From: Candidatus Kuenenbacteria bacterium
GTDB lineage: Bacteria > Patescibacteriota > Patescibacteriia > UBA2196 > GWA2-42-15
Assembly (NCBI GenBank): GCA_012797775.1
Contig: JAAZOM010000023.1
Span: 1-60,339 of the forward strand
Direction of reading: 5' to 3'
Length of the DNA stretch: 60,339 nucleotides
Shown: in pieces, positions 1 to 60,339 of the stretch
How positions within the stretch are numbered: position 1 is the first letter of the stretch
Layout of the letters: the number at the start of each line of letters is the position of its first letter
Position numbers and translations under genes: made by a program
The notes under the pieces: model-generated
Database searches by the model: none
Told to the model about the DNA's origin: nothing
What the model saw: the letters and a program-made list of their open reading frames with translations, nothing else

Positions 1-69
1 AAACAATTTTCAATTCCTTTTAAGAAAAATTTGGCGGGCGGGCGTTAAAAAATTGAAAGAAAATTGTTT
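1..69. repeat. Interrupted inverted repeat enclosing a GC-rich core. It is an edge copy of the heptamer/hairpin intergenic element family.
   Basis: AAACAATTTT (1-10) pairs with AAAATTGTTT (60-69) and CAATT (11-15) with AATTG (51-55). The core is TTGGCGGGCGGGCGTT (31-46). The 14-mer at 1-14 is identical to 51066-51079. Confidence 0.45.
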
Positions 70-207
70 TGCTTTGCTCGCCGAGTTTCGGCGGGCGGAA
101 ACGCGGAGCGGAGCTAATCAAGCATTTTCCGTTCAAAAAAGTTCGAGCTTCGTTCAGTAATTGCGACCAATTATTTATTATCCTGGTTGATAAGACCCAA
201 TCTGGCC

Positions 208-1173
208 ATGAATATTTTTTATCCGGTTAAAATTTTTTCTGAATGGGTTTGTTTTCGCCTTCTAGGCCTTGACAGCTCGTCATCTATTGGGGAGGTTGTC
301 AGTTATTTTTTTTACGACAGCATCAAGATTGCCATCCTTCTTTTGGTTATTATTACTTTCATTTCTTTTGTTCGTTCCTATCTTCCGCCAGAAAAGATAA
401 AAAAAATATTAACCCAACGCTTTCAACTGGCCGGCCATGTCTTGGCGGCCTTTTTGGGCATTGTCACTCCTTTTTGTTCTTGTTCCGCGGTCCCGCTCTT
501 TATCGGCCTGGTTGAAAGCGGCGTACCCTTGGGCGTGACTTTTTCTTATCTTGTTTCCGCACCCATGGTCAACGAGGTGGCCGCTGTTTTATTGCTGGGT
601 CTTTTTGGTTGGAAAGTGGCCCTTATTTATATTATTTCGGGGGTGGTTATTGCTGTTGTCACCGGTTTTATCATCGGGCGTCTTCGGTTGGAAAATTTAT
701 TAGAAAAATATGTTAATCAGGGAAAAAATTTTTCCAGTCAGAGCAACTCGCCACAAAAAATAAAAGTTCGTTTGAGTGAGGCCTGGCAATACTCTTGGGG
801 TTTGTTTTTAAAAATTTTTCCCTATGTTCTAGTCGGTATTGGTTTTGGCGCAACTATCCATGGCTATGCGCCGGAAAATATTTTAGCCACTTTAGCCGGC
901 AAGCGTAATTTTTTAGCCGTGCCTGTCGCCGTTATTGTTGGGGTGCCACTTTATTCCAACGCCGCCGGCATTGTGCCGGTTGTCGTTTCTCTTATTGAGA
1001 AGGGCTTACCGCTAGGTACAGCCCTGGCTTTTATGATGGCTGTCACCGCCTTATCTTTACCCGAGATGATTATTTTGCGCAAGGTCTTGAAATTCAAATT
1101 ATTGGCTATTTATGTTACGGTTTTGACACTCGGGATAATTTTTACCGGCTATCTGTTCAACTGGATAATTTAG
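208..1173 (+). CDS. Integral membrane permease, ArsP/YraQ-type predicted permease family
   Basis: ORF 187..1173, with the first ATG at 208. It has many hydrophobic helices and the FCSCSAVP motif typical of this family (from memory). There is no SD. Confidence 0.65.
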   Translation: MNIFYPVKIFSEWVCFRLLGLDSSSSIGEVVSYFFYDSIKIAILLLVIITFISFVRSYLPPEKIKKILTQRFQLAGHVLAAFLGIVTPFCSCSAVPLFIGLVESGVPLGVTFSYLVSAPMVNEVAAVLLLGLFGWKVALIYIISGVVIAVVTGFIIGRLRLENLLEKYVNQGKNFSSQSNSPQKIKVRLSEAWQYSWGLFLKIFPYVLVGIGFGATIHGYAPENILATLAGKRNFLAVPVAVIVGVPLYSNAAGIVPVVVSLIEKGLPLGTALAFMMAVTALSLPEMIILRKVLKFKLLAIYVTVLTLGIIFTGYLFNWII

Positions 1174-1219
1174 TTTATTTTTGTTAATCTTATTCTATCG
1201 ATCGTTTTTTCAAATCTTT

Positions 1220-2155
1220 ATGCTCACTCGAGGCAATAATTCCAAGCCCAATTTAGTGGTTTTCCAAAAAGAATACTTTTTTGTCATGATGTCCGGCATT
1301 ATTTCTGGCGCCATTATTTTCAGTGGACAGATTTTTGCCAATCTCGGTCTGTCTCTTTTTGAAGTATCAACCCTACCATTTATTGGAGCGGTGGCCGTGC
1401 TTTTCCCTTTTATCTTATTCAACAAAAAATATAGTTACAAAACAAAAAACATCCCGCTATTATTCCTCTATGGGCTTATTTTTGCTCTTTGTTCTTTGAC
1501 ACAATTTGGTGGTTTATTTTTTGGTGTGCCTATAGCTATCGTTGTACTCCTACTTTATACTCAGCCGTTCTGGACCACGCTCACCAGCGCTTTGATTTTA
1601 AAAGAGAAAATTTCCCGCCGGGAAATAATCTCGGTCTTACTTGTCCTCCTCGGCGTTTTTATTTTATTAAATCCGCAGGACATATCAACCATCGGCCAGC
1701 CGCTTGGCCTCGCCATCGCCATTCTCGGCGGCATTGCTCTTTCCGGCTGGGTATCTGTTGGCAGCCTTTTATCCAAGCGGGGCAATGATCCAGTCAATAG
1801 CTTCTTCACTGGAGAAATTCTCCTATTAATTTTTTTAGCCCTATTCTACCCCATTCTTAGGTTGGCTACTCAGGATCAATCTATAATTCATTTTACCTTT
1901 TCATGGCCTTTTTGGATTTGGATTTTTTTTATTATTTTTAGTCTCATTACCCAAATCGCCAATAATCTCTTTTTTCTCTACGGCGTCAAAAAAGTTTCTG
2001 CAGTCAAAGCTGGCGTGATTATGCTCTTGGAACCGGTTAGCGGCACCACCCTAGCCGCGCTTTTCCTCGACCAGCCAATTACTGCCAATATAATTATTGG
2101 GGGTTTATTTATTATTCTAGCCAATTATCTGGTCATTACCCAAAAAAATCAATAG
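1220..2155 (+). CDS. EamA/DMT-superfamily transporter
   Basis: ORF 1181..2155, with the first ATG at 1220. About ten hydrophobic segments form two similar halves. Confidence 0.6.
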   Translation: MLTRGNNSKPNLVVFQKEYFFVMMSGIISGAIIFSGQIFANLGLSLFEVSTLPFIGAVAVLFPFILFNKKYSYKTKNIPLLFLYGLIFALCSLTQFGGLFFGVPIAIVVLLLYTQPFWTTLTSALILKEKISRREIISVLLVLLGVFILLNPQDISTIGQPLGLAIAILGGIALSGWVSVGSLLSKRGNDPVNSFFTGEILLLIFLALFYPILRLATQDQSIIHFTFSWPFWIWIFFIIFSLITQIANNLFFLYGVKKVSAVKAGVIMLLEPVSGTTLAALFLDQPITANIIIGGLFIILANYLVITQKNQ

Positions 2156-2196
2156 ACCATAAAAATAGCAATGAATTATAAATTAACAACATAAAT

Positions 2197-2325
2197 ATGG
2201 AAGAAAAATGCCAGGCTTGCGGTATGCCCCTAGATGAAAACACAAAATGCTCCTGCAGGCCAGATCTGTGCTGTTATTGCTGTGAGTGTGGGGATGAATG
2301 CAAGTGTGGTTGCCGGGAGAAATAG
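2197..2325 (+). CDS. Cys-rich 42-aa protein (13 Cys), metallothionein-like or zinc-ribbon-like
   Basis: Hand-translated ATG..TAG gives MEEKCQACGMPLDENTKCSCRPDLCCYCCECGDECKCGCREK. It is too short for the ORF track and is intergenic between the DMT transporter gene and rarA. Confidence 0.4.
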   Translation: MEEKCQACGMPLDENTKCSCRPDLCCYCCECGDECKCGCREK

Positions 2326-2405
2326 CAGATCATTAAAACATAAAAACATGAAAGCATTAAAGCAACTCTTGTTTTAGTGTTTTTATGCTTTAATAGTCTT
2401 GTCCT

Positions 2406-3671
2406 ATGGACCTTTTCGACCACCAAATGAATAAAAATCTTCAATCCAGTGCACCGCTGGCTGATCGCCTGCGCCCACGGTCTTTGGATGAGTTTTTGGG
2501 CCAAGAGGGGATTGTCGGCCCCGGCACCCTGCTCCGCCGCGCTATTGAGGCCGATGATCTACCCTCGATGATCTTCTGGGGGCCGCCGGGCTCTGGCAAA
2601 ACCACCTTGGCCTCCGTCATCGCCAAGATGACCAATTCTTATTTTGTAGAGCTGTCTGGTGTCACTGCCGGGCTCAAAGATTTGCGCGCCGTAGTAGAAG
2701 AGGCCAAAGAAAGGCGAAAGTACAATAACCAGCGCACGATTCTTTTTGTAGATGAGATTCATCGCTGGAACAAAGCCCAACAGGATGGACTTTTGCCTTT
2801 TGTGGAAAAGGGAATAATTACCCTTATCGGTGCCACCACTGAAAATCCTTCGTTTGAAGTGATCGCCCCTCTACTTTCTCGCTCGCGCGTTTATGTGCTC
2901 AAGCCGCTCACTCCTTTAAATCTGAAAGTTATTATTGATCGCGCTCTCAAGGATGATTCTCGCGGCCTTGGCAAATATCAAGCCAAGATAGACAAGGAGG
3001 CTGAAGATTTTTTGATCAAGTCCAGCTCTGGCGATGCTAGGGTTATTCTCAATGCCCTTGAAGTGGCTGCAAAAAATACCCGCCTAGATAAATCCGGTCA
3101 GCATGTTGTGGATAAAAAATTGATTGAAGAGGCCCTCCAGCACAAGGCTCTGCAGTATGACAAGGCGGGTGATGAACACTACAATGTTATTTCTGCTTTT
3201 ATTAAATCTTTGCGCGGCAGCAGTGTTGACGGGGCGCTTTATTGGTTGGCCAGAATGGTAGAAGCTGGCGAGGATCCTAGGTTTATCGCCCGCCGCATGC
3301 TCATCCTCGCCTCGGAAGATATCGGCAATGCTGACCCCATGGCTCTGGTTGTGGCCAATGCTGTTTTTGAAGCGGTGGACAAAATCGGCTGGCCCGAAGC
3401 CCAGATCAATCTAGCTCAAGGTGTGGTCTATCTGGCCAAGGCACCCAAGTCCAATGCTTCTTATGTTGCGCTGATGAAAGCCAAAGAAGACGTCAAAAAT
3501 ACCCTCAACTTGCCAGTGCCCCTGCACCTGCGCAACGCCCCCACCCACTTGATGAAAGAGCTGGGATATGGTAATAATTATAAATATAGTCACGATTACA
3601 GCCCGGAAGAGGGTAAACAGGATTATCTACCAGAAGAATTGGCTGATCACCAATATTATTTTGAAAAATAG
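2406..3671 (+). CDS. rarA: Replication-associated recombination protein A (AAA+ ATPase, MgsA/RarA)
   Basis: Walker A GPPGSGKTT, Walker B LFVDEIHR, and the C-terminal MgsA-type segment YDKAGDEHYNVISAFIKSLRGS. Confidence 0.9.
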   Translation: MDLFDHQMNKNLQSSAPLADRLRPRSLDEFLGQEGIVGPGTLLRRAIEADDLPSMIFWGPPGSGKTTLASVIAKMTNSYFVELSGVTAGLKDLRAVVEEAKERRKYNNQRTILFVDEIHRWNKAQQDGLLPFVEKGIITLIGATTENPSFEVIAPLLSRSRVYVLKPLTPLNLKVIIDRALKDDSRGLGKYQAKIDKEAEDFLIKSSSGDARVILNALEVAAKNTRLDKSGQHVVDKKLIEEALQHKALQYDKAGDEHYNVISAFIKSLRGSSVDGALYWLARMVEAGEDPRFIARRMLILASEDIGNADPMALVVANAVFEAVDKIGWPEAQINLAQGVVYLAKAPKSNASYVALMKAKEDVKNTLNLPVPLHLRNAPTHLMKELGYGNNYKYSHDYSPEEGKQDYLPEELADHQYYFEK

Positions 3672-3718
3672 AATTAGTTAAAAAATATTGAAACAAAAGC
3701 ACAAAAGGAGGTGTCGTC

Positions 3719-3928
3719 ATGACCAGAGTTCTTGTGAGGCAGGTAACAGATGCCGAAGACTTGGCTCGCGTTGGCCAATTACTGGCCACTTTTCCCCATC
3801 GTGATGGTTTTTTCAATCCGGAGGCTGGCCACAAGATTGTAGAGTTTGGCAAGCGCAAGACCGGACGAAAAGCTGTTCGAAAGCTACGAGAGGCCAGGAT
3901 CAATTTCAAGACCATTTCTACCAACTGA
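3719..3928 (+). CDS. Hypothetical 69-aa protein (GC-richer ORFan cassette, gene 1)
   Basis: GGAGG lies 7 nt upstream of the ATG. G+C is visibly higher than in the flanks. No motif recognised. Confidence 0.5.
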   Translation: MTRVLVRQVTDAEDLARVGQLLATFPHRDGFFNPEAGHKIVEFGKRKTGRKAVRKLREARINFKTISTN

Positions 3929-3941
3929 TAGGGAGGCAACT

Positions 3942-4139
3942 ATGCTGATAGTAAAGGAGGTCAGAGACTTCACCACACTGGGAAGGGTCGACGGTCTCTT
4001 GAGCGGAGCCGGCTTTGCTTTCTCTTCTGTTCTTGACCCCGACACCGGCACAGATACCCTATCCTTTCAGGGGATAGATCAGGAGCAAAAAGCGGCTTTT
4101 CTGCTTATCGACCACGACTTTGCTGTTGTGGCGGCCTAA
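3942..4139 (+). CDS. Hypothetical 65-aa protein (GC-richer ORFan cassette, gene 2)
   Basis: This is the internal ATG of ORF 3846..4139, with GGAGG 5 nt upstream. It starts 13 nt after the stop of the preceding gene. Confidence 0.5.
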   Translation: MLIVKEVRDFTTLGRVDGLLSGAGFAFSSVLDPDTGTDTLSFQGIDQEQKAAFLLIDHDFAVVAA

Positions 4140-4145
4140 AATCTA

Positions 4146-4179
4146 GGGAGAACCCAAAAGGTTCTCCCTTTGTTTTTTG
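4146..4179 (+). terminator. Rho-independent terminator
   Basis: GGGAGAACC-CAAAA-GGTTCTCCC (9-bp stem) followed by TTTGTTTTTTG. Confidence 0.75.
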
Positions 4180-4225
4180 TTCAGATTTGCGCTAGGATAA
4201 TTATAGAATAAGTAAATCAAAATAT

Positions 4226-5287
4226 ATGTTCAAAAAATATCTTTTGGCTTTTCTTTTCTTCTGTGTCTTGGCTGGCGTACTTTTTGTCATCCGTGGCAAT
4301 GAAGATGGCTGGCTGTGTGTTAATGGCGTATGGGTGAAACATGGCAACCCCGAGGCTCCGATGCCCACTTCTGTCTGCGGCGAATCGATTAATACCAACG
4401 AAAATAACCCTGTTGGTCTCGCCAATCCAGCTTCCAAAAACTGCCTTGATCAGGGTGGCCAATTGACCATAAAAAAAGATGAGACTGGCGGTGAATATGG
4501 GGTATGCACCCTCAAAGACGGTAGTGAATGTGAGGAGTGGGCTTTATTTAGACGAGAATGCCAACCCGGGATCAAGGTTATCACACCCCAAAAAGACACA
4601 ACTGTTCAAAGTCCGCTTACGATTACCGGTGAAGCGCGGGGCACCTGGTTTTTTGAAGCCAGTTTCCCAGTCAAATTGGTTGATGAGTTTGATAATATTT
4701 TGGCCACAGGCGTAGCTACAGCCGATCCGCCAGCTGGCGGAGACTGGATGACCGAAGATTATGTTCCATTTAAAGCCGAATTGTCTTTTCCCCTAGCTAT
4801 CACTGACAAGGGTTATTTGCTTTTAAACAAAGACAACCCTTCTGGTTTGCCAGGCAATGATTTGCAGTTAAAAGTTCCCGTGGTCCTGCTCAAGGGCGAA
4901 ACCGAAAAAGTCAAAGTATTTTTCAATAATAACAATCTTGATCCGGAAATTTCCTGCCAAAAAGTTTTCCCAATTGAAAGAGAAATACTAAAAACCCCGG
5001 CTGTAGCCGAGGCAGCCATAAAAGAATTATTAAAAGGACCGAGCCAGGCAGAGAAAGATAACGGTTATTTTTCCAACATTCCCGAGGGTGTTAAAATCCA
5101 AAAATTGACTATAGAAAAAGGCGTCGCCAAGGTTGATTTCGATAAAACTCTAGAGAGTGCGGCTGGCGGTTCCTGTCGTGTATCTGCTGTGCGCGCGGAA
5201 ATCACCGAAACCCTACTACAGTTTTCCACAGTCAAATCCGTAGTCATTTCCATTGATGGCCGTTCTGAGGACATTCTCCAGCCATAA
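4226..5287 (+). CDS. Secreted or anchored multidomain protein (DUF333-like, Gmad2 Ig-like and GerMN-like regions)
   Basis: N-terminal hydrophobic anchor. The NPASKNC..GG..C..ECEEWALFRREC segment resembles DUF333. The later parts resemble Gmad2 and Germane domains (from memory). Confidence 0.65.
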   Translation: MFKKYLLAFLFFCVLAGVLFVIRGNEDGWLCVNGVWVKHGNPEAPMPTSVCGESINTNENNPVGLANPASKNCLDQGGQLTIKKDETGGEYGVCTLKDGSECEEWALFRRECQPGIKVITPQKDTTVQSPLTITGEARGTWFFEASFPVKLVDEFDNILATGVATADPPAGGDWMTEDYVPFKAELSFPLAITDKGYLLLNKDNPSGLPGNDLQLKVPVVLLKGETEKVKVFFNNNNLDPEISCQKVFPIEREILKTPAVAEAAIKELLKGPSQAEKDNGYFSNIPEGVKIQKLTIEKGVAKVDFDKTLESAAGGSCRVSAVRAEITETLLQFSTVKSVVISIDGRSEDILQP

Positions 5288-5442
5288 TAAAAAAGAACCA
5301 AAAGGTTCCTTTTTATAATGAGGGATTTTCCCTCCAGCCTTGAGGCGACGCACGAGCCAGGGTTTTGCTTACCTCTATCTTAAACCCTTATCACCAATTG
5401 TCAATAGCCCAAAATATTATTAGCCATAAATTAATCTTTTTT

Positions 5443-5685
5443 ATGAAAAAACTCCTTACCGCCCAATTTGTTGTCCTACTTATTGGTACGCTTTTTGCCT
5501 GGTTCAATTTTGGCCGCGAGCTTATTAGTTGGTGGAGTAGTGGCACCTGTGAAATTGGCTGCCCCGGCAATATCACCAATCCTTTTCTGACCCCTTGTTT
5601 TGGTGGCGCCATATTTTTTACCATTGCCTTCGTCTTGAGTATTATTATCCTCAAGAAATCAAAGCAGGCAACCCAAAATCAATAA
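5443..5685 (+). CDS. Small membrane protein (80 aa, two hydrophobic helices)
   Basis: ATG 5443 within ORF 5365..5685 gives MKKLLTAQFVVLLIGTLFAWF... plus a second helix. No family recognised. Confidence 0.5.
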   Translation: MKKLLTAQFVVLLIGTLFAWFNFGRELISWWSSGTCEIGCPGNITNPFLTPCFGGAIFFTIAFVLSIIILKKSKQATQNQ

Positions 5686-5703
5686 TTGGTTAATTGTAAA
5701 AAA

Positions 5704-5725
5704 GCGCCTAGTCGGCGCTTTTTTT
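5704..5725. terminator. Bidirectional terminator between convergent genes
   Basis: GCGCC-TAGTC-GGCGC flanked by an A-run and a T7 run. Confidence 0.7.
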
Positions 5726-5727
5726 GC

Positions 5728-8256
5728 TTATATTCTTTGTTCTTCGCCTCCATATTTCCTATAAAACGCCCTTTTCACCATTTCCACCAACAATAGATAA
5801 ATAATTACCAGGCCAAAAACTATCATCAAAATACCAGCCGGCAGAGGGCTGAAACCAAATATTTTGGCCAGAGGGGTAGTGGCGATCATCGTTCCTGCCA
5901 CGACTATGCCGAGAGTTGTTATCAATAAATAACTGCTGGGCCTAGACTGGAGGAAAGGTATTTTTCTAGTGCGGATAATATAGATTACGAAAACCTGAGT
6001 TGCCAGGGACTCTATAAACCACCCAGTCTGGAAATTCGATCCTGACAGGTGAAAAATTGAATACAAAAAGAAAAAAGTCAAAAAATCAAAAAGTGAACTG
6101 ACTGGCCCGAAAACCAACATAAATTTTTTAATAAAAGAAATATTCCAATGCTTTGGTTTTCTTAGGTATTCAGGGTCGACTTTATCACTCGGTATTGATA
6201 ATTGCGATGTATCATAGAGAAAATTGTTCAAAAGTATCTGCCCAGGCAACATCGGGAAAAATGGCAAAAATATTACCGCCCCAACCATGCTAAACATATT
6301 ACCAAAATTGGATGACAAGCCCATCATCATATATTTCATGGTATTCCCAAAAGTCTTTCTGCCTTCTATTACCCCATCCAAAAGTACCCGCAAGCTCTTT
6401 TTTAGTAAAATAATATCTGCTGTTTCTTTGGCTACATCTACGGCATTATCCACCGATATCCCGACATCGGCTCCAAGGAGCACCGGTGAATCATTGATAC
6501 CATCGCCGAGGTAGCCAACTACTTTGCCACTTTTTCGCAAGACCTCAATTATTTTTTCTTTTTGGCTGGGTGAGAGTCTGGCAAAGATAGTATTTTTTTG
6601 AGCCCTGACCGCCAGGGCTTTGTCATCCAGCTTGTTTATATCCAATTCCTCTCCCGATAGTATGCCCTTGATTTTTATCTTTAGATCAGCGCATATTTTT
6701 TTTGTCACCAGCGGACTGTCACCAGTCAGGATTTTTATTTCTATCCCGTGTTGCTCCATTAGGGCAATGGTTTCTTTGACATCTTTTTTGGGCGGGTCAT
6801 AAAAGGCAATAAAGCCGAGCAGCGTCATTGCCGTTTCTTCGCTTTTGGCATAAATTTTTTTGCCACTGGGGACCAATTTTCTGGCCACCCCCAACACCCG
6901 AAAACCCTGTCGGCTCATCTCCTCATACAGTTTTACAATTTTTTTCTCTGCCTCTGGGCTGTTTTTGTATTCCTTGCCACCGCTATAATATGAAGAACAA
7001 ATTTTGAAAATTTCTTCTGGCGCACCCTTGGTGGCCATCAGGGTGCTATTTTTTTCTTTAAAAATAATAGAAGATCTCTTGCGGATAAAATCATAAGGTA
7101 TCTCATCTATTTTCTTCACACCTTTCAGGCTGATATTTTTAAAATCCAGAATTGTTTTATCCAAAATACTCTTTATCCCTGTTTCCAAAGAGCCATTAAT
7201 ATAGGCCAAACGGAGTGTCTCCGGTGATTCTTTGCCTCTCGGGTCAATATATTTGACTATCGTGATTTTATCCTCTGTCAGGGTACCAGTTTTGTCAGTG
7301 CACAGTATGTCCATACTGCCAAAATTTGGGATGGCATTTAGTCTCTTGACGATTACCCCCTTTTTTGACATCGCGATTGAGCCCTTGGACATATTGACGC
7401 TCATAATCATCGGCAAGAGCTCCGGCGTTATCCCCACCGCCACAGCAATAGAAAATACCAAAGAATCAACCAGATTTTTATCATTCCAAGCATTAATCAA
7501 AAAAATCAGGGCTGTCAGTATCAAAATTATTTTAGCTATCAAAAAGCCAAACCTTTTTATCCCAATTTCGAAAGCGCTTGGCTCCTCTTGGCGCACCAAT
7601 CTTTCAGCTATATTTCCGTATTCAGTCTCAGCCCCAGTTTTAATTATTATCACTCTAGCATAGCCAGATATCACATTGGTTCCCGAATAAACCAGATTAT
7701 CACCATGGTCCCTGGTTATTTTTTCTACGGGGAAACTTTCACCCGTCAGGGCTGATTCATTGAAAAAAAAGTCATCGGCTGAAATGATCATTCCATCGGC
7801 TGGTATAATATCACCAGCTGATAGTGAGATGATATCTCCTGGTACCAAATACTTTATTTGGATTTCTTTTTCTCTGGCTTCTCGGATCACTGTCGCTGTC
7901 ACCGTCAGCTTTTTGGCTATTTTTTCAGCCGCCTTTCCAGACTTGTGCTCTTGATAAAAATTTAGAATTACACTCAAAAAAATCATCACCATGATTATCA
8001 CAAAGTTTTTTGTTTCTCCCGTTGCCTCAGAAACCAGTGCCGCTATTATCAATATGATGATTAGTGGATTTTTAAAATAGGAAAAAAACTTGAAGATTGG
8101 CGAAAGCCTCTTTTTTCTATGAATCTCATTGGGGCCATAATTTTTCAGCCGTTCGGCGGCTTCTTTTTCGGTTAACCCAGCTTCACTGGATCGGAGCATT
8201 TTCAAAACATCCTCTACTTTGGTTTTTTTATAATCATCAAGTGCCAAATTTTTCAT
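5728..8256 (-). CDS. mgtA: Mg2+-importing P-type ATPase (MgtA type)
   Basis: DKTGTLT, TGES, TGD and GDGINDSP motifs. The C-terminal LNNFLYDTSQLSIPSDKVDPEYLRKP...FGPVSSLFDFLTF matches MgtA-type pumps (from memory). Confidence 0.85.
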   Translation of the reverse strand: MKNLALDDYKKTKVEDVLKMLRSSEAGLTEKEAAERLKNYGPNEIHRKKRLSPIFKFFSYFKNPLIIILIIAALVSEATGETKNFVIIMVMIFLSVILNFYQEHKSGKAAEKIAKKLTVTATVIREAREKEIQIKYLVPGDIISLSAGDIIPADGMIISADDFFFNESALTGESFPVEKITRDHGDNLVYSGTNVISGYARVIIIKTGAETEYGNIAERLVRQEEPSAFEIGIKRFGFLIAKIILILTALIFLINAWNDKNLVDSLVFSIAVAVGITPELLPMIMSVNMSKGSIAMSKKGVIVKRLNAIPNFGSMDILCTDKTGTLTEDKITIVKYIDPRGKESPETLRLAYINGSLETGIKSILDKTILDFKNISLKGVKKIDEIPYDFIRKRSSIIFKEKNSTLMATKGAPEEIFKICSSYYSGGKEYKNSPEAEKKIVKLYEEMSRQGFRVLGVARKLVPSGKKIYAKSEETAMTLLGFIAFYDPPKKDVKETIALMEQHGIEIKILTGDSPLVTKKICADLKIKIKGILSGEELDINKLDDKALAVRAQKNTIFARLSPSQKEKIIEVLRKSGKVVGYLGDGINDSPVLLGADVGISVDNAVDVAKETADIILLKKSLRVLLDGVIEGRKTFGNTMKYMMMGLSSNFGNMFSMVGAVIFLPFFPMLPGQILLNNFLYDTSQLSIPSDKVDPEYLRKPKHWNISFIKKFMLVFGPVSSLFDFLTFFFLYSIFHLSGSNFQTGWFIESLATQVFVIYIIRTRKIPFLQSRPSSYLLITTLGIVVAGTMIATTPLAKIFGFSPLPAGILMIVFGLVIIYLLLVEMVKRAFYRKYGGEEQRI

Positions 8257-8353
8257 ATTATTTAAATAATGATGATTTTATTTTAACACAAAAAAGAGAG
8301 CTTGTTTATTTTTTGACTTTTTATTTTTAAGGTGAGAGAATAAATTTATATCT

Positions 8354-9355
8354 ATGTTTGATCTGGAAAAATTAAAACAAATTTTATCAGCCGAACCATC
8401 TTTTCGCTTGAGTCAGGCCCTCCGCCTGATTTTTGTTGATTTGCTGGGCACTTGGGCTCCGGCCACGGTTTTCCCCATTGTCTTGAGGGAAAAATTACAG
8501 CAGGAGTTCCCCCTGCCTCTTGATGCCAAAGAGTTTCCTTCCTCTGACGGGCGCACCATCAAAATTTTATTAAAACTAGCCGATGGCCTATCGGTTGAAT
8601 CAGTCTTGATGTCTTATCCGGGGCAGAGAAATACCGTCTGTGTTTCCTCTATGGTTGGCTGTCCCTTGGCTTGCACTTTTTGCGCCACTGGGAAGCTGGG
8701 CTTCCAGCGGAATTTGACCGCAGGAGAAATTGTAGATCAGGTTTTATATTTTAGCCGCTATCTAAAGTCAAAAGGGGGACGGGTAGATAATGTGGTATTT
8801 ATGGGCATGGGTGAGCCATTTTTAAATTATGATAATGTTCTTGAGGCCATTAGGTTTCTCAACAGTAAAGATAGTCTAAATATTGGTGCGCGCCATTTTT
8901 CTATTTCCACGGCCGGCATTCCCGTTGGCATAAAAAAGCTGGCCAAAGAAAACCTGGCAGTCAATCTGGCCGTCTCGCTCCACGCCCCAAATGATCAATT
9001 ACGCGCTAGTCTTATGCCCATTGCCCGGCAATATCCACTGGAGCAAATTTTTCAGGCCGTTGATTACTACCTCAGCGCCAGTCATCGCAAGGTGATGTTT
9101 GAATATCTCTTGATCAAAGACAAAAATGACGGTCCGGCTGCAGCTGAGGCCCTCGCCAAGCTAATAAAGAAAAAGCTCTACCATCTCAACCTGATGACCT
9201 ACAACCTGACTGGCATTTTCGAGTCATCACCGCCGGACCGTTGCCGGATCTTTCAGTCGATTTTGGAAAAGAAAAAAGTCAGTGTCACTTTCCGTCATAG
9301 TTTTGGGGGTGATATCGCCGCCGCTTGTGGTCAGCTCGCCGGTCGGAAAAAATAA
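8354..9355 (+). CDS. rlmN: Radical-SAM 23S rRNA/tRNA adenine-C2 methyltransferase (RlmN/Cfr family)
   Basis: CPLACTFCATG radical-SAM cluster motif, GMGEPFLNYDNV, and a C-terminal Cys in AAACGQL. Confidence 0.85.
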   Translation: MFDLEKLKQILSAEPSFRLSQALRLIFVDLLGTWAPATVFPIVLREKLQQEFPLPLDAKEFPSSDGRTIKILLKLADGLSVESVLMSYPGQRNTVCVSSMVGCPLACTFCATGKLGFQRNLTAGEIVDQVLYFSRYLKSKGGRVDNVVFMGMGEPFLNYDNVLEAIRFLNSKDSLNIGARHFSISTAGIPVGIKKLAKENLAVNLAVSLHAPNDQLRASLMPIARQYPLEQIFQAVDYYLSASHRKVMFEYLLIKDKNDGPAAAEALAKLIKKKLYHLNLMTYNLTGIFESSPPDRCRIFQSILEKKKVSVTFRHSFGGDIAAACGQLAGRKK

Positions 9356-9427
9356 TTTTTTTCAAATAAAAAAGAGACTACATTTACTGTCAGTCCCTTT
9401 TTATTTTTCTCCTATTTTATACAACGT

Positions 9428-10825
9428 TCACTCCTTTTGTTCCGTTATCGGTTCCATAATCATTTCTCTTACTACCCCGCCCCTTGTTTCTCTGACAGTA
9501 ATTTTTAGGGGCTGTTGTGTATTTGCGTTTTTGGATACGATTTCCAACAGCCTCGCCACCATTCCATTCCATTCACCATCCCCATCATCGCTCGGGGGAT
9601 GGTTGTAGACTGGCTTTACCCCTGTTCCGGCTTCAGTGGTGCTATCTTTTGGTAAAATTAGTTCAGCTTTTTCTCCAGTTGCCTTTTCTACCATTTGGGG
9701 GGCGGAAGCGGGCGGCTCGATTTTTGTAGCGTGTATTTCCTGGACATCCGATGTCAACGGACTTTGGGTCACGGACACATCCACTATCGCCGAGGAGGAA
9801 AAGCGATATTGTTTATGGAGCGGATTAAAGCCACTTTCTGACTGAGTTAGCTCCGTCAGCCCTTCAGATTTAACCATTACCGGGCAGAGATCGCGCCTAT
9901 TTTCAGTCGTGCCGCTAATCATAGTTTTTCCCCCTGGGGGAAGGCTGGCGATCTTTGTTTTTGCACCAGCAGAGATATACAGCAGCTTGGTTTGTTGACT
10001 TGGCTGGGGAACTGGCTGCTGGTCTGGCTGTCGAGCCGGCTGGTTTTCGGGGTCCAGACTGAGAATATTCTTGATTTGGAATTTGCATACCCCGGGTTTC
10101 CCCTCGCAAGGCACGAGTTCTCCCCTGACCAAGATCGGTACATAGCCTGGGTAGGGCCGCGTTTCGTGGCCAGTCAGCCATGACCTTCTTTTCCTCCCCC
10201 CTGTTTTTTTTCCTTGGAGACCGAGTTTTGTATTATAACTTATATACAAAACTTTGGTTTCAGCAGGAGTTGGTTCTTTTTTTCCCATTACGATTGCCTC
10301 CCTGTTTGCTTCGCTTATTTCATGCGGCGGGTGTCTTTTATAATCACATACAAGATACCCATCTTCCGTTTCCTCCACCCAGCAATTGCTGGGTATCTCC
10401 ACTGGCATCCGCTCTTTTCCTTGTTCATCCCAGGCAGGAAAGTAGCCATCTTCGGCCAGGAGCAGCTGCCAACTTACTGGGGCATATAGTCGTATATCTC
10501 TGACCAGAATATCACCTATTCTTATCTGAAACATAGGTCCGAGACCGCCCCCGATATTTCCCCTCAGGGAGGTTTTATCTATCTCCTGTCTTCCCGTAAC
10601 GAGAACCAGTATTTGCCCCCGAGAAGACTTTGCCAGATGAGCATAGCGAGTCTGACAAACTATGCGGGGCATGTTTGGAGCCTGATCATCGGCCATAAAA
10701 AGCAGGGCCTCTTCGGCAATCCTATCCCCTTGAAATCTCAGTTTGCTGACTTTTTGTGTCGGAGAAAGATCGTGTCTTCCTGCTCGGGTTCTTTTTTTTT
10801 GCTTCCGAGGCAAAGTCGTCATCAT
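9428..10825 (-). CDS. Hypothetical 465-aa protein (large GC-richer ORFan)
   Basis: Long ORF with visibly higher G+C and a Gln/Pro-rich linker (QPARQPDQQPVPQPSQQ). No recognised motif. The start region has an A9 tract and an overlapping alternative ORF. Confidence 0.6.
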   Translation of the reverse strand: MMTTLPRKQKKRTRAGRHDLSPTQKVSKLRFQGDRIAEEALLFMADDQAPNMPRIVCQTRYAHLAKSSRGQILVLVTGRQEIDKTSLRGNIGGGLGPMFQIRIGDILVRDIRLYAPVSWQLLLAEDGYFPAWDEQGKERMPVEIPSNCWVEETEDGYLVCDYKRHPPHEISEANREAIVMGKKEPTPAETKVLYISYNTKLGLQGKKTGGRKRRSWLTGHETRPYPGYVPILVRGELVPCEGKPGVCKFQIKNILSLDPENQPARQPDQQPVPQPSQQTKLLYISAGAKTKIASLPPGGKTMISGTTENRRDLCPVMVKSEGLTELTQSESGFNPLHKQYRFSSSAIVDVSVTQSPLTSDVQEIHATKIEPPASAPQMVEKATGEKAELILPKDSTTEAGTGVKPVYNHPPSDDGDGEWNGMVARLLEIVSKNANTQQPLKITVRETRGGVVREMIMEPITEQKE

Positions 10826-10894
10826 CTACCATACTTCCGACGTCGTATTCTTCATCCGGAATTATGTTCATTGGTCACATCCTTTCGTGAGTTA

Positions 10895-11356
10895 TCATCC
10901 TCCTTCGACATCCAAGATGCAGACCCGGTCTTCTTTGGCTTTTTTGGCCCACAACAAAGATCCTATATAGCGGCCAGCCAATAAATATCCTAGCCACATC
11001 AGGTTGGCCAGAACAATTGTAGCGACAAGGGAAGAAAACCATTTTCTAAAATGTGGATCTTCCCAGAGTCCGGGAATAAAACTCAGGACAAAGGTTACCG
11101 CCGAACAGACGAGGGCGGTCAAAAAACCTTCATAGAAAAGGTCGAATTTTTTCCCGTCCTTGTGGCGGTTTAGGGACATTACCTTCGGCCAGCCCTGATA
11201 GAAGAAGACTACGGATGCAAGACCGACCCAAGCCGCAATCCAACATGGCATCGGGGTTGTTACCTTACTCACTAGCCACTGTACCAGGTGGCACAGGCCA
11301 CCGATTGTGACCAGAAGCAGGGTCTTTGTAAACAGCCAACTGATTATTTTTTTCAT
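10895..11356 (-). CDS. Hypothetical membrane protein (153 aa, about 4 TM), co-oriented with the 465-aa ORFan
   Basis: GGAGG lies 4 nt upstream of the ATG. Four hydrophobic helices, GC-richer. Confidence 0.6.
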   Translation of the reverse strand: MKKIISWLFTKTLLLVTIGGLCHLVQWLVSKVTTPMPCWIAAWVGLASVVFFYQGWPKVMSLNRHKDGKKFDLFYEGFLTALVCSAVTFVLSFIPGLWEDPHFRKWFSSLVATIVLANLMWLGYLLAGRYIGSLLWAKKAKEDRVCILDVEGG

Positions 11357-11501
11357 AAGGCCTCCAATCCTTTTTCCTTGTTAATATTTTTGTTTTTTAG
11401 ACTTGCTTCTTTGCCTTTATCTAATCAATTCCCCGCTACTTTGTCAAAGATTTCCACCCAATAAAAAACAAGGGCCAGATAGACCCTTGCCAGACGGAAA
11501 A

Positions 11502-12974
11502 TTATTTCTTTTTCACCACGCTTTTACCATCCGCATCTTCCACCACAAAGCCCAATCCATCAATTTTTTTTCGTAGCTCATCTGCTTTTGTCCAGTCTTT
11601 ATTTTTTCTGGCCTTATCCCTTTCCGCCACCAAGCTTTGCACTTCTTCTGGCACGGTGATTTTTTCTTTTTTTATTTTATCCAATCTTAATCCCAATACC
11701 TTGTCAAAATCCAAGATCAATTTCTTTTTATCAGGGTAGGGGAGTGAATCGTCTTTCATAATTTCCCAAACTACTGACAAAGCCGCTGGAATATTAAAAT
11801 CATCCGAAATATAAGTGATAAATTGTTGTCTATATTTTTGGATTTGTGATTTGTGATTTATTTTGTCTGCCTGCCGGTGGGGCAGGGATTTTGGATTTGG
11901 AGCTTGTGATTTACCCTTTTCGCCAGCGGCCATAAAATCTTTTAATTTCTGGTATGCCACCTTACTGGCCTCAAGTCCTTCCCAGGTAAAGTTTTGTTTA
12001 CTCCGATAATGCGCCTGCAAAAAGAAATAACGCAACGCCATCGGCTCAAAGCCCCTTTCTTTCACTTCACTCAAGGCATAGCCAGTGCCTTCGGATTTCG
12101 CCATTTTTTTATTATTCACCATTAGGTGTTCGTTGTGCAGCCAGTAATTAACAAATTTTACCCCATTAGCCGCTTCACTCTGAGCTATTTCATTGGTGTG
12201 GTGCACAGGGATATGTTCCACTCCACCCATATGAATATCAATCGTTTCTCCCAAGAATTTTTTGCACATGACCGAACATTCAATGTGCCAGCCCGGGAAA
12301 CCCTCACCTTTTTTTACCAGTTTTGACTTGAATGGGGATTTCCAATATTGCAAGGCGTTTTGGTGCTTGCCAGCACGGAAAAACCATAAGGCAAAATCAG
12401 CGGCATTCTTTTTGCCCGGATCGCTCACTTCCCCCTTGCCGGCATCTTTGATATTTTCTTCCATTTTTTGGCCAGATAGCTGAGTATATTTTTTTGCTTT
12501 ACTGATATCAAAATAAACCGCCAGATCGGTTTCATAAGCATAGCCATTTTTTAGGAGGGTTTTTACCATTTGGACCACCTCTGGGACAACACTTGTCGCT
12601 CTGGGCTTATAGTTCGCCGGCCGGGTATTTAGTTCTTTTATGTCTTGCTCAAAAATTTCAATATATTTTTTGGCAATTTTGTCTGGCTCCAAATTATCGC
12701 GTCGAGACGCCTTTTCCATTTTGTCTTCCCCTTCGTCCGCGTCAGAAGTTAAATGGCCAACATCAGTATAGTTGCGTGTTAGCTTCACCTTATACCCCAG
12801 ATATTCCAAGCCCCTAACTATCAAATCCGCCGTTACCATGCCGCGCATATTGCCAATGTGCTGGGTCCAATAGACTGTCGGCCCGCAATGATACATCAAA
12901 ACCCGCCCTTTTTTGAGTGGCTGGAATTTCTGTTTTTCCCGGCCAAGTGTATTGTAGATGTTGACATTTCGCAT
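11502..12974 (-). CDS. cysS: Cysteine--tRNA ligase
   Basis: CGPTVY, an HIGN (HIGH-type) motif, KMAKS (KMSKS-type) and the DDFNIP anticodon-domain motif. Confidence 0.9.
   Translation of the reverse strand: MRNVNIYNTLGREKQKFQPLKKGRVLMYHCGPTVYWTQHIGNMRGMVTADLIVRGLEYLGYKVKLTRNYTDVGHLTSDADEGEDKMEKASRRDNLEPDKIAKKYIEIFEQDIKELNTRPANYKPRATSVVPEVVQMVKTLLKNGYAYETDLAVYFDISKAKKYTQLSGQKMEENIKDAGKGEVSDPGKKNAADFALWFFRAGKHQNALQYWKSPFKSKLVKKGEGFPGWHIECSVMCKKFLGETIDIHMGGVEHIPVHHTNEIAQSEAANGVKFVNYWLHNEHLMVNNKKMAKSEGTGYALSEVKERGFEPMALRYFFLQAHYRSKQNFTWEGLEASKVAYQKLKDFMAAGEKGKSQAPNPKSLPHRQADKINHKSQIQKYRQQFITYISDDFNIPAALSVVWEIMKDDSLPYPDKKKLILDFDKVLGLRLDKIKKEKITVPEEVQSLVAERDKARKNKDWTKADELRKKIDGLGFVVEDADGKSVVKKK
11841..11914. 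repeat. Heptamer arrays flanking a GC hairpin, embedded in frame in cysS
   Basis: GATTTGT GATTTGT GATTTAT TTTGTCT G CCTGCC-GGTGG-GGCAGG GATTTTG GATTTGG AGCTTGT GATTTAC. It shares exact 12-, 11- and 9-mers with the 40966-41156 spacer. Confidence 0.6.
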
Positions 12975-13053
12975 ATTTGTTATAAGGTAATCTTATCTTA
13001 AAAAAGCCAATAAGGCAACCAGGATCATCATATCTTATAGGAGGGGAAAAAAG

Positions 13054-13320
13054 ATGTACAAAAAAATAAGAGTATTAGAAAAGGAGGGGAAGGAGGCTGT
13101 TCTCTCCGCCCTAAATCATTTCTTAAAAGACCAGAGCAGAAACAATATTTTTGTTAAAGAGATTATAGAAAGGATGTCCAAAGGACAAGGTATCTATGCC
13201 ACAGAGCATGAGGTTTTGGTTGTTTTAAAAAATAGTGGTTTCGAAGTCTATTACCGCGGTACGTTATTAGGGCCGTATGTTTTAGCTACAGAGGCCCGAG
13301 AGAAGCTCTCTCAAAAATGA
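13054..13320 (+). CDS. Hypothetical 88-aa protein
   Basis: AGGAGGGG lies upstream of the ATG and the gene has its own terminator. No motif recognised. Confidence 0.5.
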   Translation: MYKKIRVLEKEGKEAVLSALNHFLKDQSRNNIFVKEIIERMSKGQGIYATEHEVLVVLKNSGFEVYYRGTLLGPYVLATEAREKLSQK

Positions 13321-13337
13321 AATGCCAGAGCAGGCTT

Positions 13338-13376
13338 AACCGCGGTGGATCTATTCCTCCCGCGGTTATTATTTTA
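13338..13376 (+). terminator. Hairpin terminator
   Basis: AACCGCGG...CCGCGGTT (8-bp stem, 14-nt loop) followed by ATTATTTT. Confidence 0.55.
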
Positions 13377-13419
13377 TCAACAAAAAACCGTCCTATCAGC
13401 GGCCTTAATTGAAAAATTT

Positions 13420-13451
13420 ATTGGAAATTGGAAATTAGAAATTGGGAATTG
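13420..13451. repeat. Heptanucleotide tandem array
   Basis: ATTGGAA ATTGGAA ATTAGAA ATTGGGA ATTG, located just downstream of the corA stop. Confidence 0.6.
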
Positions 13452-13454
13452 TAT

Positions 13455-14384
13455 TTATATCCATCTCCTTCTTTTGAAATACAAAAGCATCATACACAGC
13501 CCGAAAAGCATCAGTCCAACAATATACCAAAAACCATGTTCACTTTCCACGAAAGGCATTGATTCTACAGTATTCATCCCAAAAACCGCGGCCAAAAGAG
13601 TCAGTGGGAAAACGATGACCGAAAATATTGTTAGGGTTTTCATTATCTCGTTTATTTTTAGGTTGGTCATCGAAGTTTGCGTTTCGTGTAGGGCATTGAT
13701 GGTATCTTTGTAATTTACTAGGGTGTTCCAAATATCTTTTGTATGGTTGACCAAAAAAATAAACTCCTTGCGCAATCCCTCTGGGCAATTAAAATTAATC
13801 ATACTTTCTACAAATCTCTGCAGTATGCCATAGTGTGACTGCAGGGTCTTTTGGAAATTGACGATATTTCTTTTAATCAGAAGCACATTGCGAATAGTTT
13901 CTTCTTCCGCTTTGCTCAAGATCTGTTTTTCCACATTATCAATATCCAGATTGATATGGTTGATAATCGGATAGCAATAATTATATAGCTTGCTTAGTAT
14001 CTTGAAAAAGATAGTCAGGGCATCGTCTTTTTCTATGGTCGATCTGGTCAAGGGATCAGTTTGACAGAGGTTGAAAAAGTCCACCAAGGGTTTTAGTCGC
14101 CCGTCGTGGCAGACTATTAGTTGTTTTTTGCTGACAAAGATATCCAACTCCGACGGCTCGATTGTCCCCACCTCACGATTGTAAACCGGGAACTGCAGGA
14201 CGATGAAGATGTATTTCTGGCGGTCATTGATTTTCTGCCGCTGCAGAAGTGGAGCGCACTCAGCTATATCAGACGGATCAAATCCAAACTCTTGCCGAAG
14301 ATATTTCAGATTGTCTTGGTCCGGGTTGGTGATATCTAGCCACAAAGCATGCCTTGTTTTTAATTCTTTTATTTTTGAGAGCAT
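13455..14384 (-). CDS. corA: CorA-type Mg2+/Co2+ channel
   Basis: Two C-terminal TM helices with a GMN motif (AAVFGMNTV). Length and architecture are typical of CorA. Confidence 0.85.
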   Translation of the reverse strand: MLSKIKELKTRHALWLDITNPDQDNLKYLRQEFGFDPSDIAECAPLLQRQKINDRQKYIFIVLQFPVYNREVGTIEPSELDIFVSKKQLIVCHDGRLKPLVDFFNLCQTDPLTRSTIEKDDALTIFFKILSKLYNYCYPIINHINLDIDNVEKQILSKAEEETIRNVLLIKRNIVNFQKTLQSHYGILQRFVESMINFNCPEGLRKEFIFLVNHTKDIWNTLVNYKDTINALHETQTSMTNLKINEIMKTLTIFSVIVFPLTLLAAVFGMNTVESMPFVESEHGFWYIVGLMLFGLCMMLLYFKRRRWI

Positions 14385-14481
14385 AGTATTTATATTATAA
14401 CATAAAATTGATAGACTGGTATAGTTTTTATAAATTAAATATGCTAAAATTAATTTAAAGAGCTTAATTTATAAACAGCTT

Positions 14482-15021
14482 ATGGCTTTGGCAAATAAAA
14501 TTTTTAAAAACAAACCAGAAAAAATAAATTCTGAAGCCTCAGACAAAGAATCAAAGACAGAGATTGATAGTTTGGATTTATCTACAAATGTGCAAAAACA
14601 GGAACTTGAACCAGCGTTTGAAGCTAAGAAAGATTATCAACCAGAAAGATCAGCCTCTGTCGAAAGGGACGTGCCGGGCTTAGCTCCCGCGGCCAACCAA
14701 TCTGCGCCCACCCCGGTAGCTACTACTCAAAAATCTATTGCCCTTCAGAAAATAGAAAATATATTAGAAGAAGACATGGAGGATATTTATTTCCATCTCG
14801 ATTCCGCCCATCAAAAGCTTTTCAAGGAAGAAGGGGAGCGCGCCGCCAGGCAAATAGAGGGGATTTTGGAAACCGGCAAATCAGTCGCCGTCAAAATTTT
14901 AACCGTTATCAAAAAATGGCTACAGTCTATCCCCGGCATTAATAAGTTTTTTCTCGAACAGGAGGCCAAGATAAAAACCGACAAAATCTCCAAAATTAAC
15001 AATTCAGAGTCCCCAAAATAA
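14482..15021 (+). CDS. Hypothetical 179-aa protein (disordered N-terminus, helical C-terminus), upstream partner of the TraD-like ATPase
   Basis: The stop lies 6 nt before the next start. There is no TM segment and no motif recognised. Confidence 0.55.
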   Translation: MALANKIFKNKPEKINSEASDKESKTEIDSLDLSTNVQKQELEPAFEAKKDYQPERSASVERDVPGLAPAANQSAPTPVATTQKSIALQKIENILEEDMEDIYFHLDSAHQKLFKEEGERAARQIEGILETGKSVAVKILTVIKKWLQSIPGINKFFLEQEAKIKTDKISKINNSESPK

Positions 15022-15027
15022 TTTATT

Positions 15028-17592
15028 ATGGGCTTTGATAATATCGCCCCCACTATATTAAAAGTCCTCCTCGTCCCCGGCATTGTTGTTTTAGTTTTGC
15101 TGTCGGGCCTTTTCTTGATCCGCAAAATTCTTCGTGCCGGCGTTAGTTTGCCTCACGCTTTTTCCAAGGTAATTTTACGGGTTGGCCTGCCAAAAGAAAT
15201 AAATATCGAAGATGCCAGAAAAGACATCACCCGCGAGCAGGTAATTGAAAAAATATCTCAAGCTGAAGAGTTGTTTGCCTCCATCGGCGGGCTACACGTC
15301 AGCCATGGCCTGAATAATTTTCTTTTTGGCCGACACGATCATCTTTCTTTTGAGATAGTCGCCCTCGATGGCAAGATAAACTTTTTTGTGGCCACTCCGA
15401 ATTACCTCCGCCGCTATATTGAACAACAGATTCACGCCCAATATCCACACGCCCAGATTGAAGAGGTCGAGGACTACAATATTTTTCGCCCCCAGGGTAC
15501 CGTCGCCGGAGCACACCTGCAGTTCGGCCGTTCTTATATTTTTCCTCTCAAAACTTTCCGCAAGATGGACTCTGACCCGCTCGATGCCGTCACCAACTCA
15601 TTGAGCAAACTCAGTGATTTTGATGGCGCGTCTATCCAGATAATAGTTCGTTCAGCTTCAAAGGGTTGGCGGTCATCGAGCCTCTCGGTGGTCAAGGAAA
15701 TGCAAAAAGGGAAAACCATAAACCAAGCCCTTAGTGCAGCCGGTGCCGTTTCTGGGCTTGGCCGTTTTGGCGCTGCCACCTGGGGTATTTTAAAAGAATT
15801 TACTGTCGCAGGCACCTCGGGCAAAACTCAAGAACAAAAACAAAAAGAGCAGGAAGCTAAAGGCTATATTACCCCCCACAAGCTTTCCGCCATGGAAGAA
15901 GAGACCGCCAAAGGCATTGAAGAAAAAGCATCCAAGGCAGGTTTGGATATAAATATCCGCATAATCACCTCAGCCACTGATCACGCAACCGCCGCCTCTC
16001 TTTTGGACAGCATTTTAAATTCTTTTTCCCAGTTCAATGTCTATGAATACGGCAATAAATTTATTATCAAAAAACACACCAAGATTGACAATTTGGTTAG
16101 GGACTTTATTTATCGCAACTTTGAGCCCAAACACAAATTGATTGTCAATGCTGAAGAGTTGGCTTCTATTTTTCACTTTCCTCTGCCCACCTGTGAGACG
16201 CCGAACATCAACTGGCTTCACAGCCGCAAAGCTGCTCCGCCGGTAGAAATGCCGAGGGATGGTTTGATTCTTGGTAAAAATATTTATCGTGGTGAGGAAA
16301 AAGTCGTCCGCATCAAAGACGCTGATCGTCGCCGCCACGTCTATATTATTGGTATGACTGGCGTGGGTAAATCAGTGCTCATGGAAAATATGATCAAGCA
16401 GGATATTGAAAGCGGCAAGGGCGTCTGTGTTATAGACCCGCATGGCGGCCTGGCCGAGAAAGCTCTAGAGTTTGTGCCGCCAGAGCGAGTTGAAGACGTT
16501 ATTTATTTCAACCCGGCTGACATTGAAAGGCCAGTTGGTCTGAATATGCTCGAGGCCGACACTGTCGAAGAAATGGATTTTGTCACGCAGGAGATGGTCC
16601 AGATTTTCTATAAATTAGTCACTGACCCGGCCATGATCGGTCCGATGTTCGAGCACAATATGCGCAATGCCATGTTCACCCTCATGGCCGACAAGGAAAA
16701 CCCCGGTACTATGGCCGAGATCCCGCGCATCTTTACTGATGAAGCTTTCCAGCGCTACAAACTGCAGTTTGTGACTGACCCGATGGTCAGAGCTTTTTGG
16801 GAAAAAGAAATGGCCAAGACTTCTGATTTTCACAAATCAGAGATGCTCGGTTATTTAATCTCCAAAGTCGGTCGTTTCGTGGAAAACGAGATGATCCGCA
16901 ATATTATTGGCCAGCCCAAGTCCGGTTTTGATTTCAAGGATGTCATGAATAAAAGTAAGATTCTCATTATCAATCTCTCCAAAGGTCAAGTCGGTGAAGT
17001 CAACAGTAATTTGCTCGGCCTGATTGCTGTTTCTAAGCTCCAGATGGCGGCCTTTTCTCGGGCCAACCTGCCAGAAAGCGAGAGAAAAGATTTTTACCTA
17101 TATATTGATGAGTTTCAAAATTATGTGACCGATTCTATTGCCACTATTTTGGCTGAAGCCAGGAAATATAAACTAAACCTTATTATGGCACATCAGTATA
17201 TTGGCCAGTTGGTCAATAATCAGGACACGCGTATCCGCGATGCCGTTTTTGGCAATGCCGGCACCATTATCTCTTTCCGGGTTGGCGTCGAGGATGCTGA
17301 GACTATGGCCAAGCAGTTTGCCCCAGTTTTTGGCGAGTATGATGTGATGAATATCGAAAAATACAATGCCTATATCCGGCTTCTGATCGACAATACCGCT
17401 TCCCGTGCTTTCAATATGGCCTGTTATCCGCCAGCAGAAGGGGATTTAGCCCTAGCTGGCAAAATAAAAGAACTCTCCCGCCTCAAATATGGCCGCGAAC
17501 GCTCGGTTGTTTCCTCCGAGATCATGGAGCACTCTCGTCTGGGTGAAGCCAGTCGCGAAGCCAGGCCACAACTGTCAGAAAGCAGTTTATAA
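15028..17592 (+). CDS. Membrane-anchored TraD/TraG/VirD4-like (FtsK/HerA-type) P-loop ATPase
   Basis: N-terminal TM helix, Walker A GMTGVGKS, Walker B-like LYIDEFQNY, and ARKYKLNLIMAHQYIGQL typical of coupling-protein ATPases. Confidence 0.7.
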   Translation: MGFDNIAPTILKVLLVPGIVVLVLLSGLFLIRKILRAGVSLPHAFSKVILRVGLPKEINIEDARKDITREQVIEKISQAEELFASIGGLHVSHGLNNFLFGRHDHLSFEIVALDGKINFFVATPNYLRRYIEQQIHAQYPHAQIEEVEDYNIFRPQGTVAGAHLQFGRSYIFPLKTFRKMDSDPLDAVTNSLSKLSDFDGASIQIIVRSASKGWRSSSLSVVKEMQKGKTINQALSAAGAVSGLGRFGAATWGILKEFTVAGTSGKTQEQKQKEQEAKGYITPHKLSAMEEETAKGIEEKASKAGLDINIRIITSATDHATAASLLDSILNSFSQFNVYEYGNKFIIKKHTKIDNLVRDFIYRNFEPKHKLIVNAEELASIFHFPLPTCETPNINWLHSRKAAPPVEMPRDGLILGKNIYRGEEKVVRIKDADRRRHVYIIGMTGVGKSVLMENMIKQDIESGKGVCVIDPHGGLAEKALEFVPPERVEDVIYFNPADIERPVGLNMLEADTVEEMDFVTQEMVQIFYKLVTDPAMIGPMFEHNMRNAMFTLMADKENPGTMAEIPRIFTDEAFQRYKLQFVTDPMVRAFWEKEMAKTSDFHKSEMLGYLISKVGRFVENEMIRNIIGQPKSGFDFKDVMNKSKILIINLSKGQVGEVNSNLLGLIAVSKLQMAAFSRANLPESERKDFYLYIDEFQNYVTDSIATILAEARKYKLNLIMAHQYIGQLVNNQDTRIRDAVFGNAGTIISFRVGVEDAETMAKQFAPVFGEYDVMNIEKYNAYIRLLIDNTASRAFNMACYPPAEGDLALAGKIKELSRLKYGRERSVVSSEIMEHSRLGEASREARPQLSESSL

Positions 17593-17614
17593 TATTCAAA
17601 AGACAAATTAAAAA

Positions 17615-17640
17615 CTGCCCATTTTACTGGGCAGTTTTAT
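17615..17640. terminator. Bidirectional terminator
   Basis: CTGCCCA-TTTTAC-TGGGCAG flanked by A- and T-runs, between convergent genes. Confidence 0.7.
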
Positions 17641-17649
17641 TGTTCATAA

Positions 17650-17922
17650 CTATTTTACATTAGCAAATTTTGTGGCCTTGAGTTGGCCATTAAATTTCAT
17701 TACTTTTCTGGTTATAAATTCTACTTTACCTTCTTTGACCGCGTATATTGTGTCATCGCCACCCTTTCTGGTGTTGAGCCCCGGATGTATTTTTGCCCCT
17801 CTTTGACGGACCAAAATATCGCCGGATTTTACTTTCTCACCAGCCGTAGCTTTGACGCCGAGTCTCTTTGATACGGAATCTCGTCCCAATTTTGTTGAGC
17901 CGCCTGCTTTTCGATGTGCCAT
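17650..17922 (-). CDS. rpmA: Ribosomal protein bL27
   Basis: [26 protein letters not shown] signature. Confidence 0.92.
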
Positions 17923-17989
17923 ATAGGTATTTAATGGTTATTATTTATTAAGAAATAGTATATCAAATATTCTGTCCCTGTCAAATTTC

Positions 17990-18265
17990 CTAAAAAGGAT
18001 TATTCTTTATATCTGTCATTTCTAGGGCTTGTTTCTTTGCTTCATCGGCATTTTTTATTTTTTCCCAAAGTTTCATATCCACAACTTTTACTGCCACTTG
18101 CCCTTTTATTCTTGATAAAACATTGATATCACCAAGACACTGGTATAGGTTGTTATACAAGAAAAAAATACAGACCAAGATTGCGATAATAACAATAAAA
18201 GTCGTTGTCCACTCCAATCGGGAGATGATTGCCGTTGTTATTTTATGGGTATTTTTTTTATCCAT
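17990..18265 (-). CDS. Small single-pass membrane protein, last gene of the pilus-assembly operon
   Basis: One TM helix. It lies 6 nt downstream of the PilO-like gene. Confidence 0.5.
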   Translation of the reverse strand: MDKKNTHKITTAIISRLEWTTTFIVIIAILVCIFFLYNNLYQCLGDINVLSRIKGQVAVKVVDMKLWEKIKNADEAKKQALEMTDIKNNPF

Positions 18266-18271
18266 ATATAT

Positions 18272-18859
18272 TTATTTCCAATAGGTGATAGCGGAAATAT
18301 TTACCGACAAAATATGTTCTTCTACGATCACTTCTTCTGCTTTCCCGTCTTTTGCTGTTTGTTGGCCAGCTTTTTTCGTGTAGTTTACTGTTCCAGAAGA
18401 ATTTATTCTTATTCTATTTATATTTATATAATAATTGATTTTTTCCAAGCTATTTATATAATTCATTGTGTTATGGAGACCGCCATTCAGCCTTATCTCC
18501 ACTGGTACTATTTTTGCTCCCCCAGGGGCTTCACCGCTATCATTATTAAAAAGAATTTCCTGCTCTATCCCATTTTCGGTAGCTATTCTTTCTAGGTCAG
18601 TAATAAATTTTAATTCTTCGCCCTTTTTTAAAAAGGGTTCACCGAGCGCTTCTAAGTTTTTTTCTACATAATTTAGATTTTTTTGGTTTGTGGTGATGTT
18701 TTGCCCGAGAGCCAGGAGATCTTTTAGATTGTTTTTTTCGGCACTAATCAGAAGCTTGTCTTTTTTTATTTGGTTAGCCGCTGGAGCAATAACAAAAAAT
18801 ATCAGCATCAAGCCGATGAAGATCAAAGTACCGATTATAAGATAATATTTTTTATGCAT
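18272..18859 (-). CDS. PilO-like pilus assembly protein
   Basis: N-terminal TM, then coiled coil, then an alpha/beta domain. It sits after pilM-pilN. Confidence 0.5.
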   Translation of the reverse strand: MHKKYYLIIGTLIFIGLMLIFFVIAPAANQIKKDKLLISAEKNNLKDLLALGQNITTNQKNLNYVEKNLEALGEPFLKKGEELKFITDLERIATENGIEQEILFNNDSGEAPGGAKIVPVEIRLNGGLHNTMNYINSLEKINYYININRIRINSSGTVNYTKKAGQQTAKDGKAEEVIVEEHILSVNISAITYWK

Positions 18860-18868
18860 AAATCCGAT

Positions 18869-19372
18869 TTATTTCATCGTTGCCTCTATCGAGAAATCTA
18901 TATTGTTGCGCCGCAACAAGTTTGACACCGGTGACTTGATGTCCGCCACCAATGCAGAATTTCTCAAATTATCCTCAAGTTTTAAATAATCCGCCCTACT
19001 CTCTGCCAGGCCATATAGCATTATTTTTTTATTTTCTTTACTTAGTTCCAGAGAGTTTATTTTTATATTTTCTGGCACTAGTGCTATCACATCTTTCAAT
19101 AAGACAGACCACTTCAAATAATCTTTTTGTAATTCTATTATTTGCCCCATTTTTTTATTTATCTCATCTACCGCATTCTCATCGGTTGTCGGAGCGTATT
19201 TGGCCATATTTTCTATTCGATAATTCAGATATTTTTGGCCAAAGAAAAAAACTATAGCTATCAACACTACCACCACAAATATTGCCAGGACGCTGTTGGC
19301 CACCTCGGCAGCCAGCATGTCTTTTTTTATTTGTTCTTTTTCTTTTTCGCTAAGCAGGTTTAGTCTAATCAT
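18869..19372 (-). CDS. pilN: PilN-like pilus assembly protein
   Basis: MIRLNLLSEKE N-terminus followed by a single TM, as in PilN. It overlaps the end of pilM by 8 nt. Confidence 0.6.
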   Translation of the reverse strand: MIRLNLLSEKEKEQIKKDMLAAEVANSVLAIFVVVVLIAIVFFFGQKYLNYRIENMAKYAPTTDENAVDEINKKMGQIIELQKDYLKWSVLLKDVIALVPENIKINSLELSKENKKIMLYGLAESRADYLKLEDNLRNSALVADIKSPVSNLLRRNNIDFSIEATMK

Positions 19373-20480
19373 TTTTTTCTAAGTAGTTTCTAAGGGCCAG
19401 CCCAATAGCCGTTGTATATGATAATAACCCTTCCCTTTTTTCTGGTTTTGTTTCTATATTTTTCAATGGGTCACCATATTCCACTTTCCGACCAAGCCTA
19501 TCTTCAAGTATTCCGTCAAGATTAAACATATTGGCTCCGCCTCCGCACAAAACAATCTCCAGACTGCTGGTATCTTTACCAAAATGGGTTTGATAAAAAT
19601 TATCAGCATTTATTATTTCATTTATCAATTCATCGATGTTGTTGTTTATAATCTTTAATACCGCCCCCTTGCACCTCTTGGGGTTTGTGCCACAAATTAT
19701 CTTTGCCTTTTCAGCCTCGTCTTCGCTCAGCGACAACTCTCTTGATATTTTGTCAGTAATATTTTTGCCCGATATTTTGTTGAGGTTGTTGGTAAACTGG
19801 ATAAAGCCCTCATCAACCAAAATCAGGCTGGTTCTTGTCGCACCGAAATCAACAATTATTTTTGGGGGATAATCACGATTTTTGTTTTTGGGGCTATCTT
19901 TTTTGTTTATTAGCTTTGATAGCCAATTGATATCTTTTGTCTTGTTTTCCTCGGCCAAAACACTCCTAGCTATTGCTTGGGCCTCTATTTCCAAAGCAGC
20001 AACACCCACTCCGGCCATTTTGCAAACATTAGTGTATTCTTCGGCTACCGATTGTGGCACCACACCTACTAAAAATTTTTTATTTTTTTGGTCTTCATTA
20101 TTACCTTGCCAGTCCATTTGCACATCTTCAGACGATATGGGCATATGCCTCGGCAGCTCCTCCCTGATAGTTTCTTTCACGGGCTGATTTTTTTCAGGGA
20201 TCTCTATGACTTTTATAAAAGTTTTGGTCTCGGGCAACGACAAAACAGCATACTTGCTGGTAAATTTTTTTTCTGATTTTTCCAGAATTTTTTTTATTAT
20301 TTCTGCCACTCCCTCTTCATTTTTTATCTCCCCATCTTCTATATAGCCCAAAGGCACAGCGGCTGAGCCCATCGCCCTTATATATTTTTTCCCAGCCCTT
20401 ATCCCTATTTCTATTGCTTTTATAGACAAATCAGAGATGTCTAGGCCAAATATTTTTTTTGGTGAACCAATAAGGCGCAT
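19365..20480 (-). CDS. pilM: Type IV pilus assembly ATPase-fold protein PilM
   Basis: Actin-like fold with GLDISDLSIKAIEI near the N-terminus and DFGATRTS/GGGA phosphate motifs. Confidence 0.8.
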   Translation of the reverse strand: MRLIGSPKKIFGLDISDLSIKAIEIGIRAGKKYIRAMGSAAVPLGYIEDGEIKNEEGVAEIIKKILEKSEKKFTSKYAVLSLPETKTFIKVIEIPEKNQPVKETIREELPRHMPISSEDVQMDWQGNNEDQKNKKFLVGVVPQSVAEEYTNVCKMAGVGVAALEIEAQAIARSVLAEENKTKDINWLSKLINKKDSPKNKNRDYPPKIIVDFGATRTSLILVDEGFIQFTNNLNKISGKNITDKISRELSLSEDEAEKAKIICGTNPKRCKGAVLKIINNNIDELINEIINADNFYQTHFGKDTSSLEIVLCGGGANMFNLDGILEDRLGRKVEYGDPLKNIETKPEKREGLLSYTTAIGLALRNYLEKND

Positions 20481-20483
20481 ATT

Positions 20484-21986
20484 TTATTTTTCTGTCACCT
20501 CTTCCCACTTCAAAAATCTATATTCTCCGGTTGTGGGAAAGCTGGGCGGCGGATTATAATTTAAATTTGGGTCATAAATAGTTTCAGTATTGCGGTAGCC
20601 GGAGACGGTATTGCCACCAGCGTCAACCCATGACCAAGTCCAGATATTGTTTGTTATAATTGAGCCGTAGATTGTTATATTATTTCTCGATATATAATTT
20701 CTGGCGTTGGCTGGTACGGGGCGGGCACAGCCATTGCCATAACAGTAGTGCTTTCTGTATATCCGTCCCTTTTGGGCGAGCATAGCCGCATCTATTTCCA
20801 AAACATCGGGAGCAGCATAAAGAGGAATTATAATATCTGACTGGGAAACCAGTCCAAGGGTATTAGTATTGTCCCTAGAGACGTAAGTCAAATTTCCATT
20901 AATTCTTATTTTTGTTGTTTTGCCAGACTCTGGGAATTTGGCCGAGGCCAAAGTTGTTCTACCCTTTATCACCCCATTCACCCAAACATCGTCTTCTACA
21001 AAAATTATACCACAATTATTTGGTATCGCGTAGTTTCCCTCAAACTCTTCTCTCTCAAAATCATCAGTATCACGTATCCAGCCATTTCCATCATAACCCC
21101 AAACAGGATTTTCTACTTTTGTCACCCTATAAACATCAAAAGTGCCATTATCTTTGAATACAAAATGATAGCCCAAACCTCTTTGGGGCCAATAGCAGTC
21201 TGCCTTTGGCGCGCAACTCACTGTTTGTGATAGGGTCATTAGATTCCTAAGATCGATGGTCATGGCATTAAAATCTACATTATCACCAGGATATTGCCAT
21301 AAATTTTTATCACCACCCTCTCCCCAGACTCCACTGCACGTACAGCCATCCGGATTTACCCAACTGCAGTCTGGCGCAAGGGTATTACAGTTTGATTGAG
21401 TACAACCATGTTCACTACCGCAGATATAGGTTTCCTTTCGCGAAGAAGTTGTGTTATCATTTTGTCCGTCCATCCTTATCCCGCCGTTAGAGTGTACTGG
21501 CCCATGCAATGTTTCATTTTCTCCAAACCAGGCATTGGAGTTGGTCAGAAAAGCATAGGTTGACAAGGACTGCTTGCCATATTTCACTCTTATTTTTCTC
21601 TTCACATCTGGATCATTGTCCATATAGCCCGTCGACTCTATTGTTACAGCGTTGGAACAATCAACTTCCGGTGCCGTTATATTCAATTCATATTTTCCCA
21701 CAACATTGCCAAGATTATCTTTATAATCATGTATATATGGGCCCTCTTCTCCTGTCCCGTCCTGATAATCGCTCGGCGCGTGTATCAAATGCCATCTATA
21801 ATAATTTACCCCAGCCTCCGCCGCCGCCAAGGCTTTTTGCCAATTTATTTTTTTTAACCCAAGTTTGTGTTGCGAAGAAATAATGCCCGCAATACCGATC
21901 GCCACTACTGTGAAAAGGGTAGTAAAAACCAAGGCCATTATCAACATGCCGCCCCTCTGGTTTTTTATGAGATTATTTTTTTGCAT
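20484..21986 (-). CDS. Large PilX-N-like or pseudopilin-like protein (putative pilus-associated surface protein)
   Basis: QRGGMLIMALVFTTLFTVVAIGIAGI N-terminal segment, followed by a Cys/Asn/Gly-rich extracellular part. ATG 21986 is preferred over TTG 22010. Confidence 0.55.
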   Translation of the reverse strand: MQKNNLIKNQRGGMLIMALVFTTLFTVVAIGIAGIISSQHKLGLKKINWQKALAAAEAGVNYYRWHLIHAPSDYQDGTGEEGPYIHDYKDNLGNVVGKYELNITAPEVDCSNAVTIESTGYMDNDPDVKRKIRVKYGKQSLSTYAFLTNSNAWFGENETLHGPVHSNGGIRMDGQNDNTTSSRKETYICGSEHGCTQSNCNTLAPDCSWVNPDGCTCSGVWGEGGDKNLWQYPGDNVDFNAMTIDLRNLMTLSQTVSCAPKADCYWPQRGLGYHFVFKDNGTFDVYRVTKVENPVWGYDGNGWIRDTDDFEREEFEGNYAIPNNCGIIFVEDDVWVNGVIKGRTTLASAKFPESGKTTKIRINGNLTYVSRDNTNTLGLVSQSDIIIPLYAAPDVLEIDAAMLAQKGRIYRKHYCYGNGCARPVPANARNYISRNNITIYGSIITNNIWTWSWVDAGGNTVSGYRNTETIYDPNLNYNPPPSFPTTGEYRFLKWEEVTEK

Positions 21987-22127
21987 GGGGAGATGATTAG
22001 CAATAAACAATTAACAATTCGCAGTGGCCACATTATTTTTATTAATTGTCCGCTGTTTGTTATTATTATATCATATTTTTCTTTGTGTTATAATATTTAT
22101 ATAAATTAATATTATAAAAATATTATT

Positions 22128-22661
22128 ATGGCCGCACAAAAAATTATTTTAGTTGTTGCGCCGAGCGGCTTTCAAGATGACGAGTATCGCCTCACCAGAG
22201 AAGAGTTGGAGCATGCGCATCACGATATTGTTGTCGCCAGTGTCAAGATTGATCAGGCCATAGGCAAGTTTGGCAGTAATATCAGTGTTGATTTGGCCCT
22301 TTCCGATCTCAACCTAGATGACTGCACAGCGCTGGTATTTATTGGCGGACCAGGCGCCGAGATTTATAAAACCGATCCCGTTGCTCTAGATTTAGTGAGC
22401 CGAGCAATGGCGAAAAATAAAATTTTAGGAGCTATTTGTATTGCCCCACTTATTTTTGCCCACGCCGGTATTCTTGATGGCAAAAAAGCCACTGTCTGGA
22501 CTGATGAAGGCGTCAATTCAACAGCTAGAGAATTAGAGCAATTTGGCGCGATATATACTGGCGAAGCCGTGGCTATTGATGGACAAATTATTACTGCCGA
22601 CGGCCCTTCGTCTGCCTCAGCTTTTGGCCGGGCCATTGTCAAAGCCCTGGCCGTCATATAA
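22128..22661 (+). CDS. DJ-1/PfpI family protein
   Basis: Class I glutamine-amidotransferase-like fold with the nucleophile elbow GAICIAP. Confidence 0.8.
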   Translation: MAAQKIILVVAPSGFQDDEYRLTREELEHAHHDIVVASVKIDQAIGKFGSNISVDLALSDLNLDDCTALVFIGGPGAEIYKTDPVALDLVSRAMAKNKILGAICIAPLIFAHAGILDGKKATVWTDEGVNSTARELEQFGAIYTGEAVAIDGQIITADGPSSASAFGRAIVKALAVI

Positions 22662-22744
22662 TTGATATAAAAAATAAAACCGCCAGATAGACATTTTGAC
22701 CCAGTTTTTCTAGCGGTTTTTGGTTCCCAAAACAGTCTTGGGGT

Positions 22745-22930
22745 TTAAAGAATCCACTCATCTGCTTGCGCGAGATGTGGATATTTTTTTTTCAGCTCTT
22801 CGGCGCCGTTTTCTCCGCCCTCATTTTTGGGCAATATTTTTTTGGGCGCAGTAATAGCGGCAATACAAAGCATGAGCGCGAGGTTACTTGCAGTCGTGGC
22901 TACTTTTGCGATTTCATTTGCAGTACTCAT
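22745..22930 (-). CDS. Hypothetical 61-aa protein downstream of the tRNA-like gene
   Basis: GAGAGAGG lies 6 nt upstream of the ATG. One hydrophobic stretch. No motif recognised. Confidence 0.4.
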   Translation of the reverse strand: MSTANEIAKVATTASNLALMLCIAAITAPKKILPKNEGGENGAEELKKKYPHLAQADEWIL

Positions 22931-22969
22931 AATAAGCCTCTCTCGTTTTTATTTGGGGTTTTATTTTAG

Positions 22970-23041
22970 TAGAGCCGACAGGATTTGAACCTGCGTGATC
23001 CTGAATGTTTGTCAGGTGCCTAGCCGCTCAGCCACAGCTCT
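22970..23041 (-). tRNA. tRNA-like gene with a good cloverleaf but a non-canonical anticodon loop CAAACAU (A at position 33). Isotype unassigned.
   Basis: Acceptor AGAGCTG/CGGCTCT, D-arm GCTG-AGCGGCT-AGGC, anticodon stem CCTGA/TCAGG, T-arm GCAGG-TTCAAAT-CCTGT. No encoded CCA. Confidence 0.6.
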
Positions 23042-23211
23042 GGTAGTTGTTGGTGGATAGGGGTAAAACTAAAAAAGAAAGAACCCAGACTGAGCATAGA
23101 ACCTAGTCCAAAAGGAAATCATTTTGTAGTTTTTAGTATGGCATTGCTTCTGGCGGGGTTTTTATACCCTGGTCATTTTTTAGGGTGGACTCCTGATTTT
23201 TGAGGATAGCT

Positions 23212-23481
23212 CTAGACAAAAAGGCAATATTCACCATTTTCTTCGCCATCTTGTTTCCCTGGTCTTATAACTGGCAACAATAAAAATGACATTTGAGCCG
23301 GTCTTGCCTCTTGGGCTAGAATGGCGACATATTTTTCCACATTGGCAAGCTCTCTCCTGAGCTCCTTAGCCGCTTGTGGTTGTTGCCCACGACGATGATT
23401 TCCTAGCACTCGAAGATAACTAAGGCGCAGCTCGTTGAGTCTTAATTTTAAAGCACTAAGAGCGGTTAGGTCAGACCACAT
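23212..23481 (-). CDS. Hypothetical 89-aa helical protein (GC-richer)
   Basis: AAAGGAGG lies 4 nt upstream of the ATG. The sequence is Arg/Leu/Glu-rich and coiled-coil-like. Confidence 0.5.
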   Translation of the reverse strand: MWSDLTALSALKLRLNELRLSYLRVLGNHRRGQQPQAAKELRRELANVEKYVAILAQEARPAQMSFLLLPVIRPGKQDGEENGEYCLFV

Positions 23482-23603
23482 AAGGCCTCCTTTGTTTTTT
23501 TGTTAATTTTTGTTTTTGGGCCAATACCTTAATATAAAGCTTTTTCTCGGCCCAGTTATGGATTTTTGTTTTTAATTTTTATAGCTGTTCGTGGTTGACG
23601 AAA

Positions 23604-23632
23604 CAAAAAATCGGACCTTTTTATTGCCCGAT
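23604..23632 (-). terminator. Terminator of the 30-aa peptide gene
   Basis: On the minus strand, ATCGGGC-AATAAAAAG-GTCCGAT followed by TTTTTT. Confidence 0.55.
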
Positions 23633-23667
23633 TTTAGGTTATAATTAAAGCTTCTCTAACCCAAAAA

Positions 23668-23760
23668 TCAGGCCAGTCCGATCAACAAAATAATAGCAAT
23701 AATCAAACCAAAGATATTGGTGCTCATGAGGATGTTGATTTGTTTTGCTATCTTATTCAT
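23668..23760 (-). CDS. 30-aa hydrophobic peptide (MNKIAKQINILMSTNIFGLIIAIILLIGLA)
   Basis: Hand-translated. It sits between its own near-consensus promoter and terminator, with a 5' UTR of only about 7 nt. Confidence 0.35.
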   Translation of the reverse strand: MNKIAKQINILMSTNIFGLIIAIILLIGLA

Positions 23761-23773
23761 AGATTGTAGTTTT

Positions 23774-23801
23774 ATTATACTAAATTTTTATAATTGGTCA
23801 A
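23774..23801 (-). promoter_or_regulatory. Sigma70-type promoter TTGACC-16-TATAAT
   Basis: Read on the minus strand, the -10 box ends 13 nt upstream of the peptide ATG. Confidence 0.55.
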
Positions 23802-23891
23802 GCAAATATTTTTTTAGCTAAAATAAGCAATGTTTTTAAATTTTGAATTAAAAATTAAAATTATTATATTTTTATCCACAGTTAGCCAAAG

Positions 23892-23920
23892 TTGACTTTC
23901 GCGAAAAGTTATTCTACAAT
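23892..23920 (+). promoter_or_regulatory. Sigma70-type promoter TTGACT-17-TACAAT
   Basis: TTGACT 23892-23897, a 17-nt spacer, TACAAT 23915-23920. It is divergent from the 23774-23801 promoter. Confidence 0.55.
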
Positions 23921-23931
23921 AACAAGCACAT

Positions 23932-24070
23932 ATGAATACAAAATTATCCAACCATATCAGCTGGAATTTGGCCATCATTAAGAAGGTCTATTTTGACATG
24001 GCTTATTTCCGGGGATAATTACGTTCGAATTAATACAAAAATCACAATCCCCGGTCACAAAGCCGGGGAT
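23932..24070 (+). promoter_or_regulatory. Candidate leader with a 28-codon ORF and mutually exclusive hairpins (attenuator-like)
   Basis: Region A is TCCGGGGAT (24008-24016, overlapping the ORF stop). Region B is ATCCCCGG (24047-24054). Region C is CCGGGGAT (24063-24070). B can pair with either A or C. Confidence 0.35.
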
Positions 24071-24115
24071 TTAAAATTTAAAAATCAAAAAATAAACTGG
24101 AGGGAGGTGAAGCTT

Positions 24116-24169
24116 ATGCCATATCATTTTTATCGCGGCTATGATGATTGCGATCCGCCAACCGAATGA
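24116..24169 (+). CDS. 17-codon micro-ORF (MPYHFYRGYDDCDPPTE)
   Basis: GGAGGGAGG lies 8 nt upstream of the ATG. Coding status is uncertain. Confidence 0.25.
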   Translation: MPYHFYRGYDDCDPPTE

Positions 24170-24207
24170 GCTTTTATCAAATTGGATTATTTAAACCGGA
24201 GGTATGG

Positions 24208-24384
24208 ATGTGCAAGATTTCGTATCGTAGGACCAAGCGCAGTAGAAGCGAGCATCGTGGCAACCCAAGAGGCAAAAAACGCCAGCGCAAGCGAGCCAAA
24301 AATGATTATTCACTCGCTCGACGGGAAGAAGCCTCACGGTTAGCGGTTCAAAAACAAAAAAGGAAAAAAAATGGGCACAAATGA
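24208..24384 (+). CDS. Highly basic 58-aa protein (Arg/Lys-rich)
   Basis: ATG 24208 within ORF 24148..24384, with GGAGG 5 nt upstream. The sequence begins MCKISYRRTKRSRSEHRGNPRGKKRQRKRAK... Confidence 0.4.
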   Translation: MCKISYRRTKRSRSEHRGNPRGKKRQRKRAKNDYSLARREEASRLAVQKQKRKKNGHK

Positions 24385-24577
24385 TTTATCCGAACTTGGC
24401 AATACTTCTAGACTAGGCGCACTCGGGCAGGAAAAGATTGTCGAAGAAAAAAGAGCTGACACAGTATCAACCTCTGCAGATCATGTTGGGTCAGAGCTGG
24501 GCGACCCAACCAGCTTGCCATTTGCTATCAATCCGCTTCGTCGTGACCATCGAGGCCACCGGAGGGGGCTTTTCTAA
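24371..24577 (+). CDS. Hypothetical 68-aa protein
   Basis: It overlaps the previous ORF by 14 nt and is followed by a terminator. No motif recognised. Confidence 0.4.
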   Translation: MGTNDLSELGNTSRLGALGQEKIVEEKRADTVSTSADHVGSELGDPTSLPFAINPLRRDHRGHRRGLF

Positions 24578-24598
24578 AAAGGGGAGATCAATTTTCGA

Positions 24599-24630
24599 GG
24601 AGCCGGTTTTTATAACCAGCTCCTTTTTTA
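24599..24630 (+). terminator. Rho-independent terminator
   Basis: GGAGCCGG-TTTTTATAA-CCAGCTCC (one mismatch) followed by TTTTTT. Confidence 0.6.
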
Positions 24631-24661
24631 TTTTATTTATAAAATGTTATAATCAATTTAT

Positions 24662-25654
24662 ATGAAAGTCCCTCCACTCATAAAAAAAATTGAATCAGCT
24701 GGATTACTTGGTCGCGGTTGTGGTACTTTTCCTTCCTATCAAAAATGGCTGGCGGTTTTGAATGCGCCAGGCAGAGAAAAATATATTGTGGCCAACTGTT
24801 CTGAATCTGAGCCTGGCATTTTTAAAGATGAATTTATTTTAGACCGCTATCCAGAGCGCCTGATTGATGGCATTCTTCTCGCCATGAAAGCTCTTGGAGC
24901 CAAAAAGGGTTTTATTTATCTCAATCCCAAATATTATCAAAAGTTCCGCAAAAAATTGATGCTATTCATCGGCGCCAATAATATCGAACTTTTCGCCAAG
25001 CCAGCCGCTGATTATATTGGCGGCGAAGAAACCGCCGCCCTAAACTTGATGGAGGGTGCTCGTGAAGAAGCGCGTCTGCGTCCTCCCTATGTCACCGCCG
25101 CTGGTCTTTTCGGTCGGCCCACACTAGTGAATAATTGTGAAACTTTTTATGACGTTTCTTTGATAAATGAAGGTTTGTACCAACATGAAAGATTTTTTTG
25201 TATCAGCGGCGATGAATTTCCGAGAAACGTTTATTCTTTCCCCGAAAAATTCACTGTCAAAGAAGCACTTTTAAAAAGTGGCCATTATCCCAGATTTCCG
25301 TTTTTTGTTCAGCTCGGAGGTGCTATGGCTGGAGCTTGTCTACGTGATAACCAACTTGATATCCCCATTCAGCATTATTCTGGCCTGATCATCCACCGCC
25401 TGGATACCGATGAGAAAAAATTGTTTGACTACTGGCTGTCATTTTTCATGCGCGAATCCTGCGGCAAGTGCGTGCCTTGCCGGGAAGGGACTTATCGGCT
25501 TTATGAGTTATTCCAAAAAGATGAAGTCGGCAGCCAATTATTTTGGGACATTATCAATTCCATGCAAAAAACCACCATTTGCTCCCTTGGTAAATTTGCG
25601 CCCACGGCAATTGCTAGTTATCTAAACAACATCAAAAGATTAAAAAGTAATTAA
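24662..25654 (+). CDS. NuoF/HydB-like flavoprotein subunit (short, divergent)
   Basis: YIVANCSESEPGIFKD, YIGGEETAAL and the C-terminal 4Fe-4S motif ESCGKCVPCREG. The FMN loop reads GRGCGTFP. Confidence 0.75.
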   Translation: MKVPPLIKKIESAGLLGRGCGTFPSYQKWLAVLNAPGREKYIVANCSESEPGIFKDEFILDRYPERLIDGILLAMKALGAKKGFIYLNPKYYQKFRKKLMLFIGANNIELFAKPAADYIGGEETAALNLMEGAREEARLRPPYVTAAGLFGRPTLVNNCETFYDVSLINEGLYQHERFFCISGDEFPRNVYSFPEKFTVKEALLKSGHYPRFPFFVQLGGAMAGACLRDNQLDIPIQHYSGLIIHRLDTDEKKLFDYWLSFFMRESCGKCVPCREGTYRLYELFQKDEVGSQLFWDIINSMQKTTICSLGKFAPTAIASYLNNIKRLKSN

Positions 25655-25659
25655 TCTCC

Positions 25660-27582
25660 ATGCCAGCCAACTCTATACTTATCAATAATAAAAATTACTC
25701 ATTCCGACCGGGCCAGACCATCCTAGATGTCTGTTTGGATAATAATATTTTTATCCCCGCTCTCTGCAAACATCCAGATTTGTCTATTCAGGGCAAATGT
25801 CGAGTTTGTTTGGTGGAAATTAAAGGTAGGGGACTAGCCACTTCGTGCTCTACCCCAGCTGAGAATGGCATGGTTATTAATACTAATAGCGAAGAAGTCG
25901 CCAAAGCTAGGCAGACCAACCTAGAGATGATCTATGCCGAGCACATAGAAAAATGTGGCAGCTGTATTCAGGAGCACAATTGCGCCTTGAAAAGATATGC
26001 GGCTCGCTTCGGTTTGAGCCTGACGCGCTTTCATGACAGAAAATCATCAAGTCCTATCTGGCAGCTCGGTGCTTTTTCCTCATCCGAGATCAAAAAAAGG
26101 CGCCAGCTTATTGATAAAAATTTTAAAGGAAAAAAAGAAAAAACTTTTCGGCAAAATCAGCTCGAAACGCAAAGTTCCGGCTTTGTCGAATTTGATAGTA
26201 CCAAATGTATTGATTGCGGTATCTGCACCGAAGTCTGCCGTGACAAGCAGACAGTTGATTTTTATGAAACTGTTGGCAAGGGATACCAGACGCAAACCAA
26301 ACCGACTGATGATGAATCCAAAGATTGTGTTTATTGCGGTCAATGTATTGTCCACTGCCCTGTCGGAGCTATTCAGGGCGTGCCTCATTGGCCAAAAGTG
26401 GAGGAATTATTAAAAAATAAAAAAAAGCATGGTAAATTAATTGTTGGCCAAATTGCCCCTTCCATCCGTGTTAGTATTGGAGAGGAATTTGGTCTACCTT
26501 ATGGCCAAGTAGTCACCGGTCAGTTGTCTGCCAGCCTGAAAAAACTAGGTTTTGATGCCGCCTTTGACGTGACCGTTGGCGCTGATTTTACCACTTACGA
26601 AGAAGCACGCGAATTACTCCATTGGTTGGGAAAAGGCAAACCTCGCCCCATGATTACTTCTTGTTGTCCCGGCTGGGTGAAATTCTGTGAATTTTATTTT
26701 CCTGAATTTGTTTCTCATTTGACCAGCACTCGTTCCCCCGAAATAATTTCCGGCGTTTTGGCCAAAACCCATTGGGCCAAAATAAAGAAAGTAAAACCCG
26801 AGGACATTATCGTCGTTTCTATTATGCCCTGCACAGCCAAAAAGCAGGAAATCGGTCTTTTGCGCCACCGACTGCCAAATGGCCTGCCCGCTGTTGACTA
26901 TATTCTGACTACGCGCGAATACGCCTATCTTTTAAAGCGCAAAAAAATTGATTTTCCAAGTCTTCCATCTCGGCCCATGGACAATCCCTTGGGTGTTTCC
27001 TCGGGCGCTGGTGTTATTTATGGCGCTTCTGGTGGCGTCATGGAGTCAGCTCTACGCACTGCCGAATATTTTCTAAGTCTGAAAAAATCTGGTCGCGAAC
27101 TACAAGAAATAATTCTTGGGACCAAGGGCCAGTGCCGCAATCTCAAAACCCCGCTAAATTCAAAAAGGATTGAATTTAAAGATGTCCGCGGTGATCAGGG
27201 CATCAAAGAAGCAGCCGTAAATCTGGCTGGCACGAAATTAAAAGTCGCCGTGGTCAATGGCCTAGGTAATGCTCGCCGTATTTTAGAATCTATCCGCGAC
27301 AAAAAAGCCAAATACGATTACATTGAAATCATGGCCTGCCCCGGCGGCTGTATTGGCGGAGGCGGCCAGCCAGTACCAGTTTCCGCCGCCATCAGGAAAA
27401 AAAGAGCCGCCGCTCTTTATGAAGTCGACCGCCAATTGCCAGTTCACTCTGCTCACACCAATGAGCTTTTACTCAAAACTTATTGTAGTTATTTTCAGGG
27501 CGATGAAAAATTAATTGAAGAACTCCTGCATTGCCGTTATGAAATTAATCCTCGTTCCGGTTACCAAGTAGCCAAAAGTTAG
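25660..27582 (+). CDS. hydA: [FeFe]-hydrogenase catalytic subunit
   Basis: N-terminal 2Fe-2S ferredoxin-like part, CIDCGICTEVC and CVYCGQCIVHCP clusters, and H-cluster motifs TSCCPGWV, MPCTAKK and ACPGGCIGGGGQP. Confidence 0.85.
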   Translation: MPANSILINNKNYSFRPGQTILDVCLDNNIFIPALCKHPDLSIQGKCRVCLVEIKGRGLATSCSTPAENGMVINTNSEEVAKARQTNLEMIYAEHIEKCGSCIQEHNCALKRYAARFGLSLTRFHDRKSSSPIWQLGAFSSSEIKKRRQLIDKNFKGKKEKTFRQNQLETQSSGFVEFDSTKCIDCGICTEVCRDKQTVDFYETVGKGYQTQTKPTDDESKDCVYCGQCIVHCPVGAIQGVPHWPKVEELLKNKKKHGKLIVGQIAPSIRVSIGEEFGLPYGQVVTGQLSASLKKLGFDAAFDVTVGADFTTYEEARELLHWLGKGKPRPMITSCCPGWVKFCEFYFPEFVSHLTSTRSPEIISGVLAKTHWAKIKKVKPEDIIVVSIMPCTAKKQEIGLLRHRLPNGLPAVDYILTTREYAYLLKRKKIDFPSLPSRPMDNPLGVSSGAGVIYGASGGVMESALRTAEYFLSLKKSGRELQEIILGTKGQCRNLKTPLNSKRIEFKDVRGDQGIKEAAVNLAGTKLKVAVVNGLGNARRILESIRDKKAKYDYIEIMACPGGCIGGGGQPVPVSAAIRKKRAAALYEVDRQLPVHSAHTNELLLKTYCSYFQGDEKLIEELLHCRYEINPRSGYQVAKS

Positions 27583-27593
27583 TCTGGCCATAA

Positions 27594-27618
27594 AGCCCGC
27601 TTTCTAGCGGGTTTTTTT
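27594..27618 (+). terminator. Rho-independent terminator
   Basis: AGCCCGCT-TTCT-AGCGGGTT followed by a T-run. Confidence 0.7.
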
Positions 27619-27678
27619 AAATAGGTCTTTTATGCTAAAATAAATAAGTAAATGATTATCAAATAAATCGTTTGTTTT

Positions 27679-27927
27679 ATGGACAAAAATTTAAAATTGG
27701 AAGTTCTCAAACAGATTTCCGCGCTCGCTTCAGCTGGTTTTGGTCTGGTAGCGGCTTTGGCTTGGAATGAAGCGATTCAAAAATTGTTTGAGGCCATCTT
27801 TGGCAAGCAGTCCAATTTAATTGCTATGTTTGCCTATGCCGTTTTTATTACCATTATCGTCGTAGTGATCTCTATGCAGCTCGGCAAAATGACCAACCGT
27901 CTGACCAAAGACAACGGGCAAAAATAA
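27679..27927 (+). CDS. Small two-helix membrane protein (DUF5654-like)
   Basis: The AAL(A)WNEAIQKLF segment between hydrophobic helices resembles that small-protein family (from memory). Confidence 0.5.
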   Translation: MDKNLKLEVLKQISALASAGFGLVAALAWNEAIQKLFEAIFGKQSNLIAMFAYAVFITIIVVVISMQLGKMTNRLTKDNGQK

Positions 27928-27954
27928 AATTAGCTGTTTTATAATTAACCTGTT

Positions 27955-29115
27955 ATGAAATTAAAAAATTTTTCTGCTCTCAAAAATATTCAGGGCAAGC
28001 GTATTTTGGTGCGTTGTGATTTTGATGTGCCCCTTAAGAATGGGAAAATAATTGACGACAGCCGGCTAAGAGCATGTTTGCCGACAATTAAATTTTTACT
28101 CAAAAAAAGCGCAAAAGTTATTTTAATTGGCCACCTTGGGCGACCGCAGGGTAAATTTTCACCAGAACTAAGTTTGGTGCCAGTGCAAAAACACCTAGAA
28201 AAACTGTTAAAGCAAAAAATTACTTTTATTCCCATCGAGCGTTATGTTGGCGAAGCGGCCAAGAAAAAAGTTAGACAGCTAAAAACTGGCCAGCTCGCCA
28301 TGCTGGAGAATCTGCGTTTCTCTGATCGCGAAGAACTAAATTGCCGTCGTTTTGCCAAGTCATTGGCCGGCTTAGCCGATATTTATATTAATGAAGCTTT
28401 CGCTGTCAGCCATCGTGCGGCCTCCTCCGTCTCCGCCATCAGGGAATATCTGCCGGTCTATTCCGGCTTACACTTGGACGAGGAGATTGAAAAATTATCC
28501 ATTACTCTTAAAAAACCAACTCATCCTCTAACTTTGATTATTGGCGGGGCCAAGATTGAGACCAAATTGCCAGTAATCAAACAATTTATTGATAAGGCTG
28601 AGCATATTCTGATCGGCGGCGCTGTGGCTAATGATTTTTTCAAAGGGCTTGGCTATGAAGTCGGCACTTCTCTTATTGACGAAGAATATATCAAAGATGC
28701 CAACACTATTCTGGAAAAAATTGCTCATTCCCAAACAAAATTGATCCTGCCGCTAGATATTAAAGTCGCCAATGGTAAAAAGGCAATCACGAGAGAGCCA
28801 CACGCTGTTTTGTCTGATGAAATGATTTTAGACATTGGTCCGAAGACCACCAAACTTTATCAAGATATTATTCGCCAATCCAAAATGATTATCTGGAATG
28901 GGCCTATGGGCAAATTTGAAGATCCGCGATTTGCCTCAGGCACCAGGCTGATTACCGAGGGTGTTTTAAAATCGAACGCCAAATCTCTGATTGGTGGCGG
29001 CGAAACTGGAGAGATTTTCAAAAATAAAAAATTACCACAGCATATTTTTATTTCAGTCGGCGGCGGCGCCATGCTCGATTTTTTGGCCGGCAAAAAATTA
29101 CCCGGTTTAAATTAA
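27955..29115 (+). CDS. pgk: Phosphoglycerate kinase
   Basis: RCDFDVPL N-terminal motif, IIGGAKIETKL, and a C-terminal GGGA/GGGE nucleotide site. Confidence 0.9.
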   Translation: MKLKNFSALKNIQGKRILVRCDFDVPLKNGKIIDDSRLRACLPTIKFLLKKSAKVILIGHLGRPQGKFSPELSLVPVQKHLEKLLKQKITFIPIERYVGEAAKKKVRQLKTGQLAMLENLRFSDREELNCRRFAKSLAGLADIYINEAFAVSHRAASSVSAIREYLPVYSGLHLDEEIEKLSITLKKPTHPLTLIIGGAKIETKLPVIKQFIDKAEHILIGGAVANDFFKGLGYEVGTSLIDEEYIKDANTILEKIAHSQTKLILPLDIKVANGKKAITREPHAVLSDEMILDIGPKTTKLYQDIIRQSKMIIWNGPMGKFEDPRFASGTRLITEGVLKSNAKSLIGGGETGEIFKNKKLPQHIFISVGGGAMLDFLAGKKLPGLN

Positions 29116-29120
29116 ATATT

Positions 29121-30449
29121 ATGGATTCTCAAATTAAGAAAATATTAGCTCGGGAAATTTTGGATTCCCGTGGCGATCCCACCATTGAAGTATCTGTTAC
29201 TTTGGAAAATGGCCTTACTCGCGTTGCCTCTGTACCATCTGGCGCTTCGACTGGCATTCACGAGGCAGTGGAATTGCGCGATGGTGACAAAAAGCGTTAC
29301 GGTGGCAAAGGTGTCCTCCGAGCTGTCAAAAATGTCAACGAAAAAATCAATAAATTTCTGACTGGCTTTGACGTGCTCGACCAAGAGAAGATTGATCAGA
29401 AAATGATTGATATGGACGGCAGTGCCAATAAAGAAAATCTGGGTGCTAATGCCATGCTTGGAGTCTCCCTCTCCATAGCCAGAACCGCCGCCACTTTCAA
29501 AAATATTCCTCTTTATCAATATTTGCGCCATGTTTTCAATCTTAAAAATCGGCCTAGCTTGCCCATCCCACTGTTTAATGTCTTTAATGGTGGCAAACAT
29601 GCCGATACCAATTTAGACTTTCAGGAGTTTCATATTATCCCCATAATGAATACCAGCTTCAAAGAGCGCTTGCGCAGCGGTTCGGAAATTTTTCATGCTA
29701 TGGCGGCCGTTTTGAAAAATTACGGGCTAGATATAGATGTGGGCAACGAGGGTGGTTATGCTCCAAACATTGATTCTTCGGTCAAGGCGGTTGAATATAT
29801 TATGGAGAGTATTGATCAGGCCGGCTACAAAGCTGGTAAAGAAGTAGTTTTGGGCATGGATGCCGGCGCCTCGAGTTTTTACCTGCCCAAAGAACGTCTT
29901 TATAACTTTAGTTTGGATGAGTCATTTCTAGAATCCGACCAGCTTATTTATCTTTACCATGAGTGGTTTAAAAAATACCCATTTATTTTAATTGAGGACC
30001 CATTGGCCGAAGACGACTGGCACGCTTGGCAAAAAATGACCAAGGAATTCTCGGGATTAAAGCTCACCATACATAACTACCGCCTTGATGACAAAAAATT
30101 TATCAAATTACATGAAAAAAATCTTCGCCCGATCATTGTTGGTGATGATTTATTTACTACCAATACTGGGCGTCTTGGGGAGGGGATAAAGCTAGGCGTG
30201 GCCAATGCCGTGATCGTCAAACCCAATCAAATCGGCACCCTAACTGAAACAATTAAGTTTGCTCGTTTGGCCCAAAACAACGATTATCAGCTGGTAGTTT
30301 CTCATCGTTCCGGAGAGACATTTGATGATTTTATAGCTGATTTATCTGTGGCCCTCGGCGCCGAATTTATAAAGGCGGGCGCTCCTTCGCGAGGCGAGCG
30401 TGTTACCAAATACAACCGTTTATTAAAGATTGAAGAAGAACTAACCTAG
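29121..30449 (+). CDS. eno: Enolase
   Basis: SHRSGET, GDDLFTTN, IVKPNQIGTLTE and EILDSRG. Confidence 0.92.
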   Translation: MDSQIKKILAREILDSRGDPTIEVSVTLENGLTRVASVPSGASTGIHEAVELRDGDKKRYGGKGVLRAVKNVNEKINKFLTGFDVLDQEKIDQKMIDMDGSANKENLGANAMLGVSLSIARTAATFKNIPLYQYLRHVFNLKNRPSLPIPLFNVFNGGKHADTNLDFQEFHIIPIMNTSFKERLRSGSEIFHAMAAVLKNYGLDIDVGNEGGYAPNIDSSVKAVEYIMESIDQAGYKAGKEVVLGMDAGASSFYLPKERLYNFSLDESFLESDQLIYLYHEWFKKYPFILIEDPLAEDDWHAWQKMTKEFSGLKLTIHNYRLDDKKFIKLHEKNLRPIIVGDDLFTTNTGRLGEGIKLGVANAVIVKPNQIGTLTETIKFARLAQNNDYQLVVSHRSGETFDDFIADLSVALGAEFIKAGAPSRGERVTKYNRLLKIEEELT

Positions 30450-30452
30450 TTT

Positions 30453-32039
30453 ATGGCTTCAAAAATTATCAAAAACCAATATTTTCCAGCCGCCCTCGTT
30501 ATCCTTGATGGTTATGGCTTGGCGCCCTCTGGCGCAGGCAACGCTGTCCGGCTGGCGAATACGCCTTTTTTGAATAAAATATTTTCCAGTTATCCCTACA
30601 CAGAATTGCGCGCTGCCGGCGAGTCGGTCGGTTTATTCCCCGGCGCCACTGGCAATTCTGAAGCTGGACACTTGAATTTGGGAGCCGGTCGAGTTGTCTG
30701 GCAGGACTTAGTTTCTATTTCTCATTCTATCGAAGATGGTACTTTTTTCAAAAACGCCGCTTTTCTTGAAGCTATCAAACACACAAAAAAAAATAGATCC
30801 AACCTGCACATTATGGGTCTCTTGACCGGCAAGAATTCCGCCCATGCCTACCCCGATCACCTAGATGCGCTTATTCGACTGACTCGTGAGCAGGGGGTTA
30901 AAAAAGTTTATTTTCATCTTTTTACTGACGGCCGCGACGCTGATAAATATGAAAGCTACAATTTACTGAAAAATATTTTGGCCAAATTAGATTCTAGTAA
31001 AGAATTAGTAGCCACCATAATGGGTCGTTTTTATGGTATGGACAGAAAAAAGGAATGGAAGAGGACAGAGTTGGCCTACAACTGCCTGATTGATGGTGGA
31101 GCTCGCCAGTGTGAAGGGCCACTTCGTGCCATTGAAGAGGCTTATTCCCGGGGAGAATCAGACGAATTTATCAGCCCAACTATTATCACCCAAAAAGGCA
31201 GACCGCTGCCAAGGATAGACGACAATGATTCGGTAATATTTTTTAATGCTCGCTCGGACCGCGCGCGCCAGCTGACAAAGGCATTTGCCCAAAAAAAATT
31301 TAATGATGATAATCTTGGCTCTTTTAAGCGCAAAAAGGTTATTAAAAATCTTATTTTTATTGCCATGACGGACTTTGGGCCTGATTTGCCTGGTATCTTG
31401 ACCGCCTTTCCTTCACCCGATGTCAAAAATACACTACCGATGACCTTAAGGCATCTGCGCCAGCTCTATATCGCCGAAACTGACAAATATGGGCATATGA
31501 CATATTTTTTTAACGGCGGTTATGCCTCTCCAGTCGGCGGCGAGAATAGGATATTGATTAATTCTCCAGCCGTGGATTCTTATGACCAGACACCAGAGAT
31601 GTCTGTCGGCGAAATTACCAGTGTAGTTATAAAAAGTGTGGAGAAAAAGATTTATGATTTTTTTGGTATAAATTTTGCCAATCCCGATATGCTTGGCCAC
31701 ACCGGCAATCTGAGCGCCACTATCAAGGGCATTGAATTTATGGACAAATGTGTTAAAAAAATAACAGAGACTCTGGTTTATAAAAACAACGGTCTGTTGT
31801 TTTTGGTGGCTGACCATGGTAACGCCGAAGAAATGATTGATATCAAAACCGGCAAGGTTGATACCAAACATTCTGTCAATCCAGTGCCGTTTTGTATTGT
31901 CGGGCCCAAGAAGAGAATCAGTTTTATCAAAAAATTAAGGCCCGGCGGCGCCCTATCAGATGTCGCTCCGACTATTCTTTTCTTATTAAAGCAAGACAAG
32001 CCAGGTGATATGACTGGCAAAAATTTAGTAGTTTCTTGA
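30453..32039 (+). CDS. gpmI: 2,3-bisphosphoglycerate-independent phosphoglycerate mutase
   Basis: ILDGYG N-terminus, SEAGHLNLGAGR and the ADHGNAEEM metal site. Confidence 0.9.
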   Translation: MASKIIKNQYFPAALVILDGYGLAPSGAGNAVRLANTPFLNKIFSSYPYTELRAAGESVGLFPGATGNSEAGHLNLGAGRVVWQDLVSISHSIEDGTFFKNAAFLEAIKHTKKNRSNLHIMGLLTGKNSAHAYPDHLDALIRLTREQGVKKVYFHLFTDGRDADKYESYNLLKNILAKLDSSKELVATIMGRFYGMDRKKEWKRTELAYNCLIDGGARQCEGPLRAIEEAYSRGESDEFISPTIITQKGRPLPRIDDNDSVIFFNARSDRARQLTKAFAQKKFNDDNLGSFKRKKVIKNLIFIAMTDFGPDLPGILTAFPSPDVKNTLPMTLRHLRQLYIAETDKYGHMTYFFNGGYASPVGGENRILINSPAVDSYDQTPEMSVGEITSVVIKSVEKKIYDFFGINFANPDMLGHTGNLSATIKGIEFMDKCVKKITETLVYKNNGLLFLVADHGNAEEMIDIKTGKVDTKHSVNPVPFCIVGPKKRISFIKKLRPGGALSDVAPTILFLLKQDKPGDMTGKNLVVS

Positions 32040-32042
32040 TTT

Positions 32043-33116
32043 ATGAATATCGTTATCTTCGCTGGCGGGATTGGTACGCGCCTCTGGCCTCTTTCTCGGG
32101 CCAATTCTCCAAAACAATTCGATGCTATCTGGGGTGGTAAATCGACCCTGCGTCTGGCAGTGGAGCGCCTACGGCCGACTTTTTCGTGGCAAAATATTTT
32201 TATTCAAACTGTCTCGAATTTCCGCTCGGCCGTTGCCGCGCAGATACCCGAATTGCCAGCCAAAAATATTTTTATCGAGCCTGACAGGAGAAATGTCGGT
32301 CCAGCGGTTTGTCTCGCTATGTCTCGGCTCCGGCAGTTGGGACAAAATGGACCAGTCGCCATTGTCTGGGCTGATCATTTGGTAAAAAACCCAAACGAGT
32401 TTATAAAAAATTTAAAAATAGGGGAAAAACTTATTTTAGAACAACCCAATCGTTTTGTCTTTCTGGCCGAGAAGCCGCGCTTTGCCAATAACAATCTTGG
32501 CTGGTTAAGGGCCGGCAAAAAAATGGGTCAGCTTTCCGGGGTCAATTATTTTAGTTTTTTGGGCTGGCAATATCGGCCTGACCAAAAAACCTGTGACCAA
32601 TTTTTCCGCTCCAGCGATTATTATTGGAATCCCGGCTATTTTATCAGTTCAGTAGATTTTATCTTGTCAGAATATCAGAAATTGGCTCCTAAGATTTATT
32701 CCCCAGTTCAAAAAACCCTCTCCGCCAAGAACGTTAGGCAGGTCTTTGAATTTTACAGCCAGGCGCCCAAGATTTCTTTTGATAATTGTTTGATAGAAAA
32801 AACAGATTTGCGTGACGCCATCGTGCTGAAAACCGATATGGGCTGGAGCGACCCCGGCACTCTTTATGCGCTCAAAGAAGCCCTGCAAAAAAAGACCACC
32901 GACAATGTTATTTCCGGGGCTGTTTTCAATCTTAACACCGAGGATTCCCTAGTGTACAACCTAGAAAAAGGCAAGCTTGTTGCCACCGTTGGTCTCCATG
33001 GTATGGTGGTTGTCAATACCAAAGATGCTGTTATCGTTGTCCCCAAGGATAAAGTAAAAGAAGTGACCGAACTGGTCGAGGCCCTGAGCCGCGACGGCTA
33101 CAAAAAATATCTTTAA
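32043..33116 (+). CDS. Sugar-1-phosphate (mannose-1-phosphate-type) guanylyl/nucleotidyltransferase
   Basis: IFAGGIGTRLWPLSR nucleotidyltransferase loop. At 357 aa it lacks an isomerase domain. Confidence 0.75.
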   Translation: MNIVIFAGGIGTRLWPLSRANSPKQFDAIWGGKSTLRLAVERLRPTFSWQNIFIQTVSNFRSAVAAQIPELPAKNIFIEPDRRNVGPAVCLAMSRLRQLGQNGPVAIVWADHLVKNPNEFIKNLKIGEKLILEQPNRFVFLAEKPRFANNNLGWLRAGKKMGQLSGVNYFSFLGWQYRPDQKTCDQFFRSSDYYWNPGYFISSVDFILSEYQKLAPKIYSPVQKTLSAKNVRQVFEFYSQAPKISFDNCLIEKTDLRDAIVLKTDMGWSDPGTLYALKEALQKKTTDNVISGAVFNLNTEDSLVYNLEKGKLVATVGLHGMVVVNTKDAVIVVPKDKVKEVTELVEALSRDGYKKYL

Positions 33117-33122
33117 ATTTTT

Positions 33123-34136
33123 ATGAAAAAAATCATTTTTTATTTTATTATTTTCGTTATCATCGCTGGTTTATTTTTGAGTGGCTGGTTTATTTTTGAA
33201 ATATTAAATCCCACCAAAGCTGAATCAACCTCTGTTTTTGTTATCCAGCCGGGGGATGGGGTCAATCAGATCAGCTACAATCTAAAAAAACAGGGTGTTA
33301 TAGACAATTCTTTTGTTTTTGAGACCTATGCTTATCTCAAAGACATTGAGGGCGGTTTTCTGGCCGGGGAATATTCTTTACCTTCCATCATCAACATCAA
33401 AAGGTTAGTCGATATTTTGACTACTGGTGAGGCAGTCAATGATTGGGAGCTAAAGGTGATTGAGGGCTACACTATTAAAGATATTGACGAGACTCTTTCC
33501 TCTCTCGGCAAATTTAAAAGTGGTGATCTTATTTTGGCAGTGAAAAATATCAACCAAGACTTTCTTTCCACTTATGGTTTTTTGTCAGACAAACCACCAG
33601 CGGCTAGCCTAGAGGGTTTTCTCTTCCCAGATACCTATCGTTTTTTTAATTATGCCACCCTGGAAGATGTTATTAGAAAATTACTCAATAATTTTGACAA
33701 AAAATTGAGTGAAGAATTACGCACCGAGATAAAAAATCAAGAAAGAAGCGTTTTTGAGGTTATCACCATGGCCTCGATCATTGAAAGGGAAGTTGCTACC
33801 GAGAATGATCGCCCCATTGTCGCTGGTATATTTTGGAAAAGGTTGGAATCTGGCATGCCCCTGCAAGCTGACTCCACAGTCAACTATATAACTGGCAAAA
33901 ATACGCCCGCTGTTTCCGGAGTAGATCTAAAAATTGATTCTCCTTACAATACCTATCTCTATCCCAGCCTGCCACCCGGGCCGATTTGCAATCCCGGGCT
34001 TTCGGCTATCAAAGCCGCTATTTATCCCGAGGAATCAGAATATTGGTTTTTTCTTACAGACAAAAATGGCAACGTCCACTATGCCAAAGATTTTGAGGAG
34101 CACAAGGCCAACAAAGCCAAATATTTATCCGACTAA
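33123..34136 (+). CDS. mltG: Endolytic murein transglycosylase MltG (YceG family)
   Basis: Single N-terminal TM, the ASIIEREV catalytic motif, and LPPGPICNPG. Confidence 0.85.
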   Translation: MKKIIFYFIIFVIIAGLFLSGWFIFEILNPTKAESTSVFVIQPGDGVNQISYNLKKQGVIDNSFVFETYAYLKDIEGGFLAGEYSLPSIINIKRLVDILTTGEAVNDWELKVIEGYTIKDIDETLSSLGKFKSGDLILAVKNINQDFLSTYGFLSDKPPAASLEGFLFPDTYRFFNYATLEDVIRKLLNNFDKKLSEELRTEIKNQERSVFEVITMASIIEREVATENDRPIVAGIFWKRLESGMPLQADSTVNYITGKNTPAVSGVDLKIDSPYNTYLYPSLPPGPICNPGLSAIKAAIYPEESEYWFFLTDKNGNVHYAKDFEEHKANKAKYLSD

Positions 34137-34181
34137 TTATCCGCTTGACGGCAGAAAGGCATTATAGTATTTTATATTCAT

Positions 34182-34293
34182 GTCCCCTTAAGCAGTAAGC
34201 GGCCAATCGCCGCTTTCTCCGCAAGGAGCGTTTTAACGGGCTGCCCCCAAGCCGTTCTGTTATCAAAAAGAACCGCTTAGGGGCTCTTTTTTA
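34182..34293 (+). ncRNA. Candidate structured small RNA (about 100 nt, four-helix fold) ending in a U-tract
   Basis: P1 pairs CCCCTTAAGC (34184-93) with GCTTAGGGG (34275-83). Hairpins are AGCGGC-CAATC-GCCGCT, CTCC-GCAA-GGAG and AACGG...CCGTT, then CTCTTTTTT. Confidence 0.35.
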
Positions 34294-34294
34294 T

Positions 34295-34323
34295 TTGACA
34301 AGTTTTTCAGCTTTTGCTATAGT
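34295..34323 (+). promoter_or_regulatory. Consensus sigma70 promoter of rplJL (TTGACA-17-TATAGT with an upstream TGC)
   Basis: TTGACA 34295-34300, a 17-nt spacer ending in TGC, TATAGT 34318-34323. Confidence 0.65.
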
Positions 34324-34329
34324 ATTTTT

Positions 34330-34448
34330 AACAATCAATTTTGCCATAGACAGCAGGCACCGGCCTATTAGGCCCCTAAGTCCTGCCGAGGTAAATATCT
34401 AGCCGATTTCGGTCTATATTTTACTCTGTGGCAAAACCACAGTTTTTT
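34330..34448 (+). promoter_or_regulatory. L10 (rplJ) leader with an attenuator hairpin
   Basis: Structured 5' UTR (GCAGG/CCTGC and GGCC-TATTA-GGCC helices) ending in CTGTGG-CAAAA-CCACAG followed by TTTTTT at 34426-34448, just before rplJ. Confidence 0.5.
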
Positions 34449-34468
34449 AATTAAATAAATAATAAAAT

Positions 34469-34990
34469 ATGCCCAAATCAAGACAGCAAAAAGAAACAGT
34501 TTTGAATAATTTGGTCGCCAATTTGAAAAACGCCAAAGGCGTAGCTCTGGCCGCTTTTTCTGGCCTCAAGGTTCAATCTGACCGGGCTTTTCGTGCCAAG
34601 CTTTATCAGGAAGGTATAGAATATTCAGTAGTCAAGAAAACTTTACTCAAAAAAGCCTTTGATGAATTGCAGTATCCGGGTAACGAGATTGATAGCCTTA
34701 AGGGTAATATCTCTATTGCTATTTCTGGCCAAGACGAGGTGTCTCCAGCCAAGTCCCTAGACGCTTTTGCGAAGGACAATGAAACAATGAAGATGGTTGG
34801 TGGTATTTTGGAGAATAAGTGGATCAGTGCTGAAAAAGTAAAATCATTAGCCAAGTTACCCAGCCGCGATCAGCTGATCGCACAGACTGTCGGCACCATC
34901 AAGGCCCCAATTTCTGGCTTTGTGAATACCCTCGCCGGCAACTTGAGAGGACTGGTGAATGTTTTGAAGGCTGTCCAGGAAAAGAAATAA
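34469..34990 (+). CDS. rplJ: Ribosomal protein uL10
   Basis: Its length, its position upstream of rplL, and a typical N-terminal KxxxV..L sequence. Confidence 0.9.
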   Translation: MPKSRQQKETVLNNLVANLKNAKGVALAAFSGLKVQSDRAFRAKLYQEGIEYSVVKKTLLKKAFDELQYPGNEIDSLKGNISIAISGQDEVSPAKSLDAFAKDNETMKMVGGILENKWISAEKVKSLAKLPSRDQLIAQTVGTIKAPISGFVNTLAGNLRGLVNVLKAVQEKK

Positions 34991-35078
34991 ATAATTATAT
35001 TTAGAAAATATTTTTATAAATTAATCATTAAATACGCAAACAGGTATTTATCCCGATTGCGTTAAAGAAAGGCAATAT

Positions 35079-35492
35079 ATGTCTGATGAACAAAAAACCG
35101 CTGTTGAGGTTCCCGAGAAATTCAAATCAATAGTGGAGACCATTGAAAAAATGTCTGTCTTGGATCTATCCGAATTGGTGAAAATCCTCGAAGACAAATT
35201 CGGCGTCTCGGCTGCCGCCCCCATGATGATGGGTGCTATGCCAGCTGCGGCTGGTGCGGCTGGTGCTCCTGCCGAAGAAAAAAGCGAATTTGATGTAGAG
35301 CTGACTGCCGCCGGTGAAAACAAAATCGGCGTCATCAAGGTTCTCCGCGAAGTCACTGGCAAGGGCCTGAAAGAAGCCAAGGATATGACCGAGGCTGGTC
35401 CAGTCGTAGTCAAGGCTGGCGCCAAGAAAGAGGAAGCTGAAGAGATCAAAAAGAAACTAGAAGAAGCCGGTGCCAAGGTGACTCTGAAATAA
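35079..35492 (+). CDS. rplL: Ribosomal protein bL12 (L7/L12)
   Basis: Ala/Met/Gly hinge and the C-terminal domain [21 protein letters not shown]. Confidence 0.92.
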
Positions 35493-35507
35493 TCCACACC
35501 AATAAAA

Positions 35508-35537
35508 AACACCCCTCTTGTATTCGGGGTGTTTTTT
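35508..35537. terminator. Bidirectional terminator
   Basis: AACACCCC-TCTTGTATTC-GGGGTGTT flanked by A- and T-runs. Confidence 0.7.
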
Positions 35538-35549
35538 GTTATTTTGTGT

Positions 35550-37610
35550 TTATAGTCCCAGCTTATAAACAAACTTTTCTGTCAAAATATAGAGTTCTTT
35601 TTCATTGGCGCTGGGGATGGCAGAAATTATTTTGTCCAGATTGTCTCCCAGTATTTGTCTTCGCACCTTGCCTTGTTTGTCTGCTATGGTTATCCTGTTT
35701 TTTTCTTTATCCACGAGGTAGAGCAAGTTCAACGCATCGTTGGTATAAATGGTAGTCTGGCTGCTCAGCGGCTCGTAGAGACCAGCTAAGTTGAAGTTTT
35801 CTTTTTTGCCCTTGAAAAGCTTACTCACCTCGCCATTGGCGGAGCTGATCCAAACATTGCCATCAACCATTATCGCTGTATTCCCAGACACTGATACCTC
35901 TTGCTTCAGCCACGCCGCCGGTGTTTCATAGTTATTATTATTATAGTTTGCGCTATAGATATTTTTTTCTCCAAGAATATAAAGTTTTTTATTATAAATA
36001 TTTGTGGACACGACCTTGTCGTTTGCCGGCGCGGGCAATATTTTTTTCTGTGGCGCGCCTTGCCCTTTGTCCAGGAAAAACATCTCTGCGCCATCACCAT
36101 ACAATACCAGCTGTCTATTATCAAAAACAGTTGCTTTGCCCAAACCGGCTGCTACACTGGTAGTTTGTGAAATAGAACCATCTTTGGTATTTATTTTATA
36201 AACACCCTCGCCACCGGCAAAATAGAGATTGCCCTCAATTATTACCGCGTTGCTGCCAACCGTCACGTTTTCCGGTATTTGGGTAAAGGGGGCGTCCTTA
36301 TTTATTTTTTCCAAGCGATAAATTTTATTTTTGGCAGCTTCTATTTGCCCCGACAGCTCATTGTAAGCCGCTTTGGCGCCCTCACTATCATCTTTGCCAA
36401 GCTCTGCCAAAATTCCTTGCACCTCTTGGAATAATTCTTGAGCCTTATTTTCATCTTTATAGATCAGGGCGGCCTCTATTGAATTTATTTTATCTTTGAT
36501 TTCGTTTGCTGCTAGCTCTATTTTTTTATTTTCCGCGCTCTCAGCTCTTTTATTGCTGATTATTTTTAGGCTGCCAACAAAAGCCAGGGCGATTATAATG
36601 ATAAAAATAACCAAACGATATTCTTTGGCGCCAAATTTTTTGAGCCAATTGCCTTGTGTGGCAAAACGGTCTTTGCCAAAACCGAGATTTGCCGTGTGGG
36701 TTTCCTCCTTATCTTTTTCCGGGGCTTCTTTGCTCTTGAATTTTTGAGCTGATAGATCTTTTATTTTTTTTATCACATATTGCCAGGCGCTATTGACGGC
36801 TGATTTTATTTCCAAGGCAATTTTCTGTACTGTTTGAGCCAAAGAACCCCTCTCTCTTTGCTGTAGGGTACCTGGCGAGTCAAATCCTTGTAGTATATTT
36901 ACTGGCGCCGCCTCGGCTGTTTCCCTATCGTTTTTATTCGGGCTGATTATTTTGGCCACTATTGTGCTAAAATCAGCCGCCACCTTGTAATCCACCAGTG
37001 TATTTTTTAGAAAGGCACAGGCCTGCGTCGGTGCTAGGGTTGTTATGGTTTTTTTGATTTTATCTTCAGCAAAATAATCAAAGATTGTAGCGTTGGAAAA
37101 CATCACAATGTCATCTTTTTCTAGTTGGCCGGAAATAATCTGGCTCATTATTTTTTTTGGAGTAACTGCTTTTTTGTTTTCACTCTCTGAGCCAGAGATG
37201 TCGTGTATTTTTCCATCACGGACCAGCCAGGCTCTCATATTGTTATAACTACTCAAGGCCAACCTATTTTCTTGGATCGTAGCCATGAGCATATTTATTC
37301 TCTCTTTCAGCCATTGCCAATTTTTTTGGCTGATCTCCATTATGTTCTCATTAAAATATTGGCAAGTTGTTTCTAGCGCCGCCTCGGAATTTTTAGTCGG
37401 GGAGTGATAATAATATTCACTCAACTCCTGGACAATTTGGTTTAATATCGCGGGAACTTTTTTCTCTTTGGATTTTATTTCAGCAATAATAAAAAGTTGT
37501 CCAAGCCCACTACCAAGAGAGAGGTCTGTGGGCGCGATATAGACGTGCGAACAGCCGCCACCCTTGGGATTTTTTATAGTCAGCTTGTCCGCCTTGGTTT
37601 GGTAGTTCAT
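35550..37610 (-). CDS. Hypothetical 686-aa bitopic membrane protein (cytoplasmic domain, TM, coiled coil, repeat-rich extracellular domain)
   Basis: One central TM (YRLVIFIIIIALAFVGSLKII) followed by a long helical segment. The C-terminal part has recurring aromatic/Gly patterns suggestive of a beta-propeller. Confidence 0.6.
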   Translation of the reverse strand: MNYQTKADKLTIKNPKGGGCSHVYIAPTDLSLGSGLGQLFIIAEIKSKEKKVPAILNQIVQELSEYYYHSPTKNSEAALETTCQYFNENIMEISQKNWQWLKERINMLMATIQENRLALSSYNNMRAWLVRDGKIHDISGSESENKKAVTPKKIMSQIISGQLEKDDIVMFSNATIFDYFAEDKIKKTITTLAPTQACAFLKNTLVDYKVAADFSTIVAKIISPNKNDRETAEAAPVNILQGFDSPGTLQQRERGSLAQTVQKIALEIKSAVNSAWQYVIKKIKDLSAQKFKSKEAPEKDKEETHTANLGFGKDRFATQGNWLKKFGAKEYRLVIFIIIIALAFVGSLKIISNKRAESAENKKIELAANEIKDKINSIEAALIYKDENKAQELFQEVQGILAELGKDDSEGAKAAYNELSGQIEAAKNKIYRLEKINKDAPFTQIPENVTVGSNAVIIEGNLYFAGGEGVYKINTKDGSISQTTSVAAGLGKATVFDNRQLVLYGDGAEMFFLDKGQGAPQKKILPAPANDKVVSTNIYNKKLYILGEKNIYSANYNNNNYETPAAWLKQEVSVSGNTAIMVDGNVWISSANGEVSKLFKGKKENFNLAGLYEPLSSQTTIYTNDALNLLYLVDKEKNRITIADKQGKVRRQILGDNLDKIISAIPSANEKELYILTEKFVYKLGL

Positions 37611-37736
37611 ATTTTATTTTTTAGGAGTATTTATTTATATTTAGTATAGCAATTTTTTGATTTTACAACAAACCTATAATATATTATAATGTTATCATAT
37701 TCTTAATTCTTTTTTAAGCCAATTTTATTGCCTTTT

Positions 37737-38339
37737 ATGTTGGAAAATCTATTTGGTTCGAAAACTAGAGTCAAGCTTTTAAATCTGTTTTTTGACAATC
37801 CCGATAGCTGTTTTTATATCAGGGGCATCAGCCGTGATCTTCGCGAGAACATAAATTCTATCCGCCGTGAAATTATCAATCTGGAAAATATGGAAATCAT
37901 AAAATCAGTGCCACTGGAGACGCTTGATTTGCCCGAGGACGAATTGGCCAAAGAGACCCAAGAAAAGAGAAAATATTATCAGGTCAACAAAGATCATCTT
38001 CTTTATCAGGAGCTTTTGAATCTGATTATGCACGCCCGCGTCTTGGCCGACAAAGCCCTGCTCGATAAAATTAAATTGGAAAAGGGGATTCGACTCTTGG
38101 TCCTTAGCGGCATTTTTGTCGGCAATCCTCATGCCAGGACTGACATTCTCATTATGGGCAATGTGGATAAAAACAAAATCAAACGCCTCATGAGCAGCAT
38201 GGAAAGGAATTTTGAATACCCCTTGCGTTATTCCATTATGAGCCAGCGCGAGTTTGATTACCGCAATTCTATGACTGATAAATTTCTCTTCGAGATAATG
38301 GAAAACAAGAAGATTATCGTCGTTGATCGGAGAAAATAA
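37737..38339 (+). CDS. Putative winged-helix transcriptional regulator
   Basis: The MLENLFGSKTRVKLLNLFF N-terminus is typical of ArsR-like wHTH proteins common in CPR (from memory). ATG 37737 is preferred over TTG 37728. Confidence 0.55.
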   Translation: MLENLFGSKTRVKLLNLFFDNPDSCFYIRGISRDLRENINSIRREIINLENMEIIKSVPLETLDLPEDELAKETQEKRKYYQVNKDHLLYQELLNLIMHARVLADKALLDKIKLEKGIRLLVLSGIFVGNPHARTDILIMGNVDKNKIKRLMSSMERNFEYPLRYSIMSQREFDYRNSMTDKFLFEIMENKKIIVVDRRK

Positions 38340-38378
38340 TGCCTGATTATTTAAAATATTTTTGGCGAATAAAATATC

Positions 38379-38409
38379 AAGATATTAAATATTGAATATT
38401 CAATATCTG
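38379..38409. repeat. Palindromic heptamer array
   Basis: AAGATATTAAATATTGAATATTCAATATCTG, with the units TTAAATA TTGAATA TTCAATA. The first 22 nt are identical to 44362-44383. Confidence 0.6.
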
Positions 38410-38466
38410 CGTGGTTTCATCTCTGTTCACTCAATTCCCCAATCTTTTCAGTTTATCTTACTAACA

Positions 38467-38493
38467 AAGCGCTAAGGCAACATAGCGCTTTTA
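38467..38493 (+). terminator. Hairpin terminator
   Basis: AAGCGCTA-AGGCAACA-TAGCGCTT followed by TTATT. Confidence 0.5.
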
Positions 38494-38502
38494 TTCTCTA
38501 AT

Positions 38503-39183
38503 ATGGAAAAGATAAATCTTACCCAATTTATTTCCAATTCCGGTTTGTGCTCTCGGCGTCAGGCCGAGGAGCTGATTCGTAGGGGAGAGGTTAGGGTTAA
38601 TGGCCGCTTGGCCGTTTTGGGCCTAAAAATTGATCCCCAAAAAGACAAGATAGAAGCTAATGGCCAATTGATCAAACCAGCCGAGAAGAAAGTTTATTAT
38701 CTAGTCAATAAGCCCATTGGCTATACTTGTACAGTAAAAGATATCCACGCCGAGAAAAAAGTTATTGATCTGGTGCCCCCATTTCCAAGAGTCTGGCCAG
38801 TCGGCCGCCTGGACAGAGACAGTCGGGGCTTGATTATCCTCACCAATGATGGAGATTTGACTTACAAATTAACTCATCCCAAGTTTGAGCACCCCAAAGA
38901 ATATTTGGTTACTCTGAACAAACCAATTACTCCAGAGTTGTTGTTAAAACTAAAACAAGGTGTTAAATTGGAAGAAGGGCTGGCCAAAGTTGATTCTATG
39001 AAGCAAGTTAGCCCGACCAAGTTATCAATTACCATTCACCAAGGCTGGAAACGTCAGATCCGTCGCATGGTTGAAGCGGGCGGTTATAAAGTTGTAGATT
39101 TAGTTAGGGTGAGAATTGGCAAGATAAAACTGGGGGAATTGAAGGAGGGAAAATACAAAGAATTAAAAGAAGTTTTACCTTGA
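38503..39183 (+). CDS. rRNA pseudouridine synthase, RsuA/RluB family
   Basis: S4 domain (LCSRRQAEELIRRGEV) and the catalytic GRLDRDSRGLIILTND. Confidence 0.85.
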   Translation: MEKINLTQFISNSGLCSRRQAEELIRRGEVRVNGRLAVLGLKIDPQKDKIEANGQLIKPAEKKVYYLVNKPIGYTCTVKDIHAEKKVIDLVPPFPRVWPVGRLDRDSRGLIILTNDGDLTYKLTHPKFEHPKEYLVTLNKPITPELLLKLKQGVKLEEGLAKVDSMKQVSPTKLSITIHQGWKRQIRRMVEAGGYKVVDLVRVRIGKIKLGELKEGKYKELKEVLP

Positions 39184-39196
39184 ACAAGGTGAAAGG

Positions 39197-39247
39197 TCCC
39201 GTGGTGAGGGGCGTTTGCGACGGGATCCCTCGCTCCGCTCAGGATAA
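39197..39247. repeat. GC-rich double-hairpin spacer element
   Basis: TCCCGT...ACGGGA and ATCCCTCGCTCCGCTCAGGAT. The reverse complement of 39225-39247 matches 59365-59387 inside tgt at 21 of 23 positions. Confidence 0.55.
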
Positions 39248-39258
39248 AATAAATATTT

Positions 39259-39681
39259 ATGAAATTAAGAATTAAAAAATTAAAAACAGAAGCCGTTATC
39301 CCACACTACGCTCACCCCGGCGATGTTGGCCTAGATTTATTTTCTTTAGAAGATTATGATTTAAAACCTGGCGAGCGGCATGTTTTTGATTTGGGTTTTG
39401 CTTTGGAATTTGAAACCGGCTACGCTGCCATTGTTAAGGATAAAAGCGGTTTACCAAAGAAAGCCGGCTTACACACCATGGGTGGGGTTTTTGACGCCGG
39501 ATACAGGGGTGAATACAATGTTCAGCTAATCAATCTTGGTCAAGAAACTTATCAAATTAAAGCCGGTGACAAGCTCGCCCAATTGGTTATTTTTCCCGTG
39601 GTTATTGCCGATTTGGAAGAAACCGATGAATTGTCGGATTCGGAGAGAGGTGAGGGGAGATTTGGGTCAACAGGCAGATAA
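39259..39681 (+). CDS. dut: dUTP diphosphatase
   Basis: GVFDAGYRGE and the C-terminal RGEGRFGSTG. Confidence 0.9.
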   Translation: MKLRIKKLKTEAVIPHYAHPGDVGLDLFSLEDYDLKPGERHVFDLGFALEFETGYAAIVKDKSGLPKKAGLHTMGGVFDAGYRGEYNVQLINLGQETYQIKAGDKLAQLVIFPVVIADLEETDELSDSERGEGRFGSTGR

Positions 39682-39686
39682 AAGTT

Positions 39687-40073
39687 ATGAAACGCGTCAT
39701 CGCCGCTATTATTAAAAATTCAGGAAACAAATATCTTTTGGTCTCTTCCAAAAGAGATTTTGGTCAATTTAGTCGCTATTATTATCCCCCGGCTGGAAAA
39801 GTAGAAGTAGGGGAAAATGATTTTGAGTGTCTGAGAAGAGAATTGCGAGAAGAGCTTGGCTTAGAGCTCTTATCAGTCAAATTCATTACCGAAACACCGG
39901 GTGATATTCAGAATCAAACCACGGCTTGGTATGAATGCCATATTGACGACTATGAATTAAAAATAAATGAAGAAGAGTTATCAACGGCTGGCTATTTTAG
40001 TTTAGAAGAAATGAGACAATTAGATCTTTGGCCAGCCACTAAAAAGTTTTTTGAGAAATATATTTTAGATTAA
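39687..40073 (+). CDS. NUDIX hydrolase
   Basis: Nudix box GKVEVGENDFECLRRELREELGL. Confidence 0.75.
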   Translation: MKRVIAAIIKNSGNKYLLVSSKRDFGQFSRYYYPPAGKVEVGENDFECLRRELREELGLELLSVKFITETPGDIQNQTTAWYECHIDDYELKINEEELSTAGYFSLEEMRQLDLWPATKKFFEKYILD

Positions 40074-40092
40074 AAAATTTAAAATTGTTATT

Positions 40093-40965
40093 ATGCGCAC
40101 GTACTTAGATATTGTTCAAAAAATTATTACCGAAGGAAAATTGAAGGAAAACCGCACTGGTATTTCTGCCGTCTCCATTGCTGGTGCCATGTTTGAGCAC
40201 GACATGAGTCTGGGCTTTCCCTTGCTTACTACCAAAAAAGTACCTTTTCGCTTGGTCGCGAGCGAATTGGAATTTTTTATCAAAGGCATTACTGACAAAA
40301 AGTGGCTGCAAGACAGGAATAATCATATTTGGGATGAATGGTGCACACCCTTAAAAATTCCTTATGGTCATGATGAAGAAACCAAAAATAAAATGTTGGC
40401 CGAGCGCGACCTGGGTACAATTTACGGTTGGGAGTGGCGGCATTTCGGCGCTGAGTACAAAACTTACGACACCGATTATACTGGGCAAGGCGTTGATCAA
40501 CTCAAAAAAATGGTTGATACCCTAAAAACCGATCCTACTAGCCGGCGGATGTTAGTTTTAGCTTGGAATCCTTTGGATATAAATAAAGCCGTGCCGCCGT
40601 ATTGTCACTATGGTTTTCAAGTTACGGTTATCGATGGTAAATTAAATCTACTCTGGAACCAGCGTTCAGTGGACACGATGCTCGGATTGCCTTTCAATAT
40701 TGCCAGTTACGCCCTGCTTTTACACTTGCTCGCGAAAGAAGCCAATTTAAAAGAAGGCAAGTTGGTCGGCTTTCTGGCTGATGTGCATATTTATCAAAAT
40801 CATCTTGCTGGAGCGAAAGAACAATTATCCCGCGATCCACAAAAGTATCCATTACCGACCATTAAAACCAACAATTTTCAATCAATTTTTGACTGGCAAT
40901 ATACTGACACTGAAGTTATTGGCTATGAGAGTTACCCGACGATAAAATTTGATATTGCTGTGTAG
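40093..40965 (+). CDS. thyA: Thymidylate synthase (ThyA)
   Basis: NRTG, LAWNP, PPYCHYGFQ (catalytic Cys) and WNQRSVD. Confidence 0.92.
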   Translation: MRTYLDIVQKIITEGKLKENRTGISAVSIAGAMFEHDMSLGFPLLTTKKVPFRLVASELEFFIKGITDKKWLQDRNNHIWDEWCTPLKIPYGHDEETKNKMLAERDLGTIYGWEWRHFGAEYKTYDTDYTGQGVDQLKKMVDTLKTDPTSRRMLVLAWNPLDINKAVPPYCHYGFQVTVIDGKLNLLWNQRSVDTMLGLPFNIASYALLLHLLAKEANLKEGKLVGFLADVHIYQNHLAGAKEQLSRDPQKYPLPTIKTNNFQSIFDWQYTDTEVIGYESYPTIKFDIAV

Positions 40966-41156
40966 GGGATAATAATCAAGGCCCCTACCTCGCCGGCAGG
41001 CGGGCAAGATGCAATTTCCAAATAAGCATCAAGCTCCAAATTCAAAGCACAAAATAAATTTCAAGCATCAATATTCAAATAAATAATTGCTATTCTGAGT
41101 TTTGTTGATTGAGTTTTAAAATTAAGATTTATTTAAAAATTAAAAATTAAAAAATT
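40966..41156. repeat. Composite spacer with a GC hairpin core followed by about 150 nt of degenerate heptamer words
   Basis: CCCCTACCTCGCCGGCAGGCGGGCAAGAT, then ...GCATCAA GCTCCAA ATTCAAA GCACAAA..., then ATTTAAA AATTAAA AATTAAA. It shares words with the cysS and GT insertions. Confidence 0.55.
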
Positions 41157-41666
41157 ATGAAATTGGTCTTAATGATGGCCATCACCCTCGATGGTAAGAT
41201 CGCCAAACATTCCACCCAGCTGGCCGACTGGACTTCCCAAGCTGACAAAAAAATATTTGTCGAGGAAACCAAAAATGCCGGCGTGATTATCATGGGTAAA
41301 ACGACCTATGAAACTATTGGCAAGCCTTTGCCCGGCCGGCTAAATATTGTTTTGGACAAAAATCCGGACACCAGCAAAAATATTGCCGGCTCTTTGGAAT
41401 ATACCAATTTAGCACCCCAAGAATTGCTGGCTGATTTATCTGCCCGTGGTTTTGAGAAAGTTATTCTCGGCGGCGGCGCCACGATCAATGGTTTGTTTCT
41501 CAAAGAAAATTTAATCGATGAAATCTGGCTGACTATTGAGCCAAAAATTTTTGGCGAGGGCCTCTCGCTCTTCAAAGACGCGGATGTTGATTTGGAGTTG
41601 GAATTATTAGAAGTCAGAAATTTGTACAAAAATGTGATACAAGTCAGATATAAAGTTGCTAAATAG
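41157..41666 (+). CDS. Dihydrofolate reductase-like protein (RibD C-terminal domain family)
   Basis: MAITLDGKIA, GKTTYE and ILGGGATING. It lies downstream of thyA. Confidence 0.7.
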   Translation: MKLVLMMAITLDGKIAKHSTQLADWTSQADKKIFVEETKNAGVIIMGKTTYETIGKPLPGRLNIVLDKNPDTSKNIAGSLEYTNLAPQELLADLSARGFEKVILGGGATINGLFLKENLIDEIWLTIEPKIFGEGLSLFKDADVDLELELLEVRNLYKNVIQVRYKVAK

Positions 41667-41667
41667 T

Positions 41668-42438
41668 ATGGAAAAGATTTTTATCCAAAATCGCAAAAAT
41701 CAAAAACTCGCTGTTCTTATCGACCAACCGGAAAATCCCAAGGGCCTAGCTTTTATCATGCATGGACTTGGAGGCCGCAAAGAACAACCACACATAATGA
41801 CATTTGCCCAGAGTTTCCAAGATGCTGGTTATATCGTAGTTAGATTTGATACCACCAATACTTTCGGTGAAAGCGATGGCAACTATGAAGACGCGACTAT
41901 TACCAATTATTATCAAGATCTGGAAGACGTTATTAACTGGTCTAGTTCACAAACTTGTTATATAGAACCATTTGTTTTAGTCGGCCACAGCTTGGGCGGC
42001 ATCAGTATCGCCCTTTATGCTGAAAAATATCCAGCAAGAATCAAAGGACTGGCTCCCATATCAACCGTTGTATCATATGAACTTAGTTGTGCGACCCAGA
42101 AATACAAAGAAACAATAGATGAATGGCAGAAAACAGGCTGGCGAGTCACCGAGAGCTCCTCGCAACCTGGCCTGATAAAAAGACTAAAATGGTCTCATAT
42201 GGTCGATCGGGCTAAATATGATTTATTGCCAGAGGCAAATAAGCTAACAATGCCAGTTTTAATGGCCGTCGGCGATCAAGATGACAGCACCCCGTTGGAG
42301 CATCAGAAAATATTATACGACGCCCTCAATTGCCCCAAGGAATTTCATATTATTCCCTGTGCGCCACACACATTCAAGGATCCCAAACACCTTAAAGAGC
42401 TGAAAGAAATTTTTGATCAGTGGGTTAAAAAGATTTAG
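41668..42438 (+). CDS. Alpha/beta hydrolase
   Basis: GHSLGG nucleophile elbow and C-terminal Asp/His positions. ATG 41668 is preferred. Confidence 0.7.
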   Translation: MEKIFIQNRKNQKLAVLIDQPENPKGLAFIMHGLGGRKEQPHIMTFAQSFQDAGYIVVRFDTTNTFGESDGNYEDATITNYYQDLEDVINWSSSQTCYIEPFVLVGHSLGGISIALYAEKYPARIKGLAPISTVVSYELSCATQKYKETIDEWQKTGWRVTESSSQPGLIKRLKWSHMVDRAKYDLLPEANKLTMPVLMAVGDQDDSTPLEHQKILYDALNCPKEFHIIPCAPHTFKDPKHLKELKEIFDQWVKKI

Positions 42439-42442
42439 AAAC

Positions 42443-43138
42443 ATGTATTATCTCCTCGCCATTTTAATCCTTTGGTTGATCCTCATCCTTGCCGGTGACT
42501 GGCTAGCTTGTCGTTCAAAGCTAACCAAAGCCGATTGCCTTATTTGTTTATCTGGCACGCGTGGCCGTATAAAATTCGCTGAAGACAAAATCAAAGCCGT
42601 TCAAAAAATATTCACGGCTGGTTATACTAAAAATATTATTTTTACTTCATTTTTTGCGTTTAAGGTAAATGGCGACTATAAACCGATTGGACCAGAAGAA
42701 ATAAATTATATAAATAAAGCTGTCACTGAAGGGAGAGTTACTCCAGCTTACGCCGAATTAATAATCAAGAATGGTGATTTTAATCTGGGCGCTATTGGTA
42801 TGCGTGATAGAGCATTATCGGCCGGTATTCCTATGGAAAACACTTTTTTGTGCCCTTGGTCTTTAAATACCAAAGAAGAAGCCCTCGCTGTTTTTGAATT
42901 ATGTCAATCAAAAGGCTGGCAAAGCGCGATTCTTTTAACTGCTCCTTTTCATCAAAAACGCGCTTATCTTACTTTTAAAGCTTTCGCGCCAACCAATTTT
43001 AAGCTTATTAGTTATTCAGCCGAAACGAGTGAATGGCCACGCTTTTTCTGGTTTTTAAAATTAGCAAATTTAAAATTATTTTTTAACGAGACTATTAAAA
43101 TTATTAAATATAGTCGGCAAAGAAAAAATAAAAAGTAA
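42443..43138 (+). CDS. Membrane-anchored DUF218/YdcF-like protein
   Basis: N-terminal TM and an overall resemblance to the ElyC/YdcF fold (weak, from memory). ATG 42443. Confidence 0.45.
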   Translation: MYYLLAILILWLILILAGDWLACRSKLTKADCLICLSGTRGRIKFAEDKIKAVQKIFTAGYTKNIIFTSFFAFKVNGDYKPIGPEEINYINKAVTEGRVTPAYAELIIKNGDFNLGAIGMRDRALSAGIPMENTFLCPWSLNTKEEALAVFELCQSKGWQSAILLTAPFHQKRAYLTFKAFAPTNFKLISYSAETSEWPRFFWFLKLANLKLFFNETIKIIKYSRQRKNKK

Positions 43139-43187
43139 TCGTTCCTTTATCTGTAAATTAGTAAGAGATTAGTAAATTCGTAGATTT

Positions 43188-44333
43188 ATGAAAATTGCTC
43201 ACCTAATCTGTAAATTTCCCCCCTACCGTGGCGGCATGGGCAATGTCGCATATGAGCAGGTAAAACGCCTGGCCGAAATGGGCCACGAGGTGACGGTTTT
43301 TACTTTGGATCAAAAAGAAAAATTAGACCCTCAAACTATTAATTTTAAAATAGAATATTTAAATCCCTTATTACGCCTGGGTAATGGCGGTTTTTGTCCA
43401 CAGATTATTAAAAAGCTAAAAGACTTTGATGTTATTCAATTACATTATCCATTTTTTGGCGTGCAGGAAGTTTTGTGGCTGGGTAAAAAATTGGGTTTAA
43501 TTAAAGCCAAATTAGTTATTACTTACCACATGGATGCCAGCTTCGATAATTGGTTTTTGAAATTATTAAGTTTTAAATCATGGTTGATTCGCCGCAGTTT
43601 ATTCAAAATAGCCAAGCAGGTTTGCTCGGCTTCACTAGATTATGTCAGGCATTCCAAGATAAAAAATATTTACCATAAATACCAAGATAAATTTGTAGAA
43701 ATTCCTTTTGGGATCAGCCACTCGCCAGATCAAATAAGCCGCGAGAGATTGGAAAAAGTAAAACAGCAAATTCATTGGCAGGGTGGAGAAAAAAATATTT
43801 TATTTGTCGGCAATCTGGATCGCGCTCATTATTTCAAAGGTGTTGATATTTTACTAAAAGCATTTTACAAGTTACAGGTTACAAGTTACAAGTTGCTAAT
43901 TATTGGCGACGGTGATCTCCGTTTCACTTACGAAAAGCAAGCAGAAGAATTAAAAATTTCCGATCGTGTTTATTTTGCCGGTCGTGTTTCTGATGAAGAT
44001 TTACCTTGTTATTATTATCTTTCTGACGTAGTTGTCCTGCCGTCAATCACCAAAGCCGAGGCTTTTGGACTGGTTTTGGCCGAAGCCGAGAGTTTTGGCA
44101 AACCAGTTATCGCTTCCGACTTGCCCGGCGTCAGGAGTGTGGTGGGTGAGGCAGGTTTATTAGCAAAGCCTGGCGATATTGACGATTTGGCTGAAAAGCT
44201 TAAAATAATTTTATCCAATGAAAATCTGCGTCAGCAATTTTCTGCTGCCGGTTTGAACCAAGTCAAAGCAAAGTATAATTGGGATGAACATGTTGAAAAA
44301 CTTAACCAACTATATAAGAAAACGGGGGAGTAG
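43188..44333 (+). CDS. Glycosyltransferase family 4 (GT-B)
   Basis: C-terminal E..FG.V..EA motif (EAFGLVLAEAESFGKPVIASD) and an N-terminal Gly-rich loop. Confidence 0.8.
   Translation: MKIAHLICKFPPYRGGMGNVAYEQVKRLAEMGHEVTVFTLDQKEKLDPQTINFKIEYLNPLLRLGNGGFCPQIIKKLKDFDVIQLHYPFFGVQEVLWLGKKLGLIKAKLVITYHMDASFDNWFLKLLSFKSWLIRRSLFKIAKQVCSASLDYVRHSKIKNIYHKYQDKFVEIPFGISHSPDQISRERLEKVKQQIHWQGGEKNILFVGNLDRAHYFKGVDILLKAFYKLQVTSYKLLIIGDGDLRFTYEKQAEELKISDRVYFAGRVSDEDLPCYYYLSDVVVLPSITKAEAFGLVLAEAESFGKPVIASDLPGVRSVVGEAGLLAKPGDIDDLAEKLKIILSNENLRQQFSAAGLNQVKAKYNWDEHVEKLNQLYKKTGE
43865..43896. repeat. In-frame heptamer array inside the GT4 gene
   Basis: TTACAAG TTACAGG TTACAAG TTACAAG TTGC, encoding YKLQVTSYKLL. 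Confidence 0.6.
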
Positions 44334-44361
44334 AAGCCAGCCTAACAATTTATTTTTGATG

Positions 44362-44407
44362 AAGATATTAAATATTGAATATTAAATATTTAATATTCAA
44401 TATCCTG
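44362..44407. repeat. Palindromic heptamer array, the longer allele of the 38379 element
   Basis: Same ends as 38379-38409 with an extra AAATATTTAATATT (14 nt, two units) at 44384-44397. Confidence 0.6.
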
Positions 44408-44468
44408 GTGTTCAAAAAATTGCAGTAATCTAATTAATGGTCCCCTGGTGAATAACTTTTAATATAAT

Positions 44469-45266
44469 ATGGTAGATAATAAAAAAATTGGTCTGGCTCT
44501 CGGTTCTGGCGGCGCCCGCGGCCTCGCCCACATCGGCGTGATCAAAGTTTTGGAACAAAATAATATTCCTATTGATTTTATCGCCGGCACCAGCATGGGG
44601 GCGATCATTGGTGGTGTTTATGCCAGCCACAAGAATATTAAATTAATTGAAGACTCTTTTTTGGCCACCGACTGGAAAAGGTATATCAAGCTAACCAGTG
44701 ATTTATCTATTTTTTCCGGTGGTCTAGTGGCCGGCGAAAAAATCAAAAATTTTATTCAATCGGAGCTAGAGTGTGCTAAAGAATTTTCTGATTTAAAAAT
44801 TCCTTTTGCTGCCGTGGCTACCAATATGGAAAATGGCGAACCAGTTACTTTCCGGACCGGCAGCTTGGCTGATGCTATCCGCGCCAGCCTTTCTTTTCCT
44901 GGTGTCTTGTCGCCGGCGGAAATCAACGGGCAATTTTTTATTGATGGCGGCGCAGTCAACCCCGTACCGGTTGAGGCTGTCAAAAAAATGGGCGCTGATA
45001 TTATTATTGCTGTGAATCTGGAAGAAAGGGGTGGTAGTTATTTACATCCAGACAAAGGTAGTAAAAAATTATCCAACAACCTTTACAGTGCCGTACGCAT
45101 TATGCAAAGAAAGCTAGCCAACTATTGTTGTGTTGGAGCTAGCATCGTTATTAGCCCAGCCGTTGATAAGTATAATTGGATTCAATTTATGGAGGCCAAA
45201 GATATTATTTCTGCCGGTGAAAAATCAACTGTTCAGGCCCTAGAAAAAATAAAATCTCTGCTATAA
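44469..45266 (+). CDS. Patatin-like phospholipase
   Basis: GSGGARG oxyanion loop, GTSMGA (GxSxG) and the DGG catalytic Asp motif. Confidence 0.85.
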   Translation: MVDNKKIGLALGSGGARGLAHIGVIKVLEQNNIPIDFIAGTSMGAIIGGVYASHKNIKLIEDSFLATDWKRYIKLTSDLSIFSGGLVAGEKIKNFIQSELECAKEFSDLKIPFAAVATNMENGEPVTFRTGSLADAIRASLSFPGVLSPAEINGQFFIDGGAVNPVPVEAVKKMGADIIIAVNLEERGGSYLHPDKGSKKLSNNLYSAVRIMQRKLANYCCVGASIVISPAVDKYNWIQFMEAKDIISAGEKSTVQALEKIKSLL

Positions 45267-45278
45267 TTTTATTATTAA

Positions 45279-45310
45279 ATACGCCCCGATATCTATCGGG
45301 GCGTATTTTT
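45279..45310 (+). terminator. Strong rho-independent terminator
   Basis: ATACGCCCCGAT-ATCT-ATCGGGGCGTAT (12-bp stem) followed by TTTTT. Confidence 0.8.
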
Positions 45311-45343
45311 GACATTAATTCCCAAATAAAGGATAATTAAAAT

Positions 45344-46555
45344 ATGGATATTCCCTCACAAAAAACTACCAAAGTTTTAGTTTTTTCTCTTACTTATTTA
45401 CCCTTTATCGGCGGGGCAGAAATTGCCCTGAAAGAAATTACTGACCATCTAGAAAATTTTGAATTTCATCTAATTACGGCTAAAATTAGCCCAGATTTAG
45501 CATCAGAAGAAAAAATAGGCAATATTCATATCAGAAGGCTTGGTCATGGGGGCAAGTTAGATAAATATTTATATCCGCTGCGTGCTTATTCGCTGGCGCA
45601 CAAACTACACTCCCAATATAATTACAATTTAATCTGGGCCATGCTGGAAACCTGGGGTGGTATTGCCGCTCTGTTTTTTAAATTTCGTTTCCCAAAAATA
45701 AAATATCTGCTCACCATGCAGAGTGGTGATTCAGATTGGTTTATCAGGTTGCGGACTTGGTTTTGGTGGCCGCTTTATAAAATGGTTTACACCCGCTCTG
45801 ATCATATCCAAGTTATCAGTAGCTGGCTCGCCAATCGCGCCAGAAAATATGGGTATAAAAAAGAAATTAGCATCGTGCCAAATGGGGTGGATTTAGAAAA
45901 ATTTAAAACTCCTACCGCGCCGGCCCGCTTCAACGCGAGGCGAGCAGGCGAGCAAAATTCAAAATTAAAAATTAAAGAAGAACTAAGTATTAAGCCAGAA
46001 GATAAGATTATTCTCACTGACTCTCGTCTCGTCGTCAAAAATGGTGTCGCTGACCTGATAAAGTCATTCCACTTACTAGTTACTAGTTACAAGTTACCAG
46101 TTACTTTGTTTATCCTTGGTTCCGGTCCCCTAGAAAAACAATTAAAACAATTGGCTACTCAGCTGGGTGTTCAAGATAAAATAATTTTTCTAGGCACTGT
46201 ACCTTATGAAAAGATCGAAGATTATTACCAAGTCGCCGATGTTTTTGTGCGCCCTTCTTTGACCGAGGGTTTCGGCAATGTTTTTGTCCAAGCCATGGCT
46301 GCTGGACTACCGGTGGTGGCCACTCCGGTCGGCGGTATTATTGATTTTCTCAAAGAAGGAGAGACAGGCTGGCTGTGCCAAGTAAAAAAACCAGAGAGTA
46401 TTGCAGAAAAAATAAAATATATTTTAGATGAGCGCAACCAGGCTGAAGTTGAGCGAGTTGTTGTTGGCGCTCAAAAAATGGTGGCGGAAAAATATAGCTG
46501 GGATTCAGTCTCTGACCAGATGAAAGCTATATTTAATTCTCTAATTAATACATGA
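45344..46555 (+). CDS. Glycosyltransferase family 4 (GT-B)
   Basis: EGFGNVFVQAMAAGLPVVATPVGG motif. It overlaps the next gene by 4 nt. Confidence 0.8.
   Translation: MDIPSQKTTKVLVFSLTYLPFIGGAEIALKEITDHLENFEFHLITAKISPDLASEEKIGNIHIRRLGHGGKLDKYLYPLRAYSLAHKLHSQYNYNLIWAMLETWGGIAALFFKFRFPKIKYLLTMQSGDSDWFIRLRTWFWWPLYKMVYTRSDHIQVISSWLANRARKYGYKKEISIVPNGVDLEKFKTPTAPARFNARRAGEQNSKLKIKEELSIKPEDKIILTDSRLVVKNGVADLIKSFHLLVTSYKLPVTLFILGSGPLEKQLKQLATQLGVQDKIIFLGTVPYEKIEDYYQVADVFVRPSLTEGFGNVFVQAMAAGLPVVATPVGGIIDFLKEGETGWLCQVKKPESIAEKIKYILDERNQAEVERVVVGAQKMVAEKYSWDSVSDQMKAIFNSLINT
45909..45979. repeat. GC-core plus heptamer element embedded in frame in the GT4 gene
   Basis: CTCCTACCGCGCCGGC matches 40982-40997 at 14 of 16 positions. 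AGGCGAGCAAAAT resembles 40998-41010. It continues TCAAAAT TAAAAAT TAAAGAA. Confidence 0.6.
46073..46107. repeat. In-frame heptamer array inside the second GT4 gene
   Basis: TTACTAG TTACTAG TTACAAG TTACCAG TTACTTT, encoding LLVTSYKLPVT. Confidence 0.6.
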
Positions 46556-48138
46556 TTCAAATAATCAAAAAATTAATTAATAAAAATTCTCGTTTCATCA
46601 GATACTGTATTGGTGGTGGTTTTGCTTTTTTGGTAGACTTATCTCTTTTGTATATTTTGACTGAATATGTGAGGCTCTGGTATCTCTATTCGGCCACTCT
46701 CTCTTTTGTGGTTACGGCCATGGTCAACTATACTATTCAGAAATATTGGACCTTTAAAAATTCAGAACGCAAAATTGGCCAGCAATTTTTGTCCTTCCTT
46801 ATCATTCAAGTTATTGGTCTCCTGCTCAACAATCTGACCCTCTATATCTTTGTGGAATTTGTTGGCCTCTGGTATATGCTCGCCAAGATTTTGGCCGCTG
46901 GCCTAGTTTTAATTTGGAATTATTGGGCTGGCAAGAAGTTTGTTTTCAAGGCCGATGCCGTCGACATCGTGCTGGCTGGCGAAATATTCCCACCGGAAAT
47001 CGGCGGTCCCGCTACTTATACCTATCGTTTGGCCGAATATTTTTTAGCTCATCATATCAACTTTGTTGTACTCTATTATTCATACCTTAAAAACAAAAAA
47101 AATAATGGAGACTTGGAAAAATTTCTTATTAGGATCAATGGCTGGTTACCCATTCCTATCAAGTATTTTATTTACTTTTTGAGGTTGTTTTCGCGCTCTA
47201 TTCATGCTAAAGTTATTTATGCGCAGGGGCCGGTTGCTTCTGGTTGGCCCGCCCTTATGGTTAGCAAGCTTTTGGGCAAAAAACTAGTTGTCAAAGTGGT
47301 AGGCGATTATGCTTGGGAGCAAGCGAGACTGGCCCACGTCACCGTCTCTGGCATTGATGATTGGCAGAAAAAAGCGGATATGTGCTCAAAAAATTATTTC
47401 TTCAAACAAAAAATAAAAACCCTAAATAATATCGAACGTTTGGTGGTTAGGCACGCCACAGCAGTTATTGTCCCATCGGACTATCTAAAAAAAATTGTTT
47501 TGGGTTGGGGGGCTGACGAGAGCAACGTAAAAGTTATCTACAACTCTGTCGCCCTGAAAAATCTTGGTACGCTATCAAAGGCTGAAGCCCAAGAGAAGAT
47601 AAAAATTTTTGGTGATCTTATTATTACCGTAGCTCGCCTCTTGCCCTGGAAAGGCATGGAGATGCTCATCAAGATAATGCCAGAATTATTAAAACTAAAC
47701 CCCAAATTCAAACTATTGATAGCGGGTAGAGGTCCAGAAGAGGATAGGCTAAAAAAAATAGTTGAGGCATTAAAAATAAAAGACAAAGTTTTTTTCTTGG
47801 GCAATCTCCGGCAAGAAGATCTGGCTATACACTATCTGGCCTCGTCTATTTTTTTACTCAACTCCGGCTATGAGGGGTTGTCACACGCCATCCTGGACGC
47901 CATGTATTATAATTTGCCCATAATTGTAAGTGATATTGGCGGCAACCCCGAGCTTATTCAAGATGATTATAATGGTCTTTTGGTAGAGTATAATAATGCC
48001 TCGGAGTGGATAAAAGCGATTGAAAAAATTTGGGGAAACGAAAGACTCCGTTTGCGCCTATCCGCCAACCCACTATCCAAGTTAGACGTCTTCAGTTTTG
48101 ACAGCATGATGCGAGAAACATTAAAAATACTTAATTAA
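46552..48138 (+). CDS. GtrA-like membrane domain fused to a GT4 glycosyltransferase
   Basis: The N-terminal about 130 aa have four TM helices of GtrA type (RYCIGGGFAFLVDL). The C-terminal part is GT-B with EGLSHAILDAMYYNLPIIVSD. Confidence 0.75.
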   Translation: MIQIIKKLINKNSRFIRYCIGGGFAFLVDLSLLYILTEYVRLWYLYSATLSFVVTAMVNYTIQKYWTFKNSERKIGQQFLSFLIIQVIGLLLNNLTLYIFVEFVGLWYMLAKILAAGLVLIWNYWAGKKFVFKADAVDIVLAGEIFPPEIGGPATYTYRLAEYFLAHHINFVVLYYSYLKNKKNNGDLEKFLIRINGWLPIPIKYFIYFLRLFSRSIHAKVIYAQGPVASGWPALMVSKLLGKKLVVKVVGDYAWEQARLAHVTVSGIDDWQKKADMCSKNYFFKQKIKTLNNIERLVVRHATAVIVPSDYLKKIVLGWGADESNVKVIYNSVALKNLGTLSKAEAQEKIKIFGDLIITVARLLPWKGMEMLIKIMPELLKLNPKFKLLIAGRGPEEDRLKKIVEALKIKDKVFFLGNLRQEDLAIHYLASSIFLLNSGYEGLSHAILDAMYYNLPIIVSDIGGNPELIQDDYNGLLVEYNNASEWIKAIEKIWGNERLRLRLSANPLSKLDVFSFDSMMRETLKILN

Positions 48139-48163
48139 ATTAATAAATTATTGTAAAAATTTT

Positions 48164-49759
48164 ATGCCCGCCAATATATCCAATGCCGTAGAAAATTGGC
48201 TTTTAAATTACAAAGATATTATCGAAGAAAAAGGAAAGTCAGACTATCATGGCCCCAAGATTAGCGTGAGCGATGCGGCCAGTAAGCTCGCCTTTATTTA
48301 TGAGAAGATTAGAAATACTGTTGATTATCGCGATGATCATCTTTTGCGTCGACACGCTACCGCCCGCATTCTCAGGAGAATAGCCAACCCAGGCCACAAG
48401 GGTTCAGACATTGCCAGGCCGCTAATTGAAGAGTTGATCCGGGCCAGGTATCTTGCCAACAATACTGTGTCTGAGAACATGGTAGAGAAGGTCAGCCACC
48501 TTATTAATAGATATATTATTGCCTATAATATCATCGTTGACAGCGAGTACCCACCCAAAGAGATGAGGGGTTTTTTTGATTGGCTGATAAGTCTGGCCGC
48601 TTGTGAAGTAGAGGAGACGCTTGTCCCGAGCGATGAAGAAAAAATTTTAGTTGAGGTGACCGAAAGAGCCATCAAGCAAAATTTGGTTTTTGATGGAAAA
48701 TTAAATCTAGACGAAGAGGGCAAAAATATTCAAATTTATATCGCCATTTTAAAATCTCTGCTCAAGGCCGACGAGATGACTGTCAATTATTTTCTTTTTA
48801 AATATTATTTTCCCGATTGGCACAATCTAGAATTGGCCGAAGCCGAGAAGCTGGCCCACGACGTAAAGCGTACCTCGGGTATTATTCGTGAAAACATCAA
48901 CAACCCACTAAACGAAAGATTAATCCGCTCCTTTAAAAAGTACACTGTTATTTTTTGGATTTTGCAAGACATTGTTAAAAACAACCCAGACAACTATCTT
49001 TCTATTTTTGCCAAAAAAGAAAAATTAATAGACAAGGTCGAACAGACCTGCCGTGCTAATTATAGCCACATCAGCGGCAAGGTGAGACGCTCAATTGTTC
49101 GTTCTGTTATTTATATCTTCTGTACTAAAATTATTTTTGGCATCGTTTTGGAGTTTCCCTTTGATTATTTTATTTTAAAGGAATTGCGCTGGCTGCCGCT
49201 CATAATCAACGCCTCCTTTCCACCCCTTTTGATGGCCGCCATTGGCATAAGCATCAGAACACCAGGCAAAAAAAATACAGAAAGAATAGTCAAAGAAGTT
49301 GAGTCCGTTGTTTACGGCGGTGGGAGCGAATTGCGTGTCAGGATAAATCGCCCCAAACGTGGTTTTGCCAATATCCTCCTCAACACCCTTTATTTCATAA
49401 TGTATATTATTTCTTTTGGGGCTATTATTTATGGGTTGGTGCAGCTTCATTTTAGCGTCCCAAGCATTTTGATATTTTTGCTATTTCTTACTATGGTTAG
49501 TTTTTTCTCCCTAAGGATTCGTCGCAACGCTTCAGAATTAATTATCTTGGAACAAAAAGAGCGCTTCCTCACGGTGATCACTGCTTTCCTTTTTGTCCCG
49601 ATCTTACGCGTGGGCCGCTGGATCGCCATGCATTCCTCAAAGATAAATGTTTTCATCTTCATTTTGGATTTTATTATTGAAGCTCCCTTCAAGATATTCG
49701 TACGCATTTTTGAGGATTTGGTTATCTTCATAAAAGAAAAACGCGACGAGATGCTCTAA
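48164..49759 (+). CDS. Hypothetical 531-aa protein (about 300-aa soluble N-terminal domain plus a C-terminal multi-TM domain)
   Basis: Long ORF in the envelope locus with several C-terminal hydrophobic helices. No motif recognised. Confidence 0.6.
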   Translation: MPANISNAVENWLLNYKDIIEEKGKSDYHGPKISVSDAASKLAFIYEKIRNTVDYRDDHLLRRHATARILRRIANPGHKGSDIARPLIEELIRARYLANNTVSENMVEKVSHLINRYIIAYNIIVDSEYPPKEMRGFFDWLISLAACEVEETLVPSDEEKILVEVTERAIKQNLVFDGKLNLDEEGKNIQIYIAILKSLLKADEMTVNYFLFKYYFPDWHNLELAEAEKLAHDVKRTSGIIRENINNPLNERLIRSFKKYTVIFWILQDIVKNNPDNYLSIFAKKEKLIDKVEQTCRANYSHISGKVRRSIVRSVIYIFCTKIIFGIVLEFPFDYFILKELRWLPLIINASFPPLLMAAIGISIRTPGKKNTERIVKEVESVVYGGGSELRVRINRPKRGFANILLNTLYFIMYIISFGAIIYGLVQLHFSVPSILIFLLFLTMVSFFSLRIRRNASELIILEQKERFLTVITAFLFVPILRVGRWIAMHSSKINVFIFILDFIIEAPFKIFVRIFEDLVIFIKEKRDEML

Positions 49760-49769
49760 TCGTTTTTTT

Positions 49770-51038
49770 ATGAAAAAAATAATTCAATTTATTTTAAAAT
49801 TTTTTTGTCGCCTGATTTTAAAAAAATATCAGCCAGAAATTATTGGCATTACCGGTAGTGTGGGTAAGACTTCAGCCAAGCTGGCCGTCGAAGTGGTTTT
49901 GTCACCGAGTTTTATTGTTCGCTCCAGCCCCAAAAATTATAATACCGAGATTGGCGTCCCCCTTACTATTATCAACACCAAAAATCCCGGCCGTTCTCTT
50001 TTTGGCTGGCTCGTTGTTTTTCTAAAAGCCTTGTCCTTGATTGTTGCTCGCGACAGAAATTATCCACAAATATTAATCTTGGAAATGGCCGCCGACCACC
50101 CAGGTGATATCGAATACCTTGTTAATTTGGCTAGGCCAAAAATCGGCGTGATTACCGCTGTCGGTCCGACCCATCTGGAATTTTTTAAAAGTGTGGAAAA
50201 TGTTTTTAAAGAAAAAAACAAACTTATTGCCGCAATCGATAAATCTGGCTGGGCCATTATCAATAGCGACGATCCTCTGGCTCTAAATTCCAAAAACAGC
50301 GCCAAGGCCAAAACTATCACCTTTGGACTGAGCCCCGGCGCTGATCTGCTCGCTGCCGACATTATCCTAGATAAAGAAAAATATTCGCTTAATTTCAAGC
50401 TGGGTTATCGGGGTTCTTTCGTTCCAGTCAGTCTGGAAAACATTCTTGGTCGTCCAGCTCTTTATGCTGTTTTGGCCGGAGCTGCGGTAGGTCTAGCTCG
50501 TGGTTTGAACCTAGTAGAGATCAGCCTGTGCCTGAAAAATTATCAATCCCCATCTGGCCGTCTAAAAATTATACCCGGTATAAAAAACACCAAAATTATT
50601 GATGATACCTACAACTCTTCCCCCTTGTCAGTCAAAGCTGGTCTGGAGGTCTTGTCACACCTTCGGTGTGCCGGCCATAAATTTGCCGTATTGGGGGACA
50701 TGTTAGAGCTCGGCAGTCATACCGAAAGCGCGCATAAAGAAATAGGTGAAGAGGTCGCCCGTCTCGGACTTGATTATCTGGTAGCTGTGGGAGAAAATTC
50801 ACGTCACCTCGCCGCCTCAGCCAAAGAATATGGCATGAACGAAGACCGCATTTATACTTTTGACAAATCTAGTGAAGCTGGTAAATTTATACAAGACAAA
50901 ATAGGAGAAGGGGATTTGCTTTTAATCAAGGGTTCGCAGGGTAGTCGCATGGAGAAAATTGTCAAGGAAATCATGGCCGAGCCAGAGCGGGCAGCAGAGT
51001 TGCTTGTTCGTCAGGGTGAAGAGTGGGAGAGAAGATAA
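49770..51038 (+). CDS. murF: Mur ligase, MurF-like (UDP-MurNAc-tripeptide--D-Ala-D-Ala ligase)
   Basis: GITGSVGKTS P-loop, DDTYNSSP, and Mur ligase middle and C-terminal domains. Confidence 0.75.
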   Translation: MKKIIQFILKFFCRLILKKYQPEIIGITGSVGKTSAKLAVEVVLSPSFIVRSSPKNYNTEIGVPLTIINTKNPGRSLFGWLVVFLKALSLIVARDRNYPQILILEMAADHPGDIEYLVNLARPKIGVITAVGPTHLEFFKSVENVFKEKNKLIAAIDKSGWAIINSDDPLALNSKNSAKAKTITFGLSPGADLLAADIILDKEKYSLNFKLGYRGSFVPVSLENILGRPALYAVLAGAAVGLARGLNLVEISLCLKNYQSPSGRLKIIPGIKNTKIIDDTYNSSPLSVKAGLEVLSHLRCAGHKFAVLGDMLELGSHTESAHKEIGEEVARLGLDYLVAVGENSRHLAASAKEYGMNEDRIYTFDKSSEAGKFIQDKIGEGDLLLIKGSQGSRMEKIVKEIMAEPERAAELLVRQGEEWERR

Positions 51039-51160
51039 TTCTGAAATTTTTAATTTTCAATTTTCAAACAATTTTCAATACTCCAATTCTTCAATTAATT
51101 GAGACATTAAGAAATTGTAACATTCATTGAAAATTGAAAATTCAGTAATTGAAAATTAAC
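51039..51160. repeat. Inverted heptamer-array element (long AT-rich hairpin)
   Basis: The left arm (AATTTTC-type units) and right arm (GAAAATT-type units) are complementary. It shares an exact 17-mer with 57880-57896 and a 14-mer with 1-14. Confidence 0.65.
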
Positions 51161-51164
51161 TCAA

Positions 51165-51239
51165 GCCGCTATCGTCTAACGGTTAGGACGCCAGGTTCTC
51201 ATCCTGGTAATCGGGGTTCGATTCCCCGTAGCGGTACCA
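51165..51239 (+). tRNA. tRNA-Glu (anticodon CUC), CCA encoded
   Basis: GCCGCTA/TAGCGGT acceptor, D-arm GTCT-AACGGTTA-GGAC, anticodon loop TTCTCAT, T-arm GGGGG-TTCGATT-CCCCG, then ACCA. Confidence 0.92.
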
Positions 51240-51355
51240 ATACACATTTTAATTTTTAATTGCACCCATTTCTCTTGAATCGTTTTGCGTTTGCAGGGGA
51301 TCTGGCAATCAACAGTCAAAGAATAGAAGTGACCTCGGAGAGGTTTTTTATTTTG

Positions 51356-51391
51356 TCAAAAATAAAGCCGCTCACATTACCGTGGCGGCTT
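51356..51391 (-). terminator. Terminator of the carrier-protein-like gene
   Basis: AAGCCGC...GCGGCTT hairpin, followed on the minus strand by a T-rich run. Confidence 0.5.
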
Positions 51392-51415
51392 TTGACTAGT
51401 AGTTTTTTGGCGCGC

Positions 51416-51721
51416 TTATTTGTCGCTAAATACGGCGACAATTTTTTCCGCTACTACCCTGAGGGTCATTCCCGGGTTATCTTTTAGGATTCCGGCCAAC
51501 CCCTGATTTATAAAATCAACCCCGGGTAATGTTTTCTCAATGAACATTTCAAGCTCGATGACATCCAGGGAGTCGAGCTCAAACTCATCTTCTAAGTCGC
51601 CGACGGTTATTTGCCCGGCCTTTATTCTCCTGAAGAGGTCATTAGTGCCTACTTTCTGGTCGGTTATATTCTTGATCCCCACAACCATGGCGCGGATTAC
51701 TTGCCTTAATTTTAGTTTCAT
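51416..51721 (-). CDS. Acyl/peptidyl carrier protein-like protein (PP-binding motif)
   Basis: ELDSLDVIELEMFIEK matches the DSLD..ELvM..E phosphopantetheine-attachment helix of ACPs. GGAGG lies just upstream. GC-richer. Confidence 0.6.
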   Translation of the reverse strand: MKLKLRQVIRAMVVGIKNITDQKVGTNDLFRRIKAGQITVGDLEDEFELDSLDVIELEMFIEKTLPGVDFINQGLAGILKDNPGMTLRVVAEKIVAVFSDK

Positions 51722-51813
51722 CACACCCTCCTTTGTTGCGAACCCTGTTTCTTGTTGTTGTTTTCCTTTGTTTTTATAATTATTTAAGGGTATAATATCT
51801 TTTTGGTCTTGTC

Positions 51814-51841
51814 AAAAACCACCCAGCAGGGTGGTTTTTTG
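51814..51841. terminator. Bidirectional terminator
   Basis: AAAAA-CCACCC-AGCA-GGGTGG-TTTTTT. Confidence 0.7.
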
Positions 51842-51859
51842 TTTATTATTTATTCTTGC

Positions 51860-53035
51860 TTACTTCACCATCAATAAATTCGGGCTAAAGATCATTATCG
51901 CCCCCAAAATGAATAAGAGCAGTCCGCCGATCAGATGTGAGTATTTGGCGTATTTTTTATTGCCCACAAACAGCTTCCAGCTAAAGCCGGCAATCAAAAG
52001 CACCACGATATCGTCGAGCATGTAGAAAAAGTCGTATATCAAAAGATACAGATAGCGCCCGCCAGAGGAGATATTATTTTGTGAGAGGATCTGCGTATAG
52101 ACCGCCGGGATGCCGGCTGAGCACAAGAGCTCTATCAGATTGATGCTAAAGGCGATGAGTGTAATACCCGCGATGATACCCAGAGTTTTTTCTTTTTGTA
52201 AAATTTTTTCCAGCCGGCTGATGATTTTACTTTTTGTCTCTGTGGAAGTCACTTCACAAGTCAAGTCGTTTTTTTTGCGATTTTTTAGATAATCGCGGAA
52301 AAAATAAATCCCCACCCCGATTGCCAGTATGCCAATAATTATTCTAATGGCGACGATATAGCCGATGACGAGAAAAGTATTCAGCCAGGCTGTTAAAAAC
52401 AGGAAATAAGATATTGAAGAAGCAATGATGTATGTCCAGCCCACCAGCCACATTTTTTTCTTACTGCCGGAATTTATGAGCAGGGTGATCAAAACCAAAA
52501 GTGCCCACATCGAGCAGGGATTAAATCCGTCTACTGCGCCAAGCACTATTGTCAAGACAGGCAGTGATAGTTTTTGAATATCTACCTCACCGATGAGCGG
52601 TAGATGGTATTTATTTTCTTTTGTCTTTTGGCCTGGCATTTCCGCAGTAGTCCTGCCAGTATAGATATCCAGCGCTTTTATGATCTGTTGGCCGGTCGTA
52701 TTTTCATTGCCAAAGCCATAGATTATTTTTTCTCCGATGATCGTCACTGGTACACTGCCAAAAGCTTTACCTGTTCTTTCGCGGGTCATTTTCAAAAGCA
52801 GAGCCTGGTTATCAGTATTTTTCCATGTTTCATACGAGATCCAGTCAATCTCTGGATAATTGTCTTTTATTGTCTCCCAAAAAATCTGTTCCTCGTGGCA
52901 ATGCGGACAGCCATCACCCCAGAAAAAATAAACCGGCAATTTTTCTTGCGCCCCGGCTTTATCAATATTAAAAAACATCGCCGCTCCAGCGATTATTATT
53001 ACCAACAGAATAAGTAGTATTATTTTGGGCTTCAT
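51860..53035 (-). CDS. Thioredoxin-fold domain fused to a DsbD/CcdA-like membrane thiol-disulfide transporter
   Basis: Signal anchor, CPHC redox motif, and a C-terminal multi-TM part with GFNPCSMW. ATG 53035 is preferred. Confidence 0.7.
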   Translation of the reverse strand: MKPKIILLILLVIIIAGAAMFFNIDKAGAQEKLPVYFFWGDGCPHCHEEQIFWETIKDNYPEIDWISYETWKNTDNQALLLKMTRERTGKAFGSVPVTIIGEKIIYGFGNENTTGQQIIKALDIYTGRTTAEMPGQKTKENKYHLPLIGEVDIQKLSLPVLTIVLGAVDGFNPCSMWALLVLITLLINSGSKKKMWLVGWTYIIASSISYFLFLTAWLNTFLVIGYIVAIRIIIGILAIGVGIYFFRDYLKNRKKNDLTCEVTSTETKSKIISRLEKILQKEKTLGIIAGITLIAFSINLIELLCSAGIPAVYTQILSQNNISSGGRYLYLLIYDFFYMLDDIVVLLIAGFSWKLFVGNKKYAKYSHLIGGLLLFILGAIMIFSPNLLMVK

Positions 53036-53186
53036 ATTAGTATTTTTTATTATAATGCAAATCTTCAAACTGGTCAATTTTGTGCTTTCCCTAGACAAAA
53101 ATCCAGTTTTTTGCTAAAGTGATTTCTATCCGCAAAAACCAAAATAAACAATTGCGGCAAACAAAAAACAAACCGTGGAGGCCAGT

Positions 53187-53525
53187 ATGGCAAAGGGAGT
53201 CCCGCCGTTGTTTAAAAAATTGGAACAGGGGATTGCTTTCACCGTCCCGTCAGATATCCACATCGAGCAAGCCAGAGCCGTCCCCAAGGAGGGAGACAAT
53301 ACGCTAGTCAGGCCGCACATCGCCCGGCTGGTCAAGGTTGGTTCGGGCTATCGTTTCGCCACAGCGAAAGACGGTCATTACTCGCCGGCTTTGCAGCGGC
53401 AAATCGTCAGCGGCATTGTCGTCTTTCTCGATAATAGCCTGCTCGGCCGGGAAGTCGAAGTTGACTGGGTCTATACCCACCCCACGACTGAGCGTCAATC
53501 CATCGCCCTGATCGCGGCAGACTGA
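53187..53525 (+). CDS. Hypothetical 112-aa protein (GC-richer ORFan)
   Basis: GGAGG lies 5 nt upstream of ATG 53187 and the gene has its own terminator. No motif recognised. Confidence 0.5.
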   Translation: MAKGVPPLFKKLEQGIAFTVPSDIHIEQARAVPKEGDNTLVRPHIARLVKVGSGYRFATAKDGHYSPALQRQIVSGIVVFLDNSLLGREVEVDWVYTHPTTERQSIALIAAD

Positions 53526-53548
53526 CCCCTCCAGACGCCGATCGCTTC

Positions 53549-53582
53549 AGCGCAACCAAGCTACCAAAGGTTGCGCTTTTTT
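53549..53582 (+). terminator. Rho-independent terminator
   Basis: AGCGCAACC-AAGCTACCAAA-GGTTGCGCT followed by TTTTT. Confidence 0.7.
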
Positions 53583-53622
53583 ATTTGCCAAAATTGCCCG
53601 AATTTTATACAATAAACTCACT

Positions 53623-56493
53623 ATGTTTAACATACCTGATAAAGAAAGAGAAATCTTAAAATTTTGGGCTGAACACAAAATTTTTGAAAAATCGGTGGAC
53701 AAAAAAGCACCGGACTATGTTTTTTATGATGGCCCGCCCTTTGCTACCGGCACCCCTCACTATGGTCATATTGTGGCTAGTATTATGAAGGATGTGGTGC
53801 CGCGCTACTGGACGATGAGGGGCTTTAGGGTAGAACGTCGCTGGGGCTGGGACTGCCATGGCCTGCCGATCGAAAATATCGTGGAAGCAGAAATGGGCAT
53901 CAAGCGCAAAAAAGAAATTGAAGAAATCGGCGTCGACAAATTCAACGAATCTTGTCGTAGCAAGGTTTTGGTCTATGCTGATGAGTGGCGCAAGGTGATT
54001 GAAAGACTTGGCCGCTGGGTGGATATGGACAACGACTACAAGACTATGGATAAAGATTATATGGAATCTATCTGGTGGGTTTTTAAAGAATTGTGGGACA
54101 AGGGTTATATTTATGAAAGCTATAAATCCATGCATATCTGCCCTCGTTGTGAGACCACCCTTTCGCAGTCAGAAATCACCGAGGGGTATAAAGATATTGA
54201 AGATGTCTCTGTTGTGGCCAAATTTGAGTTAGTAAACGAGCCGGGCACCTTTGTTCTCGCCTGGACTACTACACCCTGGACTTTACCGGGCAATGTCGCT
54301 TTGGCCATTGGCGAACACGTTGATTATATTAGAGTCGAATCCGAAGGCGCCAAATATATTTTGGCCAAAAACAATCTGGAAAAAATATTTTCCGGTCGGG
54401 AATATAAAGTTTTAAATGAAGTTAAGGCCGAGGAATTAGTTGGTCTAAAATATCAGCCCCTCTTTAACTACTACCAGAATACTAATTTAGAAAACAAAGA
54501 AAATCTTTATACCATTCAATCGGCTGACTTTGTGACTGTCGAAGACGGCACTGGCGTTGTCCACATTGCTCCAGCTTTTGGCGAGGACGATATGAATCTC
54601 GGCCGAGATAAAAAGTTGCCCTTTATCCAGCATGTTGCTTATGACGGCACTCTCAGGCCAGAGGTTAAAGACCTTTATGGCTTGGAGGTTAAACCCAAAA
54701 ATGATCATACCAGCACTGACCAAAAAATAGTTGATTTTCTTGCCAATAAGGGCTTGGTTTTTACCACGGAAAATTTTATCCACTCTTATCCTCATTGCTG
54801 GCGCTGTGATTCACCTCTTTTAAACTATGCCACTAGCTCATATTTTGTAGATGTCACCAAAATAAAACCACAAGCCTTGGAAACCGCCAAAAATATCAAC
54901 TGGACGCCAGCACATATCAAAGAAGGACGTTTTGGTAATTGGCTGGAAGGTGCCAAAGACTGGTCTATTTCCCGTCAGCGTTTCTGGGGGTCGGTTATAC
55001 CGATCTGGGTTTGTGAGAAGTGTAGCGACAAAAAAGTCATGGGTAGCATCAGAGAACTTGAAGAATTGAGCGGGGAGCACATTGAAGATCTTCACAAACA
55101 CATCATGGATCAAATTAAATTTCCTTGCTCTTGTGGTGGTATTATGAAACGCATCCCCGATGTTTTGGATTGTTGGTTTGAATCTGGCTCCATGCCTTAC
55201 GCCCAACTCCATTATCCCTTTGAGAACAAGGAACAATTCGAAGCCAATTTCCCAGCCCAGTTTATCGCCGAGGGAGCCGACCAGACACGCGCTTGGTTTT
55301 ATTATATGCACATTCTCGCCAACGCCCTCAAGGAAACCAATGCTTTCAGAAATGTGATCGTCAATGGCATTGTTTTGGCTGAGGACGGCAAGAAAATGAG
55401 CAAGAAATTGCGCAACTACCCCGACCCCATGGAGGTAATGGAAAAATATGGTGCCGATGCTGTGCGTTATTATCTCGCTACGGCGCCGGTGATGAAGGCC
55501 GACGACCTTTGTTTTTCAGAGCGTGGGGTTGATGAGGTGGTGAAAAAAGTTATCATGATTCTCCTAAACGTCTTTTCTTTCTATCAGATGTACGCCAAGC
55601 AGGAAAGCAATAATACAAAAATACAAGAACATAAAAAAGAAGAATTAAAAAATATTTTAGATCGCTGGATCGTAGCTAAATTAGAAACCCTCAAGCGTGA
55701 TATTGCCAAAGCTTATGATGAATATGATCTGGTTCGCGCCAGCCGGCCGCTAGGTGAGTTTATTGATGAGCTCTCTACTTGGTATCTGCGCCGCTCACGC
55801 GAGCGTTTCAAGGGTGAAAACGAAACTGACAAAAATGACGCGCTAGACACTTTACGCTATGTACTTTTGACATTGTCCAAGCTCATGGCTCCGGTTACGC
55901 CCTTTATTGCCGAGCACCTTTACCAAGAATTGAAAGGAGACAAAGAATCTGTGCACTTGGAAACTTGGCCAATAGCTAATGAAAAATTGATTGATCAAAA
56001 AGTTTTGGACCAGATGGCTTCTGTTCGTCAAGTGGTTGAGATGGGTCTAGCCAAACGCGCTGAAGCTGGTATTAAAATTCGCCAACCATTGGCAAAACTC
56101 AAAACTCAATCAACAAAACTCAAGATTGAAAAAGAATATTTGGATTTAATCAAAGATGAATTAAATGTCAAAAAAGTTGAACAAATTGATGGCGAGGGAG
56201 AGTTGGCCGTAGAACTAGACACTACTATTACCGATGAGTTGAAAGAAGAGGGGATAGTACGCGAGCTCGTGCGAACCATCAATAATATCCGCAAAGACAT
56301 GAAGCTGACCATCGGCGATAGAGTAAAAATTAATTATTCTAACCACAATCAATTATTGAATAAGGTTTTGGAAAAATATAGTGAAGAATTAAAGAAAAGC
56401 ACCCTAGCCGACAGTCTGGAGAAATCAAGTGAACAGCTGGAAACATTTAAAATTAATGACCTAGAAATAGGATTAAAAATAGAAAAAATATAA
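53623..56493 (+). CDS. ileS: Isoleucine--tRNA ligase
   Basis: PHYGH (HIGH), KMSKKL (KMSKS), WTTTPWTLPGN editing-domain motif. 956 aa. Confidence 0.92.
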   Translation: MFNIPDKEREILKFWAEHKIFEKSVDKKAPDYVFYDGPPFATGTPHYGHIVASIMKDVVPRYWTMRGFRVERRWGWDCHGLPIENIVEAEMGIKRKKEIEEIGVDKFNESCRSKVLVYADEWRKVIERLGRWVDMDNDYKTMDKDYMESIWWVFKELWDKGYIYESYKSMHICPRCETTLSQSEITEGYKDIEDVSVVAKFELVNEPGTFVLAWTTTPWTLPGNVALAIGEHVDYIRVESEGAKYILAKNNLEKIFSGREYKVLNEVKAEELVGLKYQPLFNYYQNTNLENKENLYTIQSADFVTVEDGTGVVHIAPAFGEDDMNLGRDKKLPFIQHVAYDGTLRPEVKDLYGLEVKPKNDHTSTDQKIVDFLANKGLVFTTENFIHSYPHCWRCDSPLLNYATSSYFVDVTKIKPQALETAKNINWTPAHIKEGRFGNWLEGAKDWSISRQRFWGSVIPIWVCEKCSDKKVMGSIRELEELSGEHIEDLHKHIMDQIKFPCSCGGIMKRIPDVLDCWFESGSMPYAQLHYPFENKEQFEANFPAQFIAEGADQTRAWFYYMHILANALKETNAFRNVIVNGIVLAEDGKKMSKKLRNYPDPMEVMEKYGADAVRYYLATAPVMKADDLCFSERGVDEVVKKVIMILLNVFSFYQMYAKQESNNTKIQEHKKEELKNILDRWIVAKLETLKRDIAKAYDEYDLVRASRPLGEFIDELSTWYLRRSRERFKGENETDKNDALDTLRYVLLTLSKLMAPVTPFIAEHLYQELKGDKESVHLETWPIANEKLIDQKVLDQMASVRQVVEMGLAKRAEAGIKIRQPLAKLKTQSTKLKIEKEYLDLIKDELNVKKVEQIDGEGELAVELDTTITDELKEEGIVRELVRTINNIRKDMKLTIGDRVKINYSNHNQLLNKVLEKYSEELKKSTLADSLEKSSEQLETFKINDLEIGLKIEKI

Positions 56494-56507
56494 ATTAATA
56501 TTTGTAT

Positions 56508-57014
56508 ATGAAAATTTTAGGTAGAGAATTTGGTAGAGGTATACCAGAGGGCGAAGCCGAAGAGGCAGCTTCTTTTGGTCGAAGAGAATTTGTCACCCTA
56601 GCAAAGGAAAAAATCAGTGACTTTTTGGCGGCGAATAGGGAAATTATAAAATCTTTATCAGCCAGTGCTTTTTCTAAATTTAGAGAAAGCTTAAGCTTGA
56701 GTTTGGGGGGTCTAATGTTTTTCACGGCCGTTGACGAAGGATTGGGCGCCGAAGCCGACCCCTATGGTATTTTGGCCGAGCTCGAGGCTATGCGTAAAAA
56801 TTCGCCCGCCGAAACCTCCGCTCCGAGCGATCTTGCACCGAAAGAATTGAAAGCAGTAGAAAGAATGCCCAAAGGTCCATCGCCACCTTCTGGTGGGGTA
56901 TCAGGGTTTCGCCCGCTAGGAGAGGCTGATTATGCTCGCTTGCGAGCTGATCGCAAATTCACCAATGCTATTACCGGAGAAGAAAACATAGGAGACATTG
57001 GCGGGGATAAATAA
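56508..57014 (+). CDS. Hypothetical protein (168 aa)
   Basis: ATG 56508 within ORF 56502..57014. One hydrophobic stretch and a Pro/Gly/Ser-rich tail. No motif recognised. Confidence 0.5.
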   Translation: MKILGREFGRGIPEGEAEEAASFGRREFVTLAKEKISDFLAANREIIKSLSASAFSKFRESLSLSLGGLMFFTAVDEGLGAEADPYGILAELEAMRKNSPAETSAPSDLAPKELKAVERMPKGPSPPSGGVSGFRPLGEADYARLRADRKFTNAITGEENIGDIGGDK

Positions 57015-57034
57015 AAATAACTAATTTTAAATAT

Positions 57035-57319
57035 ATGTCAGGAAAAATAGAACAACTCAAAAATATTATCCAAAACCATGCGGGCATTGAGTCGTCAGAC
57101 AAGGAAAAGCTTATTGAGGCGGTAGCCAAACTGAATGACCAAGCCGCTGATTATTTGATTTTTTTGGCTGAAAACAACCCGGAGAATCTCGCGCGCATCA
57201 ACCAGTATTTTAAGGCCAAGTCAGAAGTTTTTGCTACCCAAGACCCGGAAAAAATCAAATCTTTTTTGGATAAACATTATCGGGAACTACTTGACGAGGC
57301 CAGCCAAGAAGAAAACTAA
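57035..57319 (+). CDS. Hypothetical helical protein (94 aa)
   Basis: Compact ORF in the operon with the CarS-like gene. No motif recognised. Confidence 0.5.
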   Translation: MSGKIEQLKNIIQNHAGIESSDKEKLIEAVAKLNDQAADYLIFLAENNPENLARINQYFKAKSEVFATQDPEKIKSFLDKHYRELLDEASQEEN

Positions 57320-57321
57320 TT

Positions 57322-57864
57322 ATGGTTTTGGTATCACAATTGATTTGGCTCTTTTTGCCAGTTGGTATCGCCAATATTTTTGCCTCACTTTCACGGCACA
57401 TCTTGCCCCAATGGATTTATCCCTTGGATTTTAATAAGGAATTTAGAGGCAAAAGAATTTTTGGTGGCCACAAAACAATCCGCGGCTTTATTTTTGGGGT
57501 ATCAGCCGCTTTTTTGTTTTTTATTTTTCAAATATATTTATATAATACTTGCCCAGCCATCAACAATATTAGTCTTATTAACTATAGTGATTCAAGTATT
57601 CTCATTGGATTTATTATGGGGCTGGGCGCGCTTTTGGGCGACGCTCTCAAAAGTTTTTTCAAGCGCCAAATCAATATTCCCCCTGGCCGGCCATGGTTCC
57701 CTTTTGACCAGCTAGACTGGGTAGTCGGCGGCACTCTTTTGAGCTGGCCTTTTGTCAGTGTTTCCAGTTATACAATTATCACCGCCATCGGCTTGGGTTT
57801 ATTATTTCACTTATTATTCAAAGTTATTGGTTATATTTTTAGAGTAGACAAGACGATAATTTAA
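57322..57864 (+). CDS. CDP-archaeol synthase-like (CarS/DUF46 family) membrane protein
   Basis: LPVGIANIFA, FGGHKTIRGFIFG, GDALKSFFKRQINIPPG and PFDQLDWVVG match the CarS-family pattern (from memory). About 5 TM. Confidence 0.65.
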   Translation: MVLVSQLIWLFLPVGIANIFASLSRHILPQWIYPLDFNKEFRGKRIFGGHKTIRGFIFGVSAAFLFFIFQIYLYNTCPAINNISLINYSDSSILIGFIMGLGALLGDALKSFFKRQINIPPGRPWFPFDQLDWVVGGTLLSWPFVSVSSYTIITAIGLGLLFHLLFKVIGYIFRVDKTII

Positions 57865-57972
57865 CAATTTTCAATTTATAATTTTCAAACAATTTTATAA
57901 TGTCTTAATTTTTGAATTGAATAATTAGGACATTGTTTTGAAATTAAAAATTAGAAATTAAAAATTGTTTTT
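57865..57972. repeat. Inverted heptamer-array element, homologous to 51039-51160
   Basis: The left arm CAATTTTCAATTTATAATTTTCAAACAATTTT is complementary in vocabulary to the right arm GAAATTAAAAATTAGAAATTAAAAATTG. It shares a 17-mer with 51059-51075. Confidence 0.65.
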
Positions 57973-58560
57973 GTGTATTACAACCTCACTGCTATTGTTC
58001 TCAAGCGCCAAGATTTTCGTGATGACGATTTGCTAGTTACGGTTTATTCACGCGAACGCGGCAAGCTCACCATCGTCGCTCGCGGCGGCAAAAAAATCTT
58101 GAGTAAATTGGCCGGCCATCTGGAGCCGGTTTCTTTGGTTTTATTAAATATTGCTTCTGGCAAATCAATTGATCAGCTGACGGGTGCTTCCTTGCAAAAA
58201 GGTTATCAAAAAATCAAAGCCGATCTAGCCAGGACCGTCGTCGCCATCTCATTTTTAAAATTATTAGACCAGTTGACCCTAGACAATCATAAAGATGAGC
58301 GCATTTTTGAGTTGGCTGTAAAGTATCTTGACTTTTTGGACAAAAAAGAGGAGGATTATGAAATCGCCAAATTAAGCGCTGGTTTTAAACTCTTGGCGTT
58401 GCTCGGTCTGAATCCGGCTGAAAAAGTAGGTAGCCCCAAAGAGGAAATTAAGTTTATTATCAAAAATAATATCCGAGATATTTATGAAAACAAAAATATC
58501 AAAACAAAAATAAAAGATTTGGAAAAAATATTAAATAGTGAAGTAGGGAATGTGACCTAA
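57973..58560 (+). CDS. recO: DNA repair protein RecO (short form)
   Basis: N-terminal OB-fold segment AIVLKRQDFRDDDLLVTVYSRERGKLTIVARG. GTG start. Confidence 0.75.
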   Translation: MYYNLTAIVLKRQDFRDDDLLVTVYSRERGKLTIVARGGKKILSKLAGHLEPVSLVLLNIASGKSIDQLTGASLQKGYQKIKADLARTVVAISFLKLLDQLTLDNHKDERIFELAVKYLDFLDKKEEDYEIAKLSAGFKLLALLGLNPAEKVGSPKEEIKFIIKNNIRDIYENKNIKTKIKDLEKILNSEVGNVT

Positions 58561-58575
58561 AAGGTAGGAGGCGTT

Positions 58576-58827
58576 ATGACTAAAAGGAGAGGGCGGCGTC
58601 TCGGGTGCAACTCGAGTGTGTTGTTGAGCGAAGATCCGTCCGCGACGGCCGCGCTGGAAGGAATCTTCTTCAACACAGTCAAGTGCCCTTGCTGTGATTT
58701 TTGTTTACGCAAAAGCGACATCGATGGGCAAGTCGCTCATCTGAAGCGCGAGCACCCTCGATATTTAGATGATCGGGAACGAGAAATCCCGGAGACGGAG
58801 CTAGCTTTTGGCTCCAAAGAATCATAA
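58576..58827 (+). CDS. Hypothetical 83-aa protein with a C2H2-like zinc-finger pattern (GC-richer)
   Basis: GGAGG lies 4 nt upstream. CPCCDFC-x11-H-x4-H (CDFCLRKSDIDGQVAHLKREH). Confidence 0.5.
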   Translation: MTKRRGRRLGCNSSVLLSEDPSATAALEGIFFNTVKCPCCDFCLRKSDIDGQVAHLKREHPRYLDDREREIPETELAFGSKES

Positions 58828-58845
58828 TCTCAAAAAGGAGGTATT

Positions 58846-58968
58846 GTGAGTAAAAAGAAAATTTTTTCACTTGTTGTAGCCACCTTGGTCGTGGCCGCTG
58901 CGGTCATCGCCGTCAGACAAGCGGATGAATGTCTGAAGGCGCTGGAGAAAGCGGTCTGGGCAGATTGA
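58846..58968 (+). CDS. 40-aa single-TM peptide
   Basis: AAGGAGG lies 4 nt upstream of the GTG. The sequence is VSKKKIFSLVVATLVVAAAVIAVRQADECLKALEKAVWAD. Hand-translated. Confidence 0.4.
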   Translation: MSKKKIFSLVVATLVVAAAVIAVRQADECLKALEKAVWAD

Positions 58969-58982
58969 AATCTGCTCAGTAC

Positions 58983-59011
58983 AGCACTCACTGGGGGGTG
59001 GGTGCTTTTTT
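58983..59011 (+). terminator. Rho-independent terminator
   Basis: AGCACTCAC-TGGGGG-GTGGGTGCT followed by TTTTT. Confidence 0.7.
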
Positions 59012-59056
59012 ATTTGCTTTTTATTTCAAAAACAGTTAGATTAAAATTAGATATTT

Positions 59057-60214
59057 ATGTTTAAAGTTTTAAAACAATCAAAAAAATCCCGTGCCCGCTT
59101 GGGCCTTTTGAAAACGCCTCATGGAGACATTGAGACGCCTTTTTTTATGCCCATCGCTACCAAGGGCTCGGTCAAAGCGCTGACCCCGGAAGATCTCAAA
59201 AATATCGGGGCGAGTATTATCCTTTCCAATACTTATCATCTTTATTTACAACCCGGTTTGGATGTTTTGAAAAAATTTGGCGGACTGCATAAATTTATGG
59301 GTTGGAACGGCCCGATTCTGACCGATAGTGGCGGTTACCAGGTTTTTAGTTTGAGTAATAAAGTTTATCCTGAGCGGAGTGAAGGATTGCGTGGTCCCTA
59401 TTCTTCCCTTGTTAAAATAAACAAGGCTGGTGTAGAATTTCGTTCTTTCCTCGATGGCTCCAAACATTTATTTACCCCAGAGAGTGTTCAGCAGATCCAA
59501 GATGCCATCGGCTCAGACATAAAAATGGTCCTTGATGTCTGCTCACCTCATCCCTGTGCCAAAAAGCAAGCCGAAATTGATCTAAAGCTGACTCACGATT
59601 GGGCCAAGAGAGCGCTGGAATATCACCGCAGAACGCAAAACACAATTAGCAAAGATCAAAAAAATAAAAATCTTTTGTTTGGCATTATCCAAGGGTCAAC
59701 CTATAAAGACTTAAGATTAAACTCTGCCAAATTTTTATCTGGGCTTGATTTTGACGGCCTGGCTATTGGCGGTTTGGCTGTGGGCGAAGACAATAAAACA
59801 ATGTATCAGGTTTTAGATTATACTATTCCCGAACTGCCAGTTAACAAGCCGCGCTACCTCATGGGTGTGGGTAAACCAGAAAATATTATTGAAGCCATCA
59901 AAAGGGGAGTAGATATGTTTGATTGTGTCATCCCCACGCGCGAAGCGCGACACGGCCGGCTATATACCTTTAAAAATAATAAACTTTTGGGCAATTTTTA
60001 TAATGTTATAAACATTCTCAATTCAAAATATAAAAAAGACACCAAACCATTGGATAAAAGTTGTACTTGCGAGTTGTGTCAAAATTATAGCGCCGGCTAT
60101 TTACATCATCTGTTTAAAGCCGGTGAACCTCTAGCTTTGCGTCTAGCCACCTTGCACAATTTAGCTTTCTATGTTAAATTGATAAATCAAACAAAAAATA
60201 AGGAGCTTGTCTAG
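59057..60214 (+). CDS. tgt: Queuine/guanine tRNA-ribosyltransferase
   Basis: TDSGGYQV, LAIGGLAVGE, the CTCELC zinc site and GVDMFDCV. Confidence 0.92.
   Translation: MFKVLKQSKKSRARLGLLKTPHGDIETPFFMPIATKGSVKALTPEDLKNIGASIILSNTYHLYLQPGLDVLKKFGGLHKFMGWNGPILTDSGGYQVFSLSNKVYPERSEGLRGPYSSLVKINKAGVEFRSFLDGSKHLFTPESVQQIQDAIGSDIKMVLDVCSPHPCAKKQAEIDLKLTHDWAKRALEYHRRTQNTISKDQKNKNLLFGIIQGSTYKDLRLNSAKFLSGLDFDGLAIGGLAVGEDNKTMYQVLDYTIPELPVNKPRYLMGVGKPENIIEAIKRGVDMFDCVIPTREARHGRLYTFKNNKLLGNFYNVINILNSKYKKDTKPLDKSCTCELCQNYSAGYLHHLFKAGEPLALRLATLHNLAFYVKLINQTKNKELV
59357..59410. repeat. GC-hairpin element embedded in frame in tgt
   Basis: TTATCCTGAGCGGAGTGAAGGAT (59365-59387) matches the reverse complement of 39225-39247 at 21 of 23 positions. 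It encodes ..KVYPERSEGLRGPYSS.. Confidence 0.55.
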
Positions 60215-60241
60215 AACAGCATAAACATTTATGCTGATAAC

Positions 60242-60339
60242 ATGGCAAGCAAGTTAATACCAAACAGCAAATTAACCAATAGACAAATAAGTCAGATCAT
60301 AGACCTGTTTGTCCTCGAAGTACCAGCCATTAAGGTGGC
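60242..60339 (+). CDS. 5' end of an ORF resembling the N-terminal HTH of IS1595/IS1016-type transposases (truncated by the window edge)
   Basis: MASKLIPNSKLTNRQISQIIDLFVLEVPAIKV resembles the S.L...Q...I.LFV....A pattern of that family (from memory). It is preceded by a 9-bp palindrome. Confidence 0.3.
   Translation, partial: MASKLIPNSKLTNRQISQIIDLFVLEVPAIKV

Follow-up and report, generated by a model that had tools for sequence, protein, structure and literature searches.

The cysteine--tRNA ligase gene (cysS) of this Patescibacteria-type genome carries a 74-nt block of repeat DNA, which we regard, with a probability of about 0.65, as selfish or neutral DNA of two nested layers that is carried, translated, within an essential gene. 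The first layer would be a degenerate heptanucleotide tandem module of approximately 40-55 nt, a dispersed repeat that has another copy in the spacer between thyA and folA. This module would have entered an inter-helix loop of the cysteine--tRNA ligase (CysRS) before the present lineage split from its two closest relatives (designated L001 and L002), and would since have been kept in frame while its 7-nt units were homogenised by replication slippage or gene conversion. The second layer would be a GC-rich palindrome, 21 nt long and from a widespread family, copied as an exact unit into the middle of the array and probably spread by active copy-paste, either in a REP-like manner or through gene conversion from other copies. 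Because 21 nt amount to three heptamers and to seven codons, and because the palindrome is stop-free in all six frames, such an event would leave the phase of the array and the reading frame intact. Its effect on the protein would be seven additional residues (LPHRQAD) in a surface loop that is predicted to be disordered, where the element is probably tolerated by CysRS rather than useful to it.

Anatomy of the block and its host gene

The window referred to throughout is the whole stretch of DNA that was analysed (60,339 nucleotides). Within it, positions 11841-11914 read GATTTGTGATTTGTGATTTATTTTGTCTGCCTGCCGGTGGGGCAGGGATTTTGGATTTGGAGCTTGTGATTTAC, a 74-nt block in which 7-base tandem repeats are arranged around a 21-base GC-rich hairpin with a 6-bp stem (CCTGCC at 11870 and GGCAGG at 11881) and a 5-nt loop. 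The first-pass annotation had reported this block in frame inside cysS. Its sequence and coordinates agree base for base with our reading, the stem is perfect, and the host gene is an open 490-aa frame with Pfam matches to tRNA-synt_1e (E = 1.4e-84) and CysS_C. Homologues of the product number in the thousands; the named ones among the 120 matches listed belong to Patescibacteria groups (Buchananbacteria, Falkowbacteria), and the remainder of those listed are labelled 'bacterium' only. The AF2 model of the protein resembles CysRS structures, including 1u0b (TMq 0.77).

Table 1 Features of the cysS repeat block and of its counterpart in the thyA-folA spacer
Feature	Position	Strand	Description
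cysS, cysteine--tRNA ligase	11502..12974	-	490-aa intact ORF; host gene of the repeat block
Hypervariable inter-helix linker	11856..11927	-	Codons 350-373; non-helical, between helices 331-349 and 374-390; carries the insert
N-terminal-side degenerate heptamer array	11887..11918	-	Sense GTAAATCACAAGCTCCAAATCCAAAATC; encodes ..GKSQAPNPKS
21-nt GC-rich palindrome unit	11866..11886	-	Sense CCTGCCCCACCGGCAGGCAGA; stem CCTGCC/GGCAGG at 11870-11886; encodes LPHRQAD
C-terminal-side heptamer array	11837..11865	-	Sense CAAAATAAATCACAAATCACAAATCCAAA; encodes KINHKSQIQK; holds the 11-mer common to 41049-41059
Translated insert segment			Predicted peptide ..NPKSLPHRQADKINHK.. (frame-based)
Second palindrome core	40983..41007	+	CCCTACCTCGCCGGCAGGCGGGCAA; between thyA and folA, 18 nt 3' of the thyA stop codon
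Intergenic array module	41030..41067	+	CAAGCTCCAAATTCAAAGCACAAAATAAATTTCAAGCA; thyA-folA spacer

The two arrays that flank the palindrome are both conserved in the relatives. The N-terminal-side array is retained in the cysS genes of L002 and L001, holds the 12-mer CAAGCTCCAAAT common to 41030-41041 and forms part of the 38-nt module that is homologous to the thyA spacer. The C-terminal-side array, within which TRF detected a period-7 array of 3.4 copies at 11837-11859, is near-invariant in L002 and L001 and displays parallel changes in both of its units (a/a in the window, t/t in L002). Period 7 is also the dominant tandem period of the window as a whole (8 arrays versus 0-2 at other non-multiple lags and 0 in shuffles), and a survey of 80 cysS loci gave 24 arrays at lag 7 versus 5 at lag 8; a detection cut-off of 19/21 was too strict for period 7 and was lowered. 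This dominance of period 7, together with the parallel change in both units of the C-terminal-side array, points to slippage as the probable mode of array evolution.

The pattern CCTGCC.{3,8}GGCAGG has a single occurrence in the 60-kb window. Perfect GC-rich 6-bp hairpins occur at eight other places in the coding DNA of the window, and the hairpin alone is therefore unremarkable; the remarkable part is the combination of features with the comparative data. The cysS palindrome is a somewhat decayed member of a family with the consensus CCTGCCTGNCCGGCAGGCAGG.

A second copy between thyA and folA

The first-pass annotation had claimed three exact words in common between the cysS block and the spacer downstream of thyA, and these words were found precisely where it placed them, with 41030 corresponding to the reverse complement of 11895, 41049 to that of 11856 and 40993 to that of 11869. 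Pfam confirmed the identities of the neighbouring thyA and DHFR genes. The 25-nt hairpin core matches 40983-41007 at 20 of 25 positions, loop bases included, while the next best site in the window reaches 16 and only 1 of 300 shuffled cores reaches 20; positions 40983-41007 are the sole outlier match to the cysS core in the window. For the array module of the thyA spacer (38 nt), the best match in 2.7 Mb is the cysS linker of L002 (30/38, with a maximum of 27 over 100 shuffled queries). The cysS gene of the window itself attains 30/38 against this module only once exactly 21 nt are deleted, which is the best among deletion lengths of 0 to 39.

Sharing of 8-mers over the whole block was less decisive. 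Of all tiles in the window, the one from the thyA spacer shares the most 8-mers with the block, 11 versus 6.96 +/- 1.6 in dinucleotide shuffles, and a value of 11 was reached by 6 of 200 shuffles. The expectation of the first-pass annotation that the word matches would exceed shuffled controls consequently holds clearly for the hairpin core and the array module, and marginally for the block as a whole. Two further 8-mer-sharing tiles (1851-1950 and 27926-28050) proved to be T-rich coding sequence and were rejected as copies of the element. The window shows no sign of recent transposition, since it holds just two copies and these are approximately 80% identical.

Presence and absence among close relatives

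Comparison with the relatives separates the two layers. The CysRS of L002 is 79% identical to that of the window and its gene maintains both arrays, with the palindrome absent and a linker 21 nt shorter, while the cysS gene of L001 has the arrays and, at the same position, a different and longer GC hairpin. L001 and L002 group together as sisters, with the window as their outgroup; the reading frame is open in all three, although the lengths differ by 21 and 33 nt. Being common to the three genomes, the heptamer arrays are old, and only the 21-nt palindrome varies in presence and absence among close relatives. Where exactly the window and L002 differ in length is blurred by divergence of the flanking sequence, and loss of the palindrome in L002 is as parsimonious as its gain in the window. 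A second, independent pair displays the same kind of difference: L201/P0005 has GATTACR arrays with an in-phase 21-nt GC hairpin, and L003 has the same repeat unit without the hairpin and is 7 residues shorter. L201 and L202 (both with P0005, from different samples) are identical over 21 kb and consequently carry no indel information.

A dispersed family of 21-nt palindromes

A scan of metagenome contigs with the palindrome pattern returned at least 128 matches, and those listed define the family consensus CCTGCCTGNCCGGCAGGCAGG, with an 8-bp stem and a 5-nt loop, bordered as T|CCTGCCTGNCCGGCAGGCAGG|C and containing neither GTAG nor CGTC. The unit consists of three heptamers (CCTGCCT, GNCCGGC and AGGCAGG), of which the first and the third are reverse complements of each other. 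Positions that the search pattern did not enforce are nevertheless conserved, such as the G at +21, which is present in 98% of the matches listed. Among the matches listed the family extends over more than 120 unrelated contigs, and several metagenome contigs hold 2-3 copies.

The association with heptamer arrays recurs across the family. Period-7 flanks accompany 17 of the 128 matches listed compared with 16 of 2400 random positions, and where flank repeats match, their spacing is a multiple of 7 in 18 of 27 listed cases versus 6 of 48 controls. When deletion lengths of 17-32 were tested on the matches listed, the array was restored only by removal of 21 nt, in 11 cases, or of 28 nt, in 6. 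Members of the family are accordingly often an exact 21-nt insert within locus-specific heptamer arrays, and part of this enrichment could derive from both features accumulating in unconstrained DNA.

The family is by no means restricted to spacers, and modules of this kind apparently recur within many further essential genes of ultra-small, uncultured bacteria. Between 56 and 81 of about 128 matches listed lie inside stop-free frames, all reading frames are used, and one candidate frame-split gene was noted. Ten copies were verified in Pfam-matched genes. Nine of these fall within the domain match itself (Mur ligase, TsaD, LigA with three modules, PBP, LpxK, PheT, HemC, a ValRS-type synthetase and fumarase), and in PurL the element lies upstream of the matched domains.

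With respect to the manner of spread, flank identity gave no lag peak, and hence no target-site duplication, in 84 array-less copies; peaks at lags of 28, 35 and 42 appeared solely where arrays are present. A target-site-duplication or excision-footprint model for the arrays is thus unsupported as a general rule, and because the array-less members have no target-site duplication, so is a classical cut-and-paste MITE mechanism. Phage were rejected as a vector, as a scan of viral contigs gave 25 matches that were mostly in high-GC contigs, often lacked the G at +21 and in no case had arrays. No transposase or RAYT-like gene was detected among the 12 window ORFs scanned against Pfam. A description of these elements was not found in the papers searched on Patescibacteria/Parcubacteria repeats, nor under the palindrome sequence; the literature retrieved gave general background on REP, RPE and heptamer simple sequence repeats only.

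Could the block instead have originated locally, without any mobile element, through slippage that built arrays in an unconstrained loop, a palindrome formed by chance or template switching, and a thyA similarity that is low-complexity coincidence? The marginal whole-block 8-mer sharing and the missing target-site duplication are compatible with such an origin, as are the heptamer units, which are locus-specific in different lineages (ATTACGG, GATTTAA, AAATCAC and others). Furthermore, heptamer arrays also encode conserved segments of normal length, namely in the GT1 paralogues at 43861-43901 and 46067-46106 and in the KIYDLGFMIED motif of L001 and L002, which suggests a genome-wide mutational bias. 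We nevertheless judge a local origin to be unlikely. Low-complexity coincidence fits poorly with a 25-nt core that agrees at 20 positions with its loop bases included, or with a 38-nt module that lands on the orthologous linker of another genome. Moreover, the same 21-nt sequence occurs as an exact insert, with its unenforced positions conserved, in over 120 contigs among the matches listed, and since this is a specific 21-mer, a repeated chance origin of the palindrome is very unlikely.

Possible functions of the block

A different possibility is that the block is maintained as a functional cis-element, either as an antisense terminator or roadblock or as a hairpin in the mRNA that, with its heptamers as a platform for protein binding, adjusts the translation or stability of cysS, the intergenic copies being REP-like 3'-UTR or intercistronic stabilisers. 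We rate this reading as quite improbable. On the plus (antisense) strand the hairpin at 11866-11886 is followed by GATTTTGGAT, and a terminator-like consensus match exists on that strand only; against a terminator role, however, the window-wide terminator scan found 5 sites where 3.3 were expected, and at the level of the family, in which an adjacent run of A or T accompanies just 3 of 126 matches listed, such a role is unlikely. The position of the intergenic copy 18 nt after the thyA stop codon, and the location of most heptamer arrays of the window just 3' of genes, would suit a stabiliser, and heptamer repeats are known to be bound by CspB-type proteins (PMC4679880). RNA folding of the 96-nt block region was, however, not better than shuffles (z = -1.27), and the same was true of the thyA spacer (z = -0.69), on which grounds a long structured RNA was rejected. 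An Rfam scan of the whole window at gathering thresholds gave no match at either copy and detected only two tRNAs and an L10 leader. In addition, the palindrome is missing from the cysS gene of the closest relative (L002), and loop content differs entirely at about 75% protein identity.

At the protein level, the insert lies in a hypervariable segment. Residues 354-369 have an AF2 pLDDT below 50 and are flanked by two confident helices; the site, for which the first-pass annotation had asked whether it is a surface loop, is a low-confidence loop between the helices 331-349 and 374-390. This inter-helix linker is the main insertion hot spot in an alignment of 47 Patescibacteria CysRS sequences, among which its content is hypervariable and its peptides resemble translated repeats. 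The first-pass annotation had set the alignment of orthologues beforehand as its refuting test, and no conserved linker of equal length emerged: the AHYR-to-DDFNxP spacing is 76 residues in the window CysRS versus 57 in many Patescibacteria CysRS with a minimal linker, a difference of +19. It had also pointed to a much shorter linker in E. coli, and the E. coli CysRS sequence apparently aligns with an 18-residue gap exactly at the insert site. Among solved structures, the Elizabethkingia CysRS has a gap at this site and the Borrelia CysRS (3sp1) has a long linker there too. Lys, Gln, Ser and Pro are abundant in the insert peptide, the translation of which is presumed from the conservation of the reading frame.

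A lineage-specific functional extension of CysRS under protein-level selection, for instance an extra contact with the tRNA or a partner, is highly improbable: an in-frame insert in three genomes, a composition like that of many RNA-contacting tails and the long Borrelia linker are in its favour, but the segment, which AF2 models as disordered, has no amino-acid conservation across relatives, protein selection cannot account for a 7-nt DNA periodicity or for the palindrome, and this DNA module is also present in spacers and in the genes of unrelated enzymes, where every reading frame is used.

Comparison with known repeat systems

The interpretation as translated repeat DNA invites comparison with the Rickettsia palindromic elements (RPEs), which were reportedly described by Ogata and coworkers in 2000. 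RPEs are approximately 100-150 bp in length and palindromic along their whole length. The present elements resemble them as dispersed hairpin repeats that occur both in spacers and in frame within essential genes, in fold-compatible and surface-exposed segments, and in a small, reduced genome; the cysS block likewise lies in frame, is presumably translated and, according to the AF2 model, occupies a surface-compatible site. They differ in length and architecture, as the cysS block comprises 74 nt of which 17-21 nt are palindromic, the palindrome is nested in direct rather than inverted heptamer arrays, and the two layers differ in age. No sequence relationship is expected, since the phylum is different. 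RPEs are mentioned in PMC1779305 and PMC10969869. The RPE-like reading offered by the first-pass annotation therefore stands as an analogy, with in-frame repeats in many genes, while the defining features of the RPE, REP and MITE classes place the block outside them.

The likeness to REP elements is that of a multi-copy, GC-rich, imperfect palindrome (20-40 nt in REP, 21 nt here) with no target-site duplication, and the intergenic copy just after a stop codon within an operon occupies the classic REP position. REP/BIME sequences are mobilised by RAYT transposases, are extragenic by definition and have a GTAG or CGTC head (PMC3733652, PMC3184786). In contrast, the present consensus starts as T|CCTGCC without either head, about half of the listed copies lie inside ORFs, and REP elements are not known for an association with heptamer arrays. 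The MITEs of Coxiella burnetii, also a bacterium with a reduced genome, are small and non-autonomous and lengthen proteins by additional peptide segments (PMC5896051), an effect that is shared here. They are true MITEs, longer and with terminal inverted repeats, whereas the present element has no such repeats beyond its single 21-nt hairpin and no target-site duplication.

Short GC-rich palindromes in an AT-rich genome are also represented by the mobile GC clusters of yeast mitochondrial DNA and the double-hairpin elements of Allomyces mitochondrial DNA, which reside in spacers and occasionally in frame in genes (var1) and are polymorphic for presence and absence between relatives. The yeast clusters are accompanied by short target duplications. 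Both types are organellar, have other sequences and are not known to have a heptamer-array context.

The arrays themselves resemble heptanucleotide simple sequence repeats in their period, their mainly intergenic location near gene ends, their over-representation and the slippage origin proposed for them. In the part of PMC4679880 that draws on Mrazek et al. (2007), heptanucleotide repeats are given as the commonest class of long simple sequence repeats in bacteria, with polymerase slippage as the proposed cause. Known cases involve one unit genome-wide, as with the TAACTGA repeats of Beggiatoaceae and Cyanobacteria (PMC4679880), or are intergenic, while the present units are locus-specific, and the reading frame runs on through the arrays, within which a palindrome is nested.

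Implications

It is possible, and we propose this tentatively, that the palindromes and the arrays are two products of one undescribed DNA-handling process with a 7-nt register, operating in Patescibacteria and possibly in other uncultured lineages. A dedicated enzyme would then copy the palindrome specifically into heptamer arrays and colonise the loops of essential genes (aminoacyl-tRNA synthetases, LigA, TsaD, Mur ligases) across the whole radiation. If true, this would constitute a new class of ultra-short mobile element and a systematic remodeller of protein loops; if the process is active, conserved folds would acquire disordered loops from it by natural means.

The genomes of Patescibacteria are tiny and streamlined. 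Translated repeat DNA is nevertheless present in their essential enzymes, and non-adaptive processes at the DNA level, rather than selection alone, appear to shape the many unexplained insertions in their proteins. A 21-nt palindrome would rank among the shortest dispersed elements known and provides a sharp sequence handle for finding the enzyme that spreads it. On a practical level, the modules make marker proteins seem more divergent than they are, their intergenic copies yield spurious hypothetical ORFs, and they could serve as fine-scale strain markers.

The cysS block and its host gene

The first-pass annotation had described, inside cysS, a block of heptamer arrays around a perfect GC hairpin, and its transcription of that block matches the window sequence exactly. 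The block indeed lies in frame within a genuine cysteine--tRNA ligase (Pfam tRNA-synt_1e, E = 1.4e-84, plus CysS_C). The AlphaFold2 model of this enzyme has a mean pLDDT of 82.8 and can be superposed on experimental CysRS structures, among them the tRNA complex 1u0b. Named homologues come from Patescibacteria groups such as Buchananbacteria, Falkowbacteria and Kuenenbacteria, and the gene order CorA, small ORF, cysS is also kept in one relative. Both the hairpin and the three words common to the block and the thyA-folA intergenic DNA (thyA spacer) were found at their claimed coordinates. Taken alone the hairpin is unremarkable, since the coding DNA of the window contains eight more perfect, GC-rich hairpins of 6 bp and the block region folds no better than shuffles.

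The claimed word sharing between block and thyA spacer is marginal for the whole block and exceeds shuffled controls for two of its parts. The thyA-spacer tile is the top 8-mer-sharing tile of the window; the test is marginal because shuffles of the low-complexity block equal its count in 6 of 200 dinucleotide shuffles. For the 25-nt core CCCTGCCCCACCGGCAGGCAGACAA one match in the window stands out as an outlier: it lies at 40983 and is identical at 20/25 positions, loop bases included, against 16/25 for the runner-up; among 300 shuffled cores, one reached 20. When the thyA-spacer array module (38 nt) was searched against 2.7 Mb of fetched DNA, its top match, at 30/38, fell exactly within the cysS linker of a sister genome (L002); shuffled module queries scored no higher than 27. 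The window cysS reaches 30/38 only after removal of exactly 21 nt, the palindrome; across deletions of every length between 0 and 39, 21 nt gave the maximum match. Tandem repeats in the window are dominated by period 7 (8 arrays versus 0-2 at other non-multiple lags, and none after shuffling); intergenic DNA, 9% of the window, contains five of the eight arrays. The leading tandem period in 80 fetched cysS loci is likewise 7. Among long SSRs of bacteria, heptanucleotide repeats are described as the most frequent class (Mrazek et al. 2007, according to PMC4679880).

Positions of repeat features and associated genes (window coordinates unless a fetched locus is named)
Feature	Position	Content
cysS	11502-12974, minus strand	490-codon ORF
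Period-7 array (TRF) in cysS	11837-11859	
Block	11841-11914	in frame in cysS
Palindrome stem in block	11870/11881	CCTGCC/GGCAGG, 6 bp, 5-nt loop
thyA-spacer array module	41030-41067	38 nt
ORF adjoining cysS neighbourhood	9428-10825	465 aa, no Pfam match
Glycosyltransferase-1 arrays, two paralogues	43861-43901, 46067-46106	near-perfect TTACAAG x4.3, TTACTAG x4.7
GC-rich direct repeat, second glycosyltransferase	45938-45982	AGGCGAGC x2, then AAAATTA array
Intergenic array hairpins	51040-51160, 57865-57972	AATTTTC-type array, then inverted copy
GC-rich pair, ACGGGATCCCTCGCTCCGCTCAGGATAAA	39220-39248, 59364-59392	29 nt, inverted
Stretch with almost no long ORFs	22662-24147	1.5 kb around tRNA gene (22970-23041)
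C-terminal cysS array, closest relatives	L001 4418-4453, L002 4382-4422	GATTTAN x4
Ca. Blackburnbacteria cysS, different site	L047 3657-3672	perfect 20-nt palindrome CCTGCCTGCCGGCAGGCAGG, in frame
NAD-dependent DNA ligase (LigA)	L092 6731-8905, Ga0210049_1006794	three palindrome/heptamer modules in frame in one gene
Interrupted tRNA-Glu	L014 5320-5501	duplicated 5' half, cut by CCTGCCTACTGGCAGGCAG; intact copy 5428-5501
Mur ligase, TsaD, PBP transpeptidase, LpxK, PheT, HemC, LigA, ValRS-type synthetase, class I fumarase		Pfam domain match spans insert
PurL		insert upstream of matched Pfam domains

The CysRS linker across orthologues

Alignment of 47 Patescibacteria CysRS sequences placed the main insertion hot spot, by far, between the helix ending ..AYxKLxxF and the helix YKxKFIxxISDDFNIP. 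A conserved linker of equal length is absent from these orthologues: the AHYR-to-DDFNxP distance is 57 residues in minimal forms versus 76 in the window CysRS, and linker content is unrelated between proteins of about 75% overall identity. The linker peptides (KLEIGNWKL, NFQFPISNFQ, ITDYKLPASPTGRQITDYK) resemble translated repeat DNA. Residues 354-369 of the model fall below pLDDT 50 between confident helices (331-349 and 374-390). The E. coli linker had been called much shorter, and an E. coli CysRS sequence aligns with an 18-residue gap at residues 349-366. At this position the solved structure from Elizabethkingia shows a gap and Borrelia CysRS a linker of similar length; the site is generally tolerant of length variation. 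Elsewhere in the gene, the C-terminal heptamer array of the two closest relatives encodes the conserved CysRS motif KIYDLGFMIED, and 7-nt periodicity over such a motif hints at a genome-wide bias to period-7 homogenisation.

Nested array and palindrome in relatives

At the DNA level both arrays are common to the three closest genomes (window, L001 and L002). The right array is nearly invariant, with both units altered in parallel (AAATCaCAAATCa in the window versus AAATCtCAAATCt in L002), the pattern characteristic of concerted evolution through slippage or conversion. The array centre holds the 21-nt palindrome in the window and a different, longer GC hairpin at the same position in L001; in L002 the palindrome is absent and the linker shorter by 21 nt (7 codons). 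L001 and L002 group together (83% identity), with the window outside the pair (78-79%), so that a gain of the palindrome is as parsimonious as its loss. Comparable structures are seen in other lineages. In the CysRS homologue P0005 (contig L201) a 21-nt GC hairpin breaks up GATTACR arrays while keeping their phase, and L003, 7 residues shorter, contains four copies of this unit and no hairpin. In L020 (58% identity) GATTTAA arrays surround a long CCTGCC...GGCAGG hairpin in the same cysS loop. The Blackburnbacteria palindrome directly precedes the conserved GFPGWHIEC motif (..GEGPACRQAGFPGWHIEC..).

A palindrome family in metagenomes

Metagenome contigs were scanned with the pattern CCCTRCCNNNCCGGCAGGCRG, designed to fit both window copies, and the retrieved loci gave at least 128 matches, mostly on contigs of 35-50% GC. 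Among the matches listed, positions left free by the pattern are conserved (G at +21, 98%; T at -1, 60%; C at +22, 63%), and this conservation defines the 21-nt hairpin CCTGCCTG-NCCGG-CAGGCAGG. The window copy, encoding LPHRQAD, is a slightly decayed member with A rather than G at +21 and C at position 7.

The family is strongly associated with heptamer arrays, whose unit is locus-specific. Among the matches listed, a period-7 flank accompanies 17/128, compared with 16/2400 random positions in the same loci; flanks sharing a 10-mer show multiple-of-7 spacing in 18/27 versus 6/48 controls; and, of the deletion lengths tried (17-32 nt), a continuous array came back with 21 nt in 11 cases and with 28 nt in 6, and with no other length.

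Of the matches listed, from 56 (by a strict count) to 81 (by a loose one) fall within long reading frames without stop codons; a single candidate split gene was seen, and conserved host genes were confirmed by Pfam. Copies occur in every reading frame and encode peptides such as PALPAGR, CLAGRQ and LPRRQA; the ligase modules read PKTPASPACLPAGRQNPKP, KPKTPALPAGRYNLKPK and KIKNPCLAGRQEKSKIK. In-frame copies also occur in LpxK (L148) and HemC (L180), genes not typical of Patescibacteria, so the family may extend to other uncultured phyla. On contig L014 the palindrome cuts off a duplicated tRNA-Glu 5' half in the anticodon loop, about 70 nt upstream of the intact gene.

Mechanism and class membership

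The best-supported reading of the block is a two-layer passenger composed of a heptamer module and a 21-nt palindrome. The first layer would be a slippage-prone heptamer module, itself a dispersed repeat, into which the palindrome would have been copied as an exact unit; both layers would be tolerated because the CysRS loop is unconstrained. As 21 nt equals both 3 x 7 and 7 x 3, and the palindrome has no stop codon in any frame, array phase and reading frame would stay intact. Spread of the palindrome could proceed by gene conversion from other copies or through a hairpin-acting enzyme.

Translated palindromic repeats in essential genes are a known concept from the Rickettsia palindromic elements (RPEs), and mitochondrial GC clusters are a further case. 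The proposed RPE-like reading holds as an analogy and extends beyond cysS, but membership of the RPE, REP and MITE classes is rejected on the tested features. Against REPs stand the lack of a GTAG or CGTC head in the consensus of the matches listed and the genic position of half of those matches; against a classical MITE stands the absence of target-site duplication in array-less copies among the matches listed. The cysS copy is terminator-like only on the antisense strand, and a terminator reading is argued against by the near-absence of T-runs from the copies listed. A phage vector is not indicated. The literature searched gave no description of the two-layer architecture, of an exact 21-nt unit set in phase inside heptamer arrays that differ between loci, or of the breadth of the palindrome across essential genes of Patescibacteria-type genomes, and all three appear previously undescribed.

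Other repeats in the window

The two glycosyltransferase-1 arrays are the strongest period-7 arrays of the window; they are part of coding sequence, do not evidently lengthen it, and encode the segment preceding the conserved LxIxGxG motif (AFYKLQVTSYKLLIIGDG and SFHLLVTSYKLPVTLFILGSG). The direct repeat in the second glycosyltransferase, followed by its array, probably represents a further embedded repeat module; it reads in frame as ..ARRAGEQNSKLKIKEE.. and falls in a variable linker. The 29-nt GC-rich pair, 20 kb apart with 86% complementarity, has one copy in intergenic DNA and the other within an ORF, and may represent a second dispersed GC-rich repeat type. The two intergenic features are long AT-rich hairpins of arrays with about 79% identity to each other over 56 nt, the first of which stops 4 nt short of a tRNA gene (51165-51236).

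Follow-up and report, generated by a model that had tools for sequence, protein, structure and literature searches.

How GC-rich DNA that also occurs in an intergenic spacer came to lie in frame within a glycosyltransferase gene is the question raised by this contig of a 'Cand. Kuenenbacteria' bacterium, whose full 60,339 nt are referred to here as the window. The gene (45344–46555, forward strand, 403 aa) encodes a GT4-family glycosyltransferase, matching Pfam Glycos_transf_1 (1.7e-41) and Glyco_transf_4 (4.6e-16), and is part of a conserved patatin / GT4 / GtrA-GT4 cluster. The original prediction held that a core element shared with the thyA-folA spacer, followed by a tail of heptamers, is translated within this gene.

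The insertion in the GT4 gene

Syntenic orthologues of the GT4 gene were identified in the sequences labelled L002, L001, L125 and L272, and DNA alignment with them delimits a composite insertion of 42 nt at 45911–45952 on the forward strand that is missing from all four. L272 contains an exact empty site, AAAACT|CAAAATTCAAAATTAAAAA, whose flanks match the window across 6 nt to its left and 19 nt to its right, and excision of the 42 nt in silico gives back KFKTQNSKLKIKEE. In the comparison with L002 (75% nucleotide identity), the insert is the sole indel of at least 4 aa. It is present, with one SNP, in strain L124, which is 99% identical and comes from a different ENA sample. No target-site duplication was found at this site (AAAACT|..|CAAAAT), at the spacer site described below or at the L001 site.

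The insertion comprises codons 190 to 203 in full and thereby adds the 14-aa peptide PTAPARFNARRAGE to the linker between the two Rossmann domains of the enzyme. As originally noted, the segment is read in frame, as ..KTPTAPARFNARRAGEQNSKLKIKEE.. Because the insert is 42 nt long, codon-aligned and free of stop codons, translation would run through it and yield 14 additional residues in a loop that is disordered. The AlphaFold model of the protein has a mean pLDDT of 90.9, and the sole internal stretch below 50 is residues 191–204, corresponding to the insert. Positions 45911–45952 are, judging from these alignments, a lineage-specific insertion that is translated in frame, and the enzyme with its 14 extra residues is presumably still functional.

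The insert is followed by the period-7 run that had been predicted, an A/T-rich tract (CAAAATT CAAAATT AAAAATT AAAG..; 45953–45979, forward strand) encoding QNSKLKIKE, in which TRF identifies 3.3 copies of a period of 7 with 93% matches at 45954–45976. This run had been described as the tail of the element. However, it is found in L002, L001, L125 and L272, all of which are without the core, and the tract is therefore pre-existing, the host or target of the insertion, and lies outside the element. Orthologues without the core also retain the equivalent peptide, which is KFKNQKSKIKIKEE in L002 and KFKTQNSKLKTKEE in L272, where the DNA is identical to the window flanks. Such a peptide in orthologues lacking the insert had been named in advance as evidence against the prediction; the tail has such an equivalent, the core does not.

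Nested modules and their dispersed family

Within the 42-nt insert, one 21-nt imperfect palindrome is nested in another. The outer module is divided into a 5' arm, CCTACCGCGCCGG (45911–45923), and a 3' arm, CAGGCGAG (45945–45952), both on the forward strand, and can be written as an imperfect hairpin, CCTACCKCGCCGG|CAGGCGRG. The loop of this hairpin holds a second, related 21-nt module, CCCGCTTCAACGCGAGGCGAG (45924–45944, forward strand), which accounts for the extra 21 nt previously noted between two blocks that match the spacer. A solo outer module, CCTACCTCGCCGGCAGGCGGG, is located in the thyA-folA spacer (40984–41004, forward strand) at the 5' edge of a degenerate period-7 tract, and is an exact 21-nt indel relative to the syntenic L002 spacer, where it is absent. 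The outer modules of the gene and the spacer are identical at 19 of 21 positions, which bears out the proposal that the GC-rich core of the GT4 gene and the spacer element are the same repeated element. Base 45917 is a G in the window and a T in both L124 and the spacer copy, and the entire 5' arm of L124 is identical to that of the spacer copy. In addition, the exact spacer 21-mer is found in at least seven low-GC metagenome contigs with unrelated flanks, and in two of these it is nested at the apex of other palindromes. Given the 19/21 identity, the identical L124 arm and the recurrence of the 21-mer in unrelated contigs, the match between gene and spacer is not due to chance.

The two matching blocks are present as claimed, with 14 of 16 positions shared between 45909–45924 and 40982–40997 and 11 of 13 between 45946–45958 and 40998–41010. 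Their limits require adjustment, as the first two nucleotides of the first block (CT / CC) are flank and not element, and the last six of the second (CAAAAT / CAAGAT) are also flank, being found in relatives without the element. The 16-mer has two sites in the window and one weak match at 43220 (shuffled sequences give a mean of 0.5 and never three). The weak match was rejected as a third copy; it is the PPYRGG motif of a GT4 gene. The window contains one inner and two outer copies in total. A further gene carrying spacer-element DNA, as had been claimed, is tgt; it contains a different element, with a 16-aa insert at 59364–59392 and an inverted copy in a spacer at 39220–39248.

It is scarcely credible that the segment is an ordinary variable linker in which a chance indel resembles the spacer by coincidence, or an artefact of assembly. 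The length of this linker does vary among GT4 homologues, and short GC-rich matches can arise by chance. One such string, in the enolase gene (30373–30400, AGGCGGGCGCTCCTTCGCGAGGCGAGCG), was rejected as a copy of the element; it encodes a conserved C-terminal motif, ..IKAGAPSRGERVTKYN.., and is not an insertion. Against coincidence stand the agreement with the spacer module, the identical 21-mers in unrelated contigs, and an exact fit to the pattern of a family that has at least 95 low-GC copies; the same insert in the independent assembly of L124 additionally argues against an artefact.

This family consists of dispersed hairpins with a loop, CCCGCTTC-N3-14-GCGAGGCGAG, of which the inner module is a member. 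A pattern search of contigs from one genome per species yielded at least 120 loci, a sample that is biased because the pattern required [AC]A after the element. Among the matches listed there are 126 copies (123 loci plus the window), 95 of them in contigs with a GC content below 0.55. The low-GC hosts include Levy-, Davies-, Curtiss-, Moran-, Komeili-, Buchanan-, Falkow-, Yanofsky- and Sungbacteria as well as Saccharibacteria. More copies occur in Omnitrophota, Lentimicrobiaceae (at least seven in one MAG), Elusimicrobia and uncultured Gammaproteobacteria. Phylum labels throughout are those of the MAG record titles and may include mis-binned contigs. Both modules are members of one dispersed family, conserved in sequence, that extends across many Patescibacteria classes and several other phyla.

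Module lengths are 21, 24, 27 or 30 nt, and tandem arrays of the module exist in L052. The original prediction anticipated insertion lengths in multiples of three only for copies within coding sequences. This distinction does not hold, as multiples of three account for 34 of 37 copies in coding sequences and 53 of 65 elsewhere. The long inner forms resemble palindromic extensions of the short form. No Rfam family matches the window at the gathering threshold or seven element-bearing loci at E<=1. Since the module is quasi-palindromic, a mismatch-tolerant search for diverged copies mostly found the known ones again, read from the opposite strand. A metagenome scan with a degenerate 21-nt pattern was too loose, such that approximately 105 of the 120 matches listed are chance occurrences in high-GC DNA and only the approximately ten low-GC matches are informative. 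In viral contigs there were 24 matches, all high-GC and mostly chance, and no low-GC phage carrier among them.

The family stem contains a conserved C·A mismatch and a G·T wobble, both of which become Watson-Crick pairs in a variant found in L002. For the composite built from the consensus, the folding energy is -17.6 kcal/mol (z = -2.8 relative to shuffles). The GT4 copy is decaying, two stem-breaking substitutions having arisen, and the window copies fold no better than composition-matched shuffles (z = -0.36 and 0.10).

Insertion sites within and between genes

The GT4 gene contains a second in-frame period-7 tract, (TTACNAG)n, at 46073–46105 (forward strand, encoding LLVTSYKLPVT), which is unoccupied in the window. 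At this site a related hairpin insertion is found in L125 (30 nt) and L001 (54 nt, consisting of the 30 nt and a 24-nt inner module). The GT4 genes of L001 and L125 are 91.6% identical, and the 24-nt inner module is the sole gap in the gene body; another gap, of 8 nt, lies at the extreme 3' end. At the level of aligned sequence, this comparison shows precise gain or loss of the inner module between close relatives. Both GT4 sites coincide with boundaries, either of domains or of secondary structure. A paralogous GT4 gene of the window (43188–44333) has, at the homologous position, the tract (TTACAAG)x4.3 (43865–43894, forward strand), and the corresponding site in L002 is occupied by a GTAG-tagged insertion resembling REP sequences, GTAGGAACGCGCC..GGCGCGTTC. 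Period 7 is the dominant class of short tandem repeat in the window. The tracts are mostly intergenic, with several in frame, and their A/T-rich units differ from one tract to another; three units amount to seven codons.

Copies favor the apices of other hairpins and the interior of period-7 tandem repeats. Among the listed copies, the flanks form perfect stems of at least 8 bp in 15%, compared with 0.07% of random sites, and period-7 tracts span the junction in 11%, compared with 0.1% of random positions; no other period is enriched. The clear heptamer result comes from a test that joins both flanks across the element. Two earlier tests, which required a 21–28 nt repeat on one flank, were too strict and showed little. 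The association between core and heptamers is real and general.

Within the low-GC set, 35 of the 95 listed copies lie inside long ORFs and cover every frame as well as either orientation, and all ten of the host ORFs tested are bona fide genes. These ten are leuS (twice), argS, rpoB, topA (twice) and genes for ATP synthase, transketolase, a P-type ATPase and branching enzyme. Listed copies are rarer in coding sequences than random positions are (37% vs 75%), as expected for selfish DNA. Many are situated directly after genes or adjoin tRNAs, and the flanks of different copies are unrelated to each other.

These positions bear on whether the hairpin recurs through function rather than mobility, as a selected cis-acting signal. 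Such a signal might be an RNA or DNA structure at which translation or transcription pauses between the GT domains, or a site to which a conserved host protein binds. The placement at domain and secondary-structure boundaries, the many copies after genes or beside tRNAs, and the conservation across phyla, including the mismatch and wobble that L002 restores to Watson-Crick pairs, would be in keeping with such a signal. However, the closest GT4 orthologues function without the insert, the stem of the window copy is broken by substitutions and its folding does not surpass that of shuffles, and the family occurs in both orientations and all frames of unrelated genes and spacers. We regard a cis-acting signal as quite improbable.

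Relation to known repeats and possible mobility

In our view, 45911–45952 is probably an insertion of miniature palindromic repeat DNA, a mobile element similar to REP, SDR or RPE sequences. REPs (repetitive extragenic palindromes) are divided into GTAG- and CGTC-tagged superfamilies and are mobilized by RAYT Y1/HUH transposases (Di Nocera et al. 2013, PMC3733652), and some REP families are inserted within other small 'target' palindromes (PMC3733652). The modules described here resemble REPs in being dispersed, multi-copy, GC-rich imperfect palindromes (20–40 nt in REPs, 21 nt here) with G·T pairs and conserved mismatches in the stem, in occurring singly, paired or in tandem clusters, in lying partly inside genes, and in the lack of a target duplication; GTAG-tagged REP-like inserts also occupy equivalent sites of the paralogous GT4 gene in L002. 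They differ in that GTAG and CGTC are missing from the 5' end of both strands (inner CCCGCTTC..GGCGAG; outer consensus CCTGCCTGCCGG..CAGGCAGG) and in that no RAYT is present among the window ORFs. A CCTAC in the window was rejected as a REP tag, as it gives GTAG only on the other strand, lies at the wrong end and is not conserved in the family, whose consensus reads CCTGC. Additionally, module sizes are quantised (21/24/27/30 nt), the link to period-7 tracts is strong, and the sequence is common to several phyla, whereas REP families are usually specific to a species or genus.

Small dispersed repeats (SDRs) are reportedly hairpin-forming repeats of 21–27 nt in Nostocaceae that go precisely into short defined sites or into other repeats. 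They are regarded as mobile though far too small to encode anything. Where PMC5861425 and PMC4390886 deal with them, SDR5 is described as going in between nucleotides 3 and 4 of HIP1, and SDRs are reported from Nostocaceae only. The modules share with SDRs the hairpin form (21–30 nt here), precise filled and empty sites and nesting in other palindromes, and SDR host genomes are likewise rich in tandem heptamers (STRR). The sequences probably differ, and the hosts here are Patescibacteria, Omnitrophota, Bacteroidota and others, not cyanobacteria. In-frame copies in essential genes and self-nesting are both documented for the present modules.

Rickettsia palindromic elements (RPEs) are selfish palindromic repeats that reside in frame in functional protein-coding genes, housekeeping genes among them, where they are tolerated as additional peptide segments at the protein surface. 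They are approximately 100–150 bp long and known only from Rickettsia. RPEs are mentioned in PMC3733652. The modules here are similarly in frame in protein-coding genes (42 nt in the GT4 gene; 10/10 of the ORFs tested elsewhere, all housekeeping genes), but they are 21–30 nt long, nested and shared across phyla, with a Patescibacteria host and without the RPE length or consensus.

Yeast mitochondria contain mobile GC clusters, such as one of 46 bp that is optionally present in the coding sequence of var1. These too are GC-rich palindromic mini-elements of an AT-rich genome, optional between strains, flanked by A/T-rich simple repeats and able to occupy in-frame coding positions. However, they belong to a eukaryotic organelle, have unrelated sequences and spread via gene conversion in crosses. 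Tandem heptamers are known as STRR in heterocystous cyanobacteria, GGGAATC in Xanthomonas and TAACTGA in Beggiatoaceae (PMC4692102, PMC4853749). Period 7 is also dominant, and mostly intergenic, in the window, but there the units are A/T-rich and variable, several are in frame, and they act as landing sites for hairpin modules. MITEs, with IS-derived terminal inverted repeats, a duplication and lengths of 70–300 bp, differ from the 21–42 nt sequences here, which have no duplication.

If the segment is a mobile element, the composite would have inserted into a pre-existing 7-nt tandem run encoding a surface linker between the GT4 Rossmann domains. A trans-acting enzyme might recognize a folded single strand, as in REP/RAYT or IS200/IS605-type HUH transposition, which likewise proceeds without target duplication. 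Heptamer tracts and hairpin loops would be favored because they may expose single-stranded DNA. No transposase, HUH or RAYT gene was identified by Pfam among the window ORFs, and with no such gene linked to the family the mobilizing mechanism is conjecture.

The same result, together with the precise junctions, the missing target-site duplication, sites prone to slippage or hairpin extrusion, and long inner forms that look like palindromic extensions, would also suit templated copying without a dedicated enzyme. Forks stalled at heptamer tracts and hairpin loops would switch template, or hairpin and slipped structures would undergo short-patch gene conversion, with an ectopic copy such as that in the spacer as template. 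Such copying needs microhomology between donor flank and target, yet the flanks of copies are unrelated, and it leaves unexplained both the sharply defined module ends and the near-identical modules in different phyla. We therefore consider it unlikely. Vertical descent would account poorly for a near-identical 21–30-nt sequence across phyla, which is also compatible with a conserved function in the host.

Returning to a mobile element, we tentatively entertain, as possible though doubtful, a cross-phylum 'Russian-doll' system of hairpin modules with fixed ends, 3-nt length steps, a conserved enzyme and diverse targets. Its modules would enter each other's loops and those of other hairpins, period-7 repeats, tRNA genes and, in frame, essential genes, and the putative enzyme would be common to Patescibacteria, Omnitrophota, Bacteroidota and others. 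The same machinery may have left the period-7 tracts behind, as footprints or by-products, in which case these would be more than passive targets.

If the reading as a mobile element holds, Patescibacteria and several other uncultured phyla hold mobile DNA ten-fold smaller than MITEs, which reshapes surface loops of essential proteins (tRNA synthetases, RNA polymerase, topoisomerase and ATP synthase) and interrupts tRNA genes as well. It would explain the GC-rich peptides (..PAGRQA.., ..ARFxxARRAG.., ..PLRRSxSEASRQ..) scattered over the predicted proteomes of the host groups, and account for some of the well-known 'insertions in conserved genes' of these groups. Module segments should be masked before sequences are aligned, trees built or structures predicted, and the modules would be usable as strain-typing markers. 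Given their sharp ends and defined target structures, they would also offer a concrete route to a putative DNA-transaction enzyme.

An inserted segment in a GT4 glycosyltransferase gene

The ORF at 45344-46555 (+) encodes a GT4 glycosyltransferase of 403 aa (Pfam Glycos_transf_1, 1.7e-41; Glyco_transf_4, 4.6e-16) in a Patescibacteria genome (Kuenenbacteria-like) with a GC content of ~42%. The match between this gene and the thyA-folA spacer that formed the core of the original prediction is present as described. CTCCTACCGCGCCGGC (45909-45924) agrees with CCCCTACCTCGCCGGC (40982-40997) at 14/16 positions and AGGCGAGCAAAAT with AGGCGGGCAAGAT at 11/13, the GT4 copy has 21 extra nt between the two blocks, heptamers follow the core as a period-7 tract (TRF 45954-45976), and the region is translated in frame as ..KFKTPTAPARFNARRAGEQNSKLKIKEE.. 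The 16-mer occurs at only two sites in the whole window, with one weak match in a GT4 motif, and three matches were never reached in shuffled-sequence controls.

We aligned 35 GT4 homologues and, at the nucleotide level, compared five orthologous loci that share a patatin / GT4 / GtrA-GT4 neighbourhood. The closest full-length orthologue (P0002, 73% aa identity) is without TPTAPARFNARRAGE, yet retains QKSKIKIKEEL. A fragment from a 99%-identical strain (P0003) carries the segment with one Ala/Ser change. Nucleotide alignment including L272, a syntenic locus with an empty site, places the insert at 45911-45952, from the first base of codon 190 to the end of codon 203 (..ttcaaaact/caaaattcaaaattaaaaac.. 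in L272; ..tttaaaact[42 nt]caaaattcaaaattaaaaat.. in the window). In-silico removal of the 42 nt gives back KFKTQNSKLKIKEE, and comparison with orthologue DNA revealed no target-site duplication at this insert. The heptamers had been proposed to form the tail of the element; however, they are not part of the inserted DNA. Every examined orthologue lacking the core has the tract in the same position and reading frame.

The spacer copy (40984-41004) is an exact 21-nt indel relative to the orthologous locus L002 (..ccaagaaa/caagatacaatttcc.. in L002; ..tcaaggcc[CCTACCTCGCCGGCAGGCGGG]caagatgcaatttcc.. in the window). The GT4 insert consists of three pieces, CCTACCGCGCCGG + CCCGCTTCAACGCGAGGCGAG + CAGGCGAG. 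When joined, the outer pieces (45911-45923 and 45945-45952) are identical to the spacer module at 19/21 positions, and the 5' arm in L124, a 99%-identical strain, is identical to it. The middle 21 nt (45924-45944) are a second module in the loop of the outer module. The inner module has a short consensus that agrees with the outer module at 15/21 positions, and the 42-nt composite therefore resembles one member of the family nested within a related one.

A two-level structure is also found in other genomes at a second site of the same gene, the LLVT^SYKL tract (46073-46105 in the window). The orthologous locus L125 has a 30-nt hairpin insert there, and L001 has this insert plus a 24-nt inner module, CCCGCTTCGACTCAGCGAGGCGAG. 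The 24-nt module is the sole gap in the body of the two GT4 genes (91.6% identical), whose alignment has a further 8-nt gap at the extreme 3' end. The inner module is a precise presence/absence polymorphism between these close relatives. Between the window and L002, ~13 orthologous gene pairs contain only five indels of at least 4 aa; of the five, three are hairpin inserts rich in GC, each within a GT4 gene.

In an AlphaFold2 model of the protein (mean pLDDT 90.9, pTM 0.87), pLDDT falls below 50 internally only at residues 191-204, the insert, which is situated between the final strand of the N-terminal domain and the helix opening the C-terminal domain. The second tract (aa 243-253) is modelled as a helix end and loop. 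Extra residues should be harmless at both sites. Stem pairs are broken in the window copy by two substitutions, a T-to-G change at 45917 and a G-to-A change within TTCAAC of the inner module, and the copy folds no better than shuffled sequence. The insert is consistent with an old, decaying copy now evolving as a linker peptide.

Other inserts were also observed. Seven GT4 orthologues (P0057, P0107, P0055, P0079, P0075, P0084 and P0018) have unrelated odd inserts in various loops, such as ..CHPELDSGSRD..MLKRVQHD.. and ..GRDAKFCVSTTG.., which resemble translated copies from other families of palindromic repeats. The L002 GT4 paralogue (5815-7089) contains two in-frame GC-rich insertions, at 5974-6015 and 6592-6648, the second at the position of (TTACAAG)x4 in the window paralogue (43188-44333). 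Both carry GTAG-tagged palindromes, GTAGGAACGCGCC[ac/gc]GGCGCGTTC, with peptides of the type ..VGTRHGAF.., and are canonical REP-like elements in a Patescibacteria gene. Compared with solved TGT structures, the product of tgt (59057-60214) has an insertion of 16 aa, ..NKVYPERSEGLRGPYS.. The DNA of this insertion (TTTATCCTGAGCGGAGTGAAGGAT.., 59364-59392) matches, in inverted orientation and at 86%, a GC-rich element at 39220-39248, within the spacer 39184-39258, and represents a different element family and the same phenomenon as in GT4. Elsewhere in the window, an ORF adjoining recO (57322-57864) has a CarS-like domain (CDP-archaeol synthase, PF01864, 5.7e-24) in a bacterial genome, and a TraG/VirD4-type coupling protein, PilM, PilX-like pilus genes and an [FeFe]-hydrogenase with a NuoF-like subunit are encoded within 15028-17592, 19365-22010 and 24662-27582.

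Copies of the element in other genomes

We scanned a single genome for each bacterial species with the pattern CCCGCTTC-N3-14-GCGAGGCGAG[AC]A, giving at least 120 loci. Since the two bases that follow the element are fixed by the pattern, this sample does not reveal 3' target preferences. High-GC genomes were set aside since the GC-rich pattern occurs in them by chance, which left 95 copies among the matches listed. By the taxon labels of the MAG records, the hosts among these matches include Levy-, Davies-, Curtiss-, Moran-, Komeili-, Buchanan-, Falkow-, Yanofsky-, Sung- and Kaiserbacteria and Saccharibacteria within the Patescibacteria and, outside them, Omnitrophota, Elusimicrobia, Sphingobacteriales, Melioribacter and uncultured Gammaproteobacteria. 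Lentimicrobiaceae are also hosts, with at least seven copies in one MAG. The most frequent arrangement among the matches listed, CCTGCCTGCCGG/CCCGCTTCGCCGGAGCTTCAGCGAGGCGAG/CAGGCAGG, is the outer/inner nesting of the window. At least seven low-GC metagenome contigs contain, with unrelated flanks, the outer 21-mer exactly as it stands in the window spacer; one copy is at the apex of a GGATTCCCG..CGGGAATGACA palindrome, another within CCTGCCTGC..GGCAGGCAGG. No Rfam family matches the element. Chance or artefact is excluded by these family data and by an independent assembly, and we regard it as extremely improbable.

The inner module is 21, 24, 27 or 30 nt long in 87/102 copies among the matches listed. 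Multiples of three had been predicted for coding copies only; however, they are seen both in ORFs (34/37) and outside them (53/65). A small number of successful subfamilies might explain these lengths, as might adaptation to residence in frame. Tandem arrays also occur, with four 30-nt units in the scanned locus L052. In L052 (4869-4990), L103 (2322-2380) and L045 (3149-3230), two to four inner modules (30-nt units) follow one another head to tail, resembling REP clusters (BIMEs).

The long canonical inner module, CCCGCTTCGCCGG[AC]GCTTCAGCGAGGCGAG, is found in the viral IMG/VR contigs L133, L136 (two copies), L138, L141 and L146 (GC 0.67-0.69) and in the cultured Chelativorans isolates L004, L013 and L016 (GC ~0.65), where it is nested in other palindromes. 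The family is therefore not limited to low-GC uncultured lineages.

Sites occupied by the modules

Period-7 tracts predominate among the tandem repeats of the window. The tracts lie mostly in spacers, often just 5' of start codons or around tRNA-Glu, and also in cysS (11837-11859), ileS (56093-56109) and both GT4 genes (43865-43894 in the paralogue; 45954-45976 and 46073-46105 in the host gene); those apart from the in-gene tracts are at 13406-13456, 38372-38406, 41131-41157, 44353-44403, 51039-51162 and 57858-57972. The units are A/T-rich and differ between tracts, and several in-gene tracts are in frame. FK[TNI]QNSK is the translation of three TTCAAAA-type units and LQVTSYK that of (TTACAAG)3. 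Over-representation of heptamer repeats in bacteria is already known (PMC4692102), and TAACTGA heptamer repeats are cited in PMC4853749. Our data add heptamer tracts as landing sites for hairpin modules.

The GT4 genes alone contain three independent hairpin insertions within heptamer tracts (window site 1, tract 45953-45979; site 2 of L001/L125; the homologous site of the L002 paralogue). Among the copies listed, period-7 identity of at least 0.8 across the joined flanks is found in 10/93, compared with 0.1% of random sites; one copy reached this level at period 8 and none did so at periods 5, 6, 9 or 10. Examples are CAATTTC CAATTTC-module-CAATTTC CAATTTC in leuS, AACTTTG-module-AACTTTG and AAAAGTC-composite-AAAAGTC. 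A perfect stem of at least 8 bp formed by the flanks adjoins the inner module in 15% of copies listed and at 0.07% of random positions. Both tests were optimised over small offsets, with random controls treated identically.

Long stop-free frames, our definition of "in ORF", hold 35/95 copies listed, in three frames and two orientations, fewer than the 75% expected from random positions. The ten hosts checked with Pfam are all housekeeping genes (leuS twice, argS, rpoB, topA twice, an ATP synthase subunit, transketolase, a P-type ATPase and branching enzyme). That the hairpin is a selected cis-signal is very unlikely, as it is contradicted by nearest orthologues without the element, by occurrence in both orientations and all frames, and by decay of the window copy.

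In L002 (14510-15065), a tRNA-Glu(CUC)-like gene is interrupted between D arm and anticodon stem by a stem-compensated hairpin variant, CCCGCCTCGACTCGCGTCGACGCGAGGCGGG (CCCGCCTCG..CGAGGCGGG), which contains a further nested module there. The variant recurs at this position in a duplicated 5' tRNA fragment. The two insertions are on either side of an intact tRNA-Glu and a small GIY-YIG ORF (14680-14940).

Possible mode of spread

We propose that a putative trans-acting enzyme recognises the folded single strand and thereby spreads the modules, resembling RAYT acting on REPs and TnpA on IS200/IS605. Such spread would fit the lack of duplication, the imperfect palindromes with conserved mismatches and the clusters of copies. 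Being single-stranded, hairpin loops and slipped heptamer tracts would make preferred sites. Pfam identified no candidate mobilising enzyme among the window ORFs. Enzyme-free template switching or short-patch conversion accounts for the junctions; however, it leaves the unrelated flanks and cross-phylum identity unaccounted for and is unlikely.

For enzyme-driven spread, REPs are the nearest known system by mechanism, and their occurrence inside genes and nested in target palindromes is documented (PMC3733652). The element is not classed as a REP because the defining GTAG/CGTC tag is missing. Nearest in size and precise insertion are the cyanobacterial SDRs, which are reported from Nostocaceae only. 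RPEs likewise reside in frame in housekeeping genes; they are genus-specific and five times longer than these modules. A limited literature search found no description of such modules in Patescibacteria or across phyla, which is not proof of novelty. Conserved, sharply bounded modules insert precisely, without duplication, into structured or slippage-prone DNA and differ in presence between relatives, and coding DNA is depleted of them yet tolerates them.

Follow-up and report, generated by a model that had tools for sequence, protein, structure and literature searches.

The closest described counterpart of the repeats analyzed here is the set of paired GGGAATC arrays of Xanthomonas, with 70–75 convergent pairs of heptamer arrays per genome (Rehm et al. 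2015, PMC4692102). The repeat type, a single array or an inverted pair, is usually preserved between species, and heptamer arrays are also found in Nostoc (with the unit GGGGAYT) and in Calothrix (PMC4692102). According to a 2007 study, as it is cited in that paper, heptamers are over-represented among the simple sequence repeats of many bacteria, and literature cited there has proposed polymerase slippage with a preferred step for the bacterial heptamers (PMC4692102). Direct repeats of TAACTGA, located close to start codons, are found in the marine Beggiatoaceae and in some Cyanobacteria and Bacteroidetes (MacGregor 2015, PMC4679880), and the A-rich arrays located 5' of start codons in the genome studied here echo them. 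The TAACTGA repeats have one conserved unit and are almost always direct and strand-specific, whereas the CPR repeats have variable units and many inverted pairs.

Several other systems are related in part. The STRR sequences of heterocystous cyanobacteria are heptanucleotide tandem arrays dispersed in non-coding DNA. The REP and BIME elements of enterobacteria consist of short imperfect palindromes located at gene 3' ends or between co-transcribed genes, and REPs stabilise the upstream mRNA. REPs are high-copy imperfect palindromes of 20–40 nt with a conserved head, and have an association with RAYT transposases. In Rickettsia, palindromic elements also sit in frame within the genes of a reduced genome. 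The omega repressor of the inc18 plasmids (pSM19035) covers 7 bp per dimer and recognizes direct or inverted heptads, with the unit WATCACW, at promoters.

The DNA studied here (the window) is a stretch of 60,339 nucleotides from Candidatus Kuenenbacteria, a member of the CPR. The nearest MurF sequences are 72–73% identical and come from Candidatus Kuenenbacteria GW2011_GWA2_42_15 (Patescibacteria/Parcubacteria group); genome and metagenome scans for closer relatives returned no MurF above 73% identity. The initial annotation, made from the letters of the window, had recognized a CPR-type genome, which these relatives bear out.

The arrays in CPR genomes are similar to those of Xanthomonas and Nostoc in being intergenic, in having 7-nt units in usually about four imperfect copies, and in forming many convergent stem-loop pairs. 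Related species also keep arrays at the same junction, though array length and sequence change. The units differ, however. The Xanthomonas unit, GGGNATC, has G-quadruplex potential, while the CPR units (in the window, AATTTTC/GAAAATT and AATATTN) are AT-rich and have none. In addition, CPR genomes are very compact and have several units per genome, a sequence family of roughly 110 nt, and hairpins that run exactly from stop to start codon. The comparison with STRR sequences made in the initial annotation is apt as far as heptanucleotide arrays dispersed in non-coding DNA are concerned. STRR units are defined, more G/C-rich and mostly direct, and belong to another phylum, whereas the CPR arms are inverted and their unit is variable; the two best copies in the window (elements F and G, see below) are not STRR sequences, as their units differ and their host is Candidatus Kuenenbacteria rather than a heterocystous cyanobacterium. 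The CPR elements are located at gene 3' ends, as are REP and BIME, with no RAYT gene seen in the 60-kb window. In contrast to the CPR elements, neither REP/BIME nor the Rickettsia elements are built of heptamer arrays. Contiguous 7-bp units in both orientations are shared with the omega iterons, but the CPR unit is not WATCACW, and omega is plasmid-borne with a known cognate protein.

Full-text searches of a paper library found no description of such heptamer repeats in CPR, in agreement with the initial annotation, which knew of none; the design of two opposed arms does have a precedent in Xanthomonas (PMC4692102). The heptamer hairpins thus appear to be previously undescribed in CPR, and in kind they resemble the known bacterial heptamer repeats.

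Structure of the repeat at the murF/tRNA-Glu junction

The features of this junction are as follows.

49770–51038, + strand: Mur ligase (MurF-like) upstream of element F (Pfam Mur_ligase_M and Mur_ligase_C)
51039–51160, + strand: element F, a family-1 hairpin filling the murF/tRNA-Glu spacer (inverted-arm search and RNA fold)
51045–51078, + strand: left-arm heptamer array of F, AATTTTC type, including the irregular AATTTTCAAACAATTTT word (TRF, period 7, 3.3 copies, 93% matches)
51126–51157, + strand: right-arm heptamer array of F, GAAAATT type (TRF, period 7, 4.4 copies)
51165–51239, + strand: tRNA-Glu (CTC) downstream of F (ARAGORN and Rfam)

From the murF stop codon to tRNA-Glu there are 126 bases, with AATTTTC-like units on the left and GAAAATT-like units on the right. 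The inverted-repeat search places the arms at 51033–51075 and 51119–51161, each 43 nt long and 77% complementary to the other, and TRF reports period-7 arrays within them at 51045–51067 and 51126–51157. Folded as RNA, F reaches −25.7 kcal/mol (z = −4.0), which none of 200 shuffles equals. The first base of the stem (51036) belongs to the murF stop codon, and its last (51151) lies 13 nt 5' of the tRNA. Element F is therefore an imperfect AT-rich palindrome and one member of a repeat family of about 110 nt, having degenerate 7-nt tandem arms. Its sequence, its coordinates, the heptamer periodicity and the inverted arms are all as first annotated.

Two exact words connect F to other copies. A 17-mer in the left arm is common to G and to the F element of a sister strain, and a 16-mer in the right arm, TTGAAAATTGAAAATT, is also present in the orthologous spacer of a related locus (L001), where MurF is 72% identical.

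Other repeats in the window

Further copies and arrays are distributed over the window.

57865–57972, + strand: element G, a second copy of family 1, which occupies the spacer separating a CarS-like gene from recO (arms, fold and homology to F)
1–70, + strand: element H, a possible third family-1 copy, truncated (11-bp stem AAACAATTTTC/GAAAATTGTTT)
13406–13456, − strand: lone array A, (CAATTYC)n on the sense strand of corA, from 3 nt past the corA stop codon (TRF 13420–13451, period 7, 4.6 copies)
41131–41156, + strand: lone array D, (AAAAATT)3, which runs up to the folA start codon (TRF 41133–41153, period 7, 3.0 copies, 100% matches)
38372–38408, no strand assigned: family-2 copy C, a near-palindromic AATATTN array (TRF 38372–38406, period 7; palindrome)
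44346–44422, no strand assigned: family-2 copy E, an AATATTN array in which 44372–44403 is a perfect palindrome of 32 nt (TRF 44365–44403; palindrome search)
43865–43894, + strand: in-frame TTACAAG heptamer array inside a GT4 glycosyltransferase gene (TRF)
46073–46105, + strand: in-frame TTACTAG heptamer array at the homologous place of a paralogous GT4 gene (TRF)

Element G is the clearest relative of F. Its arms (57863–57888 and 57944–57969) are 88% complementary, and contain TRF period-7 arrays at 57865–57888 and 57941–57966. The z-score of the fold is −3.7 for the + strand and −6.1 for the − strand, and the stem begins in a stop codon and ends 3 nt short of a GTG start codon. Homology between F and G extends from end to end, with 70% identity and a local alignment z of 9.9 (0 of 1000 shuffles), and the similarity reaches about 19 nt into the upstream genes, where the reading frames differ. 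The exact 17-mer by which this copy had been recognized is confirmed at 51059 and 57880.

The copy proposed at the start of the window is less certain. The exact 14-mer that it shares with F is present (at 1 and 51066), but overall H resembles F and G only weakly (z about 3), and its fold is no better than those of shuffles (z = −0.5). The GC hairpin core ascribed to it is not a hairpin, as GGCGGGCGGGCG of H is a run of G; true GC-hairpin versions are found among relatives, in L048, L006 and L049.

Elements C and E align to each other with z = 10, and their cores are 94% identical. By sequence, they are a second family with the unit AATATTN, separate from the AATTTTC family. The window contains at least three unrelated units, RRAAATT, AATATTN and GTTACNA. 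A dispersed family therefore exists as had been proposed, but the arrays assigned to it fall into two or more sequence families, with some lone arrays besides. TRF calls four of the additional arrays (those in A, C, D and E). The fifth, 'array B' at 23834–23868, receives no TRF call and is excluded as a family member; it is an AT palindrome of 13–16 nt beside a DnaA box. An origin of replication at 23482–24147 was likewise considered and rejected, since there is a single perfect DnaA box and no cluster.

The period of 7 nt stands out clearly from chance. In the intergenic DNA of the window (5.3 kb), TRF finds eight period-7 arrays of at least three copies, compared with 0.15 in 200 dinucleotide shuffles, none of which reaches eight, and it finds no arrays of three or more copies with periods of 4–6 or 9–14 there. 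Different spacers have 18 distinct 14-mers in common (0.81 in shuffles) and seven distinct 17-mers (0.03 in shuffles). On the other hand, the global intergenic autocorrelation, a measure suggested in the initial annotation, shows only a small bump at lag 7 (0.319, with lags 6 and 9 at 0.296 and 0.287). The period-7 signal resides in local arrays, not in the global autocorrelation.

Searches for dispersed motifs gave no enrichment: 18 matches to AATTTTCAAACAATT (15-mer search; 14.5 expected) and 13 to the CodY-box-like AATTTTCWGAAAATT (12.6 expected). The 18-nt AATATT palindrome is absent in all 87 loci compared.

Variation between strains and evidence of arm copying

Most of the window is covered by Logan assemblies of a sister strain, with 98.5–99.6% identity. 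Elements D and G are identical in the two strains, and large differences are observed at the other repeats. Element C has no counterpart in the sister strain, its entire spacer and the gene end being different there; E is replaced by a CYTH gene; A is shorter and different, a 37-nt corA–cysS spacer, and the adjacent 88-residue ORF is missing. A tRNA-Pro sequence is found in place of positions 1–163 of the window. Related genomes therefore do vary at these sites, as the initial annotation expected of a true repeat family, and neither of the outcomes that it took as refutation, arrays and shared words at the level of shuffles or a lack of variation, is what is found.

Element F itself differs between the two strains. 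The murF genes are 98–100% identical in each 100-nt bin up to the last roughly 48 nt, which vary together with F, and the tRNA that follows is again 100% identical. The sister F is 78% identical to F of the window, with 12 gap columns, while it is 82% identical to G of the window, with no gaps and a common 19-mer. This resemblance suggests that gene conversion or recombination may have taken place between the loci. One of the sister-strain contigs terminates in tRNA-Glu, just 3' of F.

A 7-nt insertion or deletion between the window and the sister strain was found nowhere in the regions compared. With D and G also unchanged, ongoing slippage is something that we infer rather than observe.

Arm copying is seen in a trio of related loci (L006, L049 and L050, 81–95% identical). 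The heptamer hairpin is kept in all three, and L050 is without a 34-nt GC-hairpin block. The right arm of L049 contains an inverted copy of this left-hand GC block, which is not so in L006 and L050. L049 shows directly what is probably arm-to-arm copying, by hairpin-templated strand switching.

Heptamer repeats in other CPR genomes

At the murF/tRNA-Glu junction, the spacer of L001, from Candidatus Kuenenbacteria GW2011_GWA2_42_15, contains a similar hairpin (z = −3.0) around the shared 16-mer. L043 (MurF 57% identical) has an AATTTAA array in this spacer. The spacer of L003/L042 (MurF 59%) is 19 nt long and has no hairpin, and in L090 (MurF 63%) murF is followed by a plain terminator and heptamer arrays are few. 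Element E and the orthologous L001 spacer are identical at 57 of 68 positions (84%), compared with 64–67% for the flanking glycosyltransferase protein. This conservation of E, together with the 16-mer of F and L001, exceeds neutral drift and points to selection on the sequence or to recent transfer.

A survey was made of 43 other non-redundant CPR loci, with 69 kb of intergenic DNA, for arrays of at least three copies. The intergenic arrays number 45 for period 7, compared with 8, 20 and 9 for periods 6, 8 and 9, and at least one period-7 array is present in 23 of the 43 loci. Even within CPR coding DNA, arrays of period 7 (28) are no less frequent than those of period 6 (23), whereas the coding arrays of SAR116 control loci have periods of 6 and 9. 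An inverted partner within 200 nt accompanies 13 of 54 CPR intergenic arrays, and 0–2 in each of three controls.

The units vary by lineage and include AATTTTC, AATTTCT, AGTTCAA, ATAGTTT, CCAATNA, GCTGAAA and others, and complementarity between paired arms is retained despite this variation. In many CPR lineages, then, short tandem arrays keep the 7-nt period whatever the sequence of the unit, and the period is the sole constant across lineages. Among closer relatives a unit can be shared: RRAAATT/AATTTYY is common to the window and to L001, L005, L006, L048, L050 and L060. A profile scan of the kind envisaged in the initial annotation, by nhmmer with the family-1 profile, finds similar elements in three loci, L060, L048 and L005. 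The core of the one in L048 has true GC hairpins, and this element contains the word AATTTTCAAACAATTG. The rsmH gene of L060 carries an in-frame heptamer array, located inside an insertion of about 22 residues relative to 1wg8.

Placement and folding at gene junctions

The arrays are not placed at random with respect to genes. By crude longest-ORF gene calls, on which all of the placement statistics rest, there are 0.91 arrays per kb in same-strand spacers, 0.58 in convergent and 0.33 in divergent ones. Among 37 same-strand cases, 11 abut or overlap the upstream stop codon (5.1 expected, p = 0.004) and 15 end within 10 nt of the downstream start codon (7.4 expected, p = 0.001). In L002, L034 and L013, the stop codon is contained in the repeat unit itself.

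The hairpins follow the same boundaries. In whole-spacer folds of G, L034 (Saccharibacteria) and L048, the base of the hairpin is at the stop codon on one side and 1–7 nt before the start codon on the other, and in those of L006, L049 and L050 TAGGCAT pairs with ATGCCT. An SD-like motif is found for only 9 of the 61 ORFs of the window.

There is no strand bias in folding, with −28.3 kcal/mol for the sense and −27.1 kcal/mol for the antisense strand, and the G–U counts are likewise symmetric. The arrays have no consistent strand relative to transcription. At F and G, Rfam 15 has no match, either at the gathering threshold or at E-values up to 1, and the tRNAs and the L10 leader are the only matches that pass the threshold. 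Scans for promoter-like and terminator-like sites at F and G found none above chance.

Origin and possible roles

The reading that we prefer, to which we give an even chance as a whole, is a family of heptamer-repeat palindromes that would be made by slippage and arm-to-arm copying and tolerated at gene junctions. The family itself is evidently real, as it is found at two loci, in two strains, and in the orthologous spacer of another species. The mechanism of origin is moderately supported. What is constant is the 7-nt step and not the sequence, which argues for a mutational origin that does not depend on sequence: slipped-strand duplication with a preferred step of 7 nt would generate the arrays. 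Such duplications would be harmless at or after a stop codon, and harmful within genes unless their total length is in frame. The complementarity of the arms and the likeness between loci require an additional copying step. Hairpin-templated strand switching could write one arm onto the other, and gene conversion or recombination could carry the element to another locus, giving rise to a sequence family.

The element may be tolerated because of the geometry of its stem. Polycistronic RNA would fold back at the element, so that the stop codon of one gene and the start codon of the next (or the 5' end of the tRNA) come to lie at the base of one stem. At F, the element might act as a 3' stabilising or processing hairpin for the murF mRNA after the RNase P cut at the tRNA; with a tRNA downstream, translational coupling is inapplicable there, while it is conceivable at junctions between protein-coding genes. 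Functions of this kind at the RNA level (stabiliser, processing site, coupling) may be inferred from the geometry; with no folding bias for the sense strand, they lack direct support. Counting against the preferred reading are the lack of 7-nt changes between the strains, the conservation of E and of the 16-mer of F, and the related lineages L003/L042 and L090, which do without the element and have a 19-nt spacer and a plain terminator, respectively.

The main rival is a transposon-like mechanism. The elements would be non-autonomous mobile DNA (MITE-, foldback- or REP-like) that is copied to new junctions, with the heptads as sites for a transposase or RAYT-like enzyme encoded elsewhere. We consider this unlikely, although several observations are in keeping with it. 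Similar copies are dispersed at unrelated loci (F and G, C and E) and recur in the distant relatives found by nhmmer, C is in the window and absent from the sister strain, the sister F resembles a G-type copy, and the in-frame arrays inside genes recall the Rickettsia palindromic elements. Size and terminal inverted repeats are also MITE-like, with arms of 26–45 nt and elements of 108–122 nt (50–500 nt being the criterion). The defining marks, however, are lacking, and the MITE role that the initial annotation allowed for is not borne out. No target-site duplication can be read from the sequence at F, G, C or E, and a clean empty site is likewise lacking: the loss of a copy goes together with differences in the entire spacer and in the gene ends, as after recombination, and F is replaced rather than absent. 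A Pfam search of the proteins of the 60-kb window and of about 15 kb of sister-strain flanks found no transposase or Y1/RAYT domain. Moreover, the element is at one junction throughout MurF identities of 57–72% (the window, L001 and L043), and the extension of the similarity of F and G into the upstream genes makes for an imprecise element end. As the unit differs between lineages, mobility would need a separate enzyme for each lineage.

Alternatively, the heptads could be operator or iteron sites for a sequence-specific protein, such as an omega-like ribbon-helix-helix protein, a nucleoid protein, or a cold-shock/S1-type protein that covers about 7 nt of RNA. Contiguous 7-nt units in direct and inverted orientation would suit such a protein, as would the retention of RRAAATT/AATTTYY among several related lineages, the conserved sequences of E and of the GAAAATT dimer, and the A-rich arrays just 5' of start codons in a window where so few ORFs (9 of 61) have an SD-like motif. 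Nonetheless, this has a small probability in our judgement. The window alone has at least three unrelated units, with others elsewhere and only the period constant; the heptamer words show no further enrichment or dispersal; Pfam scans of the window proteins identified no candidate binding protein; and the strand of the arrays is inconsistent relative to transcription.

A specific function has also been considered, in which heptad hairpins would serve as gene bridges in the mostly SD-less CPR. The stem would set the stop codon beside the start codon. A ribosome that terminates there would open the lowest part of the stem, so freeing the A-rich leader, or would be handed over directly to the next gene. 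This would couple translation across spacers of 70–170 nt, and before tRNA genes the hairpin would give a defined, protected mRNA 3' end. We hold this scheme to be quite unlikely in its entirety.

It is very improbable that F is an unusual AT-rich transcription terminator or insulator separating murF from the tRNA gene, another of the roles first suggested. A stable hairpin does come right after the stop codon, and divergent spacers have a lower density of arrays than same-strand and convergent spacers do. But the scans found neither a GC-rich stem nor a T-run at F or G, ordinary GC-hairpin/T-run terminators are used nearby in the genome (for example at 51331–51355), G and D directly precede genes that have no promoter-like site above chance, and in relatives the murF/tRNA-Glu spacer measures 19 nt and lacks a hairpin.

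Finally, chance recurrence in low-complexity AT-rich DNA with no repeat family, which the very AT-rich spacers (14–37% GC) might suggest, as short AT words readily recur, is already refuted, every shuffle control being exceeded (arrays, folds, alignments and common words) and the architecture recurring across many genomes.

Significance

CPR genomes are regarded as streamlined and repeat-poor. In the genomes compared here, a structured class of repeats makes up much of several spacers and all of some, and this class, with its 7-nt step, recurs from Kuenenbacteria to Saccharibacteria. The sites of the arrays mark contig breaks and differences between strains. If the repeats are only mutational debris, they still report a strong bias of replication or repair throughout the lineage. 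If they are functional, they would bear on operon expression in organisms that are largely without Shine-Dalgarno sites and have few regulators, and they may provide a handle on the old question of the role of heptamer repeats in bacteria.

Strain-variable blocks and the start of the window

Comparison with the sister strain, represented by Logan assemblies, reveals several variable blocks in a background that is ~99% identical. These blocks are listed here together with other features of the window and one array from another CPR locus.

Features of the window and of locus L060
12945-13432, 41656-43186, 43186-44290, 44290-44478 and 51257-51842: strain-variable blocks
15028-17592 and 18272-22010: TrwB/TraG-domain gene resembling a type IV secretion coupling protein, and PilM/PilN/PilO/PilX-like pilus cluster
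23872-80: perfect DnaA box, in the longest spacer (23482-24147, AT-rich)
34326-34457: L10 leader RNA
43865-43894 and 46073-46105: in-frame 7-nt repeats (GTTACNA) in two paralogous GT4 glycosyltransferase genes
L060 588-617: (AATTTCC)x4.3 array within rsmH

Heptamer arrays are located at several junctions of the strain-variable blocks. Two ORFs, of 88 and 101 residues, are found only in the window strain, and a missing CYTH gene is also among the differences between the two strains. Abhydrolase and DUF218 genes occupy the place of a Peptidase_S51 gene. One glycosyltransferase gene is merely 82% identical between the strains, as compared to the ~99% of the background.

The sister strain contains nothing equivalent to window positions 1-163 (comparison with its locus L074, 7500-7758). 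In their place, L074 carries tRNA-Pro together with a sequence resembling a tRNA, which stops precisely at the breakpoint (position 164 of the window). This part of the window possibly marks the border of an insertion adjoining a tRNA gene.

Possible replication origin and translation starts

The cumulative GC skew reaches its minimum near 22 kb, and the genes, mostly on the minus strand up to this region, turn to the plus strand. The region 22000-24147, with the perfect DnaA box, is a possible replication origin, although the boxes are not clustered. Words similar to TTATCCACA (at most one mismatch) are over-represented across the window (45, compared to 16 expected). Just 9 of the 61 ORFs in the window have a Shine-Dalgarno-like motif, and most start codons are preceded by plain AT-rich sequence.

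Heptamer arrays in coding sequence

A 7-nt repeat within coding DNA is unusual. The GTTACNA repeats occupy a homologous position in both GT4 genes, encoding the peptides ..LQVTSYKL.. and ..LLVTSYKLPVT... They are also present in the sister strain (L078 13251-13280) and in another species (L001 3393-3416), with no frame-shifting change in copy number. The rsmH gene of L060, an essential-type gene, has an in-frame heptamer array as well, which falls in an insertion of ~22 residues that the Thermus RsmH structure (1wg8) lacks.

Arrays in relatives and the extent of elements F and G

In relatives (L001 8577-8607, L041, L043 and L037/L039), a half-tRNA-like sequence (GGCCCGTTCGTCTAGTGACTAG...) is located between the hairpin and tRNA-Glu, and two metagenome variants diverge directly after it. 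Another CPR locus carries an AAATTTA array of 20 copies (L062 6440-6579). The lineage of L024 has eight period-8 arrays, six of them intergenic, and no period-7 arrays.

The similarity between element F, the hairpin in the murF/tRNA-Glu spacer, and its homologous copy G, before recO, also takes in ~19 nt at the 3′ end of each upstream gene (51020-51038 and 57841-57859; AGAGTGGGAGAGAAGATAA and AGAGTAGACAAGACGATAA, 14 of 19 positions identical). The two genes are unrelated, and the shared stretch is read in different frames. On this evidence, a gene end may be part of the copied unit.
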